Source: a virus. Taken from it: a DNA stretch of 42,509 nucleotides. This document shows positions 1 through 42,509 of the stretch, in pieces. Each line of letters opens with the position of its first letter. Position 1 is the first letter of the stretch. Location: the IMG/VR virus record IMGVR_UViG_3300045988_081127, positions 1-42,509 of that record; one strand, written 5' to 3'. Under the pieces are notes generated by a model, which searched no databases, had not been told where the DNA came from, and was given only the letters and a program-made list of their open reading frames with translations. The translations under genes and the position numbers were made by a program.

Positions 1-54
1 AAACATCTTTAGGGGGGTAAACATCTTTAGGGGGGTAAACATCTTTAGGGGGGT
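1..54. repeat. Three perfect tandem 18-bp units AAACATCTTTAGGGGGGT (iteron-like, candidate origin)
   Basis: Units at 1-18, 19-36, 37-54. The same unit ends the window (42492-42509), so the array continues across the window junction. Confidence 0.85.
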
Positions 55-346
55 ACTGATTGATACGGGGTAATGCGCCTCGAATCTTTGCAACGTTCAC
101 CGAAAAAAACCGCTTCTTCCCTCTTTCTTGCTGAGACTTAATCCAGCATGAAGCCTCAAGCCCAGCTATTGCCTTCCGTACTGAAAGAGCTGAAAAATGA
201 GAACAACGCGCAATTTCCGCCGTTGACGGAAAACAATTGTCTCCATCATCGTCGGCATATCGACAGAGCACCATCAAAACAGCGTGCTCCGTGCCACTCA
301 TGACGCAATTCATATCGCTGCAATCCTGCATCAGGCGGTAGGCCAT
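1..346 (-). CDS. Replication initiator, N-terminal part (winged-helix-like); ORF runs off the left window edge
   Basis: Not in the ORF track. Own translation from ATG 346-344 (2 nt after the Cro-like stop, G-run SD-like upstream): MAYRLMQDCSDMNCVMSGTEHAVLMVLCRYADDDGDNCFPSTAEIARCSHFSALSVRKAIAGLEASCWIKSQQERGKKRFFSVNVAKIRGALPRINQ, then YPPKDV repeats encoded by the iterons. No stop down to position 1. The pattern resembles the HTH N-domain of phage replication proteins. Confidence 0.65.
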   Translation of the reverse strand, partial: MAYRLMQDCSDMNCVMSGTEHAVLMVLCRYADDDGDNCFPSTAEIARCSHFSALSVRKAIAGLEASCWIKSQQERGKKRFFSVNVAKIRGALPRINQYPPKDVYPPKDVYPPKDV

Positions 347-348
347 AA

Positions 349-567
349 CTACACCCCCCGGGGCAAACCCTTCCATGCTTCAAACTTCGGGTATTTCAGC
401 ATGAAATAGGGCACTCGGCCTTTAGGAATGCCGCTCCGCTTCCATCGGCTAATGGCCGGGGATGAGACGCCGAAATATTCGGCCATCTCTGTGAGCGTTT
501 TAAATTGCTTTTCCAGCTCTTCGAAAGCCTTCTTTCTGCGCGCCGTCATTTCTGTGGTTTCTGTCAT
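349..567 (-). CDS. Cro/YdaS-like HTH DNA-binding protein
   Basis: 72 aa. MAEYFGVSSPAISRWKRSGIPKGRVPY is a typical Cro/YdaS-type HTH. AGAGGA SD 7 nt before ATG 567. Heads the minus-strand early operon. Confidence 0.7.
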   Translation of the reverse strand: MTETTEMTARRKKAFEELEKQFKTLTEMAEYFGVSSPAISRWKRSGIPKGRVPYFMLKYPKFEAWKGLPRGV

Positions 568-612
568 TTCTGATTTCCTCTTAGTCGGTTAATCACGTCC
601 ATTAGTTTAACA

Positions 613-640
613 GGTGTTAAGCTGTTTGTAAACCCCTTGC
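613..640 (-). promoter_or_regulatory. Candidate early promoter for the Cro-like operon
   Basis: Minus strand reads TTACAA-16 nt-TAAACT about 45 nt upstream of ATG 567. Confidence 0.4.
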
Positions 641-663
641 GCGTCCTTGCGGCTTAACGCTTG

Positions 664-691
664 TTGCGGCCTCGCGGTGCCGTGCTACAGT
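664..691 (+). promoter_or_regulatory. Candidate divergent promoter for the plus-strand early arm
   Basis: TTGCGG-16 nt-TACAGT upstream of GTG 719. Flanked by CTTGCG/TTGCGG direct repeats. Confidence 0.3.
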
Positions 692-718
692 ACATAGCAA
701 TCAACATGAGGCGGCATC

Positions 719-1168
719 GTGGAATTTAGTAGCTCCAGTGTTATGGCCTACATCCTCTATAAAGCAAAGAAGGCCGGTCATTCGATAAGCAAAACGCAGG
801 CGCAGAAACTTCTTTACTGTTGCTATGGCATTGTCTTGGCCGCGTTCGATGAGCGATTAACAGACGAGCACCCAAAGGCATGGCCCGGCGGCCCTCTCTT
901 CCCTCGCGCGCTGAGCGACATTAACGGGCGTCGCCTCACCACCGGCATGGCTGAAAGATTTATCGACTCATGCCCGGCAGACTGGTTGAGCCTGATGGAT
1001 AAGACGATTAACAGGTTTTGGGGCTACTCGGCCACGGCGCTGGAAATTTGGTCGCAGCGCAAGGGCACGCAGTGGGACAAGGCTGATCCGCTTGCATCGT
1101 TAGACGACAGAGAGATACAGAAATACTTTCGCCAATTCGTGCCAATTATCCAAGGCGACGCCACATAA
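719..1168 (+). CDS. Panacea/DUF4065 (SocA/GepA-like antitoxin-type) domain protein
   Basis: ISKTQAQKLLYCCYGIVLAAFDERLTDEHPKAWPGGPLFPRAL matches the remembered DUF4065 core (xLxKLLYxxxG...LxxExxxAWxxGPxxP). GTG start preceded by GAGGCGG. Confidence 0.65.
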   Translation: MEFSSSSVMAYILYKAKKAGHSISKTQAQKLLYCCYGIVLAAFDERLTDEHPKAWPGGPLFPRALSDINGRRLTTGMAERFIDSCPADWLSLMDKTINRFWGYSATALEIWSQRKGTQWDKADPLASLDDREIQKYFRQFVPIIQGDAT

Positions 1169-1171
1169 CTG

Positions 1172-1197
1172 AAGCCGTCGCCCTTAGGGCTTTTTTA
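1172..1197 (+). terminator. Weak hairpin + T-run after the Panacea-like gene
   Basis: GCCC-TTA-GGGC (or AAGCC/GGCTT) followed by TTTTTT at 1191-1196. Confidence 0.35.
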
Positions 1198-1335
1198 CCT
1201 TAGTATTTTTACTAGGTGAAAAATTGACGGCTACACCTTTACTTTTCCCTTCACTTTGGTTAATATACTGTCAATGGTTGAGGTAATCCTCTGCCGACTT
1301 TAAGACTTGCCCGCACGGGCCGTAAGGAGTGAAAA

Positions 1336-1662
1336 ATGTCACAGACTCTTATCAACGTATCCGCCGCCAAAGCCGAAGCCCTCGGCGATTTCCTCGGCGC
1401 CATCAATGCCGCCGCCGCTAAAAATTCTTCTCAGTTCTACAGTCAGTTTGGCGGGGATGTCCTCCCGGCGCTCGGCGTGGAGCAGAAAATTGAAATTACG
1501 GCGGCCTGCTTCCGCCTGCTGCGTTCCGTCGTCACCGATGCGAAGGCGCGGGAAGACTTCCCGGCCCTTGCCGGGTGGGTAAATGAAGCCCTCGCCGACC
1601 GTATTGATGACATCGTCCTGTCGCAGCTTCACTCTGCGGCCGAATACCCTGAGGTAATCTAA
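1336..1662 (+). CDS. Hypothetical early protein (108 aa)
   Basis: AAGGAG SD 6 nt upstream of the ATG. Preferred over the overlapping minus-strand ORF 1339-1707 by operon context. Confidence 0.6.
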   Translation: MSQTLINVSAAKAEALGDFLGAINAAAAKNSSQFYSQFGGDVLPALGVEQKIEITAACFRLLRSVVTDAKAREDFPALAGWVNEALADRIDDIVLSQLHSAAEYPEVI

Positions 1663-2052
1663 ATGAGATTCACGACCTACAGCCGGGCGGCGAGTAACGC
1701 CGCCCACGAAGCGGCTCAGGCCGCATGGGATGGCATGAGTCCCGAAGAGTTCGATCCGTGCCCCCGGGAGCCTGAGCAGTGGGAGGAGTGGTGTGCCAAG
1801 CTCTCCCAGTCGTTAGAGGTGATTTGTGACTGGCCGGATTACGGCATCCAGCTTGAGAGCGTCACACTCGAAGACATGGCCGCCGATTTGCTCGGCTCGG
1901 CCTACGAGGAATTAAGCCACGACGCCCCCGGCGCCATTGCCGCGTATTGCCCGCGTAATAGCCCCCTGTGGTCTGCCATACAGCGCGTGTATGCGCTGGA
2001 ATATGTCGGCGTCCCTGCCGACGCCGCGGAAGGCTACATAGCCACACATTAA
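1663..2052 (+). CDS. Hypothetical, strongly acidic early protein (129 aa)
   Basis: The ATG directly follows the previous stop (TAAATG). About 22 D/E versus about 6 K/R by my count. Confidence 0.6.
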   Translation: MRFTTYSRAASNAAHEAAQAAWDGMSPEEFDPCPREPEQWEEWCAKLSQSLEVICDWPDYGIQLESVTLEDMAADLLGSAYEELSHDAPGAIAAYCPRNSPLWSAIQRVYALEYVGVPADAAEGYIATH

Positions 2053-2057
2053 AAAAA

Positions 2058-2102
2058 CGCTCGGGATAGCGGCCTGCTAAACCCCGAGCGCGTCACTTTT
2101 TA
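2058..2102 (+). terminator. Hairpin CGCTCGGG...CCCGAGCG followed by a T-rich tract
   Basis: 8-bp stem (2058-2065 / 2083-2090), 17-nt loop, then CGTCACTTTTTA. Confidence 0.4.
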
Positions 2103-2125
2103 GCAAAGCACCTTAAGAGGATAAC

Positions 2126-2785
2126 ATGACAACAGACAAAACCACAACCCCGGCTGAGAACATCTATGCCGCCCTTGCGGCGGCTCAGGCTGAATTCAAG
2201 ACGGTCACAAAGAATTGCGTTAATCCTGCTTTCAATTCGAAGTATGCCGACTTGCAAAGCATCCTTGACGCAACACGCCCGGCGCTCAATCGCCACGGCC
2301 TTTTTCTATTCCAGCGCGTGGCGTCATCGAAAGACGGCGTAAGCGTTGAAACGTGCGTGTCTCACGCATCGGGTGAGACGCTTTCGAGCGGCGTTCTGTT
2401 TCTCCCTGTTATCAGTCCTAAGAACCCGTCGCAGGCTTTCGGCAGTGCTGAGACATACGCTCGGCGCTATAGCCTGAGCGCCTTCCTCGGCGTGAGCGCC
2501 GATGAGGACGACGACGGCAACGGCGCAAAGGTCGACGAACAGACGCTGACGAATGAGCGTTTAGCGTCGGCGCTGGTTGACGTGGCCACAGAGGCCGCGC
2601 ACCGCGGCACTACGGCATACAAGGACTTTTATGAACACTTAACGCCGACGGCCCGAAAAGCGCTTAAGGGTGCCGGCATTCATGACGAATTGAAAGTTCT
2701 CGCTGGAAGTGTAGACGAGAAATCACAGGCGCCGCAGGCCATCGAGCAGGCCGCCCCCGCCGAAATTGAAACTTCAGAGGAGTAA
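2126..2785 (+). CDS. ERF-family single-strand annealing recombinase
   Basis: AALAAAQAEFKTVTKNCVNPAFNSKYADLQSILDATRPAL ... ETYARRYSLSAFLGV is the characteristic ERF core. AAGAGGA SD. Confidence 0.8.
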   Translation: MTTDKTTTPAENIYAALAAAQAEFKTVTKNCVNPAFNSKYADLQSILDATRPALNRHGLFLFQRVASSKDGVSVETCVSHASGETLSSGVLFLPVISPKNPSQAFGSAETYARRYSLSAFLGVSADEDDDGNGAKVDEQTLTNERLASALVDVATEAAHRGTTAYKDFYEHLTPTARKALKGAGIHDELKVLAGSVDEKSQAPQAIEQAAPAEIETSEE

Positions 2786-2790
2786 CAAAA

Positions 2791-3231
2791 ATGGCCATTT
2801 ATATGAATAAAGTCATTCTCATCGGCAACGTGGGCAAGAAACCTGAGTTGAAAGAATCGAAGTCCGGGCCTGTGTGCCGCGTGAGCCTCGCGACTACACG
2901 GCACTGGACTGATGCGCAGGGTCAAAAGCAGTCCGAAACTGAATGGCATAACTGCACGGCGTTCGGTCGTGTCGCTGAAATTTTCGCTGAGTACCTTGAC
3001 AAGGGTTCGCAGTTGATGGTTGAAGGGCGGCTACGCACGCGCGAATACACAGACGCTCAGGGCGTTAAACGCTACTCGACAGAAGTCCTTGTCGAGCGTC
3101 AGCAGTTCGGTAGTCGCGGCACCGCGGACGGTCAGCCCCAGCGTCCGGCCCCGAAGCCCGTCAGCGTCCCGGCGGCAAAGAAGTCCACGCCCGCGAACGC
3201 CGCTGACATTGATGAGGATTGTCTTTTCTGA
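2791..3231 (+). CDS. ssb: Single-stranded DNA-binding protein
   Basis: NKVILIGNVGKKPEL...TEWHNCTAFGRVAEIFAEYLDKGSQLMVEGRLRTREY OB-fold signature and acidic tail DIDEDCLF. GAGGAG SD. Confidence 0.9.
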   Translation: MAIYMNKVILIGNVGKKPELKESKSGPVCRVSLATTRHWTDAQGQKQSETEWHNCTAFGRVAEIFAEYLDKGSQLMVEGRLRTREYTDAQGVKRYSTEVLVERQQFGSRGTADGQPQRPAPKPVSVPAAKKSTPANAADIDEDCLF

Positions 3232-3241
3232 GGAGCGTGAG

Positions 3242-3853
3242 ATGTTTGTTGACATGAAAAAAGACCCTGACGCGCCGAAGGCCACGGCGCTTGACTTGCG
3301 CGAAGCCGTGCGCCAAGCGGCTGAGGCCGTCGAAGTCGACCCGGAAACTGGTGAGATTACGGGACTCGACAAGCTGCGAGAGGCGGAGGGAAAGGAGGCC
3401 GACAAGGTAGCGGCGCTTGCCCGCGTGGTGCGCTCCGTGCGCCGTGAGGCCGCCGCTGTCTCCGAGCACATTGAGGCCGAGAAGGCGATTTTGAAGCGAC
3501 TGGAGACGAAGGCCGACAAGCTATCTGACTTCTTGGCGCAGTTCATGCTGAGCGGCAAAATCAATCGGATAACAGACGTTGATATCGAGGTCAAAGCCCT
3601 CGCCGGTCGGGAGTCCGTGGCCGTGCTGGATATTGAGGCCGTCCCCTCGGACTTCGTCAAAGTGAATGCGATTAAGTGCCCGCCGACTCTTTCCTACACG
3701 GATGCGCGGCGTCTTGCTAGGACGATGGGCGCGGGTGCCGAGGTCGTGCGCACGGTTGACAAGATTGCGGTCATGAACGAATGGAAGCTAGGCAAGAACA
3801 CGATCCCCGGCACAGTGATTTTCCGCACGCCGGGCCTCAAGATTTCTGCGTGA
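3242..3853 (+). CDS. Gp157-like / coiled-coil recombination-associated protein
   Basis: The track ORF 3020-3853 is trimmed to ATG 3242 (GAGGAG SD; the extension overlaps ssb). Coiled-coil N-half, with a C-half resembling the Siphovirus Gp157 family. Confidence 0.55.
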   Translation: MFVDMKKDPDAPKATALDLREAVRQAAEAVEVDPETGEITGLDKLREAEGKEADKVAALARVVRSVRREAAAVSEHIEAEKAILKRLETKADKLSDFLAQFMLSGKINRITDVDIEVKALAGRESVAVLDIEAVPSDFVKVNAIKCPPTLSYTDARRLARTMGAGAEVVRTVDKIAVMNEWKLGKNTIPGTVIFRTPGLKISA

Positions 3854-3861
3854 GGTGCGCC

Positions 3862-3963
3862 ATGATACTTGATCGCATTTTGGACTTACTGGCCGCCCTT
3901 GCGCTCGTTGCCCTTGTGCTGGCGCCGGGGATGCTGGTCGGCTTCTTTATTTGGGGCTTGTAA
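3862..3963 (+). CDS. Small hydrophobic protein (33 aa)
   Basis: MILDRILDLLAALALVALVLAPGMLVGFFIWGL. GAGGTG SD before ATG 3862. Confidence 0.4.
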   Translation: MILDRILDLLAALALVALVLAPGMLVGFFIWGL

Positions 3964-3982
3964 GCCCGACGGAGGATTAAAA

Positions 3983-4471
3983 ATGGATACTTCTTTCTTC
4001 CCGATTCTTTCGGTCACGACAGCGAAAATTACCGCGACGGCCCCGGAGTGGAAAGCCTTGCTAAAGCTCCTGCCGCCTGCGCCCGAAGCTCGGCCGATTT
4101 TGAGAAAAGCGGCGGAGGGTGCGCGGTTTTTCGAGTATGCCCGGCTCACGAATGACTACACCGGCGCCCGGCTTCTCGTTGCGAGTTGCGCAGCTCATCG
4201 CGACGTTGGCGGCGCTTGCGTGTTCAATGTTGGACAGCGTGCCGCCCTGACGTTCGTTCTCTTTGCGCATACCGGAACGCTCACAAAGTCCCAAAAAAAT
4301 ATCGTGTCTGCCGTTCTCCTGAAAGCAGAAGAAATCTACGACCCGGTGAATGACATGCTTTATGACATCGCGGTCAAAAGCGACCCGAAGCGCGCTAGAG
4401 ATATTGGCCTCGATGCGTTGATACCAGCGCGACAGCTCTATGACGCTATAACCAAATTTTGGGAGTCGTAA
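3983..4471 (+). CDS. Hypothetical protein (162 aa)
   Basis: GGAGG SD before ATG 3983. The track's longer start at 3869 is rejected. Confidence 0.6.
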   Translation: MDTSFFPILSVTTAKITATAPEWKALLKLLPPAPEARPILRKAAEGARFFEYARLTNDYTGARLLVASCAAHRDVGGACVFNVGQRAALTFVLFAHTGTLTKSQKNIVSAVLLKAEEIYDPVNDMLYDIAVKSDPKRARDIGLDALIPARQLYDAITKFWES

Positions 4472-4488
4472 GGCTTGGAGGATTCGAA

Positions 4489-4854
4489 ATGGCGACCAAA
4501 ATCGCAAAATTCAAACATCTGACGGACGCCCAGTGCGTCCAGTTCGAAAATTGGGGAGCCGTCACATGGCACGTGTTTGCGTCTGAAGAAGACGCAAACC
4601 AGTGGAAGCATCTTATGCATTTAGGGGATGCCGAGTTGTGTGGTGTTAATTCTGATATGTTCTTTGCGGCGAGGGGTGTAGCAGTGATTTACTCCCACGG
4701 AACATCTGCCCTCGTGAAACTGCGCGGCGAAGAGGACTTGGCGCAAACTTGGCTGGACTGCGCTGACCTAGAAGACGCCGAGACGCGTGTCCTCAGGCGC
4801 ATCGACGAGCTTCGTGAGTGCAAAGACTTTTGCGAAGGGGATGAATATGATTGA
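4489..4854 (+). CDS. Hypothetical protein (121 aa)
   Basis: GGAGG SD before ATG 4489. Confidence 0.6.
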   Translation: MATKIAKFKHLTDAQCVQFENWGAVTWHVFASEEDANQWKHLMHLGDAELCGVNSDMFFAARGVAVIYSHGTSALVKLRGEEDLAQTWLDCADLEDAETRVLRRIDELRECKDFCEGDEYD

Positions 4855-5074
4855 CCTGAAGAAAACAAAAATGATGATCCGCGAGATGAAGGCCGATCAC
4901 ATCTTCTCAAAGAGCGAGGCTACACAGCTCTCTATCCTTGTTGATCGCGTGAAAGACGGCAGGGATGATTTGGCGATCATGCTCGCGCAGAGCCTCGCAA
5001 CAGAAATCACTAAAAAAGGGATGGCCGTGCAGAAGTTCGTCGGCTTTCTGAAAGGCGCGAAGGAGGAAGCATGA
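4847..5074 (+). CDS. Hypothetical protein (75 aa)
   Basis: ATG 4847 overlaps the upstream stop. Start is uncertain (4841/4847). Confidence 0.5.
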   Translation: MIDLKKTKMMIREMKADHIFSKSEATQLSILVDRVKDGRDDLAIMLAQSLATEITKKGMAVQKFVGFLKGAKEEA

Positions 5075-5637
5075 GCCGAGCATTGAGGCGGCTGGCGAAG
5101 CGTGCAGAGCGCAAGCCCAGCCGCATAAAACAATGTCACTACTCCGGCGATGCTTTGATAGAGCGCAGGGGGTACGGCGCACTCGCCCGCGTCATCCCGG
5201 TGACGGAATCTGAACAGCATAAATACTGTCTTGGTTTTTACGCGTTATTAGAGCGGTGCCGCTCCGGGGAGTCGGAGAAGGATGACGGGTGCTGGTCGGA
5301 CTTGATGAGCGTTCTGATCACAGGCTTTATCTGTGCACGCGCCACGACCCAGCCGGTGAACCTTTCGCGGCAGTTTCAGGCCGCTGGGGCGCTGCTTGAC
5401 TCGGCCTATGTGCACTGGCAGAAAACGCATCAGATACTAGAGGCTAATTTTGACGTCGTACATCAGGCAATTGATGACTTGTGCGACATCGTCATGCAAC
5501 TGCGCAGGGATGAACTTATGCGCGTCAACGAAACGATGAGAGCCGACACGATCGGCATCTACCGCGACTTCTTCAATGACCCGCGCGCGTTTACAGCAGA
5601 GGATAAGGCGTTTCAGGAGTGGTTGGCGCGTCAGTAG
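5071..5637 (+). CDS. Hypothetical protein (188 aa)
   Basis: ATGA overlap with the upstream gene. No recognisable motif. Confidence 0.6.
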   Translation: MSRALRRLAKRAERKPSRIKQCHYSGDALIERRGYGALARVIPVTESEQHKYCLGFYALLERCRSGESEKDDGCWSDLMSVLITGFICARATTQPVNLSRQFQAAGALLDSAYVHWQKTHQILEANFDVVHQAIDDLCDIVMQLRRDELMRVNETMRADTIGIYRDFFNDPRAFTAEDKAFQEWLARQ

Positions 5638-5639
5638 CA

Positions 5640-5742
5640 GGCAAAAGAAAAGCCGCAATCGGCGGATTTTGCCTCGGCTATAGTATAGCTGGTCAATATA
5701 GCCGACCAAAGGAAAAAGAAAAGCCGCTGAATGCGGCTTTTC
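5640..5742. terminator. Three consecutive stem-loops (bidirectional terminator block or structured RNA)
   Basis: Hairpins at 5640-5673 (GGCAAAA/TTTTGCC with inner GCCG/CGGC), 5674-5705 (9-bp TCGGCTATA/TATAGCCGA) and 5718-5742 (10-bp GAAAAGCCGC/GCGGCTTTTC). Motif AAAGAAAAGCCGC repeats at 5644 and 5715. Confidence 0.55.
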
Positions 5743-5973
5743 CCCCTGCGCCCGGCTATCTTCAAAGATCGCTTAAACGTTAATTCGGTCACGCAGAGTG
5801 TACGGCGTGGCCATGTCCCCCCGCGTTTAAATCGTAACCTCAGCCCCAGCCCTGTCAAGCATCGCCCGGTTTTCGTGCTTATCAGTATAAATACTAATTT
5901 ACGTACGTTACTAACTAGACTGATATTCCGTTTATCAGATAACAACAAGCCCGCAGGGCTTCGGAGATACAAA

Positions 5974-6720
5974 ATGAGAACCACCGTTAATCTTATTGTT
6001 TCGTCATTCACTAAGTTTGCCCGTCGCGGCGAGCCTGCTCGAGGAGAGCACTACATTGGGTGCATCGTCGATGAGTGCTTGTCGGTCGAAAGCGGCAAAC
6101 TCGTCGCACACGGGCGGGCACACCTTTGCACCGGCGAACTGCCGGAGGATATTAGCTACGACTTTTATCAGGATCTGACCGTCACGGTCACTTACTCGAA
6201 AGAGCGGGCGAAGTGGGTCGCTCAGACCTCTTGGTCCGGCGAATGTCTCGACGAGCTTAACCAGCCGATGCCGGCTGATGTGAAGAACATCATGGTCGAG
6301 TGCTACGGTCTTCTTGCCGGTGAGGCACAGGCCGTAATTGATTTTGACGCGGAAGCCCAGCGGATGGCGGATGACTTGGAGTTCGTGCTCTATGTGAATG
6401 GCCTGACTGGGGCCGAAAAGCTCGCATTCGTTAACGGCTGGGCTGCGGCTGGCGGCCCTGTTGACGCCCTCGGGCATGAGGAAGCGGACTGCACGCCGTG
6501 GGTGCAGAACAACGCTATTTGTGTGTCGGCCTTTGACGTCGACTTCATTCCGCGGTCTGCGGAAGATTGGGGCCGGGCGCACTGGTTGTCGCAAAGAGCA
6601 TATGCAATTACGTCGCTCGCAATGTGGTACAAACAGGCGAGCGGGATTGAGCGCGCCATGTGGTGCAAAGAACATCAGCTGATCGCAGAGGACGTCGCGA
6701 GGCGTGCCAATGGACTCTAA
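5974..6720 (+). CDS. Hypothetical protein (248 aa)
   Basis: GGAGA SD before ATG 5974. The track extension back to 5731 crosses the terminator block and is rejected. Confidence 0.6.
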   Translation: MRTTVNLIVSSFTKFARRGEPARGEHYIGCIVDECLSVESGKLVAHGRAHLCTGELPEDISYDFYQDLTVTVTYSKERAKWVAQTSWSGECLDELNQPMPADVKNIMVECYGLLAGEAQAVIDFDAEAQRMADDLEFVLYVNGLTGAEKLAFVNGWAAAGGPVDALGHEEADCTPWVQNNAICVSAFDVDFIPRSAEDWGRAHWLSQRAYAITSLAMWYKQASGIERAMWCKEHQLIAEDVARRANGL

Positions 6721-6895
6721 TAAAAAGAACCTCGGCGGAAGGCCGAGGCTGTATGAGAACGGCTCCCGCAACGTCACGATCAGCCTGCCGGTCGAACTGG
6801 CGGACCTTCTAAAGGAACTCGGAGGCTCGCACTGGATACGCGATAGGCTGAGAGAGGTACGGGAGTGCGAAAAGCCGAAAGTTAGGGTACAATGA
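6704..6895 (+). CDS. Ribbon-helix-helix-like small DNA-binding protein
   Basis: GGRPRLYENGSRNVTISLPVELADLLKEL has an RHH beta-strand + helix pattern. Overlaps the upstream gene by 17 nt. Confidence 0.5.
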   Translation: MPMDSNKKNLGGRPRLYENGSRNVTISLPVELADLLKELGGSHWIRDRLREVRECEKPKVRVQ

Positions 6896-6938
6896 GAACC
6901 GCGAAAACAGTCTATGCGGTCGGTTTTCTGAAAAGCCT

Positions 6939-6975
6939 CGTGGCAATCTCCAGACGCCACGGGGTTTTTCTTTTG
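6939..6975 (+). terminator. Intrinsic terminator at the convergence of the plus early arm and the minus late arm
   Basis: CGTGGC (6939-6944) / GCCACG (6956-6961) stem followed by GGGTTTTTCTTTT. Confidence 0.65.
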
Positions 6976-6979
6976 TGCT

Positions 6980-7426
6980 TCACGGTTTCAGGGCTTCGCG
7001 GACGGCGTTTCGGTCTGCGCTGAGGCCGCCGACCAGTCCGCCGCCTTCGCTAAGTAGCTCCGCACCCTCAGCAAGTAAGCGTTTACAGTCTGCGACTTGT
7101 CGCTCACAAGAGACGCAGGCACTACCGGCGCCGGGGGGCACTCCACCACGCCCGGAGCTTGCGGCACGGCGCAGGCGCTCAACATCGCCGCGCATACTAT
7201 CGAGCTCAGAGCCAAGCGCATCAATCTCAGCCTGCTTCTTGTCGACAGCTTCGGCGAGCTTCTTCGCATTGTCAGCCTCCCTTTTCGTGAGCTTCGCTTG
7301 ATACTCCTGCGCGGCCTGCGCGTAATCAGCTTTAAGGCGCTGGATGTCAGCAGTGCGCAGAGCGTCCGCAAAGGCGTATCCGGCGCCGAAGACGATCACG
7401 CCCGCAGCTAGGTAGAGCCATTTCAT
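6980..7426 (-). CDS. Rz: i-spanin (Rz-like)
   Basis: Trimmed to ATG 7426 (MKWLYLAAGVIVFGAGYAF N-terminal TM, then a coiled coil rich in A/E/K/Q). Last gene of the lysis cassette. Confidence 0.7.
   Translation of the reverse strand: MKWLYLAAGVIVFGAGYAFADALRTADIQRLKADYAQAAQEYQAKLTKREADNAKKLAEAVDKKQAEIDALGSELDSMRGDVERLRRAASSGRGGVPPGAGSACVSCERQVADCKRLLAEGAELLSEGGGLVGGLSADRNAVREALKP
6988..7221 (-). CDS. Rz1: o-spanin (Rz1-like lipoprotein) embedded out of frame in Rz
   Basis: MRLALSSIVCAAMLSAC has an LSAC lipobox, followed by Pro-rich AVPQAPGVVECPPAPVVPASL. Lies wholly inside the Rz ORF in another frame. Confidence 0.65.
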   Translation of the reverse strand: MRLALSSIVCAAMLSACAVPQAPGVVECPPAPVVPASLVSDKSQTVNAYLLRVRSYLAKAADWSAASAQTETPSAKP

Positions 7427-7626
7427 CAGAAGAACAAATGACCCAGCCCGAGGCCGATAAGGAATGTCACGACCGACACAGTCGCCCAAAAAAGACGGCA
7501 CTTGCGGCGCGTCTCGGTATCCATTTTGGCCTTCTCGGCCTTGAGTTTTTCGTAGGCGTCACGCGTGAGGTCTTCGGCCTTCACGCCGATTTTCTTAAGC
7601 CAGTTCTGGAAGTCTTCGCTGTTCAT
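7426..7626 (-). CDS. Small tail-anchored membrane protein in the lysis cassette (66 aa)
   Basis: AAGGAG SD before ATG 7626. C-terminal TM LFWATVSVVTFLIGLGLGHLFF. Its stop overlaps the Rz start. Confidence 0.5.
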   Translation of the reverse strand: MNSEDFQNWLKKIGVKAEDLTRDAYEKLKAEKAKMDTETRRKCRLFWATVSVVTFLIGLGLGHLFF

Positions 7627-7675
7627 AGCGTACTCCTTGAAAAAATAAAAACGTATTTGAGGATTTTTGCCTTGG

Positions 7676-8047
7676 TCATTTTTTGCAGTTGTCCCAGCGC
7701 GCTTTGAAGCCCCGGGCGTCAACATGGACAAAGCTGTCATACAGCCCGACGCCGCCGTCGGCGTTAAGGTCTAAACAGAGGTCCTGAAGTTCCGGGAGGT
7801 CTTCTTGATGCTCCGGCCGGATGTCGGCCGCGAGGCCCTGAACGTGGTAAGAGTTCTCCACGCCGCCGACAGCGCGATTGTGCTCAGGCGAGCGGTAGGC
7901 GCTATTGACGATGATCGGGCGCCCCCATGCCGTGCGGATTCGGTTCAATAAAAAAAGCAGCTCTGATCTGACTTGTTGCTCGCCGAACGGAGAGTGCTGG
8001 CCGTCCTTGCTTGCGAGTTCCTTTGTGTCAAAGTATCCGATTTTCAT
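7676..8047 (-). CDS. Endolysin, peptidase M15 (VanY/D-Ala-D-Ala carboxypeptidase-like)
   Basis: SAYRSPEHNRAVGGVENSYHVQGLAADI ... GVGLYDSFVHVDARG are Zn-ligand H/D/H motifs. Start chosen at MKIGYFD (8047); 8095 is possible. Confidence 0.8.
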   Translation of the reverse strand: MKIGYFDTKELASKDGQHSPFGEQQVRSELLFLLNRIRTAWGRPIIVNSAYRSPEHNRAVGGVENSYHVQGLAADIRPEHQEDLPELQDLCLDLNADGGVGLYDSFVHVDARGFKARWDNCKK

Positions 8048-8543
8048 GTTTCCCATCCTTCGGCTTTTCGCCGATCTCTTCAACTGTTTCGTCAAGCCGG
8101 GTATTGATCTGTTTGAGTGCTTTGCGAATGATTGCAGGAATGCACCCGCCGAGATTCATGCGGTCAAGGTTCTCAATGATGCTCATGAACTCTGTGAAGC
8201 CGTAGGCCGCTATGACAATTCCCTGAAACACTGCGAGATAGTTCAGCGTGTAGGAAAACTGCACGTCAAGGCCGTGCGCGAAGCCCACGACAATAAACAT
8301 CAGCCCCTTTTTCAAAAGCCCACGCGAGACTATCCGGCTCTCGAAGTCGCGATTGACGAACGCCGCCGCCATACCGGTCAATAGGTCTGCGGCGATAAAG
8401 ATCGCGAGCCAAATAATGAGCGGCTTGGTATCGAGTCCGAAGAAAAACGAAAGGGCGCCGGTAATGGCGCCCACTGCCGCGGCTACGATTTTTTCGGTGC
8501 CTCCCGGCAAAAAGTCAGTCGTCATGCGCACCCTCTCCGGCAT
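8028..8543 (-). CDS. Holin (Phage_holin_4_1-like)
   Basis: Several TM segments. AADLLTGMAAAFVNRDFESRIVSRGLLKKG ... FMSIIENLDRMNLGGCIP matches the remembered holin family pattern. Immediately upstream of the endolysin. Confidence 0.7.
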   Translation of the reverse strand: MPERVRMTTDFLPGGTEKIVAAAVGAITGALSFFFGLDTKPLIIWLAIFIAADLLTGMAAAFVNRDFESRIVSRGLLKKGLMFIVVGFAHGLDVQFSYTLNYLAVFQGIVIAAYGFTEFMSIIENLDRMNLGGCIPAIIRKALKQINTRLDETVEEIGEKPKDGKHENRIL

Positions 8544-8546
8544 TGA

Positions 8547-9098
8547 TTACTTGTTTCGGCCTGAGCCTTTTAGCGGGTGAAAATACACCCAGTGTTGTCC
8601 GTAAACATATCCCGGGACGGGCTCACCCCAAATTTTCCAGCCTGCGCCAATGCGAACGCACTTCCAAACGCCAAAAATTCGGTAGTGCTTTACGTAGTAA
8701 AACTGCCAGCAAACCGGCTTCCCGGCCCGGTAGACTTTCCACCGGCAGACGCCCGAAACACCCGATGTGTCGCCAATCGTCGGATCGCCGTCGACCTGCT
8801 TCACGTCTCCGGCCTGATGGTGAAATCCGATGACGTCAATGTTGAAGCCGTAGCCACAGTTTCGCCAAAGCCACGCCACCCGCCGGACGTATGTTGCAAG
8901 CGGGGCGGTTGATATGCCCCAGCGCGCAAGGTGCCCGGCGTCGCCGTCGATTGGGTTATCCGGCGTCTGCCACCACCAAAGCCACGAAGGCAACCAGCCG
9001 TCTTTGTCGGCAAAGAGCACGACGAACGGCGTAAGCAGACGTCCGAAAACGTCGAAGGCTAGGGACGCTGGTAAATAACAAAGCCATCTCAAGTACAT
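8547..9098 (-). CDS. Trp-rich membrane-anchored protein of unknown function
   Basis: N-terminal TM, then WLPSWLWWWQTPDNPIDGD. Start set at ATG 9098 (AGGTG SD), because the track start 9125 lies inside the terminator hairpin. Confidence 0.5.
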   Translation of the reverse strand: MYLRWLCYLPASLAFDVFGRLLTPFVVLFADKDGWLPSWLWWWQTPDNPIDGDAGHLARWGISTAPLATYVRRVAWLWRNCGYGFNIDVIGFHHQAGDVKQVDGDPTIGDTSGVSGVCRWKVYRAGKPVCWQFYYVKHYRIFGVWKCVRIGAGWKIWGEPVPGYVYGQHWVYFHPLKGSGRNK

Positions 9099-9110
9099 GG
9101 CAACACCTAT

Positions 9111-9133
9111 AAAAAAGCCCCTCATGGAGGGGC
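9111..9133 (-). terminator. Intrinsic terminator after the fibre-locus genes
   Basis: Minus strand GCCCCTC-CAT-GAGGGGC followed by TTTTTT. Confidence 0.65.
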
Positions 9134-9186
9134 GTAGCAGTCAGGGTACAAACTGCACCCCAGCTGAGGAGCTAATAAAAGGGATG

Positions 9187-10473
9187 TCAGTCTTCACCAA
9201 TGACCTTATCGGGCACGTGGCCGCCCGGCTTGGGCTTGGACTTGGTTTTCAGGTCTTCAGGATAATCAGGATCGGTCGGATCAGGGATATTAGGATCAGG
9301 CGGTTCCGGCGGTTTAGGCTGCGTATCCCCCCCTACAGTGTATGCGTCTACGTTTAAATAAAATAAACCAAACTCAGTGCCCCCGCCAAATAGCGAATAA
9401 TCACCAACAGACGTCGCGGCCAAGCCGCTCCTCGAGTGACTCAGATCCGTAGGGGTGCTATGAACGAGGGTCGCACTGTAAGCGTCTACTGTAGCGCTAA
9501 ACTGTGTTTCTCTAAAGAGACCACCACCAAACATCCCATAGTCTCCTACTGTTGCCGCGGCCAAACCGCCCTTCGCTTCGCTTAACGTTGTCGGAGAGGT
9601 CCGCACAAGAGACGCGCTGTATGCGTCTACTGTATCAGCGTAGTTGCCGCCACCAAACAGCGCATAGCCTCCTACAGACGTTGCGGCCAAGGAGCTCCTC
9701 GATCTGATTAACGCTGTAGGAGTGGTTCGCACGAGAGTTGCGCTGTATGCATCTACTGTATTAGTCTTAACATGCTCTTTGTTCTTTCCCCCCCCAAATA
9801 ACCCAAAATCCCCTGCCGTCGTCGCTGCGAGACTGTCCTTTGCTTCACTCAGAGGCGTGGGGGTGCTTCGTACAAGAGACGCGCTGTATGCGTCTACTGT
9901 ATCAAACGAAAGATAGATACCATCCTTCAAAACCAAGTAACCACCCCCAAACAGCCCATAATTTCCTACAGTCGTAGCCGCTAGGGTAGCCCTTCTCTCG
10001 CTCAGCTCTGTAAGTGTGGTCCGCACAAGAGACGTGCTGTAGGCGTCTACTGTAGGAGAATAAAGGTCAAGGCTGGTCACGACATCGGTGATATGCCCCC
10101 CACCAAATAACCCATAACCCCCCACAGTTGTGGCGGCTAGATCATACTTAGCGTCATTTAACTCTGCCGGAGTGCTACGCACGAGAGACACATTATAGGC
10201 GTCTACGGTAGACTGGTAAACGCCGCTATAGCCACCCCCAAACAGCCCATACCCCCCTACAGTCGTCGCGGGGAAGAACGCCCGCGCTTTGCTTAACGCC
10301 GTCACTGTCCCATAGTACGAAAGTTTCGACTCTGCTGAGAAAAACGGTCTCGCTTTCCCACCCACACCAACATAGGCCTTTTTGACTTTGCGCGCCTTGT
10401 TGGCGACTCCGGTGTAAATTTTCTTGACCTTGCGAGCCTTACCGGCCACGCCAACATAGCACGCTTTCGTCAT
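9187..10473 (-). CDS. Kelch-like 7-repeat (beta-propeller-type) protein, probable receptor-binding or fibre-associated
   Basis: Seven units LAATTVGxYGLFGGG...TVDAYSxSLVRxTPTxLSxxR. N-terminal triple VGVxGKARKVKKxY. Pro-rich C-tail. Confidence 0.6.
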   Translation of the reverse strand: MTKACYVGVAGKARKVKKIYTGVANKARKVKKAYVGVGGKARPFFSAESKLSYYGTVTALSKARAFFPATTVGGYGLFGGGYSGVYQSTVDAYNVSLVRSTPAELNDAKYDLAATTVGGYGLFGGGHITDVVTSLDLYSPTVDAYSTSLVRTTLTELSERRATLAATTVGNYGLFGGGYLVLKDGIYLSFDTVDAYSASLVRSTPTPLSEAKDSLAATTAGDFGLFGGGKNKEHVKTNTVDAYSATLVRTTPTALIRSRSSLAATSVGGYALFGGGNYADTVDAYSASLVRTSPTTLSEAKGGLAAATVGDYGMFGGGLFRETQFSATVDAYSATLVHSTPTDLSHSRSGLAATSVGDYSLFGGGTEFGLFYLNVDAYTVGGDTQPKPPEPPDPNIPDPTDPDYPEDLKTKSKPKPGGHVPDKVIGED

Positions 10474-10474
10474 A

Positions 10475-10603
10475 TCAGTAATCCTGCCCCGTGATTTCCT
10501 TAAACTGCTCTTTCGTGATGACGCCTTTCCTCACAGCAAGGCGAACCATCTGCGCCGTCCAAAGGCCTCTGTCGAAATTCCGTTTCACAAGCTCGTAAGT
10601 CAT
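10475..10603 (-). CDS. XkdX-like small protein (42 aa)
   Basis: Not in the track (<60 aa). MTYELVKRNFDRGLWTAQMVRLAVRKGVITKEQFKEITGQDY matches the remembered XkdX pattern. Tightly packed between neighbours. Confidence 0.55.
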   Translation of the reverse strand: MTYELVKRNFDRGLWTAQMVRLAVRKGVITKEQFKEITGQDY

Positions 10604-10941
10604 GCTACTTCCTCCATCGAAGCAAGATTCTGATATTCAAGTGCCGCCGCAATACGTTCTTCTGCTGACGGCGTTGTGTCCACTTTCGGCTCCGTGTTAA
10701 TGATCTCTTCAATCTTTGCAAGGGCCTCAGATTCAGAGAGCGCCGCGTCGATCTTATACATAGTGCGCATCGCAGATAAATTCTGAAACGCCCACATCAC
10801 CTCACCATTTTCGTCCGTTTCAACATAGTGAACGAACGCCAATGCGGCAGGGAACTGTTCAAGTACTGCGTCCTTCGTCGCTAATGCACCGTTGGGGAAC
10901 ATATAGGTTTTTTCCCCTGTGTACTTTTCTACCTTCTTCAT
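10600..10941 (-). CDS. Hypothetical protein (113 aa), XkdW position
   Basis: Follows the tail fibre gene. No motif recognised. Confidence 0.5.
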   Translation of the reverse strand: MKKVEKYTGEKTYMFPNGALATKDAVLEQFPAALAFVHYVETDENGEVMWAFQNLSAMRTMYKIDAALSESEALAKIEEIINTEPKVDTTPSAEERIAAALEYQNLASMEEVA

Positions 10942-10952
10942 TGTTACTCCTT

Positions 10953-13130
10953 TTACTCGTAAACTAAATAAAGCTCGCCGGTCGCTAATGGTGACGTTCC
11001 TGCCGTCAGGTCAGTGGTGCCGCTCGTGGCCTTGACATACCCCGAGTCATTTGTCAGCTGAGACGTCTTTGTCGGGATCGTCGGCTTGTTTTTGATCGCC
11101 GTCACCCCCGATGTCGCATTCCAGTCCGCCTGTTGCTGTGTCGTCAGGAACCCCGAATCATTCGTGAGCTGGGACGTTTTTGTCGGGATATCGCCCCTGA
11201 GGTTCGTGATGGCCGTTGCGTTGTCGGTAGCCTTCTTTTCAACTGCCGTCAGGCGCGTGCCCTGCGAAGTCACGTCAGCCGCAGAACCAGCACCAATATT
11301 AGCGCGTGCCTGCGTCTGTTGCGCCGCTGTCAGCGTCTGCGCGACGTACTTCACGCTATTGCTCTGATTCGCCTGCTCGGCGTAATACTTCGCAGAGTAT
11401 TTTGCCGTGGCGCCTGAGCCCTCAACCGGGCCATCCTCTTTTGAAGCCCAATCCTTCGCTTTTTGCGCAGAAGCAGATGCCTCGCCTGCCTTCGTGCTTG
11501 CAGTCGTAGCACTTCCCGCGGCCGCAGTTTTGGACGCATTAGCCGCAGTCGCAGAATTGGCGGCATTCTTTTCGGATGTGGCCGCCGCAGTCTTCGATCC
11601 TGCCGCCGCACTCGCAGAACTGGCCGCCGCAGTCTCGGATGTCTTGGCCGCGTTCTGCGAAACCTTTGCCGCGTCTGCTGAAGTCTTCGCCGCAGAGGCC
11701 GAACCAGCCGCCGCCGTTTTTGAAGCATCGGCCGCAGAAGCAGAACTAGCCGCCTCAGTTGCCTTCGTGCTTGCAGTAGTCGCACTACCGGCCGCCGCGT
11801 CCTGCGACGCTTTGGCCTTCGTTTCCGATGCCTTAGCGTTGTCTTGCGACGTCTTTGCGTGCGTCTCGGATGTCTTGGCCGCCGCCGCACTAGCCGCCGC
11901 CGCAGAGGCCGATGCCGCCACGGTATCCTGAGCGCCCTGCGCCGCTTCTGCTGATGCCGCCGCCGCCGATGCGCTTTCTGCCGCCGCGGTCTTTGACGCC
12001 GCCGCCGCGGTCTCGGACTTCTTCGCGTTGTTCTCAGACGTCTTGGCGTTCGTTTCGCTGGTCTTTGCCGCGCCTGCGCTCGTGGCCGCCGCGTTCTTGG
12101 ACGCAAGGGCGTTGGTCTCCGACGTCTTTGCCGCCGCCTCACTACCTGCCGCGGCATCCTGCGAAGCCTTGGACGCGTTCTCGCTAGCCTTGGCCGCATC
12201 CTGCGAAGCCTTAGCGGCCGCCGCACTCGATGCCGCCGCAGTCTGCGAAGCCTTCGCCGCATCGGCTGATGCCTTCGCCGCGCTATTCGAACTCCCGGCC
12301 TGCTGAGCGTAGTACTTCGCCGAGTAGTCGATCTCAGCGCCATCCGGCAGGTTGTTTTCTGTCACCTTGCCGTCGGTCTTCACAGCCCATGCCTGAGCGA
12401 GCTGAGCATTCCATTTGGACGAATAGCCGTCATCGTCGACGGCGCCCGTCATCAATGTCGCCCAGCGCTTAGACAGGTCACTGCTCGCCTTCGATTCGCC
12501 AGCAGATGCGGCGGAGTTCTGCGCCTGCGTCGTGGCCTCTGTGACCTTTTCGGTCATTACGGCCAAGTTCTGATTGATTTCCTCGCGGATGGCGTCCGTG
12601 TCAGTGACGGCCTGCATAGCAATTCGCTTCGCATCTGCCGCTGTTGCGTTCGCAGCATTGGCCGTTCCTACAGCTTGAGTCGCCGCGGCATTCGCATTAT
12701 CTGCCGTCGTCTGCGCGGCATTGGCCGCCGTGACTGCCTGCTGAGCCGTCGTAAGCGCAGAGGTGGATGTCGTTACGGCCTGAGCGGCATTGTTAGCCGC
12801 TTCTGTCGCCGTAGTGACGGCATTGGCGGCATTACTCTCCGCTGTCTTAATCCGGCCGTCAAACGTGTTAACAGTAGCGGTTAAGGCGTTGACCTTGCTA
12901 TTTGCAGAATTCGCAGTAGCAAGCGCCTCAGTCGAATTCTGCTGAGCCTTATTTGCCGTGTCGAGCGCTTCAGTCGCCTTTTTCAGCGCCTCGGTCGCGT
13001 CGCTCGTGGCATCGAGCATGTAATCGCCGAGGTTGTTAATCGCGTCCTCTGTCTGCGTAAGGACCGACTGCCCGCTTATGGCGCCGGTCGGCGTTTTGAC
13101 GTAATGGAATCGAAATTCTTTTGATGCCAT
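10953..13130 (-). CDS. Tail fibre protein with long Ala/Ser/Thr-rich repeat shaft
   Basis: AAKASQDAAKASENASKASQDAAAGSEAAAKTSETNA-type repeats. Duplicated C-terminal IPTKTSQLTNDSGF/Y motif. Confidence 0.8.
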   Translation of the reverse strand: MASKEFRFHYVKTPTGAISGQSVLTQTEDAINNLGDYMLDATSDATEALKKATEALDTANKAQQNSTEALATANSANSKVNALTATVNTFDGRIKTAESNAANAVTTATEAANNAAQAVTTSTSALTTAQQAVTAANAAQTTADNANAAATQAVGTANAANATAADAKRIAMQAVTDTDAIREEINQNLAVMTEKVTEATTQAQNSAASAGESKASSDLSKRWATLMTGAVDDDGYSSKWNAQLAQAWAVKTDGKVTENNLPDGAEIDYSAKYYAQQAGSSNSAAKASADAAKASQTAAASSAAAAKASQDAAKASENASKASQDAAAGSEAAAKTSETNALASKNAAATSAGAAKTSETNAKTSENNAKKSETAAAASKTAAAESASAAAASAEAAQGAQDTVAASASAAAASAAAAKTSETHAKTSQDNAKASETKAKASQDAAAGSATTASTKATEAASSASAADASKTAAAGSASAAKTSADAAKVSQNAAKTSETAAASSASAAAGSKTAAATSEKNAANSATAANASKTAAAGSATTASTKAGEASASAQKAKDWASKEDGPVEGSGATAKYSAKYYAEQANQSNSVKYVAQTLTAAQQTQARANIGAGSAADVTSQGTRLTAVEKKATDNATAITNLRGDIPTKTSQLTNDSGFLTTQQQADWNATSGVTAIKNKPTIPTKTSQLTNDSGYVKATSGTTDLTAGTSPLATGELYLVYE

Positions 13131-13133
13131 GAT

Positions 13134-14201
13134 TTACTCCGGCAACTTGACAAAATAGGCAAGACGATAGAACGGCGGGCGGTCTAGCGTGAGCGTCTGC
13201 GTCTCAGATGAGCTGGTGATTGTGTGCGTATGCCCTTTGCCTCCGCCCGTGTTATTGAGATTCATACTGTGGCTGTGGGTTCCGTCGTATGACGTGTATC
13301 CGCTCCATGAGCGGGCCGCGTCGAAAGCCACGTTGCGCCTCTCCCCGCCATCAGAACCTCTCGCACCGCGCTTGTTGTCACCTTCTCCGCCCCAAGTGAA
13401 TGCACCCCTAACTGGGAAATTGGTTCCGTCGAAGTAACCGAATTCGCCCGTGATGTTCATCGTGCCGCGGCCGTGCGCATGGCTACCCGTGGTCGATGTA
13501 TACCCGGTGTGAGTGTGCGCAGGAATCTGATCAATCGTCAGAATCGTCTCGCCGACCGTGCCGTTGACCGTGACCCCCGGCACTTGAAGGCTCAAGCCGC
13601 CGCCGGTTTTGCCTGCATCAGTAACACTGCTCGGAAGTAAAAACCGGTCGATGAGATTCGGCACATTCCCACCGCGGCCATCAGAACCGCCGTCGCAGAT
13701 GACGTAAGACTCATATGCATCGGTACTGCCCCACGGGATCAGCCTTCTTCCGTCCGAGCCGCCGAGCTTGCAGTTATAAAACGGCGTGATCTGCCCGGCC
13801 AAGACGCTGGGCAAATCCTGATTGCTCCAAACCGTTTTGTCAGCAGGGGGGTTAACAACGCCCTTGGCAGTCCCCGGGCCGTTTGCTACAAGACAGCGAT
13901 ACTTCACGCCTGCGCTAAAAACCTCGTTTCCCGGCTCATAATCCAGCGTAGCGGTGTATTGCATGACGCCGCCCTGCTGATACCACACAAGGAACTGCGA
14001 GAGCAGGTAAAACGCACCATTAAAGTCCTCGCGCTTCGGCGGAATGCCGCCCTCGCCGATCGGCTTGGAGTTGACGTCGGTCCAGCCCTTTGCCTGCGAA
14101 AAACGCCCTGTGCCTGCCGTCTGAGAGTCAGCCGGAGGGATAGTCTTGTCCCCGTCAGCCGCAAAGGCCGACGCCAAAAGTAACTGCGGATAATTGCTCA
14201 T
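13134..14201 (-). CDS. Tail fibre/baseplate-attached protein with His-rich tail-collar-like domain
   Basis: IPAHTHTGYTSTTGSHAHG...THSHSM...GHTHTI motifs. Lies between the baseplate and fibre genes. Confidence 0.6.
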   Translation of the reverse strand: MSNYPQLLLASAFAADGDKTIPPADSQTAGTGRFSQAKGWTDVNSKPIGEGGIPPKREDFNGAFYLLSQFLVWYQQGGVMQYTATLDYEPGNEVFSAGVKYRCLVANGPGTAKGVVNPPADKTVWSNQDLPSVLAGQITPFYNCKLGGSDGRRLIPWGSTDAYESYVICDGGSDGRGGNVPNLIDRFLLPSSVTDAGKTGGGLSLQVPGVTVNGTVGETILTIDQIPAHTHTGYTSTTGSHAHGRGTMNITGEFGYFDGTNFPVRGAFTWGGEGDNKRGARGSDGGERRNVAFDAARSWSGYTSYDGTHSHSMNLNNTGGGKGHTHTITSSSETQTLTLDRPPFYRLAYFVKLPE

Positions 14202-14236
14202 ATGTGGCCCATGAAAAGCCCCGCACGTGCGAGGCG

Positions 14237-14872
14237 TTAGAAGTCGTTGATTGTCCTGCCCGGATTGAAAACGCCCTGATCGAACGGCAACAGGTCAGAC
14301 CCTTCAAATCCAAAAATCTCCTCATCCGGATAGATGATAAGGAAATTGGTCATCACGCCTGCGGGTCGATTCAATAGCCCGTACGTCTGCAAAATCTGCG
14401 CCTGAATCTCCGTGATGCTCCCGATGATCACCACAGAATTTAAGCTCATGTCCCCATAGTCAACAACAAAGACGCGCGTACTCGTGAGCAGGGAAAGCAT
14501 TCGATTCATCGTTGCGCACGTCGAATCCGACACATTACAGACCGCGCGATACAACAGCAGGAAACGAAAATAGTCGTCATCAAACCGGACGTAATCGTCC
14601 TTGACCTTAATATAGCGGTCGATGCCGATGCGCTTGCCCCACCAGTCAAGAAACACGCCCTTTGCCGTCTCTACGTCGGCAACCTGTACCGCGATATCGT
14701 CAAGCTGGTCAGTTGCGTCGATCTCGTCCTGCAAAATCTTTCCGACAGCGTTCATGCGCGGGGCGTGCGCATACTGGCTTTGCATGGCCACAGACGCGTT
14801 ACTCGTCACATCGGCCATTTCGCGCACGTCTTCGGCTGATTCAAAGTTCTGCCAAGTCTGCGAATCGCTCAT
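14237..14872 (-). CDS. Baseplate wedge protein (DUF2612-like, gpI position)
   Basis: VETAKGVFLDWWGKRIGIDR motif. Directly downstream of the baseplate J-like gene. Confidence 0.6.
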   Translation of the reverse strand: MSDSQTWQNFESAEDVREMADVTSNASVAMQSQYAHAPRMNAVGKILQDEIDATDQLDDIAVQVADVETAKGVFLDWWGKRIGIDRYIKVKDDYVRFDDDYFRFLLLYRAVCNVSDSTCATMNRMLSLLTSTRVFVVDYGDMSLNSVVIIGSITEIQAQILQTYGLLNRPAGVMTNFLIIYPDEEIFGFEGSDLLPFDQGVFNPGRTINDF

Positions 14873-14875
14873 AAG

Positions 14876-16084
14876 CTAGCCCCCGAATGTCAGTGTTATC
14901 GTTTCAGGCGAGATTGTCGGCGACTCGTTCGCGGGCACCTCAACCGAGGCACCTAAGGCGCCCTCGTTCAGTCCTACAGTAATGGCCTTGACCGGCGTCG
15001 TCGTGGCGGCCTGCACGCATTTATAAAAGCGAGAGGCGTAGACCGTGCTCGCGAGAGTCACGCGCGAATTATCCAGCTCGCCTTGGAAGTCTTTAATAAT
15101 GGCCTCCTTGACTGCGGCCTGCGTCTCGGCATTCATGTCGGCGCTAAAAAACTCGACCTTTACGCTGAAGTCGACTGCCGTCGGGCGGACGATGCGATAC
15201 GTATACAAGGCGTTAAAGTGCTCTTTGTCGACGTGCTTGACTTCAGTCTCGCCGTTCGTCCCACACCCCCCGGACTTGCGCTCAAAGATCACACGGGCAA
15301 TGTCCGCGTCTTCGCCGCCAACAATGCACACGGCAATGGAATGTGGCTCAAGCTCAATGGAGTACATCGTCTTTTTCAGGTTCGTGTAGTTCTCTAAAAC
15401 GACACAATCGAGAACGCCTTCGAGCTGCGACAAATTGGCCTGAATGTTCGCGACTGTGCCGTTGGCGTTCATCGCGTAGGACTCTTTCATTCGGTTTCGC
15501 AATTCGCCATCCGGCTCAATGTCTCGACCCGTGGCGCCTGCGGCGGCATTGTTGACCGTATCCCAGCCCGCGACAACAGTCACGATCTTCGTCACGGTTT
15601 CCGCGCCGATTTCAATCGGCCCGTGCTCGACCGTTGCAAAGGTCGTTTCCATCGTGCCAGTATCACCGATGGCGGCACCCGCCACGGCAATGTGGCGCAG
15701 TTTATTTCCGTTCGCGTCCTCGACGATTGCTCCATACGGAATCACAGTGCCTCGCAGACCCGTACACGTGCAGACGACAACAGTCGGCTCGGATACTTTA
15801 CGCTCTAGCCCGTAAAGGTTCGCCAGTGCGTCGAGAAAGATGCCATGCGCGACGTCCGGATTGTATTGATTCGCCAAAAAGCCGACCTCGGAATTTTTGG
15901 CCTCAACCTCTGCCGTCGTCAGGTCAACAATCTGCCCGAGCGGCGAAGTTGAATCGACGTTGACAGGGTCGCCGTTGGCGGCGGCAGGCATCGCGTCCTG
16001 CACGGCCTTCGCCAAATCCTCGCGCACTTCACGCGTCGACGGAACGACTACACCCGTTTTCTGATTAAATGTAACTTGTGCCAT
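14876..16084 (-). CDS. Baseplate J-like protein
   Basis: 402 aa. Position and size within a gp25-like / J / I-like gene run. Confidence 0.65.
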   Translation of the reverse strand: MAQVTFNQKTGVVVPSTREVREDLAKAVQDAMPAAANGDPVNVDSTSPLGQIVDLTTAEVEAKNSEVGFLANQYNPDVAHGIFLDALANLYGLERKVSEPTVVVCTCTGLRGTVIPYGAIVEDANGNKLRHIAVAGAAIGDTGTMETTFATVEHGPIEIGAETVTKIVTVVAGWDTVNNAAAGATGRDIEPDGELRNRMKESYAMNANGTVANIQANLSQLEGVLDCVVLENYTNLKKTMYSIELEPHSIAVCIVGGEDADIARVIFERKSGGCGTNGETEVKHVDKEHFNALYTYRIVRPTAVDFSVKVEFFSADMNAETQAAVKEAIIKDFQGELDNSRVTLASTVYASRFYKCVQAATTTPVKAITVGLNEGALGASVEVPANESPTISPETITLTFGG

Positions 16085-16427
16085 GGCCGTACTCGGTTTC
16101 TATTTCGATGGTCCCGCGCAGGGTTCTTTCTTTCTTGTTCAAAACTTCAAGGTGGATCGCCGTTACCGCCAGCACGCCCGGCACGCTCAGCGCGGCCCGA
16201 CGCAGGCGGTCGGTGACTACCGCAACTTGCAGAGGCTTGCTGAGCTGATCCGTGAACCAGTCAATGCCCTCATCGTAGCGGAAATAAGCATCATGAAGGA
16301 ACAACCGGCACTCGTTGCAGACGTTCTGACAGATCGCCTCAACTTGGCCCAGCATCTTCAAATTGCCATTAGCGTCAAACTGCAAATCCCAGTCTGAAGA
16401 AAGCCCCAAAGTCTTCTGAGTGTGCAT
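16065..16427 (-). CDS. Baseplate wedge protein (gp25/W-like)
   Basis: 120 aa between the spike and the J-like gene. Confidence 0.55.
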   Translation of the reverse strand: MHTQKTLGLSSDWDLQFDANGNLKMLGQVEAICQNVCNECRLFLHDAYFRYDEGIDWFTDQLSKPLQVAVVTDRLRRAALSVPGVLAVTAIHLEVLNKKERTLRGTIEIETEYGHGTSYI

Positions 16428-16436
16428 CTCTTCCCC

Positions 16437-17279
16437 TTAATGCGGTCCTGACGTTTCTTTGCCATCGCCCTGCTCGGTGTGCGTGTGCCTCGTGAGACTG
16501 ATACCGCTCGCCGTAACATCATCAGAAACCTTAATCGAACCCTGAAATGTCGCAGTCGCGCCCCCGGTCCCGCCCGTAATACTCATGCCGGACGTGCCGG
16601 AGATGTGGCCAGTGACCGTCAGATTCTTTTGAATCGCGACGTTGCCTGTGAACGTGCTCTGAGGACTGTCAACCGTCAGCGAACTCGACGCATTCACTTT
16701 CGCGGTCTTCGTGACAACGGTCGCCGAATCCTTGGCGTTCACCGTGACGGTCTCGCAATCAATGATCACCGTCGGGCTTTCTAAGTGATGCTGCTTCGGT
16801 GCGACGACATGAATCGTCCCTTTCTCTTCGATGTGAATGAAGGTCTTCGGCACCTGTCCCCAAAAGCCGCCGATATAAAAGCCATCGGACATATCAAAGC
16901 ATCGGAAGGTGCCCGGCGCAACAGGCGTATTGCCGCCCGTCAGTCGGGAGCAGTCCTGCTGAGCAAAAATCGCTAGCCCGATGTCCCCAACGACCGGATC
17001 GCAAATCACGGCGGCGGTGCCGTGCTGAAGCCTGAAATACGGCAGGTGCGGAATGCTCACAGGCTCCAGTACGTTGCCATCGGCGCCGGTCTGACACACC
17101 AGGGGCGTCGCATCAACGTACAGAGCGCCGCTACCGTCAGCGGCACGCTCGACCACGTCAACGCGAACGGGGATCGCGGTACTCACCATCTGTTTGACGA
17201 TTGAACGCGTGAAAAATTCCTGCGCATTGAGTTCCGACCCTAAAGACGATACCCGCGCATTAGTTTTAAGCTCAGTCAT
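16437..17279 (-). CDS. Baseplate spike / assembly protein V-like
   Basis: C-terminal SLTRHTHTEQGDGKETSGPH is typical of gpV/Mu gp45-type spikes. Beta-helix-like repeats precede it. Confidence 0.65.
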   Translation of the reverse strand: MTELKTNARVSSLGSELNAQEFFTRSIVKQMVSTAIPVRVDVVERAADGSGALYVDATPLVCQTGADGNVLEPVSIPHLPYFRLQHGTAAVICDPVVGDIGLAIFAQQDCSRLTGGNTPVAPGTFRCFDMSDGFYIGGFWGQVPKTFIHIEEKGTIHVVAPKQHHLESPTVIIDCETVTVNAKDSATVVTKTAKVNASSSLTVDSPQSTFTGNVAIQKNLTVTGHISGTSGMSITGGTGGATATFQGSIKVSDDVTASGISLTRHTHTEQGDGKETSGPH

Positions 17280-18136
17280 CTGTCAACCCAAGTTCCTGCG
17301 ATCTCTGTTCGCCACGCGCCGCCGTTCGGCAGGTTGGCGGCTATGTCGTGCGTCACGCTGTAGATTTTCCAAACACCCGTGGCACGAGGCATCGAGCTTT
17401 CAATACGACACAATCCGCAGACCATCAGGACGGGATTAAACAAGCACACCGCCCGAATGCCTAGCGAGTCGAAGCTAGGATATCCGATTTCCCCTGTCTG
17501 CGGGTTAATGACGTCAATGGCCACAGCCTCCCCGCGCGAACTGTCGGGGCCGACCAGCACCATCTTTTGATCGTCAATAACGAGATCGGCGCCGATTGTG
17601 TCGGCTACCCATTTGCTTTTGGTGATCGGGTCGCCGTTAATCGTGCAGTTCGTCAGGCTCGACGTGATGCCTGCCGATTCGTATTGCAATCCCGCCTCAC
17701 CTGCAAAAGCCTGCATCAGGCTATCCACAGTCTGCTCACCCTTGACCGCCACAGGAGGCGAGGGAATCAGCTTCGGATAGGCCGCTGAAATGGCCTCAAG
17801 GCGCATCACGGGAGACGGTGCCGCATTCATGTCCGGCGCCGCGTTCATTATCTCGCCTTGAAAGACAACAGACAGCTCGCGCCCCTCTTCGCCTGCGGCA
17901 ATCTCAAGCACGTTACGACGCAACGATAGCGCGTCAAAAGACAGCATCGTGAGCTGCGTCATTTGATCCTGCGACAGACCCCAAATCGCAACTTGCGCCT
18001 TCGGCAGTTCGGGCGCCCCCTGCTTCTGAATCCGAACCGCTATCGCGTTCTGCGTGAACGTCATCTGCGAACCGCTCGCGCCGCCGTCGTCCATGGTGAT
18101 GCTGATGCGGATAACCTTTTGCGTGTAGCTACTCAT
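17276..18136 (-). CDS. Baseplate hub-like tail protein
   Basis: Trimmed to ATG 18136 (MSSYTQKV), which overlaps the upstream stop. Assigned by position. Confidence 0.5.
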   Translation of the reverse strand: MSSYTQKVIRISITMDDGGASGSQMTFTQNAIAVRIQKQGAPELPKAQVAIWGLSQDQMTQLTMLSFDALSLRRNVLEIAAGEEGRELSVVFQGEIMNAAPDMNAAPSPVMRLEAISAAYPKLIPSPPVAVKGEQTVDSLMQAFAGEAGLQYESAGITSSLTNCTINGDPITKSKWVADTIGADLVIDDQKMVLVGPDSSRGEAVAIDVINPQTGEIGYPSFDSLGIRAVCLFNPVLMVCGLCRIESSMPRATGVWKIYSVTHDIAANLPNGGAWRTEIAGTWVDR

Positions 18137-18431
18137 TGGCCGCCTCGTAGACCAAAATCCACCGGTCGCCCAGTCCGCCGTACTGCGGGCGGTCATTGCC
18201 CTGCGTGTCAACCCAGTAAAGCATGGTCCGGGCTACGGTCTGCGCGAAAGGAATCACGCGCCCGCGGGCAAGCGCCAGCGCGTTATCAACAACTCGCACG
18301 CCGTCAACCATCAACGACGTATAAATAAATGCCCCGTTTTGGCGGACCGTCACACGGTAGTTCTGCCCGTTAACGACCGCGCTCACCGTCTGAAACGGCA
18401 CGGCCGAAAGAGGAATTTCCATCCAGCTCAT
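18129..18431 (-). CDS. Tail protein (100 aa)
   Basis: Trimmed to ATG 18431 (ATGA overlap with the upstream gene). Confidence 0.5.
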   Translation of the reverse strand: MSWMEIPLSAVPFQTVSAVVNGQNYRVTVRQNGAFIYTSLMVDGVRVVDNALALARGRVIPFAQTVARTMLYWVDTQGNDRPQYGGLGDRWILVYEAANE

Positions 18432-18943
18432 AAAAGGCCCTCGGCAAGTTTTGCGGCCAGCGTCTTCGGTTGCACCTTCCCGCCGCTCACTTCGTCCGCG
18501 CTCGTCGGGTTCTGCGGCGACCATATGACCTTGCGCGTGCCGGTCTGCACCGCTCGAATCGTAATAAAGCCAAGTTCGAGGATCAAAGAGCTTGCATTCT
18601 GCGTTACCGATCGCGACTGGCTGATTGTCTCAAGCGCGAGATTTTCGACAACGAAATACGGCGTCACGAGTTTGCAAAGTGAGTCGGTACCAATGGCCTG
18701 CTTCAGACTCCGAAGCGCATTGAGGGCCTGCGTCTGCGTCGCTGGATCGCCGTCAAGAGCAAGCGATATCGACACGGCATCAGGTGCCTGCACCTTGTTA
18801 TAGGCCGCAAGATTGCCGCCCTCTAAAGGCTCCGTAAGCACGCGGGCGGCCTCGGCTAGCGAGCAGGACACGATGCCGACGTAATCGCAAATAGGTCGAT
18901 CAGAAGCGTTCAGAATCGCCCATGTTGAGAAGTCTTGAGCCAT
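18428..18943 (-). CDS. Tail protein following the tape measure (171 aa)
   Basis: Assigned by position only. Confidence 0.5.
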   Translation of the reverse strand: MAQDFSTWAILNASDRPICDYVGIVSCSLAEAARVLTEPLEGGNLAAYNKVQAPDAVSISLALDGDPATQTQALNALRSLKQAIGTDSLCKLVTPYFVVENLALETISQSRSVTQNASSLILELGFITIRAVQTGTRKVIWSPQNPTSADEVSGGKVQPKTLAAKLAEGLL

Positions 18944-18952
18944 TCAGTCCCC

Positions 18953-20671
18953 TCACTTCAAATTGACGCCGCGCGTCGACTGTCCAATAAGTTCAGCCTG
19001 ACGGTTGAAACCGCCGGTGACCGTGGCGCCGATGGCTCGGCTGATGGCCTGCGCGTTGTCTCTTGTCTCGATGTTGTTCACGACATTCATGCTTGCGTTA
19101 GTGACCACGTTGGGGGCGGCGGCCTTGTATGCCGCCTGCTTCACAACGACAATCTCACGCTCGCGGGTGCTCGTTGGCTGGTCCTTCTTCTCCTCTTCGG
19201 CCTTGTCGCCGCTGAAGCCGAGGAATTTCCCGATGCCCCCAAACAGACCCTTAATGGGTTCGCCAATCTTCTTTTTAATGAGATCGGCGGCGTTGTCGAA
19301 CCACCCTTTAAGCGTCTGCCATGCCGTCTTCAGCGCCTCAATGATCGTATCCGGGATAGCCGTAAAGACTGAGGCTATTTCCTTGCCGATCTTTTTCGCC
19401 GTCCGCCAAAGCGTAATAAAGCCGATAACAACGCCGTTAATGGCGGCCACCAGCCCGACGATAACGACCGACACGGCCTTAAAAACAAGCGTCAGGGCGT
19501 CACCAAGAAGCGGCTTGACCTTATCCCACAGCCATGAAAAGCCCTCGCCGAGCGTCTTCAAACTCTCGCGAAACTCTTCGATGTCGGCGGCACCGGCTCC
19601 CATCTTCTTGAGCATTCGCTCAAAAAGACTGTCGGCGCCTTTGGCGAACCCAATCAGGTCGTCAATAGCGAGCACCAGGGCCGCCACGCCTGCCGCGATT
19701 ACCGTCACCGGCAGGGCCGCAATCTTGACGGCCATCCCGAAGGCTCGCACGGCAAGAATAGCTTTCTTAATCGCATTCAGGTTTTTAAGCCCAAACACAA
19801 GTCCGAACCCGACCGCGAGCAGGGCGAAGGCGCGGGTGTTCTCGCGGATAATTCCGACGAGGGCGCTTAAGCCGTCAAGCACCTTTGTGACGCCCGGGAG
19901 CACCAGCCGCACGAACACATTGCCGACGTCTTGCGCCGCAATCTTGAAATCCATCCACGCGACTTTGAACGCGCGGGCGTTCCGACTGTCCTGCGCTGTA
20001 AACGCGGTCTTGCGGTACTTCGCCATTAAGGCGTCGAGCGCCTTTTGTCCTTGCAAGAAAATGGGAATGGCATCGAGCGCCACGCCCTGCGCCTGCAAAA
20101 AGCGCTGAGCCGCGCCGCGGCTCATGCCCTCGACTTTGCTCGCAAGCTGAAATACTTCCTCAGCCGGTCGCCCGGACTGCTGGTAGTAAGCCTTCATCGA
20201 GGCAAAGATTGATTCGGCAGAACCCCCGGCGGCCTCAGCGGCCTTCCCGAATGCGTCAAGCTCGCGCACCGACACGCCGAGTTGCGTCGACAGCCTCGCA
20301 AGCGATTCCGACTTATCGACATAGTTGCCGAACGTCTCGGCGCCACCGGCCACAAGCCCGAAGGTAGCGGCCAACAGTCCGAGTTTCGAGCGCACCAGCT
20401 CAATGGCGGGGGCAGCGCCTTTGAAGGAGTCGGAGATAGCCGCCGCGGCTTCTTTCGACGCTTCCCCGAGCTTTTGCACGCGTTCGCCCGCACGCGAGAA
20501 AGAGAGCGCAGAAACGGCGCCCGAGTCTTTCGACTGCGTGCCGACCGCTTCAAATTGCTCCTTTGCCTTTGTCGCAAAGCTCTCGACCTTCCCACGAACG
20601 GCATCAACGCCCTTGGCAAACTCCTTCGCGTCAAGCCCGATGGAAATCAGTAATTCGTCAATGACAGACAT
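18953..20671 (-). CDS. Tail tape measure protein
   Basis: 572 aa, helical A/G/L/K-rich with central TM-like segments. Follows the frameshifted chaperone pair. ATG 20671 (the track M1 is TTG). Confidence 0.85.
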   Translation of the reverse strand: MSVIDELLISIGLDAKEFAKGVDAVRGKVESFATKAKEQFEAVGTQSKDSGAVSALSFSRAGERVQKLGEASKEAAAAISDSFKGAAPAIELVRSKLGLLAATFGLVAGGAETFGNYVDKSESLARLSTQLGVSVRELDAFGKAAEAAGGSAESIFASMKAYYQQSGRPAEEVFQLASKVEGMSRGAAQRFLQAQGVALDAIPIFLQGQKALDALMAKYRKTAFTAQDSRNARAFKVAWMDFKIAAQDVGNVFVRLVLPGVTKVLDGLSALVGIIRENTRAFALLAVGFGLVFGLKNLNAIKKAILAVRAFGMAVKIAALPVTVIAAGVAALVLAIDDLIGFAKGADSLFERMLKKMGAGAADIEEFRESLKTLGEGFSWLWDKVKPLLGDALTLVFKAVSVVIVGLVAAINGVVIGFITLWRTAKKIGKEIASVFTAIPDTIIEALKTAWQTLKGWFDNAADLIKKKIGEPIKGLFGGIGKFLGFSGDKAEEEKKDQPTSTREREIVVVKQAAYKAAAPNVVTNASMNVVNNIETRDNAQAISRAIGATVTGGFNRQAELIGQSTRGVNLK

Positions 20672-21266
20672 CAATCATCCCTGCGGCTTGCAAGCCATTC
20701 ATGGTAGTTCTGCAATGTCAAAACCTCGTCGAGGTCGTAGACGTCTTGCAGGCTGTAATAGGTTTGAACCTCCCGCAGGCTCGCGAGCCGCGAGGAAACG
20801 GCACGACCGCAAACCGGCGGGAGATTCGCTAGTGCCGACGTTCCTTTGACCTTTAAGAGGTCAGAACGCCACGCATCGTGGAGAGGAAGTGCGAGAACCC
20901 GCCTTTGCCGAAAAAACCGAAATTCGCCTGTATGGCCGCCGCCTTCAAAAGAAAAACGGTCGTCGGATAGTCAATCTTCCCGTCAAGCGTGTCGGCGTCA
21001 ACCGGAATGGTCGCCCCGCCCTGCACGATCTCACAGCACGAAAGCAGCTCATCCCAAAGCGGCGCGACTTTCTCGTAGTCGACGGTAGAGAGCGCCTTAA
21101 CGATTTCAGTCGCGTCGGCGTCTTTCGTCAAAGACGACAGGCCGCCGCCCAGCGCGAACGCCGCACGAATCAACCAGCGTTCGGCCTTGAGGGCGGACAT
21201 TGGCTTAATCGTGAACGTGATTTTGCGCTCTCCGTCTTGGAGTGTGATGGTTTTGGCCTCGCGCAT
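20671..21266 (-). CDS. Tail assembly chaperone -1 frameshift fusion (GT-like, ~198 aa)
   Basis: The -1 frame is open for 79 codons from the slippery site to TGA 20673-20671, which overlaps the tape-measure ATG. Confidence 0.6.
20853..21266 (-). CDS. Tail assembly chaperone (G-like, frame 0 product)
   Basis: 137 aa between the tube and the tape measure. Confidence 0.7.
   Translation of the reverse strand: MREAKTITLQDGERKITFTIKPMSALKAERWLIRAAFALGGGLSSLTKDADATEIVKALSTVDYEKVAPLWDELLSCCEIVQGGATIPVDADTLDGKIDYPTTVFLLKAAAIQANFGFFGKGGFSHFLSTMRGVLTS
20910..20916 (-). promoter_or_regulatory. Slippery heptamer T TTT TTC for programmed -1 frameshift
   Basis: Minus strand GGT TTT TTC GGC at codons G117-F118-F119 of the chaperone. 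Confidence 0.6.
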
Positions 21267-21691
21267 TACTGGCAGTCCTCAAACGTCATTTGAACCGTCA
21301 CCGGGTCCTGCATGCGATTGGCGGCAGGCATCGGCATCATCTGAGTGAAGACGCCGTTGACGAACTGATAGGTGCGGTCAGTCGCCGGGTAGTACACGGT
21401 CAGCTCGACGCCAAGCGGCGTTTTAAGAGACTTCTGCAAAGCCTGAGCCTCGCGCAGATAAGCAATCGCGGGCGCGGTCGGCTGAAGCGTCAGATTGACC
21501 ACATAGGGATTCGGCGTGTAGCCCTTGACCAAATGGCCATCGAGCGTCATGTCCGCCTGCACTTCCTGCACGGCGTCGGCAGCAATACCGGCATCCGTCG
21601 AGAACTGCGTCAGCTGAATGCCCGACGGGCAGACGTTTTCAATCTTGAGCCATGCGACTACGTTCGCTGAGGTCTTATTTTTTAACGGCAT
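21266..21691 (-). CDS. Tail tube protein
   Basis: 141 aa, between the sheath/HEG-like gene and the chaperone. AGGAG SD. Confidence 0.65.
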   Translation of the reverse strand: MPLKNKTSANVVAWLKIENVCPSGIQLTQFSTDAGIAADAVQEVQADMTLDGHLVKGYTPNPYVVNLTLQPTAPAIAYLREAQALQKSLKTPLGVELTVYYPATDRTYQFVNGVFTQMMPMPAANRMQDPVTVQMTFEDCQ

Positions 21692-21735
21692 TTATATGCT
21701 CCTAAAAGGCCGCTCCGAAAAGCGGACGATGAAAT

Positions 21736-22656
21736 TTATTTCCTTGTTAGGTGGCGTCGTCTTGAGTTCTCGGATCGAGTCACCCATTCGCAATTTTCAG
21801 GACAATAGTCGCCGCCCGGATCAATGCGGTCGATTGTCAAACCCTCTTTATAACCGTGCTTCATTGCCCAGTCGTAAAAGGTCTGAAAATCTTTCCACTC
21901 ATCGCAAACTTTTACCCCTTTTGCCCCGTAATATTTAAAGACTTTGACGTTCGGATTGTTACACCGATTCTTCATGCTTTGATGGACGGCATATAAAGGA
22001 GTTCCAGCTTTACCATGTGTAATTTTTGCTTCGGTGGCGTGTTTTAAGCCAAGGCATCCACAAGATGTCGTGTGACCACTTCTAAGACTAGCAGTTGTCG
22101 GGAAAACGATTTTTCCGCACTCACAAACGCATTTCCATTTTTGTCCACCTGAGTTTGTTTTTCCAGCCTTTTCTAAAACCGTTAAGGAACAAAACTTTTG
22201 ACCGCTAAGATCAATCGCTTTGGGGCTTGGCCGTCCTGCCATTGACAGGCAACGTTTTCGTGCCATTTCTTTCTGGAGACACCCGCAAGAGCGAACTTTT
22301 CCGTTTCTTAAAAGCGTTCCAGAAACCTCATGTTTGTTCCCACAGTCGCACTGGCACAAGTAGCGTTTTTCTCGTCTGTTGCTCTTTACTTCGGACAAAA
22401 CAACAAGCCTTCCGAATCTCTTTCCAATCATCGGTATGGCCCTGCGTTTCTGCCCCTTAATCTTTTCAATGGCTCTTTCGATATTTAAGCATCCACACGA
22501 TTTTGTGTTGCCAGATTTCAGGGCGGTGGTGCTGACAACTTTATCATTTCCACAATCGCAACGACATAGCCATTTAGCCCTGCCGTTTTGAGTCTCGAAA
22601 AAAGATAAAACTGTCAAGCGGCCGAACTTTTGTCCTGATAAATCAATGCGTTTCAT
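21736..22656 (-). CDS. Cys-rich three-module Zn-ribbon protein with HNH-like C-terminal domain (free-standing homing-endonuclease-like gene)
   Basis: Three units DLSGQKFGRLTVL...W.C.CDCG...L.SG...SCGC, then YYGAKGVKVCDEW...LTIDRIDPGGDYCPENCEWVT. Visibly lower GC than the flanks. Confidence 0.6.
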   Translation of the reverse strand: MKRIDLSGQKFGRLTVLSFFETQNGRAKWLCRCDCGNDKVVSTTALKSGNTKSCGCLNIERAIEKIKGQKRRAIPMIGKRFGRLVVLSEVKSNRREKRYLCQCDCGNKHEVSGTLLRNGKVRSCGCLQKEMARKRCLSMAGRPSPKAIDLSGQKFCSLTVLEKAGKTNSGGQKWKCVCECGKIVFPTTASLRSGHTTSCGCLGLKHATEAKITHGKAGTPLYAVHQSMKNRCNNPNVKVFKYYGAKGVKVCDEWKDFQTFYDWAMKHGYKEGLTIDRIDPGGDYCPENCEWVTRSENSRRRHLTRK

Positions 22657-22706
22657 AATTCCCCCGCGAATTTCTTCACGGGGAAATTATAGCAATAGCA
22701 GGTTGT

Positions 22707-24209
22707 CTATAACACTGCCGTTACCGGTAGAGAAATGCGTTGGATTCCGGAGCCGTACGCATAATACAGTTGAGAGATCGGAGCGCCGCGCTGAGCGCGA
22801 ACGGAGGCGCCCGGGTCGAGCACCTGCAAAAAATATCCCTTGCTTTGCAGTTCACGCGGGGCCTCTTCGTTGCCCGTTTCCTGCATGATCTGCGCTTTCT
22901 GACTGTCGCTCAGGCTAATGCCCGCGTCGATGACGCCCGCATTCAGCGCCTGCGTGATCGGGTCTTGGCACCATGATTTAAGCATTGTGAAGCCCGTCGC
23001 ATTGTAGGGCGCACGGTTGACCGTAGCGAAGCCCTTCATAATCGAGGTCTGCAATTTGGAGCGAAGCCAAATCGAGCCAATCAGCGTGTCATAAAAACCA
23101 TACATCGCCGGGTTGCAAAGGGCGCCGCGGTTCGTGAACTGGAACTGATCATTACGCGTGGCGAACTGCCCGATGTAGGAAACGGCGAGCGCGTCAAGCG
23201 CATGGGCTTCCTGCTCGGTCGTCACCGTCGGCGTCAGGCCGCTAGCCGTCTTGCCAAAGATGACCTTCATGCCCTGCGTCGCATCCCACTTGATCGTAGC
23301 AGGGTAGGCCACGGCAAAAGCCGCCGTAACGTAGTCCTGAGCGTAGATCGGGAAGGTGCAGTTATAGCGATCCTTCAGTGCGTAGGCTACAGTCGATTCC
23401 TGCGTCAGCGTGCTGGTCATCTTCGTGTCACTCGACCAAAAGACATAAACAAAGTCGTCTTCGATATCGGCCCATGCGGCATAGGCTTCGGCCTCAGCCT
23501 TTTCAGTGACTTCCCACAAGGTCGTAAACTGCGCCCAGTTGGATGTAACGGAGCGGACGGCGTCGAGCGTCGCCGCTTCGGTCTGAGCCGTGGCGCCCTG
23601 AGAAAGGACGGCGCCCGCGGCCTGCGTCAGGTTGAGCTTTGCAGAGAGGTCCGTACCACCTTCACCCGCCGAGGCATACCCCACGGTAGACGTGGCGCCC
23701 TTCGTCGTCGATGTGAACGTAAATGTCTGCGTGTTCGAATCGTAAGAGCCGGTGCAACCGGTCAGGGCCGTCGCAATCTTCGAAGCAACATCCGAGAGAG
23801 ACGTGGCCTCCGAGAGGTCAACTGTTGCGGCGGTCTTTTCTGCGCCGTCAATCGTGAGCTTCATGGCGCCGTCTTTGATGGCCTTGAATGCGGCCAAGTC
23901 GGCAGATACCCGGGCACCACGAATCCACGCGGCGCAATCTTCACTGATGCGGCGACCGATCACGAGCGCAGTCGGTGCCTTCTGCTGATTCGTCAGGCCC
24001 GTGAAATACTGCTGAGAAAAGCGAGCTTCGTCGGAGTCCGGGCCGAAGAAATCGGACACGGCGGAAGCCGAGGCGAAGGCGACGGCCGGGGAACCGGTCG
24101 GCAGCAGTGCGCTCTTCGTGAGCAACATGCCGTTCGTTTCAAGATCGGAAGCGCCCGCGCTGATGGTGTGCGGCGTGATCGCGACAAGATAACCAGCTGG
24201 AATTGACAT
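22707..24209 (-). CDS. Tail sheath protein
   Basis: 500 aa. First gene of a sheath-tube-chaperone-tape measure order. Confidence 0.7.
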   Translation of the reverse strand: MSIPAGYLVAITPHTISAGASDLETNGMLLTKSALLPTGSPAVAFASASAVSDFFGPDSDEARFSQQYFTGLTNQQKAPTALVIGRRISEDCAAWIRGARVSADLAAFKAIKDGAMKLTIDGAEKTAATVDLSEATSLSDVASKIATALTGCTGSYDSNTQTFTFTSTTKGATSTVGYASAGEGGTDLSAKLNLTQAAGAVLSQGATAQTEAATLDAVRSVTSNWAQFTTLWEVTEKAEAEAYAAWADIEDDFVYVFWSSDTKMTSTLTQESTVAYALKDRYNCTFPIYAQDYVTAAFAVAYPATIKWDATQGMKVIFGKTASGLTPTVTTEQEAHALDALAVSYIGQFATRNDQFQFTNRGALCNPAMYGFYDTLIGSIWLRSKLQTSIMKGFATVNRAPYNATGFTMLKSWCQDPITQALNAGVIDAGISLSDSQKAQIMQETGNEEAPRELQSKGYFLQVLDPGASVRAQRGAPISQLYYAYGSGIQRISLPVTAVL

Positions 24210-24217
24210 TTTTTACC

Positions 24218-24769
24218 TCATGGTTTGTATTTCGTGTCGACGTTTACCACATCGACAATTGCGGTTTTGAAAAAATCCTGCGCGAGTTTCACGCGCTTCC
24301 AATAGCCCAAGTGCAGAACGAGAGTCCACCGGCTCACGTACTGTTTGGAATCCATTACGGCGGTCAGGTTCTGAACGCCCTCGGCAAATAAACAGTCAAT
24401 GCCGAACGCTAAGAAGTGCTGCACGCCGAAATCAGAACGCGCGACCGTTTCATAGGTCTGCGCACGCTCCAATGCGTCGAATATGTTCGTCGAATAAACG
24501 TCGATCTGAATGTCTAGATTGACGTACTCGGCAAGCTCCATCACCTCATCGCCGTCGGGCTTCCAGCTCTCAATGTTCGAGCCGCTTCGGGACTGACGAA
24601 TCGGGGTAACTATGCAGAAGTCATTACCGTCCTTCGGGAGCGTTCTATTGTTCCCGAACCCGTCAAGGACGTGCATCTCGTCGGGCAGTTCCGGCGCCGC
24701 GAAGTTGTAGCAGAACTTAATGCACGCGTTCAGCATGTCGGCCTGCGATATGTCTTTAACTGCCGCCAT
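24218..24769 (-). CDS. Neck/tail terminator-like protein (183 aa)
   Basis: Assigned by its position upstream of the sheath. Confidence 0.45.
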   Translation of the reverse strand: MAAVKDISQADMLNACIKFCYNFAAPELPDEMHVLDGFGNNRTLPKDGNDFCIVTPIRQSRSGSNIESWKPDGDEVMELAEYVNLDIQIDVYSTNIFDALERAQTYETVARSDFGVQHFLAFGIDCLFAEGVQNLTAVMDSKQYVSRWTLVLHLGYWKRVKLAQDFFKTAIVDVVNVDTKYKP

Positions 24770-25196
24770 CGGTTGGCTCCTTTACTTTGAAGCGCGGCGG
24801 CACCGTCTGCAAAACGGCCTGCACGCAAGCCCATCCTTCATGCGTGAAATCCTCTATGACGGCGTCGACAAGCCAAAAGGCGCCCCGATCGTCTTTGAGT
24901 AAATCCCCTGACCTGCCGAGCGGGCGCCACGACGCCCACGGGCGCGAAGAAGCGTCATCCGTCGCGCGGAGGTATACCCTGCGAACGGTCGTCGCCTCAT
25001 TGATGCGCTCGGTCTGAATGATCTCGTCGGGCTTGATGCTCTGCCATTGGCCAAGCACCGGCACCGGTCCAGCGAACACGGGGAGTAAGTCGCCGCGCTC
25101 ACCGCGCTCCTGCTCCCCCGTCATCGTGTAAAGCTCGGCGGGAAGATCGCGGGCCACGGCGTTAATCGCGCCCCGAACTACAGCGTGTAAATTCAT
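24756..25196 (-). CDS. Neck protein (146 aa)
   Basis: Assigned by position. Translationally coupled to its neighbours. Confidence 0.45.
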   Translation of the reverse strand: MNLHAVVRGAINAVARDLPAELYTMTGEQERGERGDLLPVFAGPVPVLGQWQSIKPDEIIQTERINEATTVRRVYLRATDDASSRPWASWRPLGRSGDLLKDDRGAFWLVDAVIEDFTHEGWACVQAVLQTVPPRFKVKEPTDGGS

Positions 25197-25657
25197 TTCT
25201 TCCGAACCTCGCTACTAATCGACCTGATGAGGGATGTCGTGTCAATCAAGGGTGCCGCCGGGTTCTCCCTGCGCTTGCGCTCCTTGGCTTCAATCGTCTC
25301 GGGCGAAAGCGGCACGAAGTCGCCACGCTTAATCGTTGCGATAATGTCCGCACGCATCACGCGGCCGACGACGCCTAACACTTCTTCGGCTCGTCTAAGG
25401 CCCCGGCGCTTCACGCCCATGGCAAGCTGTTCGCGCCACTCCGTTTTGTGGCCCTCGACAGTTTGCCGCAGGAAGGGACGCGCAGGCATCTTTGATGTTC
25501 CGTATTCCAGCGCCAGCCCGTAGGCCGCTACGCTCTCGCCCGTGTCGGAATTCGTGGCGCCCCGCAGCACCCCTGCAACGGCCTCTAGCTTGGCTTTATG
25601 AGCGGCCTTCGCAAGCTCTTTTAAGCCGCCTTTTGAGTAGACGACCTTGACGCGCAT
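25193..25657 (-). CDS. HK97 gp10-like head-tail joining protein
   Basis: LEYGTSKMPARPFLRQT motif. Confidence 0.55.
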   Translation of the reverse strand: MRVKVVYSKGGLKELAKAAHKAKLEAVAGVLRGATNSDTGESVAAYGLALEYGTSKMPARPFLRQTVEGHKTEWREQLAMGVKRRGLRRAEEVLGVVGRVMRADIIATIKRGDFVPLSPETIEAKERKRRENPAAPLIDTTSLIRSISSEVRKK

Positions 25658-26089
25658 TTAACCACCCATATAGATGTGCTGGACGCCGAAATAGAGCGGC
25701 CCTTGTGCGTAGCGCTTGAGAATCACCCACGCTTGCGCGCCGCACTTCGTCGAGTTCCACCACGCGGGATTAGAGGCATCAACCATGCCGCCAAACACGG
25801 CGCTAACGGAGCCCTCGCCCGCGGTCTGCAACGGCCCCGCCTGCTGATCACCCCAAATGTAGGACTGCGTGGCAATGTGGCAGGTCAAAAGGGTGAGAAC
25901 AACCGCCCGCGTCTTAATGGGCGGCTGTGCATCGGGATCGTAAGGAATCGCGCTGTCGTCGTCGTTGCCGATCAGTTCCGCCGCCTGATCAAAGCACGCT
26001 TCTAACATTTCATCAGTAAAGCGCGTGATGTCGCTAAATGCGGGGTATACCTTTCGGAAGGTCTCGGGATCGAACACGACGGCAGTCAT
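25658..26089 (-). CDS. Head-tail adaptor (DUF4054-like)
   Basis: N-terminal FDPETFRKVYPAFSDI pattern. Assigned also by position. Confidence 0.5.
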   Translation of the reverse strand: MTAVVFDPETFRKVYPAFSDITRFTDEMLEACFDQAAELIGNDDDSAIPYDPDAQPPIKTRAVVLTLLTCHIATQSYIWGDQQAGPLQTAGEGSVSAVFGGMVDASNPAWWNSTKCGAQAWVILKRYAQGPLYFGVQHIYMGG

Positions 26090-26093
26090 TGCG

Positions 26094-26531
26094 TTATTCC
26101 TTCGTTAAATTCTTTTGAGGCATCGGGTCATCACCCGTTTTCTCATCGGCGTGGTCAATCGCGAAATTTAAGCCCTGCGCCTCGCTCTTCTTTTCCTTGA
26201 TGCGCCCGGACGCGAACCACGGGCCATAAGCCTGACCGAGTTCGGCCTTCACCTGCTCCCACAAAGCGCGATCGACAACCGTCACGCCGTAGCCCCCGGC
26301 GGGCAGTGCGCCGCCTGAGGCGTTCGCGAGATATACGCCGTTGCCGTTGATGGTGACGCTCTTGCCGTTACTCAGCGTGAATTTCTGCGAGATACGTGAG
26401 CGGAAAAGGATCGTGACGGTATCGGACGTCTTGGCAGTGTTGCCGACGCTTACCGTGGCGCCGTCTTCGCTGATTACCTTCACTTTCGGAGCGCCCGGAG
26501 CACGCTTTACCTTAGTTTCCTGATTGGCCAT
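26094..26531 (-). CDS. Hypothetical structural protein (145 aa)
   Basis: Assigned by its position after the capsid gene. Confidence 0.45.
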   Translation of the reverse strand: MANQETKVKRAPGAPKVKVISEDGATVSVGNTAKTSDTVTILFRSRISQKFTLSNGKSVTINGNGVYLANASGGALPAGGYGVTVVDRALWEQVKAELGQAYGPWFASGRIKEKKSEAQGLNFAIDHADEKTGDDPMPQKNLTKE

Positions 26532-26556
26532 TTTTTGTGTTTCCTTAAATATTGAA

Positions 26557-26580
26557 CGGGGAGAGCGTCAGCCCTCCCCG
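26557..26580 (-). terminator. Hairpin downstream of the capsid gene (possible attenuator)
   Basis: 7-bp CGGGGAG/CTCCCCG stem. The minus-strand downstream tract is only moderately T-rich. Confidence 0.35.
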
Positions 26581-26622
26581 GGGCATTATCAATTTGACAG
26601 CATTGTCAAAATGATACGGCCG

Positions 26623-27645
26623 TTACGCCTTCTGAATACCCGTCATCGTCGCAACAGCGAACGGACGGAACAGCAGACAGCCGGTAGTAGACGATGCCCA
26701 CTTCTGAGACATGGAGGAGTGCTCGACGAGAACCGGATAGGTCTTCAGCTTTTCAAGGAAGCCGAATTTAGCCGTAGGCCGTCCTGCGATTTCCGTCGCG
26801 ATCAACATGGCTTTGCACACGCCCGTGTCATCCTGCAACTGCGGGAGAGAAATAATCTCAAGGCCCGGGAAGAAGCCTTTAAGGGTCTGCAAAACCGGCG
26901 CCACACCGAGCGTCGTCGTCTTGGCCAACTGACCCATAATGGACGGCGGCACCACCAGTTTGAGCTTGCTATTAAAGCTCACGTAGCCATTGGACGCGGC
27001 GGCGATCTGATTTAACATTGCAAGAATGTCGTTATAAATCGCGTTCGCGTCCTTGTCGGCCCATGCCGTCTTTGTGTCGACGGTAGCGGGCGACAGAGCG
27101 GCGGGCAGTGCGGGGTCATTCAGCAGGCCATAAATGGACATACCGGCCACGCCAAAAAGGTTGTAGTTGTTGGCGTCGATTTCGATCGCGGTTGCCGCGG
27201 CGCGCTGTTTTTCAGACAGCAGATTGATCTTCTGAGCCGTCGCGATATCTTCTTCCAAGTCGCCGATCTGAATGAACGTTTGGAATTTGTAGGTCTCGCG
27301 GGTCACCTGCTCAATGTTGGCCTCAGACAGCAGGCCGCGACCGTAGTCGCTGTATGCCGTCGTCTGACCAACGTATTCGACCGCCGGGAACATCGTCTGA
27401 ACGTCCTTCCAGTCGCCGCGCTTTTCTTCAGAGAAAATCTCCGTAGAGTTGCGGGGTGCCTGAAGGATTTCGACAATCTCAGGGCTATAGTAGGTTGCAA
27501 AGAGTGCGGGGGTCTGCACGTTGGCGACGGTCTGCAAAGCAGCATCCATCGCGATATCGGCAGTGCCGTCCTGAGTCGGAAGAAAACGCCCGTTGCCTTT
27601 GCACAGGTCAAAGCCAAGGCGCTCCATGGTTTCACTTCGTGCCAT
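26623..27645 (-). CDS. Major capsid protein
   Basis: Trimmed to ATG 27645 (AAGGTGG SD; the track M1 is TTG). About 340 aa, after the scaffold/protease and a decoration-like gene. Confidence 0.7.
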   Translation of the reverse strand: MARSETMERLGFDLCKGNGRFLPTQDGTADIAMDAALQTVANVQTPALFATYYSPEIVEILQAPRNSTEIFSEEKRGDWKDVQTMFPAVEYVGQTTAYSDYGRGLLSEANIEQVTRETYKFQTFIQIGDLEEDIATAQKINLLSEKQRAAATAIEIDANNYNLFGVAGMSIYGLLNDPALPAALSPATVDTKTAWADKDANAIYNDILAMLNQIAAASNGYVSFNSKLKLVVPPSIMGQLAKTTTLGVAPVLQTLKGFFPGLEIISLPQLQDDTGVCKAMLIATEIAGRPTAKFGFLEKLKTYPVLVEHSSMSQKWASSTTGCLLFRPFAVATMTGIQKA

Positions 27646-27669
27646 TTCTAATCCACCTTTCAAAAAATA

Positions 27670-28185
27670 TTAAGCCGTAGCCATCGGAGGCACGACATTG
27701 GGCTGCTGGTTGCTGATCAGCACAAGGGGCTTCGCTTCCGTGCCGAGCACATTCTCAACGACGAAATTCGTCATCGTGTAGCCGTCCTTCTTGGCGTTGC
27801 CCGTCTGCGTCGTGACAGAGCCGTCAGTCTGAGAGGCGAGAACGTAATCACCCACCTTGGCATTCGCATTCTGCGCGACAACCCAAAACTTGCCATTCGT
27901 GGCGATCTGAGCGAACCCACCCTTAGGAATGGTCATCGCATTAGCGGCAGTCACTTCGCCCGTGATGTACTGGCGGGTGTAAACGACGATGCCGCGCAGG
28001 ATGCCGGGTCCGGCTTTATTGACCTTCGTCCCGGCGGCGGTAGCGTCTGCGAAGCAGAAATTACCAACCGTCAGCTCAGAGGCGGCCTGATAGGTCTGCG
28101 CCGTGTAGTGCGTCTCGACAACGCTCGCGGGCATACCCGCAATCGCGGGGGCAAGCCCCACATTTACTTTGGACTGGAGAGCCAT
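27670..28185 (-). CDS. Head decoration/cement-like structural protein
   Basis: 171 aa, between the scaffold and capsid genes. Confidence 0.45.
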   Translation of the reverse strand: MALQSKVNVGLAPAIAGMPASVVETHYTAQTYQAASELTVGNFCFADATAAGTKVNKAGPGILRGIVVYTRQYITGEVTAANAMTIPKGGFAQIATNGKFWVVAQNANAKVGDYVLASQTDGSVTTQTGNAKKDGYTMTNFVVENVLGTEAKPLVLISNQQPNVVPPMATA

Positions 28186-28197
28186 TTGCCCATCTCC

Positions 28198-29364
28198 TTA
28201 TCGAATGAACTGCTTCAAAAAATCCTCGTCGCTCTTGGGCGCCGAATCCATTGCGCCGCTCGGGGCGGCGGTCTTGACCGACTGCAAAGCGGCGAAAACG
28301 TGCTTAGCCGCGCTTGCCGGGACGTTCTTGACGCCCATGGTCTTTACGGCATCAAGATAGATCGCGTCGGCGCTATCGTAGGCCATCGGGTCGACGTTGC
28401 CCAGCACGGACTTAACCTCGGTCGCCGCGCGGTACTGCGCAGACAACTGCCCGCGCACCGTCTTGGCAATCAAGGCCGCGTCCATGGCGCCGCCTTCGGG
28501 CTTGGGTTCGTCCTTGGGCTCGTCAGAGTCTTCGGCTTTGGCCTCGTCCTTGGGCTCGTCAGCGTCTTCGGCGCCTTCGGGCTTGGCAGGCTCTTCGTCT
28601 CGCGTGCCTTCCGTTTCCTGCACAGCCTCGTCGACCTTGCTTTCTTCGAACTTCGCGTGAGATTCAGCAAAAGCGCGCACAAGTGCGTCCTTCTGCTCGG
28701 GCGTCAGTTCAACGCCTGACTCGTCGATAGTCTTGCGTGCAAACTCCGTGAAGTCGTCACACGCCCCATCAACCTTTGTTTCTTCACTCATCGTGATTCC
28801 TCTCGGTTTTTCGTCTGAGACATAACAGTAGGGAGCTCTACCTTCGTGAACTAGTGCCACGTGATTGCAAGCGAGCTCGCGCATCACGAAGTCATAGGCA
28901 AGCCCGTCCGGAGTCTCCCCGGGCGTGAAATCGGGCTTATATCGGTATCCGCAACTGAGGTCACGCAGTGTGCCGTCCTCAATTGCCGAAATTGCTTTTT
29001 CATCCCATACGCTGAGCGCGTTGGTAATGTATGGCGGCTCCCACTTCGCGCTGGTGCCAACGGTGCCGACGCGTAATTCCTTGTTAGGGTGCTCGGCACT
29101 ATCAAACTTGTGTTCGATTAAAAGCGGCACGCCGTTGAATGTCGACAGTGCCGCCTTAAGCTCGTCAGGGTTACGCCATCCGTAATAAATCCGGTCAGGG
29201 TCTAACTGCCGCTCTTCCCAACCAGGAATCTCGCGCCCGTAGTAGGGCGCCACGTGGTCGCGGGTTAAATTCGATGTCTTGACCTGCAAAAAGCCGTTTT
29301 TGTCGCGCGTCCGCGCCGACTCCATCACAACCTTTTCATCAAGCGCTAAGAGTTCTTTTTCCAT
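28198..29364 (-). CDS. Prohead protease/scaffold-like protein
   Basis: N-domain resembles DUF2213-type head proteins. Central acidic repeats DADEPKDEAKAEDSDEPKDEPKPEG. Helical C-terminus. Confidence 0.55.
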   Translation of the reverse strand: MEKELLALDEKVVMESARTRDKNGFLQVKTSNLTRDHVAPYYGREIPGWEERQLDPDRIYYGWRNPDELKAALSTFNGVPLLIEHKFDSAEHPNKELRVGTVGTSAKWEPPYITNALSVWDEKAISAIEDGTLRDLSCGYRYKPDFTPGETPDGLAYDFVMRELACNHVALVHEGRAPYCYVSDEKPRGITMSEETKVDGACDDFTEFARKTIDESGVELTPEQKDALVRAFAESHAKFEESKVDEAVQETEGTRDEEPAKPEGAEDADEPKDEAKAEDSDEPKDEPKPEGGAMDAALIAKTVRGQLSAQYRAATEVKSVLGNVDPMAYDSADAIYLDAVKTMGVKNVPASAAKHVFAALQSVKTAAPSGAMDSAPKSDEDFLKQFIR

Positions 29365-31157
29365 AGCTTTCTACTCAGTAGTGGACGATACGTACACTGG
29401 CAGTTATGAACCACGGTATTATTAACAATGTACCAATTAACCGACGTTTGCAGGTTGTACACATGTCCAAAAAATTCACGGAATCGCACTTCGCTCACGC
29501 GGCTAAGGCCGTATCCGAAGGCAAGCGCCTCATTCAAATCGCAAAAGAGATCGGGTTTTCCGCCGACATCATCAGCAAGCACCTTCGGAAGCGAGGAATA
29601 GAAATCCCCGTTTACCGCCGCACGGGCGATCGCATCCAGCTGCCCGAGGATGAAATCATCACCATGTACCAAAGCGGACAATCCGAGCAGGCTATTGCCA
29701 AGCATTTCAACGTTTCCCGTCATGTCATCCGGCGAAGGCTCGAAAGAGCTGAGGTCAAAATGCGCGGGATTCAAGAAGCACAGCTTTTGCGTTTTGCTCA
29801 AGCTTCTGAAGAAGCTCGAAAAGCGATCACAAAGGCCGCCAATCTTGCCGTCACCGGAATTACTCACCCGCACGATGAACTCGTCCGATGGGCTCAATCC
29901 CGAGAGCAAACGGGCAAAGTCGGCCGCTTCGGCAAAGGAGAGGTCGAATTTGCCACATACCTGACTCAGCTCGGCATTGACTTCGTTCGTCAGAAGGCCG
30001 TAGACGTCTATAACGTCGACTTTGCCGTCGGACCCGTCGCCGTGGAATTGACCTGCGGAACCCTCAGATACCGAGGCGGGAACGCCGTCGAGAACAAGCG
30101 AATCAAAAAGCTCCTCGAATGTGGGTATAACCCGATCTGCGTTGAGTTCTCTGATGAGGGAGCAATCTGTCCGCTTTTTATGGATCAAATAATCTCCCTT
30201 GTCGAGAAGGCGCGCGGGCTTCCACCCTTTAAGCGTGAGTACTGGGTGATTCGGTGTCGCACTACACACTGTGCCGTCGTCCGTAATGAACTCGGCCAAT
30301 TTTCCCGTGTAGAGACGCCGATACAGCTTCATTGGGAATGGAAGATCGTTAAGCTTTGATTCCCCAACAAAACAGGCCGGCAATTCCCCGGGGAGGACGT
30401 AACGCCCAACATCGCGGTCGTAAAGTCCTTTTTTTAGGTCGAACTTTTTGCCGTCCATCGCCTTGTGAGTTTCGCGGCTCGTGTGTTTGCCGGGAACGTG
30501 AATCCATTCGCCCTGCTCTACGCCAACCTCAAGATCATTCGCGCGGCACAGGGCCTCAGTCGCCTTGTTGCACTGATCGCGGGCAATAAAGTCCGCGCGG
30601 CGCTGAGTGATGTCGTATCGCTTGGATAGTTCGGACTTAAGCCCCGCCACGTCTCGCCCGTCGGTCACGGCCCGCATTACTAGCCCTTCGACCTCTTGCA
30701 GGTATCGGGAACTGATGGACTTAATGAGCGACGTGTTGGCGTTCACAAGTGCGTCAAAAGCGTCTTGCGAAATCTGCCCCTTGTCAAAACGCAGGTCGAA
30801 CGCCTCAAACCCCGAAGCCCGTAGCGCTGAGTTCTGCGCCCGGTCGACGTGGTCGCGCGTCTTCCGCACGAACCAGTCCGCCGTGTCTTCGGCAAATTCC
30901 CGCGTGCTTTCCTCCCACTTCTTACGCATTCGATCAATGATCTTTTGCAAGCGCTCAGCGGGGGACTCACCCTTAGCGTCTTTCGCAATCTGAGGCTCGA
31001 CCTTGCGATATAGCCCCTCAAGCTCTTTGGCGACGTCTTGCGCCATCTGACGCACAAGCGCCCGCAGCTTCCCGGCGTACGCCTTCCGTAGCCCTGCATT
31101 AGGCCGCACGGCTCGTATGCGTACGTCAGTAGACTGCGCCCGCCTTGTCGATGTCAT
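29346..31157 (-). CDS. Head morphogenesis protein (Mu F / SPP1 gp7-like) interrupted by an intein
   Basis: N-extein residues 1-261 carry ...FIARDQCNKATEAL...WIHVPGKHTSRETHKAMDGKKF.... Hint blocks follow from C262. The C-extein is CQCTYRPL. Confidence 0.8.
   Translation of the reverse strand: MTSTRRAQSTDVRIRAVRPNAGLRKAYAGKLRALVRQMAQDVAKELEGLYRKVEPQIAKDAKGESPAERLQKIIDRMRKKWEESTREFAEDTADWFVRKTRDHVDRAQNSALRASGFEAFDLRFDKGQISQDAFDALVNANTSLIKSISSRYLQEVEGLVMRAVTDGRDVAGLKSELSKRYDITQRRADFIARDQCNKATEALCRANDLEVGVEQGEWIHVPGKHTSRETHKAMDGKKFDLKKGLYDRDVGRYVLPGELPACFVGESKLNDLPFPMKLYRRLYTGKLAEFITDDGTVCSATPNHPVLTLKGWKPARLLDKGDYLIHKKRTDCSLIRELNADRVIPTFEELFDSLVLDGVPASVSEGSAGQFHGDGSDGKVDVIDVYGLLTNEVNAELSQVCGKFDLSFAEAADFARLLSGLSPSDEFIVRVSNSGDGKIGGLCDRFSSFFRSLSKTQKLCFLNPAHFDLSSFEPSPDDMTGNVEMLGNSLLGLSALVHGDDFILGQLDAIARAAVNGDFYSSLPKVLADDVGGKPDLFCDLNEALAFGYGLSRVSEVRFREFFGHVYNLQTSVNWYIVNNTVVHNCQCTYRPLLSRKLWKKNS
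29403..30374 (-). mobile_element. Intein (324 aa, Cys1 ... His-Asn / Cys+1)
   Basis: CFVGESKL (block A), ATPNHPVLTLKGWKPARLLDKGDYL (block B), FFGHVYNLQTSVNWYIVNNTVVHN|C (blocks F/G). Codons checked against the DNA. Confidence 0.8.
29406..30359 (+). CDS. Antisense ORF inside the intein: HTH-HTH + Vsr/PD-(D/E)xK-like endonuclease candidate (alternative start 29463)
   Basis: LIQIAKEIGFSADIISKHLRKRGI and SEQAIAKHFNVSRHVIRRRLERA are HTH-like units. GEVEFATYLTQLGIDFVRQKAVDVYNVDFAVGPVAVELTCG...ENKRIKKLLECGY is a nuclease-like core. C-ending codon bias. No clear SD. Confidence 0.5.
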   Translation: MNHGIINNVPINRRLQVVHMSKKFTESHFAHAAKAVSEGKRLIQIAKEIGFSADIISKHLRKRGIEIPVYRRTGDRIQLPEDEIITMYQSGQSEQAIAKHFNVSRHVIRRRLERAEVKMRGIQEAQLLRFAQASEEARKAITKAANLAVTGITHPHDELVRWAQSREQTGKVGRFGKGEVEFATYLTQLGIDFVRQKAVDVYNVDFAVGPVAVELTCGTLRYRGGNAVENKRIKKLLECGYNPICVEFSDEGAICPLFMDQIISLVEKARGLPPFKREYWVIRCRTTHCAVVRNELGQFSRVETPIQLHWEWKIVKL

Positions 31158-32613
31158 CGCGCTCCTCCGTGGTCGTGCTGCTCATTTGGCCAAACGGGTC
31201 CTCAGGCGCCCCCGGGGCTTCACCCTCAAGGTCGCCATACGGATGGTCCTTGGCATTACTCAACGCCGCGCGGACTTCGTCCTCCGAGAGGACTCCACGG
31301 TCTAGATAGACGGCGGCCGTGTCGGCCATCATCTTCTTGACCTCTGCCGTCGTGCGCTCGTCATCTTCGTCCAGTGAGCAGAATTCGAAGCTAAGACTAG
31401 GATCAATATCGCCGAAAAGATTGATCTGCAAAATGCGCAGAATCGCCTCAAGCGGGCGCCGCAGTATCTTTTCCTGCCGCGTGGAGATTAAGTCGGCCTG
31501 CAACTTAATGTCGCTCTCGCCCGTGGCGTTAAAGCCCGACGGCGACAGGCCCAGCGTCTTCACTACACCGCTTTGGTTGACGGACACGACGAACTCAAGC
31601 GACTGGCGCACGATATCAGTCAGGCCGGTAATCGGCGTGTTGACCTGTACAAAGTCTTCTTTGTCCTTATCGAGAAGGCCAACGCCGCTATTGTCGCGGA
31701 ACTTCGCAAAGAACTTCACGCGGTCGCTCACCGGTTGCCACGACTTGCGGGCAAAAAGCTGAGCGCCCAAATCCGTTTTAATGAAGCTCGTCGAGAACTT
31801 TGTCAGAAGGGTATTAACCTCCTCGCGGTTCTTGCGGAAGTGCGTCACGTAGTCCGAAAGCAATTGAGCCTGAGCGATTCCGAAGAAGTTATAAGAGGGC
31901 TTAAGTAAGTCCGGCACCTCGTTTTCCACAAGGCGGATCAGGCGCGACGTATGCACCGCCGTTCCCATGATGTAAAACACCGCGGGTTTGTAAAAGTCTT
32001 CTTTCAACGGGTCAGACGCGTTAAAGCTCTGCGGCGTCGTAAAGATCGGATCAATGACGCGGAACGCGACGCGGTCTTTGAGCTCAGTCGAGCGCGCTGT
32101 CTTGTTAAGCACCTCGTCCGGCTTGGCGTGCCCCGTGTCGATAAACACGAAGGCGCCGCCCATCATGCCCATGGTCGTCAGCGCCTTATAAAGCGTATCG
32201 CGCAACCCGATGCGGTCAATCTCTTCCTCTAGTGCCTTCTTGCGCTTGTCATCATCACACTTGATTTCAATCCACGCCCGCAACATTTCATCGGTGCGGG
32301 TCTGAATGCACAGGCGAATGAGCGCGTCTTGCGAAAGCTGTTGCAAAACGCCGTAGCCCACAAAGCTGACAAGGCTTGAGATTGCTGACCATTCGAACTT
32401 AGGCACAATGCCGCCCGAAAAAGCCGCGTCCATAGCACCATCCAGCTTTTTATAGTGCGCTTTAGACCCTGCGAGAGATCGCGCGGGTTTGAGCAGTTCG
32501 CGAATGTCCTTCTCTTGCGGGATAGCGTCGACAACCGTCGCGGTGCCGTCGTAGTCGCCGGAGACCTCAAAGCCAGAGGCCGGGCGTTTCGTCTTCCGAG
32601 ATTTTGAAGCCAT
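31126..32613 (-). CDS. Portal protein
   Basis: 495 aa between the large terminase and the Mu F-like gene. Acidic C-tail. Confidence 0.75.
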   Translation of the reverse strand: MASKSRKTKRPASGFEVSGDYDGTATVVDAIPQEKDIRELLKPARSLAGSKAHYKKLDGAMDAAFSGGIVPKFEWSAISSLVSFVGYGVLQQLSQDALIRLCIQTRTDEMLRAWIEIKCDDDKRKKALEEEIDRIGLRDTLYKALTTMGMMGGAFVFIDTGHAKPDEVLNKTARSTELKDRVAFRVIDPIFTTPQSFNASDPLKEDFYKPAVFYIMGTAVHTSRLIRLVENEVPDLLKPSYNFFGIAQAQLLSDYVTHFRKNREEVNTLLTKFSTSFIKTDLGAQLFARKSWQPVSDRVKFFAKFRDNSGVGLLDKDKEDFVQVNTPITGLTDIVRQSLEFVVSVNQSGVVKTLGLSPSGFNATGESDIKLQADLISTRQEKILRRPLEAILRILQINLFGDIDPSLSFEFCSLDEDDERTTAEVKKMMADTAAVYLDRGVLSEDEVRAALSNAKDHPYGDLEGEAPGAPEDPFGQMSSTTTEERDDIDKAGAVY

Positions 32614-33781
32614 AACCTCGCGCCTTTATGTAGTCGGATAGGCTATACCTAAGTCCGTCAATTATATGATTGTTTTTGTCTAAGACGACCGGCAGTACCT
32701 CGCCAGTCAGTCTATCCGTTTTGTAAGCGTAAAGCCTGAACTCGTCCGCAGTATGCACGCACCGCGGGTCAATAATGACCTTGTCAAAGCTGCGGATAAA
32801 GTTAATGCCTTCCTCGATGCTCTCCGGCCATTTCTCGGCGCCCTCGATGTTGAACCCGTGGCGCTTCAGATAGCTGATAGTCTCAGGCCGAGCGCAGTCC
32901 GCCTTAATTGGCCATTTCGTCGACTCCGGCACCGAGCGATACAGCTGAGGCATTTCGTCGATTTCAACCCCGACGCCGTAAGCCTCATGGTCAATATACA
33001 GGCGGTTATCCAAGATAAAGCACCGAACCAATGTCGACGGGTCACGCGCAAAACCAAAGTCGGCGCCGAAAAACAGCCGGTCTGCCTGTTGCCAAAGATC
33101 GTCCGGGATCGTCTCAACGACGTACTTGCCGCGGAAAATCTGCGCCCCGCTGATGGTGAGCGGGAAGCCTTCCCAAATGTGCAAATACTTTTCGTAATCG
33201 TTCGCCTTGTCCCATTCCATCTGCTCGCGCAGAACTTCAGGGAAATACGGGTTGTCCGTGTAATTGACCTTGCGGACGTAGGCGCCCGGGGGCGGTGCCT
33301 CTAGAAAATCGTTCGTTGGGTCGTCGACCGTGAGCGGGTTGAACGTTAGCCACAACTCTGATCCCGGCTTACGGATGGTCGGAATCAGCACGTCCCACGA
33401 CTTACGCGAGACGGATGACGCCTCCTCAATCCAGCAGATATCAATGCCTTCCTTTGACCTAATCGAGTTCTCATTGCGCAACAGGCCGGAGAAGATAAAG
33501 CGGCTACCGGTGCGCCTATGCTCAATCTCCGACTCTTTGAAGTCGAAGCGGTCAAATAGGCCCATGCGCTCCGCTGTATCTTTCAGCGTCTGATACGACG
33601 AGTCGCGGATTGAGTTCTGCACCTCGCGACAACACAAAATGCGCACCCGACCGAAATCAGCCATGGCAATGAGCGCGCGTGCGACTGCCCAGCTCTTGCC
33701 ACTGCCTCGGCCTCCGTAAAAGACCTTGTATCTGTGCGGCCTGTACAGTTCTGCGAAAGGGGCGGCGCTTCCGGTTGTCAT
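32567..33781 (-). CDS. terL: Terminase large subunit (PBSX/XtmB-like)
   Basis: Walker A YGGRGSGKSWA, CWIEEAS Walker B-like motif, C-terminal nuclease half. Confidence 0.85.
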   Translation of the reverse strand: MTTGSAAPFAELYRPHRYKVFYGGRGSGKSWAVARALIAMADFGRVRILCCREVQNSIRDSSYQTLKDTAERMGLFDRFDFKESEIEHRRTGSRFIFSGLLRNENSIRSKEGIDICWIEEASSVSRKSWDVLIPTIRKPGSELWLTFNPLTVDDPTNDFLEAPPPGAYVRKVNYTDNPYFPEVLREQMEWDKANDYEKYLHIWEGFPLTISGAQIFRGKYVVETIPDDLWQQADRLFFGADFGFARDPSTLVRCFILDNRLYIDHEAYGVGVEIDEMPQLYRSVPESTKWPIKADCARPETISYLKRHGFNIEGAEKWPESIEEGINFIRSFDKVIIDPRCVHTADEFRLYAYKTDRLTGEVLPVVLDKNNHIIDGLRYSLSDYIKARGYGFKISEDETPGLWL

Positions 33782-34149
33782 TACTTTTTACCGCGTGCGA
33801 GCGCGTTATAAATATCCTGCAAACCCTCAGGCGGTTTCTCGGTTGTCGTCATTTCGCCTTCGAGGCGCTGAGTTTCCTTCCAACCGCATCGAGCCTTTAA
33901 GTAAAAGATGATCGACGCCGTATCGCCTGATGCGATCTTTTCCATCAACTTGCTACCGACGAATAGATTGGCTTTAGCCCGACCTCTTTTTATCGCTTGT
34001 GCAAATTGTTCATTTTCTTGCTTCCGTCTTCTCAGCGTGCAGTAGGAAACACCGAGCGCCAGCGCAATATCCTCCTCAGAACTGCAAATACGGGCGGCCT
34101 GCTCCACCTTTTCAAGGTCGATCGGCATTCTTGCCCCTTTTGGTCTCAT
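33781..34149 (-). CDS. terS: Terminase small subunit (HTH)
   Basis: Trimmed to ATG 34149 (GGAGG SD). IALALGVSYCTLRRRKQENEQFAQAIKRGRAKA is an HTH. TAATG coupling to terL. Confidence 0.65.
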   Translation of the reverse strand: MRPKGARMPIDLEKVEQAARICSSEEDIALALGVSYCTLRRRKQENEQFAQAIKRGRAKANLFVGSKLMEKIASGDTASIIFYLKARCGWKETQRLEGEMTTTEKPPEGLQDIYNALARGKK

Positions 34150-34189
34150 TGCGCCTCCTATGGCTGGTGCGTCTGTGCCGGGCATCCGA

Positions 34190-34849
34190 TCATCGCACCG
34201 CAAGGTACTTATGCACCTGTACGGATACGCGCCAGTCGTTTGCCATGGCGGTATCCACACAGAGTCTCGTAGCCTCGGCCCCCTGAGATATCGGCTGAAG
34301 ATAGATCAGCGCGCCCGGGGCGTGGCTCAGACAGTTTCGCAACTGGTCGATTTCCTTTTGCGTCGCCACGGCCATTTTAATTTCGTTGGCTCGGGCAAGT
34401 GCTTCGGGGAGCACCTTGCGCCCGCCAGCTTGGTCGATCTTTGGGCTAACAGTAACCCAAACGGTTTTACTGACGTTCCCGATCGGCTCGGTGCCGCTTG
34501 TTTCGATTTGAACCGTGCGGCCCTGCTTTTCGAGTAAGTCGCAAAGCGGCGCGAGATCAAACAGACAGGGTTCGCCGCCCGTCATTACAACGTGCTTGAC
34601 CTTCGGGAACTTCTCGGCGATCGTTGCCGCCAGCTCCTCTGCCGTCGTCGTTGCGTAATGAGCGCAGTCCGCTTTTTGCAGGGCGAAGCTCAGAGGCTTG
34701 TCGTTCGGTTCTCCGAGCTTCCATGTATGTTTAGTATCGCAGAAGGAACACTGACATTTGCACCCCTGAAATCGAATAAAGACAGAGGGCGTGCCCGTGT
34801 ACGAGCCTTCACCCTGAATAGAGGCAAAAAGCTCATTTATATAAAGCAC
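34190..34849 (-). CDS. queE: 7-carboxy-7-deazaguanine synthase (radical SAM)
   Basis: LFASIQGEGSYTGTPSVFIRFQGCKCQCSFCDTKHTW N-terminal signature. Confidence 0.85.
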   Translation of the reverse strand: MLYINELFASIQGEGSYTGTPSVFIRFQGCKCQCSFCDTKHTWKLGEPNDKPLSFALQKADCAHYATTTAEELAATIAEKFPKVKHVVMTGGEPCLFDLAPLCDLLEKQGRTVQIETSGTEPIGNVSKTVWVTVSPKIDQAGGRKVLPEALARANEIKMAVATQKEIDQLRNCLSHAPGALIYLQPISQGAEATRLCVDTAMANDWRVSVQVHKYLAVR

Positions 34850-35264
34850 TGAACAGCCTCCATTCAGCAGAACATTTCCGCGTCTCCTCGACGATGCATC
34901 GCGTCACCGTGACGCCCGTATCCTTCAGGACGATCGGGGCGACGATGGTCGCGAGGTGCTGCGCAAGGTTCTCGGCGGTCGGATTGAACGGCACCACGAC
35001 AACCGTCGGATCGAGCTTCTTAAGCGCGTCGGCGAGCGGGTCGTTTTCCCACACAAGGAAATGATGATCCCACGTCGCCTCAAGCCACTGGCAGAGGGTC
35101 GACTTAATCACAGAGAAGTCAATAACGCGACCCACGCCGTCAAGGTCACCGGCACACTCGAATGTGATGCGGTAATTGTGCCCGTGAAGGTGGGCGCACT
35201 TGGATTCATGCCCGTAGACACGATGCCCACAGGAAATATCGTGATATCGAGTACAAACGATCAT
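34833..35264 (-). CDS. queD: 6-carboxytetrahydropterin synthase
   Basis: Trimmed to ATG 35264 (ATGA overlap with the queC stop). SCGHRVYGHESKCAHLHGHNY motif. Confidence 0.85.
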   Translation of the reverse strand: MIVCTRYHDISCGHRVYGHESKCAHLHGHNYRITFECAGDLDGVGRVIDFSVIKSTLCQWLEATWDHHFLVWENDPLADALKKLDPTVVVVPFNPTAENLAQHLATIVAPIVLKDTGVTVTRCIVEETRKCSAEWRLFSALYK

Positions 35265-35953
35265 CGGAGTGCCTCGTAGTTCTTGAAACCTTCGGCACGG
35301 AGGCGACAGGCCGGGCACTTGCCGCATCCGAAGCCCCACACGTGACGGGTTACGTGGTCGCCTTCGTAACACGTATGAGTTTCGTTGACGATGAAATCAA
35401 CGAACGTCTTGCCGCCGACTTCCTCAGCCGTCTGCCATTCCTGCGCCTTGGATTTGAACATAAAAGGTGACAGGAGGCGTATGGGATATTCCATCCCTGC
35501 GGTCAGAGCTTTCTCCAGCGGCTCAATAGCTTCGTGTCGGCAGTCGGGATAGCCCGAGTAGTCCGTTTCCGAGATGCCTAGTAAAACGTCGTGCGCGCCA
35601 ACTCGGTAGGCATATGCCGCCGCGTAGGTAGCGAAAAGAAGATTTCTGCCCGGCACAAACGAGGTGGGCAGTTTCTTCGTCTGATCCATGACAATCGGCG
35701 AGTCCTTCGTCAGGGCACAGTCTGAAAGGGCGCCGAAGGACTGGAGGTCTACAATCAAGTCATCACGAAGGGAATTGACGCCCAAAACGTTCTGAATGTT
35801 TTTCAGGATGCGTTGGCGGCAGTCCATTTCGACAGCGTGGCGCTGTCCGTAGAAAAACCCGATTGTGAAAACCTCGTCATACTTCTTCAGAGCCATCCCG
35901 AGCGCCGTGGTGGAATCCTGACCACCGGAAAAGCAGACTACCGCTTTACTCAT
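35261..35953 (-). CDS. queC: 7-cyano-7-deazaguanine (preQ0) synthase
   Basis: Trimmed to MSKAVVCFSGGQDSTT (PP-loop). C-terminal Zn cluster CYEG...CGKCPACRLR. 230 aa. Confidence 0.88.
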   Translation of the reverse strand: MSKAVVCFSGGQDSTTALGMALKKYDEVFTIGFFYGQRHAVEMDCRQRILKNIQNVLGVNSLRDDLIVDLQSFGALSDCALTKDSPIVMDQTKKLPTSFVPGRNLLFATYAAAYAYRVGAHDVLLGISETDYSGYPDCRHEAIEPLEKALTAGMEYPIRLLSPFMFKSKAQEWQTAEEVGGKTFVDFIVNETHTCYEGDHVTRHVWGFGCGKCPACRLRAEGFKNYEALR

Positions 35954-36599
35954 TTTTAACGAACTCCAAAAACTCAGCCCGAGCCTTATGGTCTTCACGG
36001 AAAACGCCGCGCATGATGCTCGTCGTCATCTGTGCGCTTTCGTCCTTAACGCCGCGCCAAGTCATGCAGGAGTGAGACGCCTTAATGACGATTGCGATCC
36101 CCAGCGGGTTAATCTTCTCCTCAAGAAGGCCGGCAATCTGTACGGCAGCTTCTTCCTGAATCTGCGGACGGGCGCAAACCCAATTTGCTAGGCGCGAGAA
36201 TTTTGAGATGCCGATTACCCGGTCTCGTGGAATAACGCCAATCCACGCCTTCCCGAGGATAGGCGCGAAGTGATGTGAACAAGTCGAACGAATGGTAGTG
36301 CTGACCACCAACATATCATCCAACTTTTTCGTGTTCGGAAAGTCGGTAGCCTTCGGCGCCGGAAGGTAGCGCCCGGCAAAGACTTCGGTCATGTACATTC
36401 GAGCAATTCGCTCAGCCGACCCCTTTGTGTTGGGATCGTTTTCGACGTCAATGACAAGCGCCCTGAGCAGAGCCTCAACCTTTTCCTCGACATCCTTCTG
36501 AATAATCTTTAGATCGTCTTTGCTCAGGTACTGGCTGATATTGTCGTTCGCTTTGAAGGGGACGCCCTTCTCGCGCAGTTTTTCGGCGTAGTCGATCAT
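35946..36599 (-). CDS. folE: GTP cyclohydrolase I
   Basis: DPNTKGSAERIARMY, STCSHHFAPI and HSCMTWRGV motifs. Confidence 0.85.
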   Translation of the reverse strand: MIDYAEKLREKGVPFKANDNISQYLSKDDLKIIQKDVEEKVEALLRALVIDVENDPNTKGSAERIARMYMTEVFAGRYLPAPKATDFPNTKKLDDMLVVSTTIRSTCSHHFAPILGKAWIGVIPRDRVIGISKFSRLANWVCARPQIQEEAAVQIAGLLEEKINPLGIAIVIKASHSCMTWRGVKDESAQMTTSIMRGVFREDHKARAEFLEFVKNE

Positions 36600-37462
36600 C
36601 TTTCCAAAATTCTCTGAAAGTTTCTAAAAAGAACCATGACTTGCTGCTGGTTCGAAACGGACAGAAATAACTTCGTTTTCAGGTTTTTTTCGTAGTCCAA
36701 CGATTTCAAAACCCATGAGTAGTAGCTAACTTCCTGATGCAGACTTGGCTTAGTCATGCTTGCGGAATCAGTCCAGTTCTCTTTCTTGGCCAGCGCCTTC
36801 GGATCAAATCCCCACCGCGTCAAGATTTCAAGAATCTCGCGCCTAGGCCGGGAAAGGAAATCCGACTTTTGCAGGCTTGTCATCTTTCCGCGCCCGCAAT
36901 AGATTGATAGAGTCCCAAACCTCTGAGCCGACAAAAGGGATGAGCTGTCGCACATATAGGGTTTGTAGAACTTCAAATATTGTTCGTTCGTAAACCCTAA
37001 TAAATGAACCTTTCTCCCATTTGCGTGCTTCATCACACGGCGGACGATGGATTTTCGGTTCTTGTTTCCGACCAGCCCGCCAAGGGCGACCAAATCCGAG
37101 GTCTCATAAAGTTCGTCGAGGCGGCTCAGGTCTTCATTGTGCGTAAATACGGGAACCGGCGTAAAACCTCGCTCGCGCATCTTCTCGTAGTTCTGAGCGG
37201 TCTTGTCCGGATCGCCCACCACATCGAGCTGGAAATAGCGCCACGGCTTGACAGGCATCGCCTCGATGAAGCGACAATAATCATCCAGCGTAATTACCTT
37301 CCCAGCGTTATGCGCGGTAAACGCGCCCGAGTCAAGCAAAAACCGGTATGGCAGGGTTTGATTTTTCAGGACTTCAAATACATCCGGTTTACAGTACGGA
37401 TAGGCAACAAGGAAGTTAAGCCTAGGAGTATTCGTATCCAATTCCGGCGGCGTCGAGTGCAT
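36596..37462 (-). CDS. dpdA: DpdA-like DNA-guanine transglycosylase
   Basis: LLDSGAFTAHNAG...LVALGGLVG...VHLLGFT resembles phage DpdA/TGT-like proteins and is adjacent to the preQ0 genes. Start set at ATG 37462 (the track M1 is TTG 37504). Confidence 0.7.
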   Translation of the reverse strand: MHSTPPELDTNTPRLNFLVAYPYCKPDVFEVLKNQTLPYRFLLDSGAFTAHNAGKVITLDDYCRFIEAMPVKPWRYFQLDVVGDPDKTAQNYEKMRERGFTPVPVFTHNEDLSRLDELYETSDLVALGGLVGNKNRKSIVRRVMKHANGRKVHLLGFTNEQYLKFYKPYMCDSSSLLSAQRFGTLSIYCGRGKMTSLQKSDFLSRPRREILEILTRWGFDPKALAKKENWTDSASMTKPSLHQEVSYYSWVLKSLDYEKNLKTKLFLSVSNQQQVMVLFRNFQRILER

Positions 37463-37982
37463 TCGTGATAACTTCCTTGGCCTGCGCCTCGTCTTCGGCG
37501 GCAATCTTCAAAACGATGCGGGAGCCGGTATCGGACTCGCCATCCTCGTCTAATTCAGGGATATCAGAATCCCACCCGTTCAGAACGTTGCCAATCTCGA
37601 CCTCAGAGAATCCTGTTTTATCGAGGTCGTAGCCTTCAATCTTCAAATCCTCGAACTCGATTTTTAACAGTTCATCGTCCCAGCCCGCATCTAGCGCCAC
37701 TTTGTTATCGGCAATGATGTAGGCGCGTTTCTGCACGTCGCTCAGTCCGGCTAGTTCGATCACCGGGACTTCACTCATGCCGAGTTTGCGCGCGGCGGCT
37801 AGACGGCCATGGCCTGCGATAATTCCGTTTTCTCCGTCGACTAAGATCGGATTTGTCCAGCCGAACTCTTTAATTGACCCGGCGATTCGGGCGACTTGAT
37901 CGTCTGAATGCGTGCGGGCATTACGTGCATAGGGGATTAAATCCTCAATGCGGCGATAGGATACTTTCAGCTTTTCGGGCAT
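37422..37982 (-). CDS. ParB N-terminal (sulfiredoxin-like) domain protein
   Basis: IPYARNARTHSDDQVARIAGSIKEFGWTNPILVDGENGIIAGHGRLAAARKLG. Acidic C-half. First gene after the late terminator. Confidence 0.75.
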   Translation of the reverse strand: MPEKLKVSYRRIEDLIPYARNARTHSDDQVARIAGSIKEFGWTNPILVDGENGIIAGHGRLAAARKLGMSEVPVIELAGLSDVQKRAYIIADNKVALDAGWDDELLKIEFEDLKIEGYDLDKTGFSEVEIGNVLNGWDSDIPELDEDGESDTGSRIVLKIAAEDEAQAKEVITNALDAAGIGYEYS

Positions 37983-38017
37983 AAAAAAAGGCCATCAGGA
38001 GGGAGCTTCCTGATGGC
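37983..38017 (-). terminator. Strong intrinsic terminator immediately upstream of the late genes (tR'-like)
   Basis: 10-bp stem GCCATCAGGA/TCCTGATGGC, 7-nt loop, then TTTTTTT on the minus strand, directly abutting the ParB-like ATG. Confidence 0.8.
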
Positions 38018-38168
38018 TTAAATCGGAGAACAATTCCAATTCCTACGGAGTTTCAGAATTTCAGAAAACCACCGGAAAGCGAGATGCTGCGATTCTGTTG
38101 GGCGCGAAAACGCAGGCCACAGCCTGCATTCCACCCGCTGATACACAGCTTCCAATTTTCCATAACGA

Positions 38169-38174
38169 ATTATA
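38169..38174 (-). promoter_or_regulatory. Perfect TATAAT -10 element (PR'-like late promoter candidate)
   Basis: Minus strand ...TTAGCCTTTTGAGGGCTGAGGCTTGTATAATTCG. About 40 nt after the Q-like stop and about 180 nt before the terminator. The -35 is poor. Confidence 0.5.
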
Positions 38175-38214
38175 CAAGCCTCAGCCCTCAAAAGGCTAAT
38201 TTGAAACGTACGAA

Positions 38215-38640
38215 TTAACCGTACGGATTACGGCCCTCGGCTCGACATATGGCCGCCTGAATTTGCTCAAGCGCCTGCCGTAAACGCTCCTGAATCGCGC
38301 GCAGGTTGACGCTGAGAAGGCGCCCTAAAAGCGCCCTGTCTCGCACGCTGTAGACGTACCACGCCAGTAGCAGGTCTTTCGAGCGCGCGTCTTTCAAGCT
38401 CTGCCACGCGGCATCAATCAACCAGCCTTCGGCATAATCACCCCGCGAGAGCGCCCGGGCCTGCGCCTCCTCATCGTCCGGCCATCGACGCTGATCGTCC
38501 TTCCCGAAAAGTTTCATATGCCGATATAGCATCGTTTCAGCGTAATGCGGTCGGTCTTTGACGACGCGGCCCCAAATCTGCAAACGTTGATCCAAGGCGG
38601 CGAAATCGGTCGGGATTTGCAGGACGATATAGCGCGGCAT
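38215..38640 (-). CDS. Putative late-gene regulator (Q-like antiterminator or sigma-region-4-like)
   Basis: Trimmed to ATG 38640 (TAATG overlap with rusA). LDQRLQIWGRVV and a C-terminal HTH-like LLAWYVYSVRDRALLGRLLSVNLRAIQERLRQA. Position between rusA and the late promoter. Confidence 0.5.
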   Translation of the reverse strand: MPRYIVLQIPTDFAALDQRLQIWGRVVKDRPHYAETMLYRHMKLFGKDDQRRWPDDEEAQARALSRGDYAEGWLIDAAWQSLKDARSKDLLLAWYVYSVRDRALLGRLLSVNLRAIQERLRQALEQIQAAICRAEGRNPYG

Positions 38641-39071
38641 TAGCGTGTGACCTCGTAGAGCGTTATGTCTGCTAGGCTCGCGACAGAATACAGCTTTGTC
38701 GCGGTTTCTGAGCATATGCGCTTATCGTCATCGTACGCGACGCCGTTTAGTGCGTCCTTGACGATCTTAAGCAGGTTGTCGCCGTCGGGCTTTTGGTCGT
38801 ACGGCGCCAAGTCTGCGGCCTCGGTCCGGCGCTTTTTGCTCCACGACTTGGGCGGCTCAAAGAAGAATGCGCACTGAATCGCAAGCGGCACCCCAACGCG
38901 CTTATGAACGCCCTGCGCCCTCATGGCCTCAATGCAGGCGGCTCGCACTGCCGCCTCGTATCGCACGGTCTTTTCAGGCGTGTAGGCGAACCCTCTGCGG
39001 GTAAAGCGCGGGCGGGCCTTCCCGACCGGCTTCCCGGGAACGGTAAACCTCAGAATCTCAGTAAGCTGCAT
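38640..39071 (-). CDS. rusA: RusA-family Holliday junction resolvase
   Basis: FTVPGKPVGKARPRFT...PDGDNLLKIVKDALNGVAYDDD. GGAGG SD before ATG 39071. Confidence 0.85.
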   Translation of the reverse strand: MQLTEILRFTVPGKPVGKARPRFTRRGFAYTPEKTVRYEAAVRAACIEAMRAQGVHKRVGVPLAIQCAFFFEPPKSWSKKRRTEAADLAPYDQKPDGDNLLKIVKDALNGVAYDDDKRICSETATKLYSVASLADITLYEVTR

Positions 39072-39342
39072 TGACGTCCTCCGGACGCTGGGCATATCGC
39101 GCGACCTTGCGGGCACTCACAAAGCGCCCATACAGCTCTAAAAGGAACGCCGGGCCGTCGTCGATGTTCATGCGCACGAGCTTCCCGAAGGCGCAAAACG
39201 GCACCGGCTGAGCGGGCGTCGTGCGGAATTCAAGTAAAACACGCTCGCCGTATTCCGGCAGGTTTTGCAACCTCTCTTTTCGGCCCTTCGTGATCTCCTG
39301 CCACACCGTAAAATTTTGATTTGCAACCCTGATCATAGTCAT
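39058..39342 (-). CDS. Hypothetical protein (94 aa)
   Basis: Operon context only. Confidence 0.5.
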   Translation of the reverse strand: MTMIRVANQNFTVWQEITKGRKERLQNLPEYGERVLLEFRTTPAQPVPFCAFGKLVRMNIDDGPAFLLELYGRFVSARKVARYAQRPEDVNAAY

Positions 39343-39620
39343 GCCGCCCCCAGTGTTCTTGATTCTCTGAATTCATCAACGATCGCCCGAGCCTCTTCGG
39401 GCGTAATGTCCGCCTCATCGTGCCAGTGACCTGCGTCCTCAAGCTCTCCGGTCTTGCCCGTCTCGTCTCGTCGGTATAGGTGCCAGTCATGCGACGGAAA
39501 GAATTTGATGACGTACTTGCGCCCGGCCTCGTCCGTGACCTCAAACACCGTTTCAATGCTGTATCTCACCTTAGCCCCTTTGGCGGTCTCGACCGCCGTC
39601 ATGGGTAATGCTACGTTCAT
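39339..39620 (-). CDS. Hypothetical protein (93 aa)
   Basis: Operon context. Start uncertain (39620/39602). Confidence 0.5.
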   Translation of the reverse strand: MNVALPMTAVETAKGAKVRYSIETVFEVTDEAGRKYVIKFFPSHDWHLYRRDETGKTGELEDAGHWHDEADITPEEARAIVDEFRESRTLGAA

Positions 39621-39924
39621 TCGCGCGTAAAGCGGACTTCACGCGATCGGCTACACGTGCCATCCCGCCCGTTATCGTATCGTCATTGGCCTGTTTGATC
39701 TCCGAGCACGTGCAAAGCCGAATCAACGCTAGAAACGTTTCGCGGGTGCCTTCTCCGGCGACAATCTGCGTCAGCATCCGGCGGGCGTCGTAGGCGTCCA
39801 TAATAAGCGCTGTTTCGCGCGTATCATCCGCCGCCCGGCGCACGGCTTCGAGTAATAAGAGTTCTTCGTCAAAGTAGCCCGACGGCACGTCATACGGCTC
39901 ATCAAATCGCGGACTGGCGTTCAT
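39571..39924 (-). CDS. Hypothetical protein (117 aa)
   Basis: Operon context only. Confidence 0.5.
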   Translation of the reverse strand: MNASPRFDEPYDVPSGYFDEELLLLEAVRRAADDTRETALIMDAYDARRMLTQIVAGEGTRETFLALIRLCTCSEIKQANDDTITGGMARVADRVKSALRANERSITHDGGRDRQRG

Positions 39925-40151
39925 ACCCGACCCCCGAAAGCAGACTTAAAAAAGTCGTCGATCCTTTGACCTTCTGCGCTCTTGCATGATTTCGGCGCCC
40001 CCTGCATCCACAAGGTGCGCACGGCCTGAGCGCGCTGGTTGTGAATCTGCCGGTCAATGTCGTCGGCCAAATCGTACAGCGCGGCGCGTTTAAGCGCAGT
40101 CACGAGGTCTACCGCCCTTTGGCCGTCTATTTCGATTTTGTAGGTTGTCAT
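39921..40151 (-). CDS. Hypothetical protein (76 aa)
   Basis: ATGA-type coupling with its neighbours. Confidence 0.5.
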   Translation of the reverse strand: MTTYKIEIDGQRAVDLVTALKRAALYDLADDIDRQIHNQRAQAVRTLWMQGAPKSCKSAEGQRIDDFFKSAFGGRV

Positions 40152-40480
40152 GCTTCGGCCTCCTCGGGTTCATAAGGCGTCGGAATGAGCCGCCACGCCT
40201 GCACGCTGTAACGACTCCAGTCGCCCGCGAACCCTTTCCCGGCTTCAAACGGCCTGACCTCTACGCTTAAATGCCCGGTCGGCCCCTTAAGCGTCACAAG
40301 GTATCCGCCGTCCTTTGGCGGGTGCGTCGCTGCGTCGGTTTTGTCGTAGCTATGCCAGCCCTCACCGCCTCGGCTATCTAGCACCGTTTCGAGGGCCTGC
40401 GCGACTTCTTGCAACGTTCTTAGCGCCGCCGTCAGCTTGTATTCAAGCACGCGCGGTGCCATTCTTTTCCTGTCTGTCAT
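40148..40480 (-). CDS. Hypothetical protein (110 aa), possibly DUF551-like
   Basis: GGAGAA SD. The C-terminal W...P.P tail is reminiscent of lambdoid DUF551 proteins. Confidence 0.45.
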   Translation of the reverse strand: MTDRKRMAPRVLEYKLTAALRTLQEVAQALETVLDSRGGEGWHSYDKTDAATHPPKDGGYLVTLKGPTGHLSVEVRPFEAGKGFAGDWSRYSVQAWRLIPTPYEPEEAEA

Positions 40481-40490
40481 GTGTCATTCT

Positions 40491-40605
40491 CCTAGAGTTC
40501 GCGCCCGCCTAAACAATCAGCGGCAGTGCGGCGTCGGGCAAAAGGCGCCTAGAGTTCGCGCCCGTCTAAACAATCAGCGGGCAGTGCGTATTCAGGCAAA
40601 AGGCG
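40491..40605. repeat. Tandem ~57-bp direct duplication spanning the helicase stop codon
   Basis: 40491-40547 versus 40548-40605: CCTAGAGTTCGCGCCCG(C/T)CTAAACAATCAGCGG(G)CAGTGCG...GGCAAAAGGCG, a few mismatches and 1 indel. Confidence 0.85.
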
Positions 40606-41535
40606 CGGCAGTACCCTTTCCGCGCTGGTGCAGAACACGGCGCCTCTCTTGTCAAACCACAGCGGAACAAGCCCCATAAAGTCGCCGTTTCGTTGTTTAG
40701 AAATACGCAGGAGGGAGTCAGCTTCGTCCTGATCCTCAGTCGGCGTGAGTTCGCGCTGTTCTGCTAGTCGCTCCTTATCGAGGTTCCTGCGGATCAAAAC
40801 GAGGTTGTCAATTTGGTCAACGATCGCGGACGAGCCGCGCACCGCGAATTTATCAATCTCGTCCTTCTCGCTTCCGCCCTTTCGGACGTGATGAACGATG
40901 TGAATATGCACTGAGAGCTCACGGGCAATCTGACAGCACCCCTGAACGAATTCCTTCTGCCCGGTGTAGTCATCCTCCGCATGGACAACCTTCATGAGGT
41001 TGTCAATGAAGATGTGTTTACAGCCAAATTCTTTGGCCATCACCACCGACACGCCTAAGACGCCTTCAATCGTTATGGCCTGCTTCTCGTTTGAAAGGAG
41101 CAGACCCGCGTCCCGGCAGTACGCTAAGAAGGCTTGTATTTTCTTCTCGTTCGCCTGAGCGTCACATTTCGTAGGGAGGCGCCCCCATCCTTGCCGCAGC
41201 ATTCGATAAAGCGTCCGCGCGGGCGTCATCTCAAACGACTGAATGCCGACCTTCTGCCCGGCGGCTAAAAGCTGTAAGGCAACCTGCCCTGTGAGTAAGC
41301 TCTTGCCGTTCCCGTTCTGCCCGGCCCACATCGTAACCTCGCCTTCTCTAAAGGCTAGACGCTGGTCGAATGCGCACGGCGTGCCCGCTAAGCGGCCTTC
41401 GATGATGCCAAATAAAGGGTCTTCAAAGTGGTCAGGCCGATAAATCACGTTGCGGGCGGACTGTTGCCACGCGGCGAAGGCGGGCGAGTAGTCGCGCGGT
41501 TGCATCGTCATTTCACTTATTGTCTTGTCTTGCAT
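40549..41535 (-). CDS. DnaB-like (RecA-fold) replicative helicase
   Basis: Walker A WAGQNGNGKSLL, Walker B-like HIFIDNLMKV, KQRNG near the C-terminus. Start chosen at ATG 41535 (GGAGA SD); 41583 and 41511 are possible. Confidence 0.7.
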   Translation of the reverse strand: MQDKTISEMTMQPRDYSPAFAAWQQSARNVIYRPDHFEDPLFGIIEGRLAGTPCAFDQRLAFREGEVTMWAGQNGNGKSLLTGQVALQLLAAGQKVGIQSFEMTPARTLYRMLRQGWGRLPTKCDAQANEKKIQAFLAYCRDAGLLLSNEKQAITIEGVLGVSVVMAKEFGCKHIFIDNLMKVVHAEDDYTGQKEFVQGCCQIARELSVHIHIVHHVRKGGSEKDEIDKFAVRGSSAIVDQIDNLVLIRRNLDKERLAEQRELTPTEDQDEADSLLRISKQRNGDFMGLVPLWFDKRGAVFCTSAERVLPRLLPEYALPADCLDGREL

Positions 41536-41953
41536 AGGGTAGTTCTCCGAATTTCTGCCAGTGTTTGTTTTTAAGGTAAACAAGAATGCCGTCAGGTGTC
41601 CAATAACACGACTTGTCTCGTGCCTTGTCGCGGATCATCATCGCCAACTGGCGCGCTCTCCTCTCTGATCCGCGCACGTATTCGATCTCACAAGTCCGGT
41701 CGGTCCACACCTCGGGCGGGATGTCTGCTATGTTGTCGGACTCTCGTATGTAGTAGTTAATAGCGCCAAAAAAAGGTGCCTTCCCGTCTCCACACTCGAA
41801 CCCATCAGGAATTAGGCAATAGGCTGGCGCGAGTACGAATTTTATCTGCTGTTGTTCTTTCGGTCTGTATACGCCTATTTCTACGTCTGTGCCCTCAAGG
41901 TACCTACGAGAATTAAAAAAGGCGTCGATTTCTTCGGGCGTCAGCATGATCAT
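41513..41953 (-). CDS. Hypothetical protein (146 aa) between initiator and helicase
   Basis: ATGA overlap with the initiator stop. Confidence 0.5.
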   Translation of the reverse strand: MIMLTPEEIDAFFNSRRYLEGTDVEIGVYRPKEQQQIKFVLAPAYCLIPDGFECGDGKAPFFGAINYYIRESDNIADIPPEVWTDRTCEIEYVRGSERRARQLAMMIRDKARDKSCYWTPDGILVYLKNKHWQKFGELPYARQDNK

Positions 41954-42509
41954 CCAAAAAGCAGCCCAGCCGCTTCCTCCTCCTCTTCTTCGTCGGGTTT
42001 CCTGTTTGAAACCGCCGCACGCTTAAATTCATCACCTGCCTGAGTCTGCGTGACCTGTCGGCGTCCTCCGCTAGCTCCAAACTGGTTGCTCCTTCTGAGC
42101 CAGTTCCGCCACGTCGCTGGCCAGTCGCGTTTTACTGCTCCTGCTCCTGCCTTCGCTCTCCAGTAGTCTAGGAAGCAATCGAACTCAAAAGCTATCTGAT
42201 CTGTGGATAAGTCGGGTCGTACTTTAATCGCCTGCTCCCTGAGTTCATCAGTCAGCTCTGTGAACGTGATACGGCTTCCTTTTTTTTCTTTTTCGGGTTT
42301 AGGGGTAACGTCGTTACCGGTAACGACGTTTGGGGAAGCCTCGTTGTGCGAGACCGAGTCGAGCACAAGAGGAGCGTTAGCGTCCCCTTGTTCTCTTATA
42401 TGTTCTCTTATATGTTCTTTTCGGGGTAAAGATTTATACGGGGTCCCCGTAAACATCTTTAGGGGGTCCCCGTAAACATCTTTAGGGGGGTAAACATCTT
42501 TAGGGGGGT
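41950..42509 (-). CDS. Replication initiator, C-terminal part; ORF open to the right window edge
   Basis: The frame of track ORF 41950-42456 stays open upstream through the iterons (...YPPKDVYPPKDVYGDPLKMFTG...). C-domain FEFDCFLDYWRAKAGAGAVKRDWPATWRNWLRRS, acidic tail EEEEEE. Confidence 0.65.
   Translation of the reverse strand, partial: PPKDVYPPKDVYGDPLKMFTGTPYKSLPRKEHIREHIREQGDANAPLVLDSVSHNEASPNVVTGNDVTPKPEKEKKGSRITFTELTDELREQAIKVRPDLSTDQIAFEFDCFLDYWRAKAGAGAVKRDWPATWRNWLRRSNQFGASGGRRQVTQTQAGDEFKRAAVSNRKPDEEEEEEAAGLLFG
42390..42421. repeat. 12-bp tandem GTTCTCTTATAT x2 plus a partial copy, in an AT-rich tract next to the iterons
   Basis: Copies at 42390-42401 and 42402-42413, partial at 42414-42421. 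Encodes HIREHIRE in the initiator. Confidence 0.8.
42449..42509. repeat. Three further iteron copies (one separated by a 5-nt TCCCC spacer)
   Basis: GTAAACATCTTTAGGGGG at 42449-42466, then copies at 42472-42490 and 42491-42509. A degenerate copy lies at about 42424-42445. Confidence 0.85.

Follow-up and report, generated by a model that had tools for sequence, protein, structure and literature searches.

A stretch of viral DNA of 42,509 nucleotides (IMGVR_UViG_3300045988_081127; hereafter the window, meaning the whole stretch that was analysed) very probably carries a mobile intein, and the homing endonuclease of that intein is encoded by a gene of its own that runs codon-for-codon along the other strand within it. 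An earlier, sequence-only reading of this DNA had proposed two overlapping open reading frames, and both are present, one of 603 residues on the minus strand (29346..31157) and one of 317 residues on the plus strand (29406..30359). As that reading had it, the plus-strand ATG at 29406 is complementary to the intein's next-to-last codon, for His, and the frames are exactly codon-antiparallel, position 1 of the plus frame being position 3 of the sense frame, that is, the frame of the head gene and its intein.

The head gene and its intein

The minus-strand ORF, whose coordinates include the stop codon, has the character of a gene for a Mu F-like head morphogenesis precursor. It matches Pfam Phage_Mu_F (4.1e-10) and, spanning the full length of the 603 residues, phrog_15127 ‘head protein’ (4.9e-93), with a further match to phrog_324. 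Directly upstream comes the portal gene (31126..32613), preceded by that for the large terminase (32567..33781); a DUF2213 gene follows downstream, and all of them share the strand of the head gene. When the intein is spliced out in silico, coverage of the Phage_Mu_F profile rises from positions 1-92 of 112 (40.8 bits) to 1-111 of 112 (47.3 bits, against a cut-off of 29.6 for PF04233), the C-extein extending the match to position 111. From this domain and the portal-adjacent head module we infer that the spliced product is a Mu F/SPP1 gp7-like head morphogenesis protein. The N-extein (residues 1-261; 30375..31157, minus strand) terminates in GELPA, and its variable sites number 13/8/97 at sense codon positions 1/2/3. 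The C-extein has 18 residues, CQCTYRPLLSRKLWKKNS (29349..29402, minus strand), the same or nearly the same as the C-terminus of the intein-less alleles described below. The GC content of the window's genome is 55%.

The intein spans 324 residues (262-585 of the head protein; 29403..30374, minus strand). It opens with Cys1 in CFVGES, carries block B as TPNHPVLT and block F as GHVYNLQT, and closes with VVHN before Cys+1; the Cys1, TPNH and VVHN-Cys+1 residues are invariant or nearly so among 22 homologues. Eight close relatives from the same IMG/VR sample, with 94-98% amino acid identity over the N-extein, have an allele of 279 residues, exactly what is left when 324 is taken from 603. Their junction reads GELP[AG] joined directly to CQCTYRP, so precisely the 324 residues are absent. 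Pfam Intein_splicing scores 27.6 bits on the intein, under its cut-off of 35.8 bits; a profile built from the intein homologues matches the Mtu RecA intein (3.5e-8), and a Foldseek search with the AF2 model returns inteins and Hedgehog Hint domains (2imz_A, prob 1.00, about 100 columns, rmsd 4.0). Because of the exact absence in relatives, the Mu F domain restored in silico and these matches in fold and sequence, we take the head gene to be interrupted by a class-1 Hint intein that would splice, and the earlier claim of an intein in a Mu F/SPP1 gp7-like head gene is borne out.

In the AF2 model the intein termini have a pLDDT of 78-96. The Hint N-terminal lobe (intein residues 1-66, blocks A, N2, B and N4; 30177..30374, minus strand; pLDDT 78-96) aligns with Mtu RecA intein residues 56-95, and over this stretch the sense frame is conserved more than the plus frame in 90 of 90 loci. 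The C-terminal lobe (residues 288-324, blocks F and G and the terminal His-Asn; 29403..29513, minus strand) is predicted at pLDDT 86-96 with strands across 288-323. Between the lobes, the sense linker of residues 129-285 (29520..29990, minus strand) falls below a pLDDT of 50 and is probably an unstructured read-through. The 234-residue sense middle gave no Pfam match at E<=1, LAGLIDADG and HNH included, which agrees with the earlier statement that no endonuclease domain can be recognised there.

The antisense gene

The antisense homing-endonuclease gene would occupy 29463..30359 on the plus strand, encoding 298 residues plus a stop codon. The longer version from the alternative upstream ATG at 29406 gives 317 residues; the functional start is more likely 29463 (M20), because the aligned Met begins 23 of the 24 database homologues, the exception beginning upstream, and because a Shine-Dalgarno-like core precedes that column. 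In the window this is GCAGGT (29450..29455, plus strand), 7 nt upstream of the ATG and antisense to the N-L-Q codons of block F, and the ATG itself is complementary to the His codon of that block. A 4-nt core precedes the start-codon column in 61 of 69 loci, mostly as GGAGG or CGAGG, and ATG stands in that column in 65 of 81 non-gap loci; the closest relatives of the window have the stronger GGAGG where it has GCAGGT. When 29000-30800 was scanned for sigma-70 promoters and terminators, no promoter turned up for the plus gene, a result of little weight because the sigma-70 consensus may not fit the host. Transcription of the plus gene would run head-on into the late operon.

Full-length homologues of the plus ORF number 24, at 35-96% identity, and a tblastn search with its translation matched 119 phage records. 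In the rows listed, the feature beneath the match is a gene for a head, MuF or minor-capsid protein, a structural protein or a hypothetical protein, and wherever orientation was checked (Aaphi23 and all 112 fetched loci) the match is antisense to a long ORF.

The AF2 model of the endonuclease has a pLDDT of 88.7; read in the sense frame, as residues 129-285, that DNA gives less than 50. Its first 95 residues (29463..29747) form two predicted helix-turn-helix units, with helices at 7-43 and 62-95; HTH_23 (26.6 bits) and HTH_7 (25.4 bits) exceed the Pfam cut-offs at residues 82-114 of the 317-residue ORF, and PDB profile matches in the helix-turn-helix region are to those domains of resolvases and transposases. 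Pfam finds only HTH families in the plus ORF and no nuclease family, so the nuclease assignment comes from structure and profile matches to 3r3p. The best Foldseek match in the PDB is 3r3p_B, the catalytic domain of I-Bth0305I (E 7.5e-4, prob 1.00, TMt 0.64), and a profile match to the same entry (5.7e-4) covers residues 160-241. The BFVD matches are phage proteins named Vsr or mismatch endonucleases, one of them 297 residues long and matched over its full length (E 3e-28). The putative Vsr-like, PD-(D/E)xK-fold core (residues 160-251; 29940..30215, plus strand) holds E160, Q177, K178, D186, E195 and R213, all invariant across homologues except K178, which is nearly so. A C-terminal beta-hairpin follows (residues 259-298, strands 259-274 and 280-297; 30237..30356, plus strand; pLDDT about 92). 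It lies antisense to Hint blocks A-B, and its conserved EYWVIRC mirrors the sense TPNHPV; in 90 of 90 loci it is the sense frame that is conserved more strongly.

The composite E,D,x,H,D motif is incomplete. E160 and D186 (aligned to D196 of I-Bth0305I) are invariant, the neighbouring Asp is not conserved, and the column aligned to the general base H213 of I-Bth0305I is variable, with R202 in the window. Judged on these alignments, the clade, which conserves Q177, K178, E195 and R213 instead, shares the fold of the EDxHD family without being a strict member of it. Catalysis may proceed by another mechanism, or the protein may be a DNA binder that does not cut both strands. With its homologues, its confident model, its match to I-Bth0305I and the shift in variable sites described below, the plus ORF is, as the sequence-only reading supposed, best regarded as a real gene for a helix-turn-helix and Vsr-like endonuclease, which would be expressed and would cleave DNA. 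None of the computational results that the sequence-only reading had named as refuting it was obtained: the sense middle has no LAGLIDADG or HNH match, the plus ORF has both homologues and a fold, and its frame is free of stops in close relatives.

Probable mobility

The intein is polymorphic for presence and absence inside one metagenome. The presumed homing site has its 5′ half at 30375..30389 on the minus strand (GGGGAATTGCCGGCC, followed by TGCCAGTGTACG...), and all intein-less alleles of the population differ from the intein-carrying flank within 15 nt 5′ of the insertion point. At wobble sites the divergence of the intein middle is 5-8 times lower than that of the N-extein in three populations (in one group, 16 variable sites in 221 codons versus 147 in 264), a difference that could partly come from dual-coding constraint instead of recent transfer.

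The following cycle is what we propose. Expression of the minus-strand operon of late structural genes would yield the 603-residue Mu F-like precursor, in which the Hint domain (residues 1-66, possibly to about 125, plus 288-324) would fold around an unstructured linker of about 160 residues. Class-1 splicing through Cys1, the terminal Asn and Cys+1 would then produce the 279-residue head protein with its P..CxC motif restored. On the other strand, the complement of the block-F Asn-Leu-Gln/Glu codons would serve as the Shine-Dalgarno sequence for ATG 29463, giving a 298-residue protein made of two DNA-binding helix-turn-helix units, a helical linker and the Vsr-like nuclease core. During co-infection this protein would cut intein-less alleles near the junction of GGGGAATTGCCGGCC and TGCCAGTG, and recombinational repair would then copy the intein and the endonuclease gene together.

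It is unlikely, in our judgement, that the antisense gene is under selection in a domesticated role instead (binding or nicking DNA, e.g. as a regulator or a phage nuclease) within a vertically inherited intein. The general-base His of EDxHD enzymes is not conserved in the clade, as domestication would allow, but the rest of the core is kept. Ancient as it is, the unit is whole in almost every case across very diverse phages, which is unusual for a purely selfish element that is expected to cycle through decay; yet three decayed derivatives exist (L093, L137 and L138, the last two with a short linker and a truncated endonuclease), as a homing cycle predicts. Several VSR-like cases do look vertically inherited, according to a preprint on phage inteins (bioRxiv 10.1101/2025.01.02.630785), whereas here alleles with and without the intein co-occur among head genes 94-98% identical in one sample, the intein is far less diverged than the exteins in three populations, and the gene was never seen outside an intein in 112 loci.

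Selection on two frames

Both frames are open in 110 of the 112 loci, and the sense frame by itself in 111. The loci were assigned to phage or prophage contigs of Gammaproteobacteria, Actinobacteria, Chloroflexi, Bacteroidales, Firmicutes and CPR, and were found with an alignment-based scan of contigs; a single-protein scan of the same contigs gave no close relatives. In the one locus with an interrupted sense frame, the Aaphi23-like prophage L007, a single CAA>TAA change at residue 68 of the intein splits the head gene into two ORFs and is synonymous (TTG>TTA) in the endonuclease. Such a locus, and the short-linker L137 and L138, might be taken to show that the arrangement is in decay or in transition towards a split intein (‘fractured gene’) or a mini-intein, in keeping with the proposal of Dassa et al. 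2009 (PMC2677866) that endonuclease invasion of inteins led to split inteins. The sequence-only reading had likewise entertained an intermediate of this kind, an idea that the loci neither favour nor contradict; decay or transition in place of a stable architecture we regard as very improbable for this locus: intactness of both frames in 110 of 112 loci over many phyla looks like a long-lived stable state and not a transient one, the embedded translation signals and the constraint on synonymous sites indicate long co-adaptation, and the fractured genes of Dassa et al. have a free-standing endonuclease ORF between the split-intein halves, not nested in a contiguous intein ORF, and the parts of the broken gene retain their original orientation.

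How the frames stay open can be seen in their codons. Among 89 distinct loci spread over many phyla, TTA, CTA and TCA are entirely missing from the plus frame, where about 592 would be expected, and the sense frame contains one of them across the same stretch. At 35-45% GC, 10-23 antisense-stop codons would be expected per locus; at 66-72% GC the figure is 0-2. Each frame avoids these three codons, which holds the opposite frame open. The intein frame thus stays open because the endonuclease gene uses no TTA, CTA or TCA, as had been proposed for the intein across its antisense gene, and no stops were found in the plus frame of close relatives.

Variable sites at sense positions 1/2/3 in 13 groups of close relatives number 570/388/1478 in the N-extein and 559/179/359 in the intein middle (Fisher p = 7e-65). 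The wobble position flips to that of the plus frame in the intein middle of 11 of the 13 groups, the remaining two being a tie (28:28) and a group with a single variable site. Over endonuclease residues 5-159 (intein residues 146-300), identity to the window is 0.345 for the plus translation versus 0.213 for the sense translation, with plus the higher in 92 of 92 loci. It is hardly credible, therefore, that the plus ORF is a non-coding reflection, open by chance or codon bias, of a sense middle that is the true endonuclease or a mere spacer: a control antisense ORF of 334 residues in the same antiparallel register (23202..24206, plus strand) has no Pfam match, and high-GC relatives are expected to hold few antisense stops, but the wobble pattern and the conservation both favour the plus frame, the plus ORF has the HTH families, the confident model and the I-Bth0305I match where the sense middle has neither a Pfam match nor a pLDDT of 50, and the missing codons are missing from loci at 35-45% GC as well. 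Since the control ORF looks functionless, ORF length was rejected as evidence for the plus gene.

One segment of 12 nt (30036..30047) is constrained in both frames, reading TTC-CAC-GGC-GAC in the sense frame (F-H-G-D, intein residues 110-113) and GTC-GCC-GTG-GAA in the plus frame (V192-A-V-E195, in the putative nuclease core). In 93 distinct loci its plus codons are RTC (93/93), GCC (93/93), GTG (84/93) and GAA (90/93), while synonymous sites vary freely at the neighbouring conserved residues. F-H-G-D is kept in 23 of 25 sense homologues, including L137 and L138 with their decayed endonucleases. We rejected the idea that its conservation is an ascertainment artefact of word searches, as the loci were gathered with degenerate plus-frame patterns that allow all synonymous codons. 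At the other end of the gene, the C-terminal 56 endonuclease codons (residues 242-297) mirror the N-terminal blocks of the Hint domain. With the Shine-Dalgarno sequence and ATG drawn from block-F codons, 56 C-terminal codons dictated by the Hint domain and the shared 12-nt segment, which on the plus strand would specify the catalytic strand of the nuclease, we suggest, tentatively and aware that it could well prove wrong, that intein and antisense endonuclease are nested not by chance but as an ancient, obligately co-adapted dual-coding unit, and that the intein itself needs F-H-G-D. Perhaps F-H-G-D would form an extra hairpin of the splicing domain that makes up for the missing block-F Asp. 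If true, two folded modules would be read from opposite strands of one stretch of about 80 to 140 codons.

Relation to known systems

The arrangement had been thought undescribed, and that view has to be given up. Gosselin, Arsenault & Gogarten, in the preprint mentioned above, surveyed PhagesDB only and report an ‘anti-sense VSR-like HEN’ in full inteins of actinophages, an architecture they call rare. Their systems and ours have in common a contiguous intein, an antisense Vsr-like ORF, a 3R3P match and an in-frame middle without recognisable structure, and the host proteins of their non-canonical endonucleases include MuF-like minor capsid proteins, as here. In our tblastn search the DNA under the MuF-like minor capsid genes of Gordonia phages Fosterous, Vivi2, Affeca and Angelicage was matched (E 1e-16 to 7e-25), as was that under a hypothetical-protein gene of Malisha, within the same range. 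The window is best placed as a new member of the antisense Vsr-like inteins from outside the actinophage group. The window is not from an actinophage, its nearest named phages being those of Aggregatibacter, Vibrio and Klebsiella at 30-40% identity, and the unit is found here in more than 100 loci from many phyla. A further point of contrast is the overlap of the endonuclease ORF with Hint blocks A to N4 and block F. In this respect the original description of an intein whose whole interior is mirrored needs amending: the nested antisense gene stands, but it is not confined to a dispensable linker. Term searches of the preprint returned no ‘synonymous’ or ‘ribosom*’, and no start or Shine-Dalgarno sequence antisense to block F, no mirroring of the Hint domain over 56 codons and no 12-nt segment used on two strands. 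Codon-level selection and embedded translation signals therefore appear absent from its discussion, as far as those searches go.

Dassa et al. 2009 (PMC2677866) described fractured genes, in which a free-standing Vsr-like or GIY-YIG endonuclease gene stands between split-intein halves. They share with the window their occurrence in phage genes, an intein with a separately translated endonuclease, the Vsr-like family and overlapping coding regions, but there the overlaps are short (6-69 bp) and here the intein ORF is contiguous, the endonuclease antisense and the whole 897 nt overlapped. A fractured gene consists of two ORFs with half an intein each; the window has one ORF with an entire intein. 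I-Bth0305I (PDB 3r3p; Taylor et al. 2011, PMC3239194) resembles the window's protein in its N-terminal HTH/NUMOD-like repeats, its C-terminal Vsr-like domain and the aligned Glu and metal-binding Asp (E160, and D186 with D196). It differs in residing on the sense strand of a group I intron, not antisense in an intein, in its general base H213, which the window's clade does not conserve, and in lacking the additional C-terminal beta-hairpin that mirrors the Hint domain.

Endonucleases opposite inteins have also been reported from the LAGLIDADG family (Gorbalenya 1998; Gogarten et al. 2002, both as cited in bioRxiv 10.1101/2025.01.02.630785). The Synechocystis DnaX and Chloroflexus SpoVR-like inteins, as described there, share with the window an endonuclease opposite a contiguous intein and differ from it in the endonuclease family. 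Nuclear group I introns (e.g. PMC9548176) similarly combine a self-splicing element with an opposite-strand endonuclease gene; there the host element is RNA, so the sense frame need not stay open.

Implications for annotation and evolution

On this evidence antisense endonuclease genes in inteins are real, selected genes that standard phage annotation misses. The architecture reported from actinophages is also present in many other phyla, in phages as well as prophages, for the most part at a single MuF/minor capsid site. As a clean natural case, in bacteria and phages, of antisense genes that overlap over a long stretch, it has constraints that can be measured: three codons wholly avoided, translation signals inside a conserved protein block and synonymous sites that the opposite strand holds fixed. 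The case is relevant to the way endonucleases became associated with inteins, and with that to the ‘splicing first’ view and to the invasion model that Dassa et al. put forward. Protein engineers could take an interest in a splicing domain that tolerates an unstructured insert of about 160 residues, and in a compact predicted nuclease of helix-turn-helix and Vsr-like parts whose likely target is located by the insertion junction. Among the phage records we inspected, the antisense CDS is annotated only in Salmonella phage PK2, and the records of Aaphi23 and Snoke have just the head gene annotated across the endonuclease.

An intein in the head gene

The evidence gives good support for a contiguous intein whose reading frame stays open opposite a genuine antisense gene for a Vsr-like endonuclease. 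The host is a Mu F/SPP1 gp7-like head morphogenesis protein, encoded by a 603-aa ORF on the minus strand (29346..31157). The sequence-only reading had placed an intein in this gene, and the database matches agree. Phage_Mu_F (Pfam) matches aa 154-242, phrog_15127 ('head protein') covers the full length (4.9e-93) and the phrog_324 match stops exactly at aa 262. The intein spans aa 262-585 of the head protein (29403..30374, minus strand) and carries Hint motifs, namely Cys1, TPNHPVLT (block B), GHVYNLQT (block F), a terminal His-Asn and Cys+1. A profile built from homologues of the sense frame, i.e. that of the head protein and intein, matches the Mtu RecA intein at 3.5e-8, and an AlphaFold model of the sense translation resembles intein and Hedgehog Hint structures. 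With the intein removed in silico, the window protein matches Phage_Mu_F over 1-111/112 (47.3 bits), compared with 1-92/112 (40.8 bits) for the unspliced protein. The 234-aa sense middle of the intein has no Pfam match at E<=1 and its pLDDT is below 50 (intein aa 129-285), in line with the earlier description of a region that has only weak GDG-like motifs. Protein splicing, expression of the endonuclease and cleavage by it are inferred.

The neighbours of the head gene are all on the same strand, with portal and terminase genes on one side and a DUF2213 gene on the other. The start of this downstream gene (28198..29364) overlaps the head-protein gene by 19 nt on the same strand (29346..29364).

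The antisense endonuclease gene

A plus-strand ORF of 317 aa (29406..30359) is exactly codon-antiparallel to the head-protein frame, as first reported, and is a real gene. Pfam HTH_23 and HTH_7 match above their cut-offs. The protein database holds 24 full-length homologues with 35-96% identity, in which E160, Q177, D186, E195 and R213 do not vary and K178 hardly varies (residues are counted from the start at 29463, which gives 298 aa). The AlphaFold model computed from the homologue alignment has a mean pLDDT of 88.7; two HTH units are followed by a helical linker, an alpha/beta core and, at the C-terminus, a beta-hairpin. The closest PDB structure is the catalytic domain of I-Bth0305I, a Vsr-like homing endonuclease (3r3p: E 7.5e-4, probability 1.00). 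The family sequence profile also matches 3r3p, at 5.7e-4, ranked second after an HTH match, and the BFVD matches are phage proteins named Vsr or mismatch endonucleases. The proposal that this ORF encodes a Vsr-like nuclease has held up.

A tblastn search with the plus ORF matched 119 phage records at 25-40% identity, from phages whose hosts include Aggregatibacter, Vibrio, Klebsiella, Acinetobacter, Edwardsiella, Salmonella and Gordonia. Among the matches listed, the underlying feature is always a head, MuF, minor-capsid, structural or hypothetical protein gene, and wherever the strand was checked (Aaphi23 and all 112 fetched loci) the match lies antisense to a long ORF. In the GenBank records inspected, the antisense ORF is annotated only in Salmonella phage PK2 (PV446483.1, 1807-2616, minus strand), as a 269-aa 'hypothetical protein' within the head morphogenesis gene. 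The Escherichia phage Snoke record has the intein annotated but not the antisense gene.

The start of the gene appears to be embedded in block F. The Met matching window 29463 is the first residue in 23 of the 24 homologues, and of the 81 loci without a gap at the aligned start position, 65 have ATG there; this ATG is complementary to the His codon of block F. A Shine–Dalgarno-like core, mostly GGAGG or CGAGG, lies 5 to 18 nt upstream (mostly about -13 to -8) in 61/69 loci and is complementary to the Asn-Leu-Gln/Glu codons of block F (start region 29439..29465, plus strand). The window has a weaker version, GCAGGT (29450..29455). The conserved ATG and its upstream core support a start at 29463 over 29406. 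A scan of 29000-30800 gave no sigma-70-like promoter for the plus gene.

Selection on the two strands

Variable sites were counted by sense codon position (1/2/3) in 13 groups of close relatives. The counts are 570/388/1478 in the N-extein and 559/179/359 in the intein middle (Fisher p = 7e-65), therefore the wobble position in the intein middle is position 3 of the plus frame. The region that overlaps the Hint N-lobe has 131/38/157. In the window's own group the N-extein has 13/8/97 and the intein middle 18/7/6. Eleven groups show the flip; of the other two, one is tied (G7, 28:28) and one has a single variable site (G12).

Identity to the window over the same codons, taken from a codon alignment of 93 distinct loci, resolves this along the gene. 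Over endonuclease aa 5-159 it is 0.345 in the plus frame and 0.213 in the sense frame, with plus higher in 92/92 loci; over aa 160-241 the values are 0.410 and 0.317 (90/92). Over aa 242-297 the order is reversed (plus 0.323, sense 0.460; plus higher in 0/90), therefore the conserved EYWVIRC segment and the C-terminal hairpin of the endonuclease largely mirror Hint blocks A to N4, including TPNHPV.

Within the plus-dominated region a 12-nt segment (30036..30047) is near-fixed on both strands. It reads GTC-GCC-GTG-GAA in the plus frame and TTC-CAC-GGC-GAC in the sense frame. Across the 93 diverse loci the plus codons are RTC in 93/93, GCC in 93/93, GTG in 84/93 and GAA in 90/93, i.e. four codons in a row are near-fixed at synonymous sites, whereas the synonymous sites of the nearby invariant D186, Y183, N184 and Q177 are free to vary. 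In the plus frame the segment encodes V-A-V-E, the strand bearing the invariant E195. In the sense frame it encodes F-H-G-D (intein aa 110-113), in a region of predicted strands with intermediate pLDDT (about 70). F-H-G-D is kept in 23/25 sense homologues, including both with a decayed endonuclease (L137 and L138, described below). Most simply, F-H-G-D would be required by the intein, in which case the segment would be truly dual-coding.

Open frames and decay products

Of 112 related loci, 110 have the plus ORF and its codon-antiparallel minus frame both open over the full length of the match, with the remaining two minus frames closed. These loci come from viral contigs and from genome contigs assigned to Gammaproteobacteria, Actinobacteria, Chloroflexi, Bacteroidales, Firmicutes, CPR and others. 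TTA, CTA and TCA codons are absent from the plus frame of 89 distinct loci, against about 592 expected from their use in the adjacent N-extein (10-23 per locus in low-GC genomes); the sense frame of the same stretch contains one. We dropped ORF length as evidence, as the window has a further antisense ORF of 334 aa in the same register (23202..24206, plus strand). This control ORF lies inside a DUF3383 gene (22707..24209, minus strand) and has no Pfam match.

Three loci are decay products. L093 (2171-2815), an 85%-identical relative of the intact L095, is the only one of the 112 with the endonuclease frame interrupted and the intein frame open. L137 (231-1637) and L138 (36-776) are derivatives of the same intein with a short linker and a truncated endonuclease, from which the second HTH is missing, as are the nuclease core's first helix and strand; L137 has an additional internal stop. 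Both still have their Hint blocks and the sense motif FHGDGS intact. In an Aaphi23-like prophage (L007, GCA_021310225.1) a single C>T at 4706-4708 turns CAA into TAA at intein aa 68. The change is synonymous in the endonuclease (TTG>TTA) but divides the head gene into two called ORFs, which could reflect pseudogenisation, an error of sequencing or the beginnings of a split intein.

Intein-less alleles and signs of mobility

Natural alleles that lack the intein settle its boundaries, which were first read from motifs. Searching with the N-extein gave 18 loci. Eight are contigs from the same IMG/VR sample (3300045988) with N-exteins 94-98% identical to the window's, whose 279-aa product (603-324) reads GELP[AG]/CQCTYRP at the junction. 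Three others have the intein. Alleles with and without it coexist in one sample. Immediately 5' of the insertion point, within 15 nt (window 30375..30389), every intein-less allele departs from the flanks that carry the intein. The variants (L119-L133, junction at about locus position 3280) are GAACTTTGTGCG, GAGCTGCCCGGA, GTAGAACCTGGT, or one change in L124, where the junction is GGGGAATTGCCCGGC/TGTCAGTGC; L119 and L125 have divergent 5' flanks. These differences may represent cleavage-resistant target-site variants. Wobble divergence in the intein middle is low relative to the N-extein in three populations: 18/220 versus 92/260 (G1), 7/208 versus 59/225 (G2) and 16/221 versus 147/264 (G3). 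Together with the presence/absence alleles, these are signs of mobility.

Relation to known systems

The sequence-only reading knew of no description of this arrangement, but a recent preprint reports the same type from actinophages. Gosselin, Arsenault & Gogarten (bioRxiv 10.1101/2025.01.02.630785) describe 63 actinophage inteins with non-canonical endonucleases, including an 'anti-sense VSR-like HEN' in full inteins. Four types of host protein are listed, one of them minor capsid proteins. The in-frame middle is unstructured there, HHpred matches 3R3P, and earlier anti-sense LAGLIDADG cases are cited. The window is thus a non-actinophage case of a recently described intein type. Judging by term searches of the preprint, our apparent additions are how widely the arrangement is distributed, the proof at codon level that both strands are under selection, the placement of translation signals within block F, the finding that the gene overlaps the splicing domain, and the 12-nt segment under double constraint.

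Two further systems are comparable. In fractured genes (Dassa et al. 2009, PMC2677866) the host gene is in two ORFs with a free-standing endonuclease ORF between them, unlike the window. I-Bth0305I (Taylor et al. 2011, PMC3239194) matches the window's endonuclease in fold and architecture, but the general-base His of its composite catalytic motif, EDxHD, aligns to a variable column in the window's clade. We therefore call the enzyme Vsr-like in fold, and not a strict EDxHD member.

Of 55 diverse loci, most have Phage_Mu_F (36) or Phage_min_cap2 (5) exteins. A few sense homologues (P0034, P0035 and P0046) reside in UDG-like or methyltransferase proteins, therefore the intein is not restricted to MuF. 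Those in proteins with UDG-like domains (PF03167) are full-length homologues, and the one in a protein with methyltransferase domains (PF05711/PF13578) is partial, with 24% of the query covered.

Follow-up and report, generated by a model that had tools for sequence, protein, structure and literature searches.

The modified nucleoside 2'-deoxy-preQ0 (dPreQ0), which phages related to the one described here carry in their DNA, blocks many restriction enzymes. In the actinophage Rosebush, whose genes gp1 to gp7 encode a ParB-like protein, DpdA, QueC, QueD, QueE, FolE and TerL, dPreQ0 is present at about 28% of G; in CAjan it is present at about 32% of G, and is gone in a dpdA deletion mutant (PMC6884629). 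Iggy DNA likewise contains dPreQ0, with the same preQ0 gene content (PMC10484667). A related host restriction-modification system, Dpd, has been described in Salmonella Montevideo, and includes DpdA, the ParB-like ATPase DpdB and DpdC.

Here, we analyse a comparable locus in the window, i.e. the whole 42,509-nucleotide stretch of IMG/VR virus record IMGVR_UViG_3300045988_081127. Six overlapping ORFs run on the minus strand from 37982 to 34190, directly upstream of the terminase genes terS and terL (Table 1); all six of the consecutive genes named in a preliminary description of this DNA exist. We consider it highly probable (about 0.8) that the cassette is an intact, self-contained module that modifies the phage's own DNA. 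Systems of this type are already known; the one component of them that has received little study is a small ParB-like gene, a close companion of the gene for the enzyme that swaps the bases.

Table 1. The cassette and its flanks, listed from the upstream side towards the terminase genes
Feature	Coordinates	Strand	Length or evidence
141-aa orphan protein, in late-gene regulator position	38215..38640	-	after RusA, before gap
TATAAT hexamer, candidate -10 of late promoter	38169..38174	-	read from sequence, in 232-nt gap
Strong intrinsic-terminator-like hairpin	37991..38017	-	10-bp stem, 6 G-C pairs
ParB-like protein	37422..37982	-	186 aa
DpdA-type DNA-guanine transglycosylase (predicted)	36596..37462	-	288 aa
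FolE, GTP cyclohydrolase I	35946..36599	-	217 aa
QueC, 7-cyano-7-deazaguanine (preQ0) synthase	35261..35953	-	230 aa
QueD, 6-carboxytetrahydropterin synthase	34833..35264	-	143 aa
QueE, radical-SAM 7-carboxy-7-deazaguanine synthase (E. coli type)	34190..34849	-	219 aa, GTG start
Small terminase subunit, terS	33781..34149	-	phrog_309, 6e-21
Large terminase subunit, terL	32567..33781	-	Pfam Terminase_3 and Terminase_3C; TIGR01547, 182.7 bits

Neighbouring genes overlap by 41, 4, 8, 4 and 17 nt in the order parB to queE, which fits translational coupling of all six. The DpdA start was set at codon 15 (ATG) of a 302-aa ORF that opens with TTG, the start used by all 288-aa homologues. Downstream, terS follows queE after 40 nt and has an AGGAGG Shine-Dalgarno sequence. 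Upstream of parB lies a gap of 232 nt that holds the TATAAT hexamer and a terminator abutting the parB ATG: the hairpin is followed by CTTTTTTTAT, which ends in the parB start codon. A consensus promoter scan upstream of parB scored no promoter and did not report the hexamer, for which no good -35 was found. With the hexamer and terminator upstream and a gapless run into terS and terL, the late-operon placement proposed in the preliminary description is plausible. Its label of Q-like regulator for the 141-aa ORF is supported by neither homology nor structure: the sole phrog match is to a family of unknown function (5e-4), there are only 6 close homologues, Pfam and NCBIfam searches gave no match, and the AlphaFold2 (AF2) model has a pLDDT of 45.

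The assignment of four genes to the preQ0 pathway, first made from motifs, is borne out by Pfam and TIGR profile matches, and the quoted motifs (CSHH, HSCM, SGGQDS with a Cys cluster, CxxxHGHxY and the QueE Cys motif) are all present in the translations. FolE, with CSHH and HSCM, matches Pfam GTP_cyclohydroI (PF01227) at 3.2e-46 over profile positions 2-178 of 179. QueC, with SGGQDS and the Cys cluster CGKCPAC, matches Pfam QueC (8e-64) and scores 203.5 bits against TIGR00364 (cut-off 150.3); it thus passes the canonical equivalog model, and preQ0 should therefore be reached as the end product. QueD, with CAHLHGHNY, matches Pfam PTPS (1.1e-23) and phrog_2389 (6.8e-49), and its TIGR03367 score of 69.4 is under the cut-off of 89.25. 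QueE, with a CxxxCxxC motif, scores 260.9 bits against TIGR04322 (cut-off 200).

The DpdA call rests on strong homology to validated phage DpdAs. In HHalign comparisons, the family alignment (A1) matched the genetically validated CAjan DpdA (gp35) at 99.6% (E 6.5e-24), Bipper gp3 at 99.7% and Rosebush gp2 at 99.3%; tblastn recovered 9g (7e-17) and Iggy (1e-15), with the DpdAs of 9g, Iggy and Seurat spanning E 1e-15 to 7e-17. The protein also matches phrog_887, 'queuine tRNA-ribosyltransferase' (9e-35). Its AF2 model is confident (pLDDT 91.8) and, in a Foldseek search of BFVD, matched phage models of the same name with TM up to 0.82, including that of Vibrio phage nt-1. Four residues, D44 (DSGAF), D80 (LDV), H153 and D172 (CDSS), are the same in every sequence of an alignment with CAjan and Rosebush; their counterparts are the catalytic residues described for bDpdA/TGT, a His and three invariant Asp (PMC10164549). 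In a low-stringency, non-significant hhalign comparison, D44 and D172 lay opposite D89 and D264 of E. coli Tgt, which, by homology to characterised TGTs, should be the general acid/base and the nucleophile. The alignment shows no conserved TGT-like Zn-binding Cys/His motif in the C-terminal part.

A profile search for TGT homology, proposed earlier as a check on this call, formally went against it. Searches of Pfam, NCBIfam, PADLOC and PDB (the last with HMMER) gave no sequence match, Foldseek against PDB was negative, and none of these searches gave a direct sequence or fold match to a cellular TGT or a bacterial DpdA. Rosebush DpdA is likewise without a sequence match in these four databases, and the check does not discriminate, as Pfam also misses the DpdAs of Rosebush, Bipper and Vibrio K251. 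Judged by its alignments, the protein is a member of the DpdA1-like superfamily, in a metagenome-only clade labelled "hypothetical" in databases.

The first gene encodes a ParB/Srx N-domain (residues ~1-130) followed by a C-terminal tail of ~50 aa. Its matches are to phrog_620 (1.6e-57), PADLOC MTase_II over the N-terminal part (5e-39), PDB ParB/Noc (E 3e-4) and Pfam ParB_N (25.4 bits vs a gathering score of 26.3). GHGR and ADN motifs, invariant in the ParB-like alignment (A2), align to the GERR and IEN motifs of ParB/Noc; PADLOC gave no DpdB match, and the DGQQR motif is absent. The ParB-like identity given in the preliminary description is upheld, whereas its treatment of the gene as a bystander is not, since the gene is a conserved partner of dpdA: in 75 of 83 related loci the gene directly preceding dpdA encodes a ParB homologue, regardless of que gene order.

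This gene could nevertheless belong to the late or packaging backbone and encode, for instance, a nuclease, an accessory of terminase or the pac site, or a DNA binder of partition type; dpdA and the que genes would then have been inserted beside it, and it would have no role in base exchange. We regard this as rather unlikely, though several observations favour it. DpdA-less phages have ParB_N genes with 59-73% identity in this very position, upstream of terS; the DpdAs of 9g, nt-1 and VH7D work without any ParB; and no ParB gene adjoins dpdA in CAjan. Yet the ParB_N genes of DpdA-less phages do not stand free beside terS, but in 51 of 80 loci are joined to phage N6/N4 DNA methyltransferases. 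The pairing with dpdA also persists with other que orders, in loci where the flank examined showed no terminase (L006, L007 and L043), and in both Rosebush and Bipper; in one locus a single ORF looks like a ParB-DpdA fusion. In phiSM, too, an annotated ParB-like gene adjoins DpdA1, an enzyme that, expressed by itself in E. coli, showed no activity (PMC10516641). Judged by its genomic context, the ParB-like protein is probably a functional partner of DpdA and a non-orthologous analogue of bacterial DpdB. It may act as an NTP-binding, DNA-loading or clamp-type accessory, in the role that DpdB has for bacterial DpdA.

In the mechanism that we propose, FolE would take the first step from GTP, and QueD, QueE and QueC would complete the synthesis of preQ0. 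The transglycosylase would then swap guanine for preQ0 in double-stranded phage DNA after replication, leaving dPreQ0 at a subset of G positions. As the overlapping genes sit behind a terminator and head the packaging/structural operon, the modification would probably happen late, shortly before the DNA is packaged, and would let the phage escape host restriction. Consistent with the absence of QueF, ArcS/Gat-QueC and DpdC-like genes noted in the preliminary description, domain searches of all sizeable ORFs in the window found no QueF, DpdC (PF03883), GATase or ArcS domain, which is why dPreQ0 would be the expected base; the same prediction had been made earlier, and matches CAjan, Rosebush and Iggy. 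We regard as established the gene identities, the homology to validated DpdAs, the conservation of the catalytic residues and of the ParB-dpdA pairing, and the absence of known downstream modifiers.

An unrecognised phage ORF, a host enzyme or a different DpdA preference might instead yield a preQ0 derivative (ADG, preQ1, G+, CDG or another). The window has many small early ORFs without annotation, DpdA2 enzymes are promiscuous, dADG occurs in traces in Rosebush, and some DpdA-only phages carry dADG (PMC8306585). This outcome is nonetheless improbable: besides the QueC score and the missing modifier domains, every cassette gene is accounted for, close relatives have the same six genes and nothing extra, and the cited phages with such gene content have dPreQ0 as their major modification.

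It is far less probable still that the cassette serves RNA, by raising the supply of queuosine precursors during infection or through a TGT-like protein acting on tRNA. TGT-superfamily ancestry would suit such a role, as would the label 'queuine tRNA-ribosyltransferase' given to such proteins in PHROGs and most GenBank records. However, the nearest homologues that have been characterised (CAjan, 9g, Rosebush and Iggy) act on DNA, the window encodes no tRNA, genes for QueA, QueG and QueH were not found, and both the ParB partner, with its DNA-binding domain, and the packaging-gene neighbourhood point to DNA. The module is dispensable, because one close relative has a 2-kb deletion fusing ParB to QueC and in another an IS200/IS605 element has replaced it, but that the copy in the window is a decaying, non-functional remnant is hardly credible, as its six ORFs are intact, full length against their profiles and equipped with catalytic motifs, and several relatives at ~93% nucleotide identity retain it complete.

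Among known systems, the cassette shares its six functions, its place directly before the terminase and its first two genes, ParB-like and DpdA, with Rosebush, Bipper and cluster B mycobacteriophages. The proteins are distant: the ParB-like protein is weakly homologous (BLASTP 1e-3 to Rosebush gp1, 4e-8 to Bipper gp1), and DpdA identity is ~27-32%, the actinophage enzymes being 357-385 aa long with a long C-terminal insertion. The que gene order differs, as do the virion type (the window encodes baseplate J, spike and DUF3383 proteins) and probably the host phylum. Queuovirinae (Escherichia phages CAjan and 9g, Pseudomonas phage Iggy) have the same four preQ0 genes, and their DpdA1 (9g, Iggy) is 34-35% identical over the core. 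Unlike the window, CAjan has its module among replication genes beside DNA polymerase, with a putative preQ0 transporter and further small ORFs but no ParB-like gene adjoining dpdA, and 9g adds Gat-QueC and makes dG+.

The phage ParB_N-DNA methyltransferase modules resemble the cassette in position, at the head of a late operon, and in the overlap of the ParB gene with that of a DNA-modifying enzyme; there an N6/N4 methyltransferase stands where the window has DpdA, and the ParB C-terminal tail, small in the window, runs into the methyltransferase N-terminus. Bacterial Dpd, finally, likewise combines a TGT-superfamily transglycosylase with a ParB-superfamily protein, shares with the window's enzyme the His and the three Asp residues that serve in catalysis or recognition, and inserts preQ0. 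Neither the DpdA nor the ParB-like protein of the window has a PADLOC or NCBIfam Dpd match, and DpdC and the restriction genes DpdD-K are absent. Because its partner is a 186-aa protein of ParB_N type with GHGR, and bacterial DpdB a ~45-kDa protein of DndB/SspE type with DGQQR, the two would be analogous, not orthologous. Whereas bacterial Dpd defends the host, the module in the window would serve phage counter-defence.

Profile searches with the DpdA-like protein returned no match in Pfam, NCBIfam or PADLOC, and neither phmmer nor two profile searches found one among PDB sequences. This is literally the outcome that the preliminary description had named as speaking against a DpdA, namely a lack of TGT homology; homology to the validated phage DpdAs is nevertheless strong. 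We do not take the missing TGT match as a refutation, since Pfam likewise misses the DpdAs of three other phages, Rosebush, Bipper and Vibrio phage K251. The protein matches phrog_887 (9e-35), and tblastn searches with it hit 188 phage records that carry a DpdA or queuine tRNA-ribosyltransferase annotation, among them phages 9g (7e-17) and Iggy (1e-15). HHalign comparisons of an alignment of its family (A1) gave 99.6% for CAjan gp35 (E 6.5e-24), 99.7% for Bipper gp3 and 99.3% for Rosebush gp2. An AlphaFold model of the protein is confident (pLDDT 91.8). Foldseek searches with this model found generic TIM barrels only in the PDB, at E values of at least 2.5e-3, and reached TM scores of up to 0.82 with phage TGT-like models; among the proteins matched are one from Vibrio phage nt-1 and one whose annotation derives from a QTRT1 structure.

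Four residues, D44 (in DSGAF), D80 (LDV), H153 and D172 (CDSS), are invariant in an alignment of the window's clade with the CAjan, Rosebush, Bipper and K251 proteins. They fit the active site of bacterial DpdA and TGT, in which three invariant aspartates (general acid/base, base recognition and nucleophile) are accompanied by a histidine (PMC10164549), so that D44, D80 and D172 would correspond to the aspartates and H153 to the histidine. A conserved histidine also separates DpdA1 and bDpdA from DpdA2, which lacks it (PMC6884629). A permissive and non-significant hhalign comparison with the single E. coli Tgt sequence places D44 opposite D89 and D172 opposite D264, with DSGGF, GGL, LxG and D264 in register, again at no statistical support; by homology with characterised TGTs, D89 and D264 should be the general acid/base and the nucleophile. 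The family's C-terminal 110 residues hold no conserved Cys or His that could form the TGT-type zinc-binding CxCxxC...H subdomain. In the window, as in almost all of the 83 related loci, the dpdA gene is linked to the FolE, QueC, QueD and QueE genes. Homology to experimentally validated DpdAs, the invariant Asp and His residues and this linkage to 7-deazaguanine genes together uphold the original call, and from these sequence relationships we classify the protein as a DpdA within the DpdA1-like superfamily, predicted to exchange guanine for preQ0 in DNA.

The preQ0 pathway set FolE, QueD, QueE and QueC is present in full length with its catalytic motifs kept, and all of the motifs quoted in the preliminary description were recovered in the translated module ORFs. 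Pfam GTP_cyclohydroI aligns with FolE over the full length (3e-46), QueC passes the NCBIfam equivalog TIGR00364 (203.5; cut-off 150.3), QueE passes the E. coli-type equivalog TIGR04322 (260.9; cut-off 200), and QueD matches PTPS (1e-23) and phrog_2389. FolE and QueD score above the Pfam gathering thresholds but below the NCBIfam equivalog cut-offs (155.5 versus 181.6 and 69.4 versus 89.25, respectively), as expected for divergent phage copies. The pathway assignment holds.

As in the initial reading of the sequence, which had seen no QueF, ArcS/Gat-QueC or DpdC-like gene, domain searches of all sizeable ORFs of the window found no QueF, DpdC (PF03883), glutamine amidotransferase or ArcS domain. 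Close relatives have an identical six-gene content, and the analysed phages with this content carry dPreQ0, which replaces ~32% of G in CAjan DNA, where deletion of dpdA abolishes it, ~28% in Rosebush DNA (PMC6884629) and ~16.5% in Iggy DNA (PMC10484667). The Rosebush layout of ParB-like, DpdA, QueC, QueD, QueE, FolE and TerL comprises, gene for gene, the same functions as the window's module. Since no downstream modifier domain was found, and given the dPreQ0 of phages with the same genes and the Rosebush layout, the best prediction for the base in this phage DNA is dPreQ0. MED16 was dropped as a counter-example because it encodes DpdA alone and is not comparable.

All six minus-strand ORFs reported initially (37982-34190) are present, and successive genes overlap by 41, 4, 8, 4 and 17 nt in order from ParB-like to QueE (see the table). 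Their start codons are also those called on five related contigs, and terS follows 40 nt past queE, with terL next.

Features of the module, its upstream gap and other regions of the window
Feature	Position	Strand	Remark
ParB-like	37422-37982	-	186 aa
DpdA-like	36596-37462	-	288 aa
FolE	35946-36599	-	217 aa
QueC	35261-35953	-	230 aa
QueD	34833-35264	-	143 aa
QueE	34190-34849	-	219 aa
TATAAT	38174-38169	-	in gap upstream of parB
Strong hairpin	38017-37991	-	10-bp stem, then T run ending in parB ATG
Repeat array, window start	1-55
Repeat array, window end	42426-42509
Replication genes next to the array	41950-42456
DnaB-like helicase gene	40549-41583
Tandem 57-nt unit	40491-40606		two copies, 89% matching
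Mu-F-like head morphogenesis gene	29346-31157	-	603 aa
Cys-rich ORF	21736-22656	-	306 aa
Repetitive Ala/Ser/Thr-rich protein	10953-13130	-	725 aa

Upstream of parB is a gap of 232 nt, preceded by genes for RusA and for an orphan protein of 141 aa. With its terminator and TATAAT element, the gap is laid out like the Q, PR', tR' and late gene arrangement of lambdoid phages, and the cassette is likely to be co-transcribed with the packaging genes. The designation of the 141-aa protein as a 'Q-like' regulator found no support from homology or structure. The protein has no family match (Pfam, NCBIfam and phrogs gave no Q family) and only 6 homologues, and its AF2 model is unusable at a pLDDT of 45; the designation is therefore a positional guess.

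At ~42.5 kb, the window resembles a complete phage genome. It encodes replication and lysis proteins (ERF, DnaB-like helicase, RusA, holin and M15 endolysin) as well as packaging and structural proteins (terminase, portal, Mu-F-like protein, capsid protein, DUF3383 protein, baseplate J and spike). Megablast searches with the module and 25 kb of the window found no match among deposited phages, and the species-representative genomes searched yielded 9 MAG contigs only, all at ≤55% identity. A short repeat array is common to both window ends, with three copies of AAACATCTTTAGGGGGGT at the start and variants of 18 nt and 23 nt at the end. It adjoins replication genes and resembles a single iteron-like array that was cut in two when a circular or permuted assembly was linearised. 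The tandem 57-nt unit overlaps the beginning of the gene for the DnaB-like helicase. The Mu-F-like protein is 279 aa long in the related contig L001, and the additional ~324 aa in the window start with CFVGES and end with VVHN immediately before a C; they match Pfam Intein_splicing at 2.9e-5, below the gathering score, and are probably an intein. Another relative, L002, has an intein in its large terminase instead. The Cys-rich ORF, placed between tail genes, contains three repeats of the GRLTVLS...CxCxCG...GCL type. It lies where the GC content of the window is lowest (0.485), has no Pfam match and is possibly a homing-endonuclease-like insertion. The repetitive protein, with many tandem repeats of 21-42 nt, is probably a tail fibre; its region shows a strong negative AT skew and a GC content of ~61%.

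The window's DpdA clade has no member from a deposited phage above ~36% identity. It is nonetheless large, as searches with the family profile yielded 460 clusters at 50% identity for E <= 1e-30 and 6121 for E <= 1e-3. The listed relatives have no Pfam domain, and where their sources give names these are hypothetical or uncharacterised. As Pfam, NCBIfam and PADLOC all miss the clade, modified phage genomes would be under-counted in metagenomes. Computation supports the module as a new example of the Rosebush/CAjan-type dPreQ0 systems, drawn from an unannotated DpdA clade. A metagenomic protein of 504 aa, P0377, carries a DpdA-like domain at 209-496 behind an N-terminal domain of ~200 aa starting MKRVVVITSCTGKK. 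A ParB fusion was expected here, but by eye the sequence is not ParB-like; the extension is possibly a further partner or modifier domain of DpdA.

The module has been lost in relatives that share ~92% nucleotide identity with the window. In one loss variant, a 2,033-bp deletion fuses ParB to the C-terminus of QueC, and in the other an IS200/IS605 tnpA (TnpA Y1 transposase) and tnpB take the place of everything between mid-dpdA and early queE; the variants are found in contigs L096 (4650-5330) and L008 (6459-8201), related to positions 34780-37481 of the window. The G+C content of dpdA, at 48.8%, is below that of its surroundings, and the cassette has the character of an accessory unit that can be exchanged. 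Modification of DNA with 7-deazaguanines is an established anti-restriction strategy of phages, so the cassette leaves this picture unchanged. The window phage DNA likely resists many restriction enzymes and likely gives an altered nanopore signal at G positions.

The main point of interest of the cassette, and one that is directly testable, is the pairing of DpdA with the ParB-like protein. The latter scores 25.4 bits against Pfam ParB_N (PF02195), 0.9 below the gathering score, and its close homologues carry precomputed PF02195 annotations. It matches ParB/Noc in the PDB (3e-4), with GHGR opposite GERR and ADN opposite IEN, and both motifs are invariant in the alignment of its family (A2). 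We assign it a ParB_N fold with a GxxR nucleotide-binding motif and an acidic-Asn hydrolysis motif, and regard it as a putative NTPase. In 75 of the 83 loci of the window's DpdA clade, the gene directly upstream of dpdA is on the same strand and encodes a homologue; two of the eight exceptions lie at contig ends. The pairing is independent of que gene order and holds where no terminase was detected within the examined flank; at one locus, the two genes appear to be fused in frame. It recurs in Bipper and Rosebush, in each of which gp1 matches the window's ParB-like protein (BLASTP 4e-8 and 1e-3, respectively). In Cellulophaga phage phiSM (L186, KC821616), an annotated ParB-like gp51 overlaps the 3' end of the DpdA1 gene gp52 inside a preQ1 cluster (5938-7112); gp51 has no significant BLASTP or hhalign match to the window's ParB family, and here the pairing rests on the annotation of the record.

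The DpdA1 of phiSM was reported as inactive when expressed alone in E. coli (Cui et al. 2023), whereas the DpdAs of 9g, nt-1 and VH7D, all ParB-less, were active. This contrast is suggestive, as a single case for which other causes are possible. The two main surveys of phage 7-deazaguanine systems make no mention of ParB, and the CRB2 genome note alone speculates on a dpdB-like ORF1. We put the chance that the ParB-like protein is a functional partner of DpdA at a little short of even.

The pairing also bears on the role of the ParB_N domains that are widely found joined to phage DNA-modifying enzymes; ParB_N domains beside such enzymes have been noted earlier with no function assigned (PMC12783734). 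Among the ParB_N relatives examined (L093, L094 and L106-L185, from IMG/VR and ENA contigs), those nearest to the window's ParB N-domain, at 59-73% identity, are not DpdA-linked. An N6/N4 DNA methyltransferase accompanies ParB_N just upstream of terS in 51 of 80 IMG/VR loci, and at other loci the partner is a P-loop protein of ~355 aa or a protein of ~246 aa starting MASAKDI..VKRVHYSG. The occurrence of ParB_N beside methyltransferases and these other partners suggests that the domain serves phage DNA-modifying enzymes as a general adaptor. We consider, with a probability of about 0.4, that across much of the phage DpdA superfamily (the window's clade, actinophages of the Rosebush/Bipper type and possibly Cellulophaga phiSM) DpdA needs a small ParB_N-type NTPase, recruited independently of the bacterial DpdB, and that the same ParB_N module is a general, exchangeable DNA-loading adaptor. 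Such a module would load DpdA, N6/N4 methyltransferases and other enzymes onto DNA and, from its gene at the front of the late operon, would be expressed in time for the DNA to be modified during packaging. A dependence on ParB_N would account for the inactivity of some cloned DpdAs, for example that of phiSM, on expression without a partner.

A comparable dependence is known in bacteria, where DpdA requires the ParB-like ATPase DpdB (PMC10164549). We rejected the window's ParB-like protein as an orthologue of DpdB. The PADLOC Dpd models match neither it nor the DpdA-like protein, and it carries a motif of another class, GHGR instead of the DGQQR of bacterial DpdB. The systems differ further in that the bacterial one has a DpdC, whereas the window has no PF03883 match. 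Any functional parallel with DpdB would hence be convergent and, if the proposed role of ParB_N is true, phage DpdAs would depend on an NTPase in the manner of bacterial DpdA with its partner DpdB.
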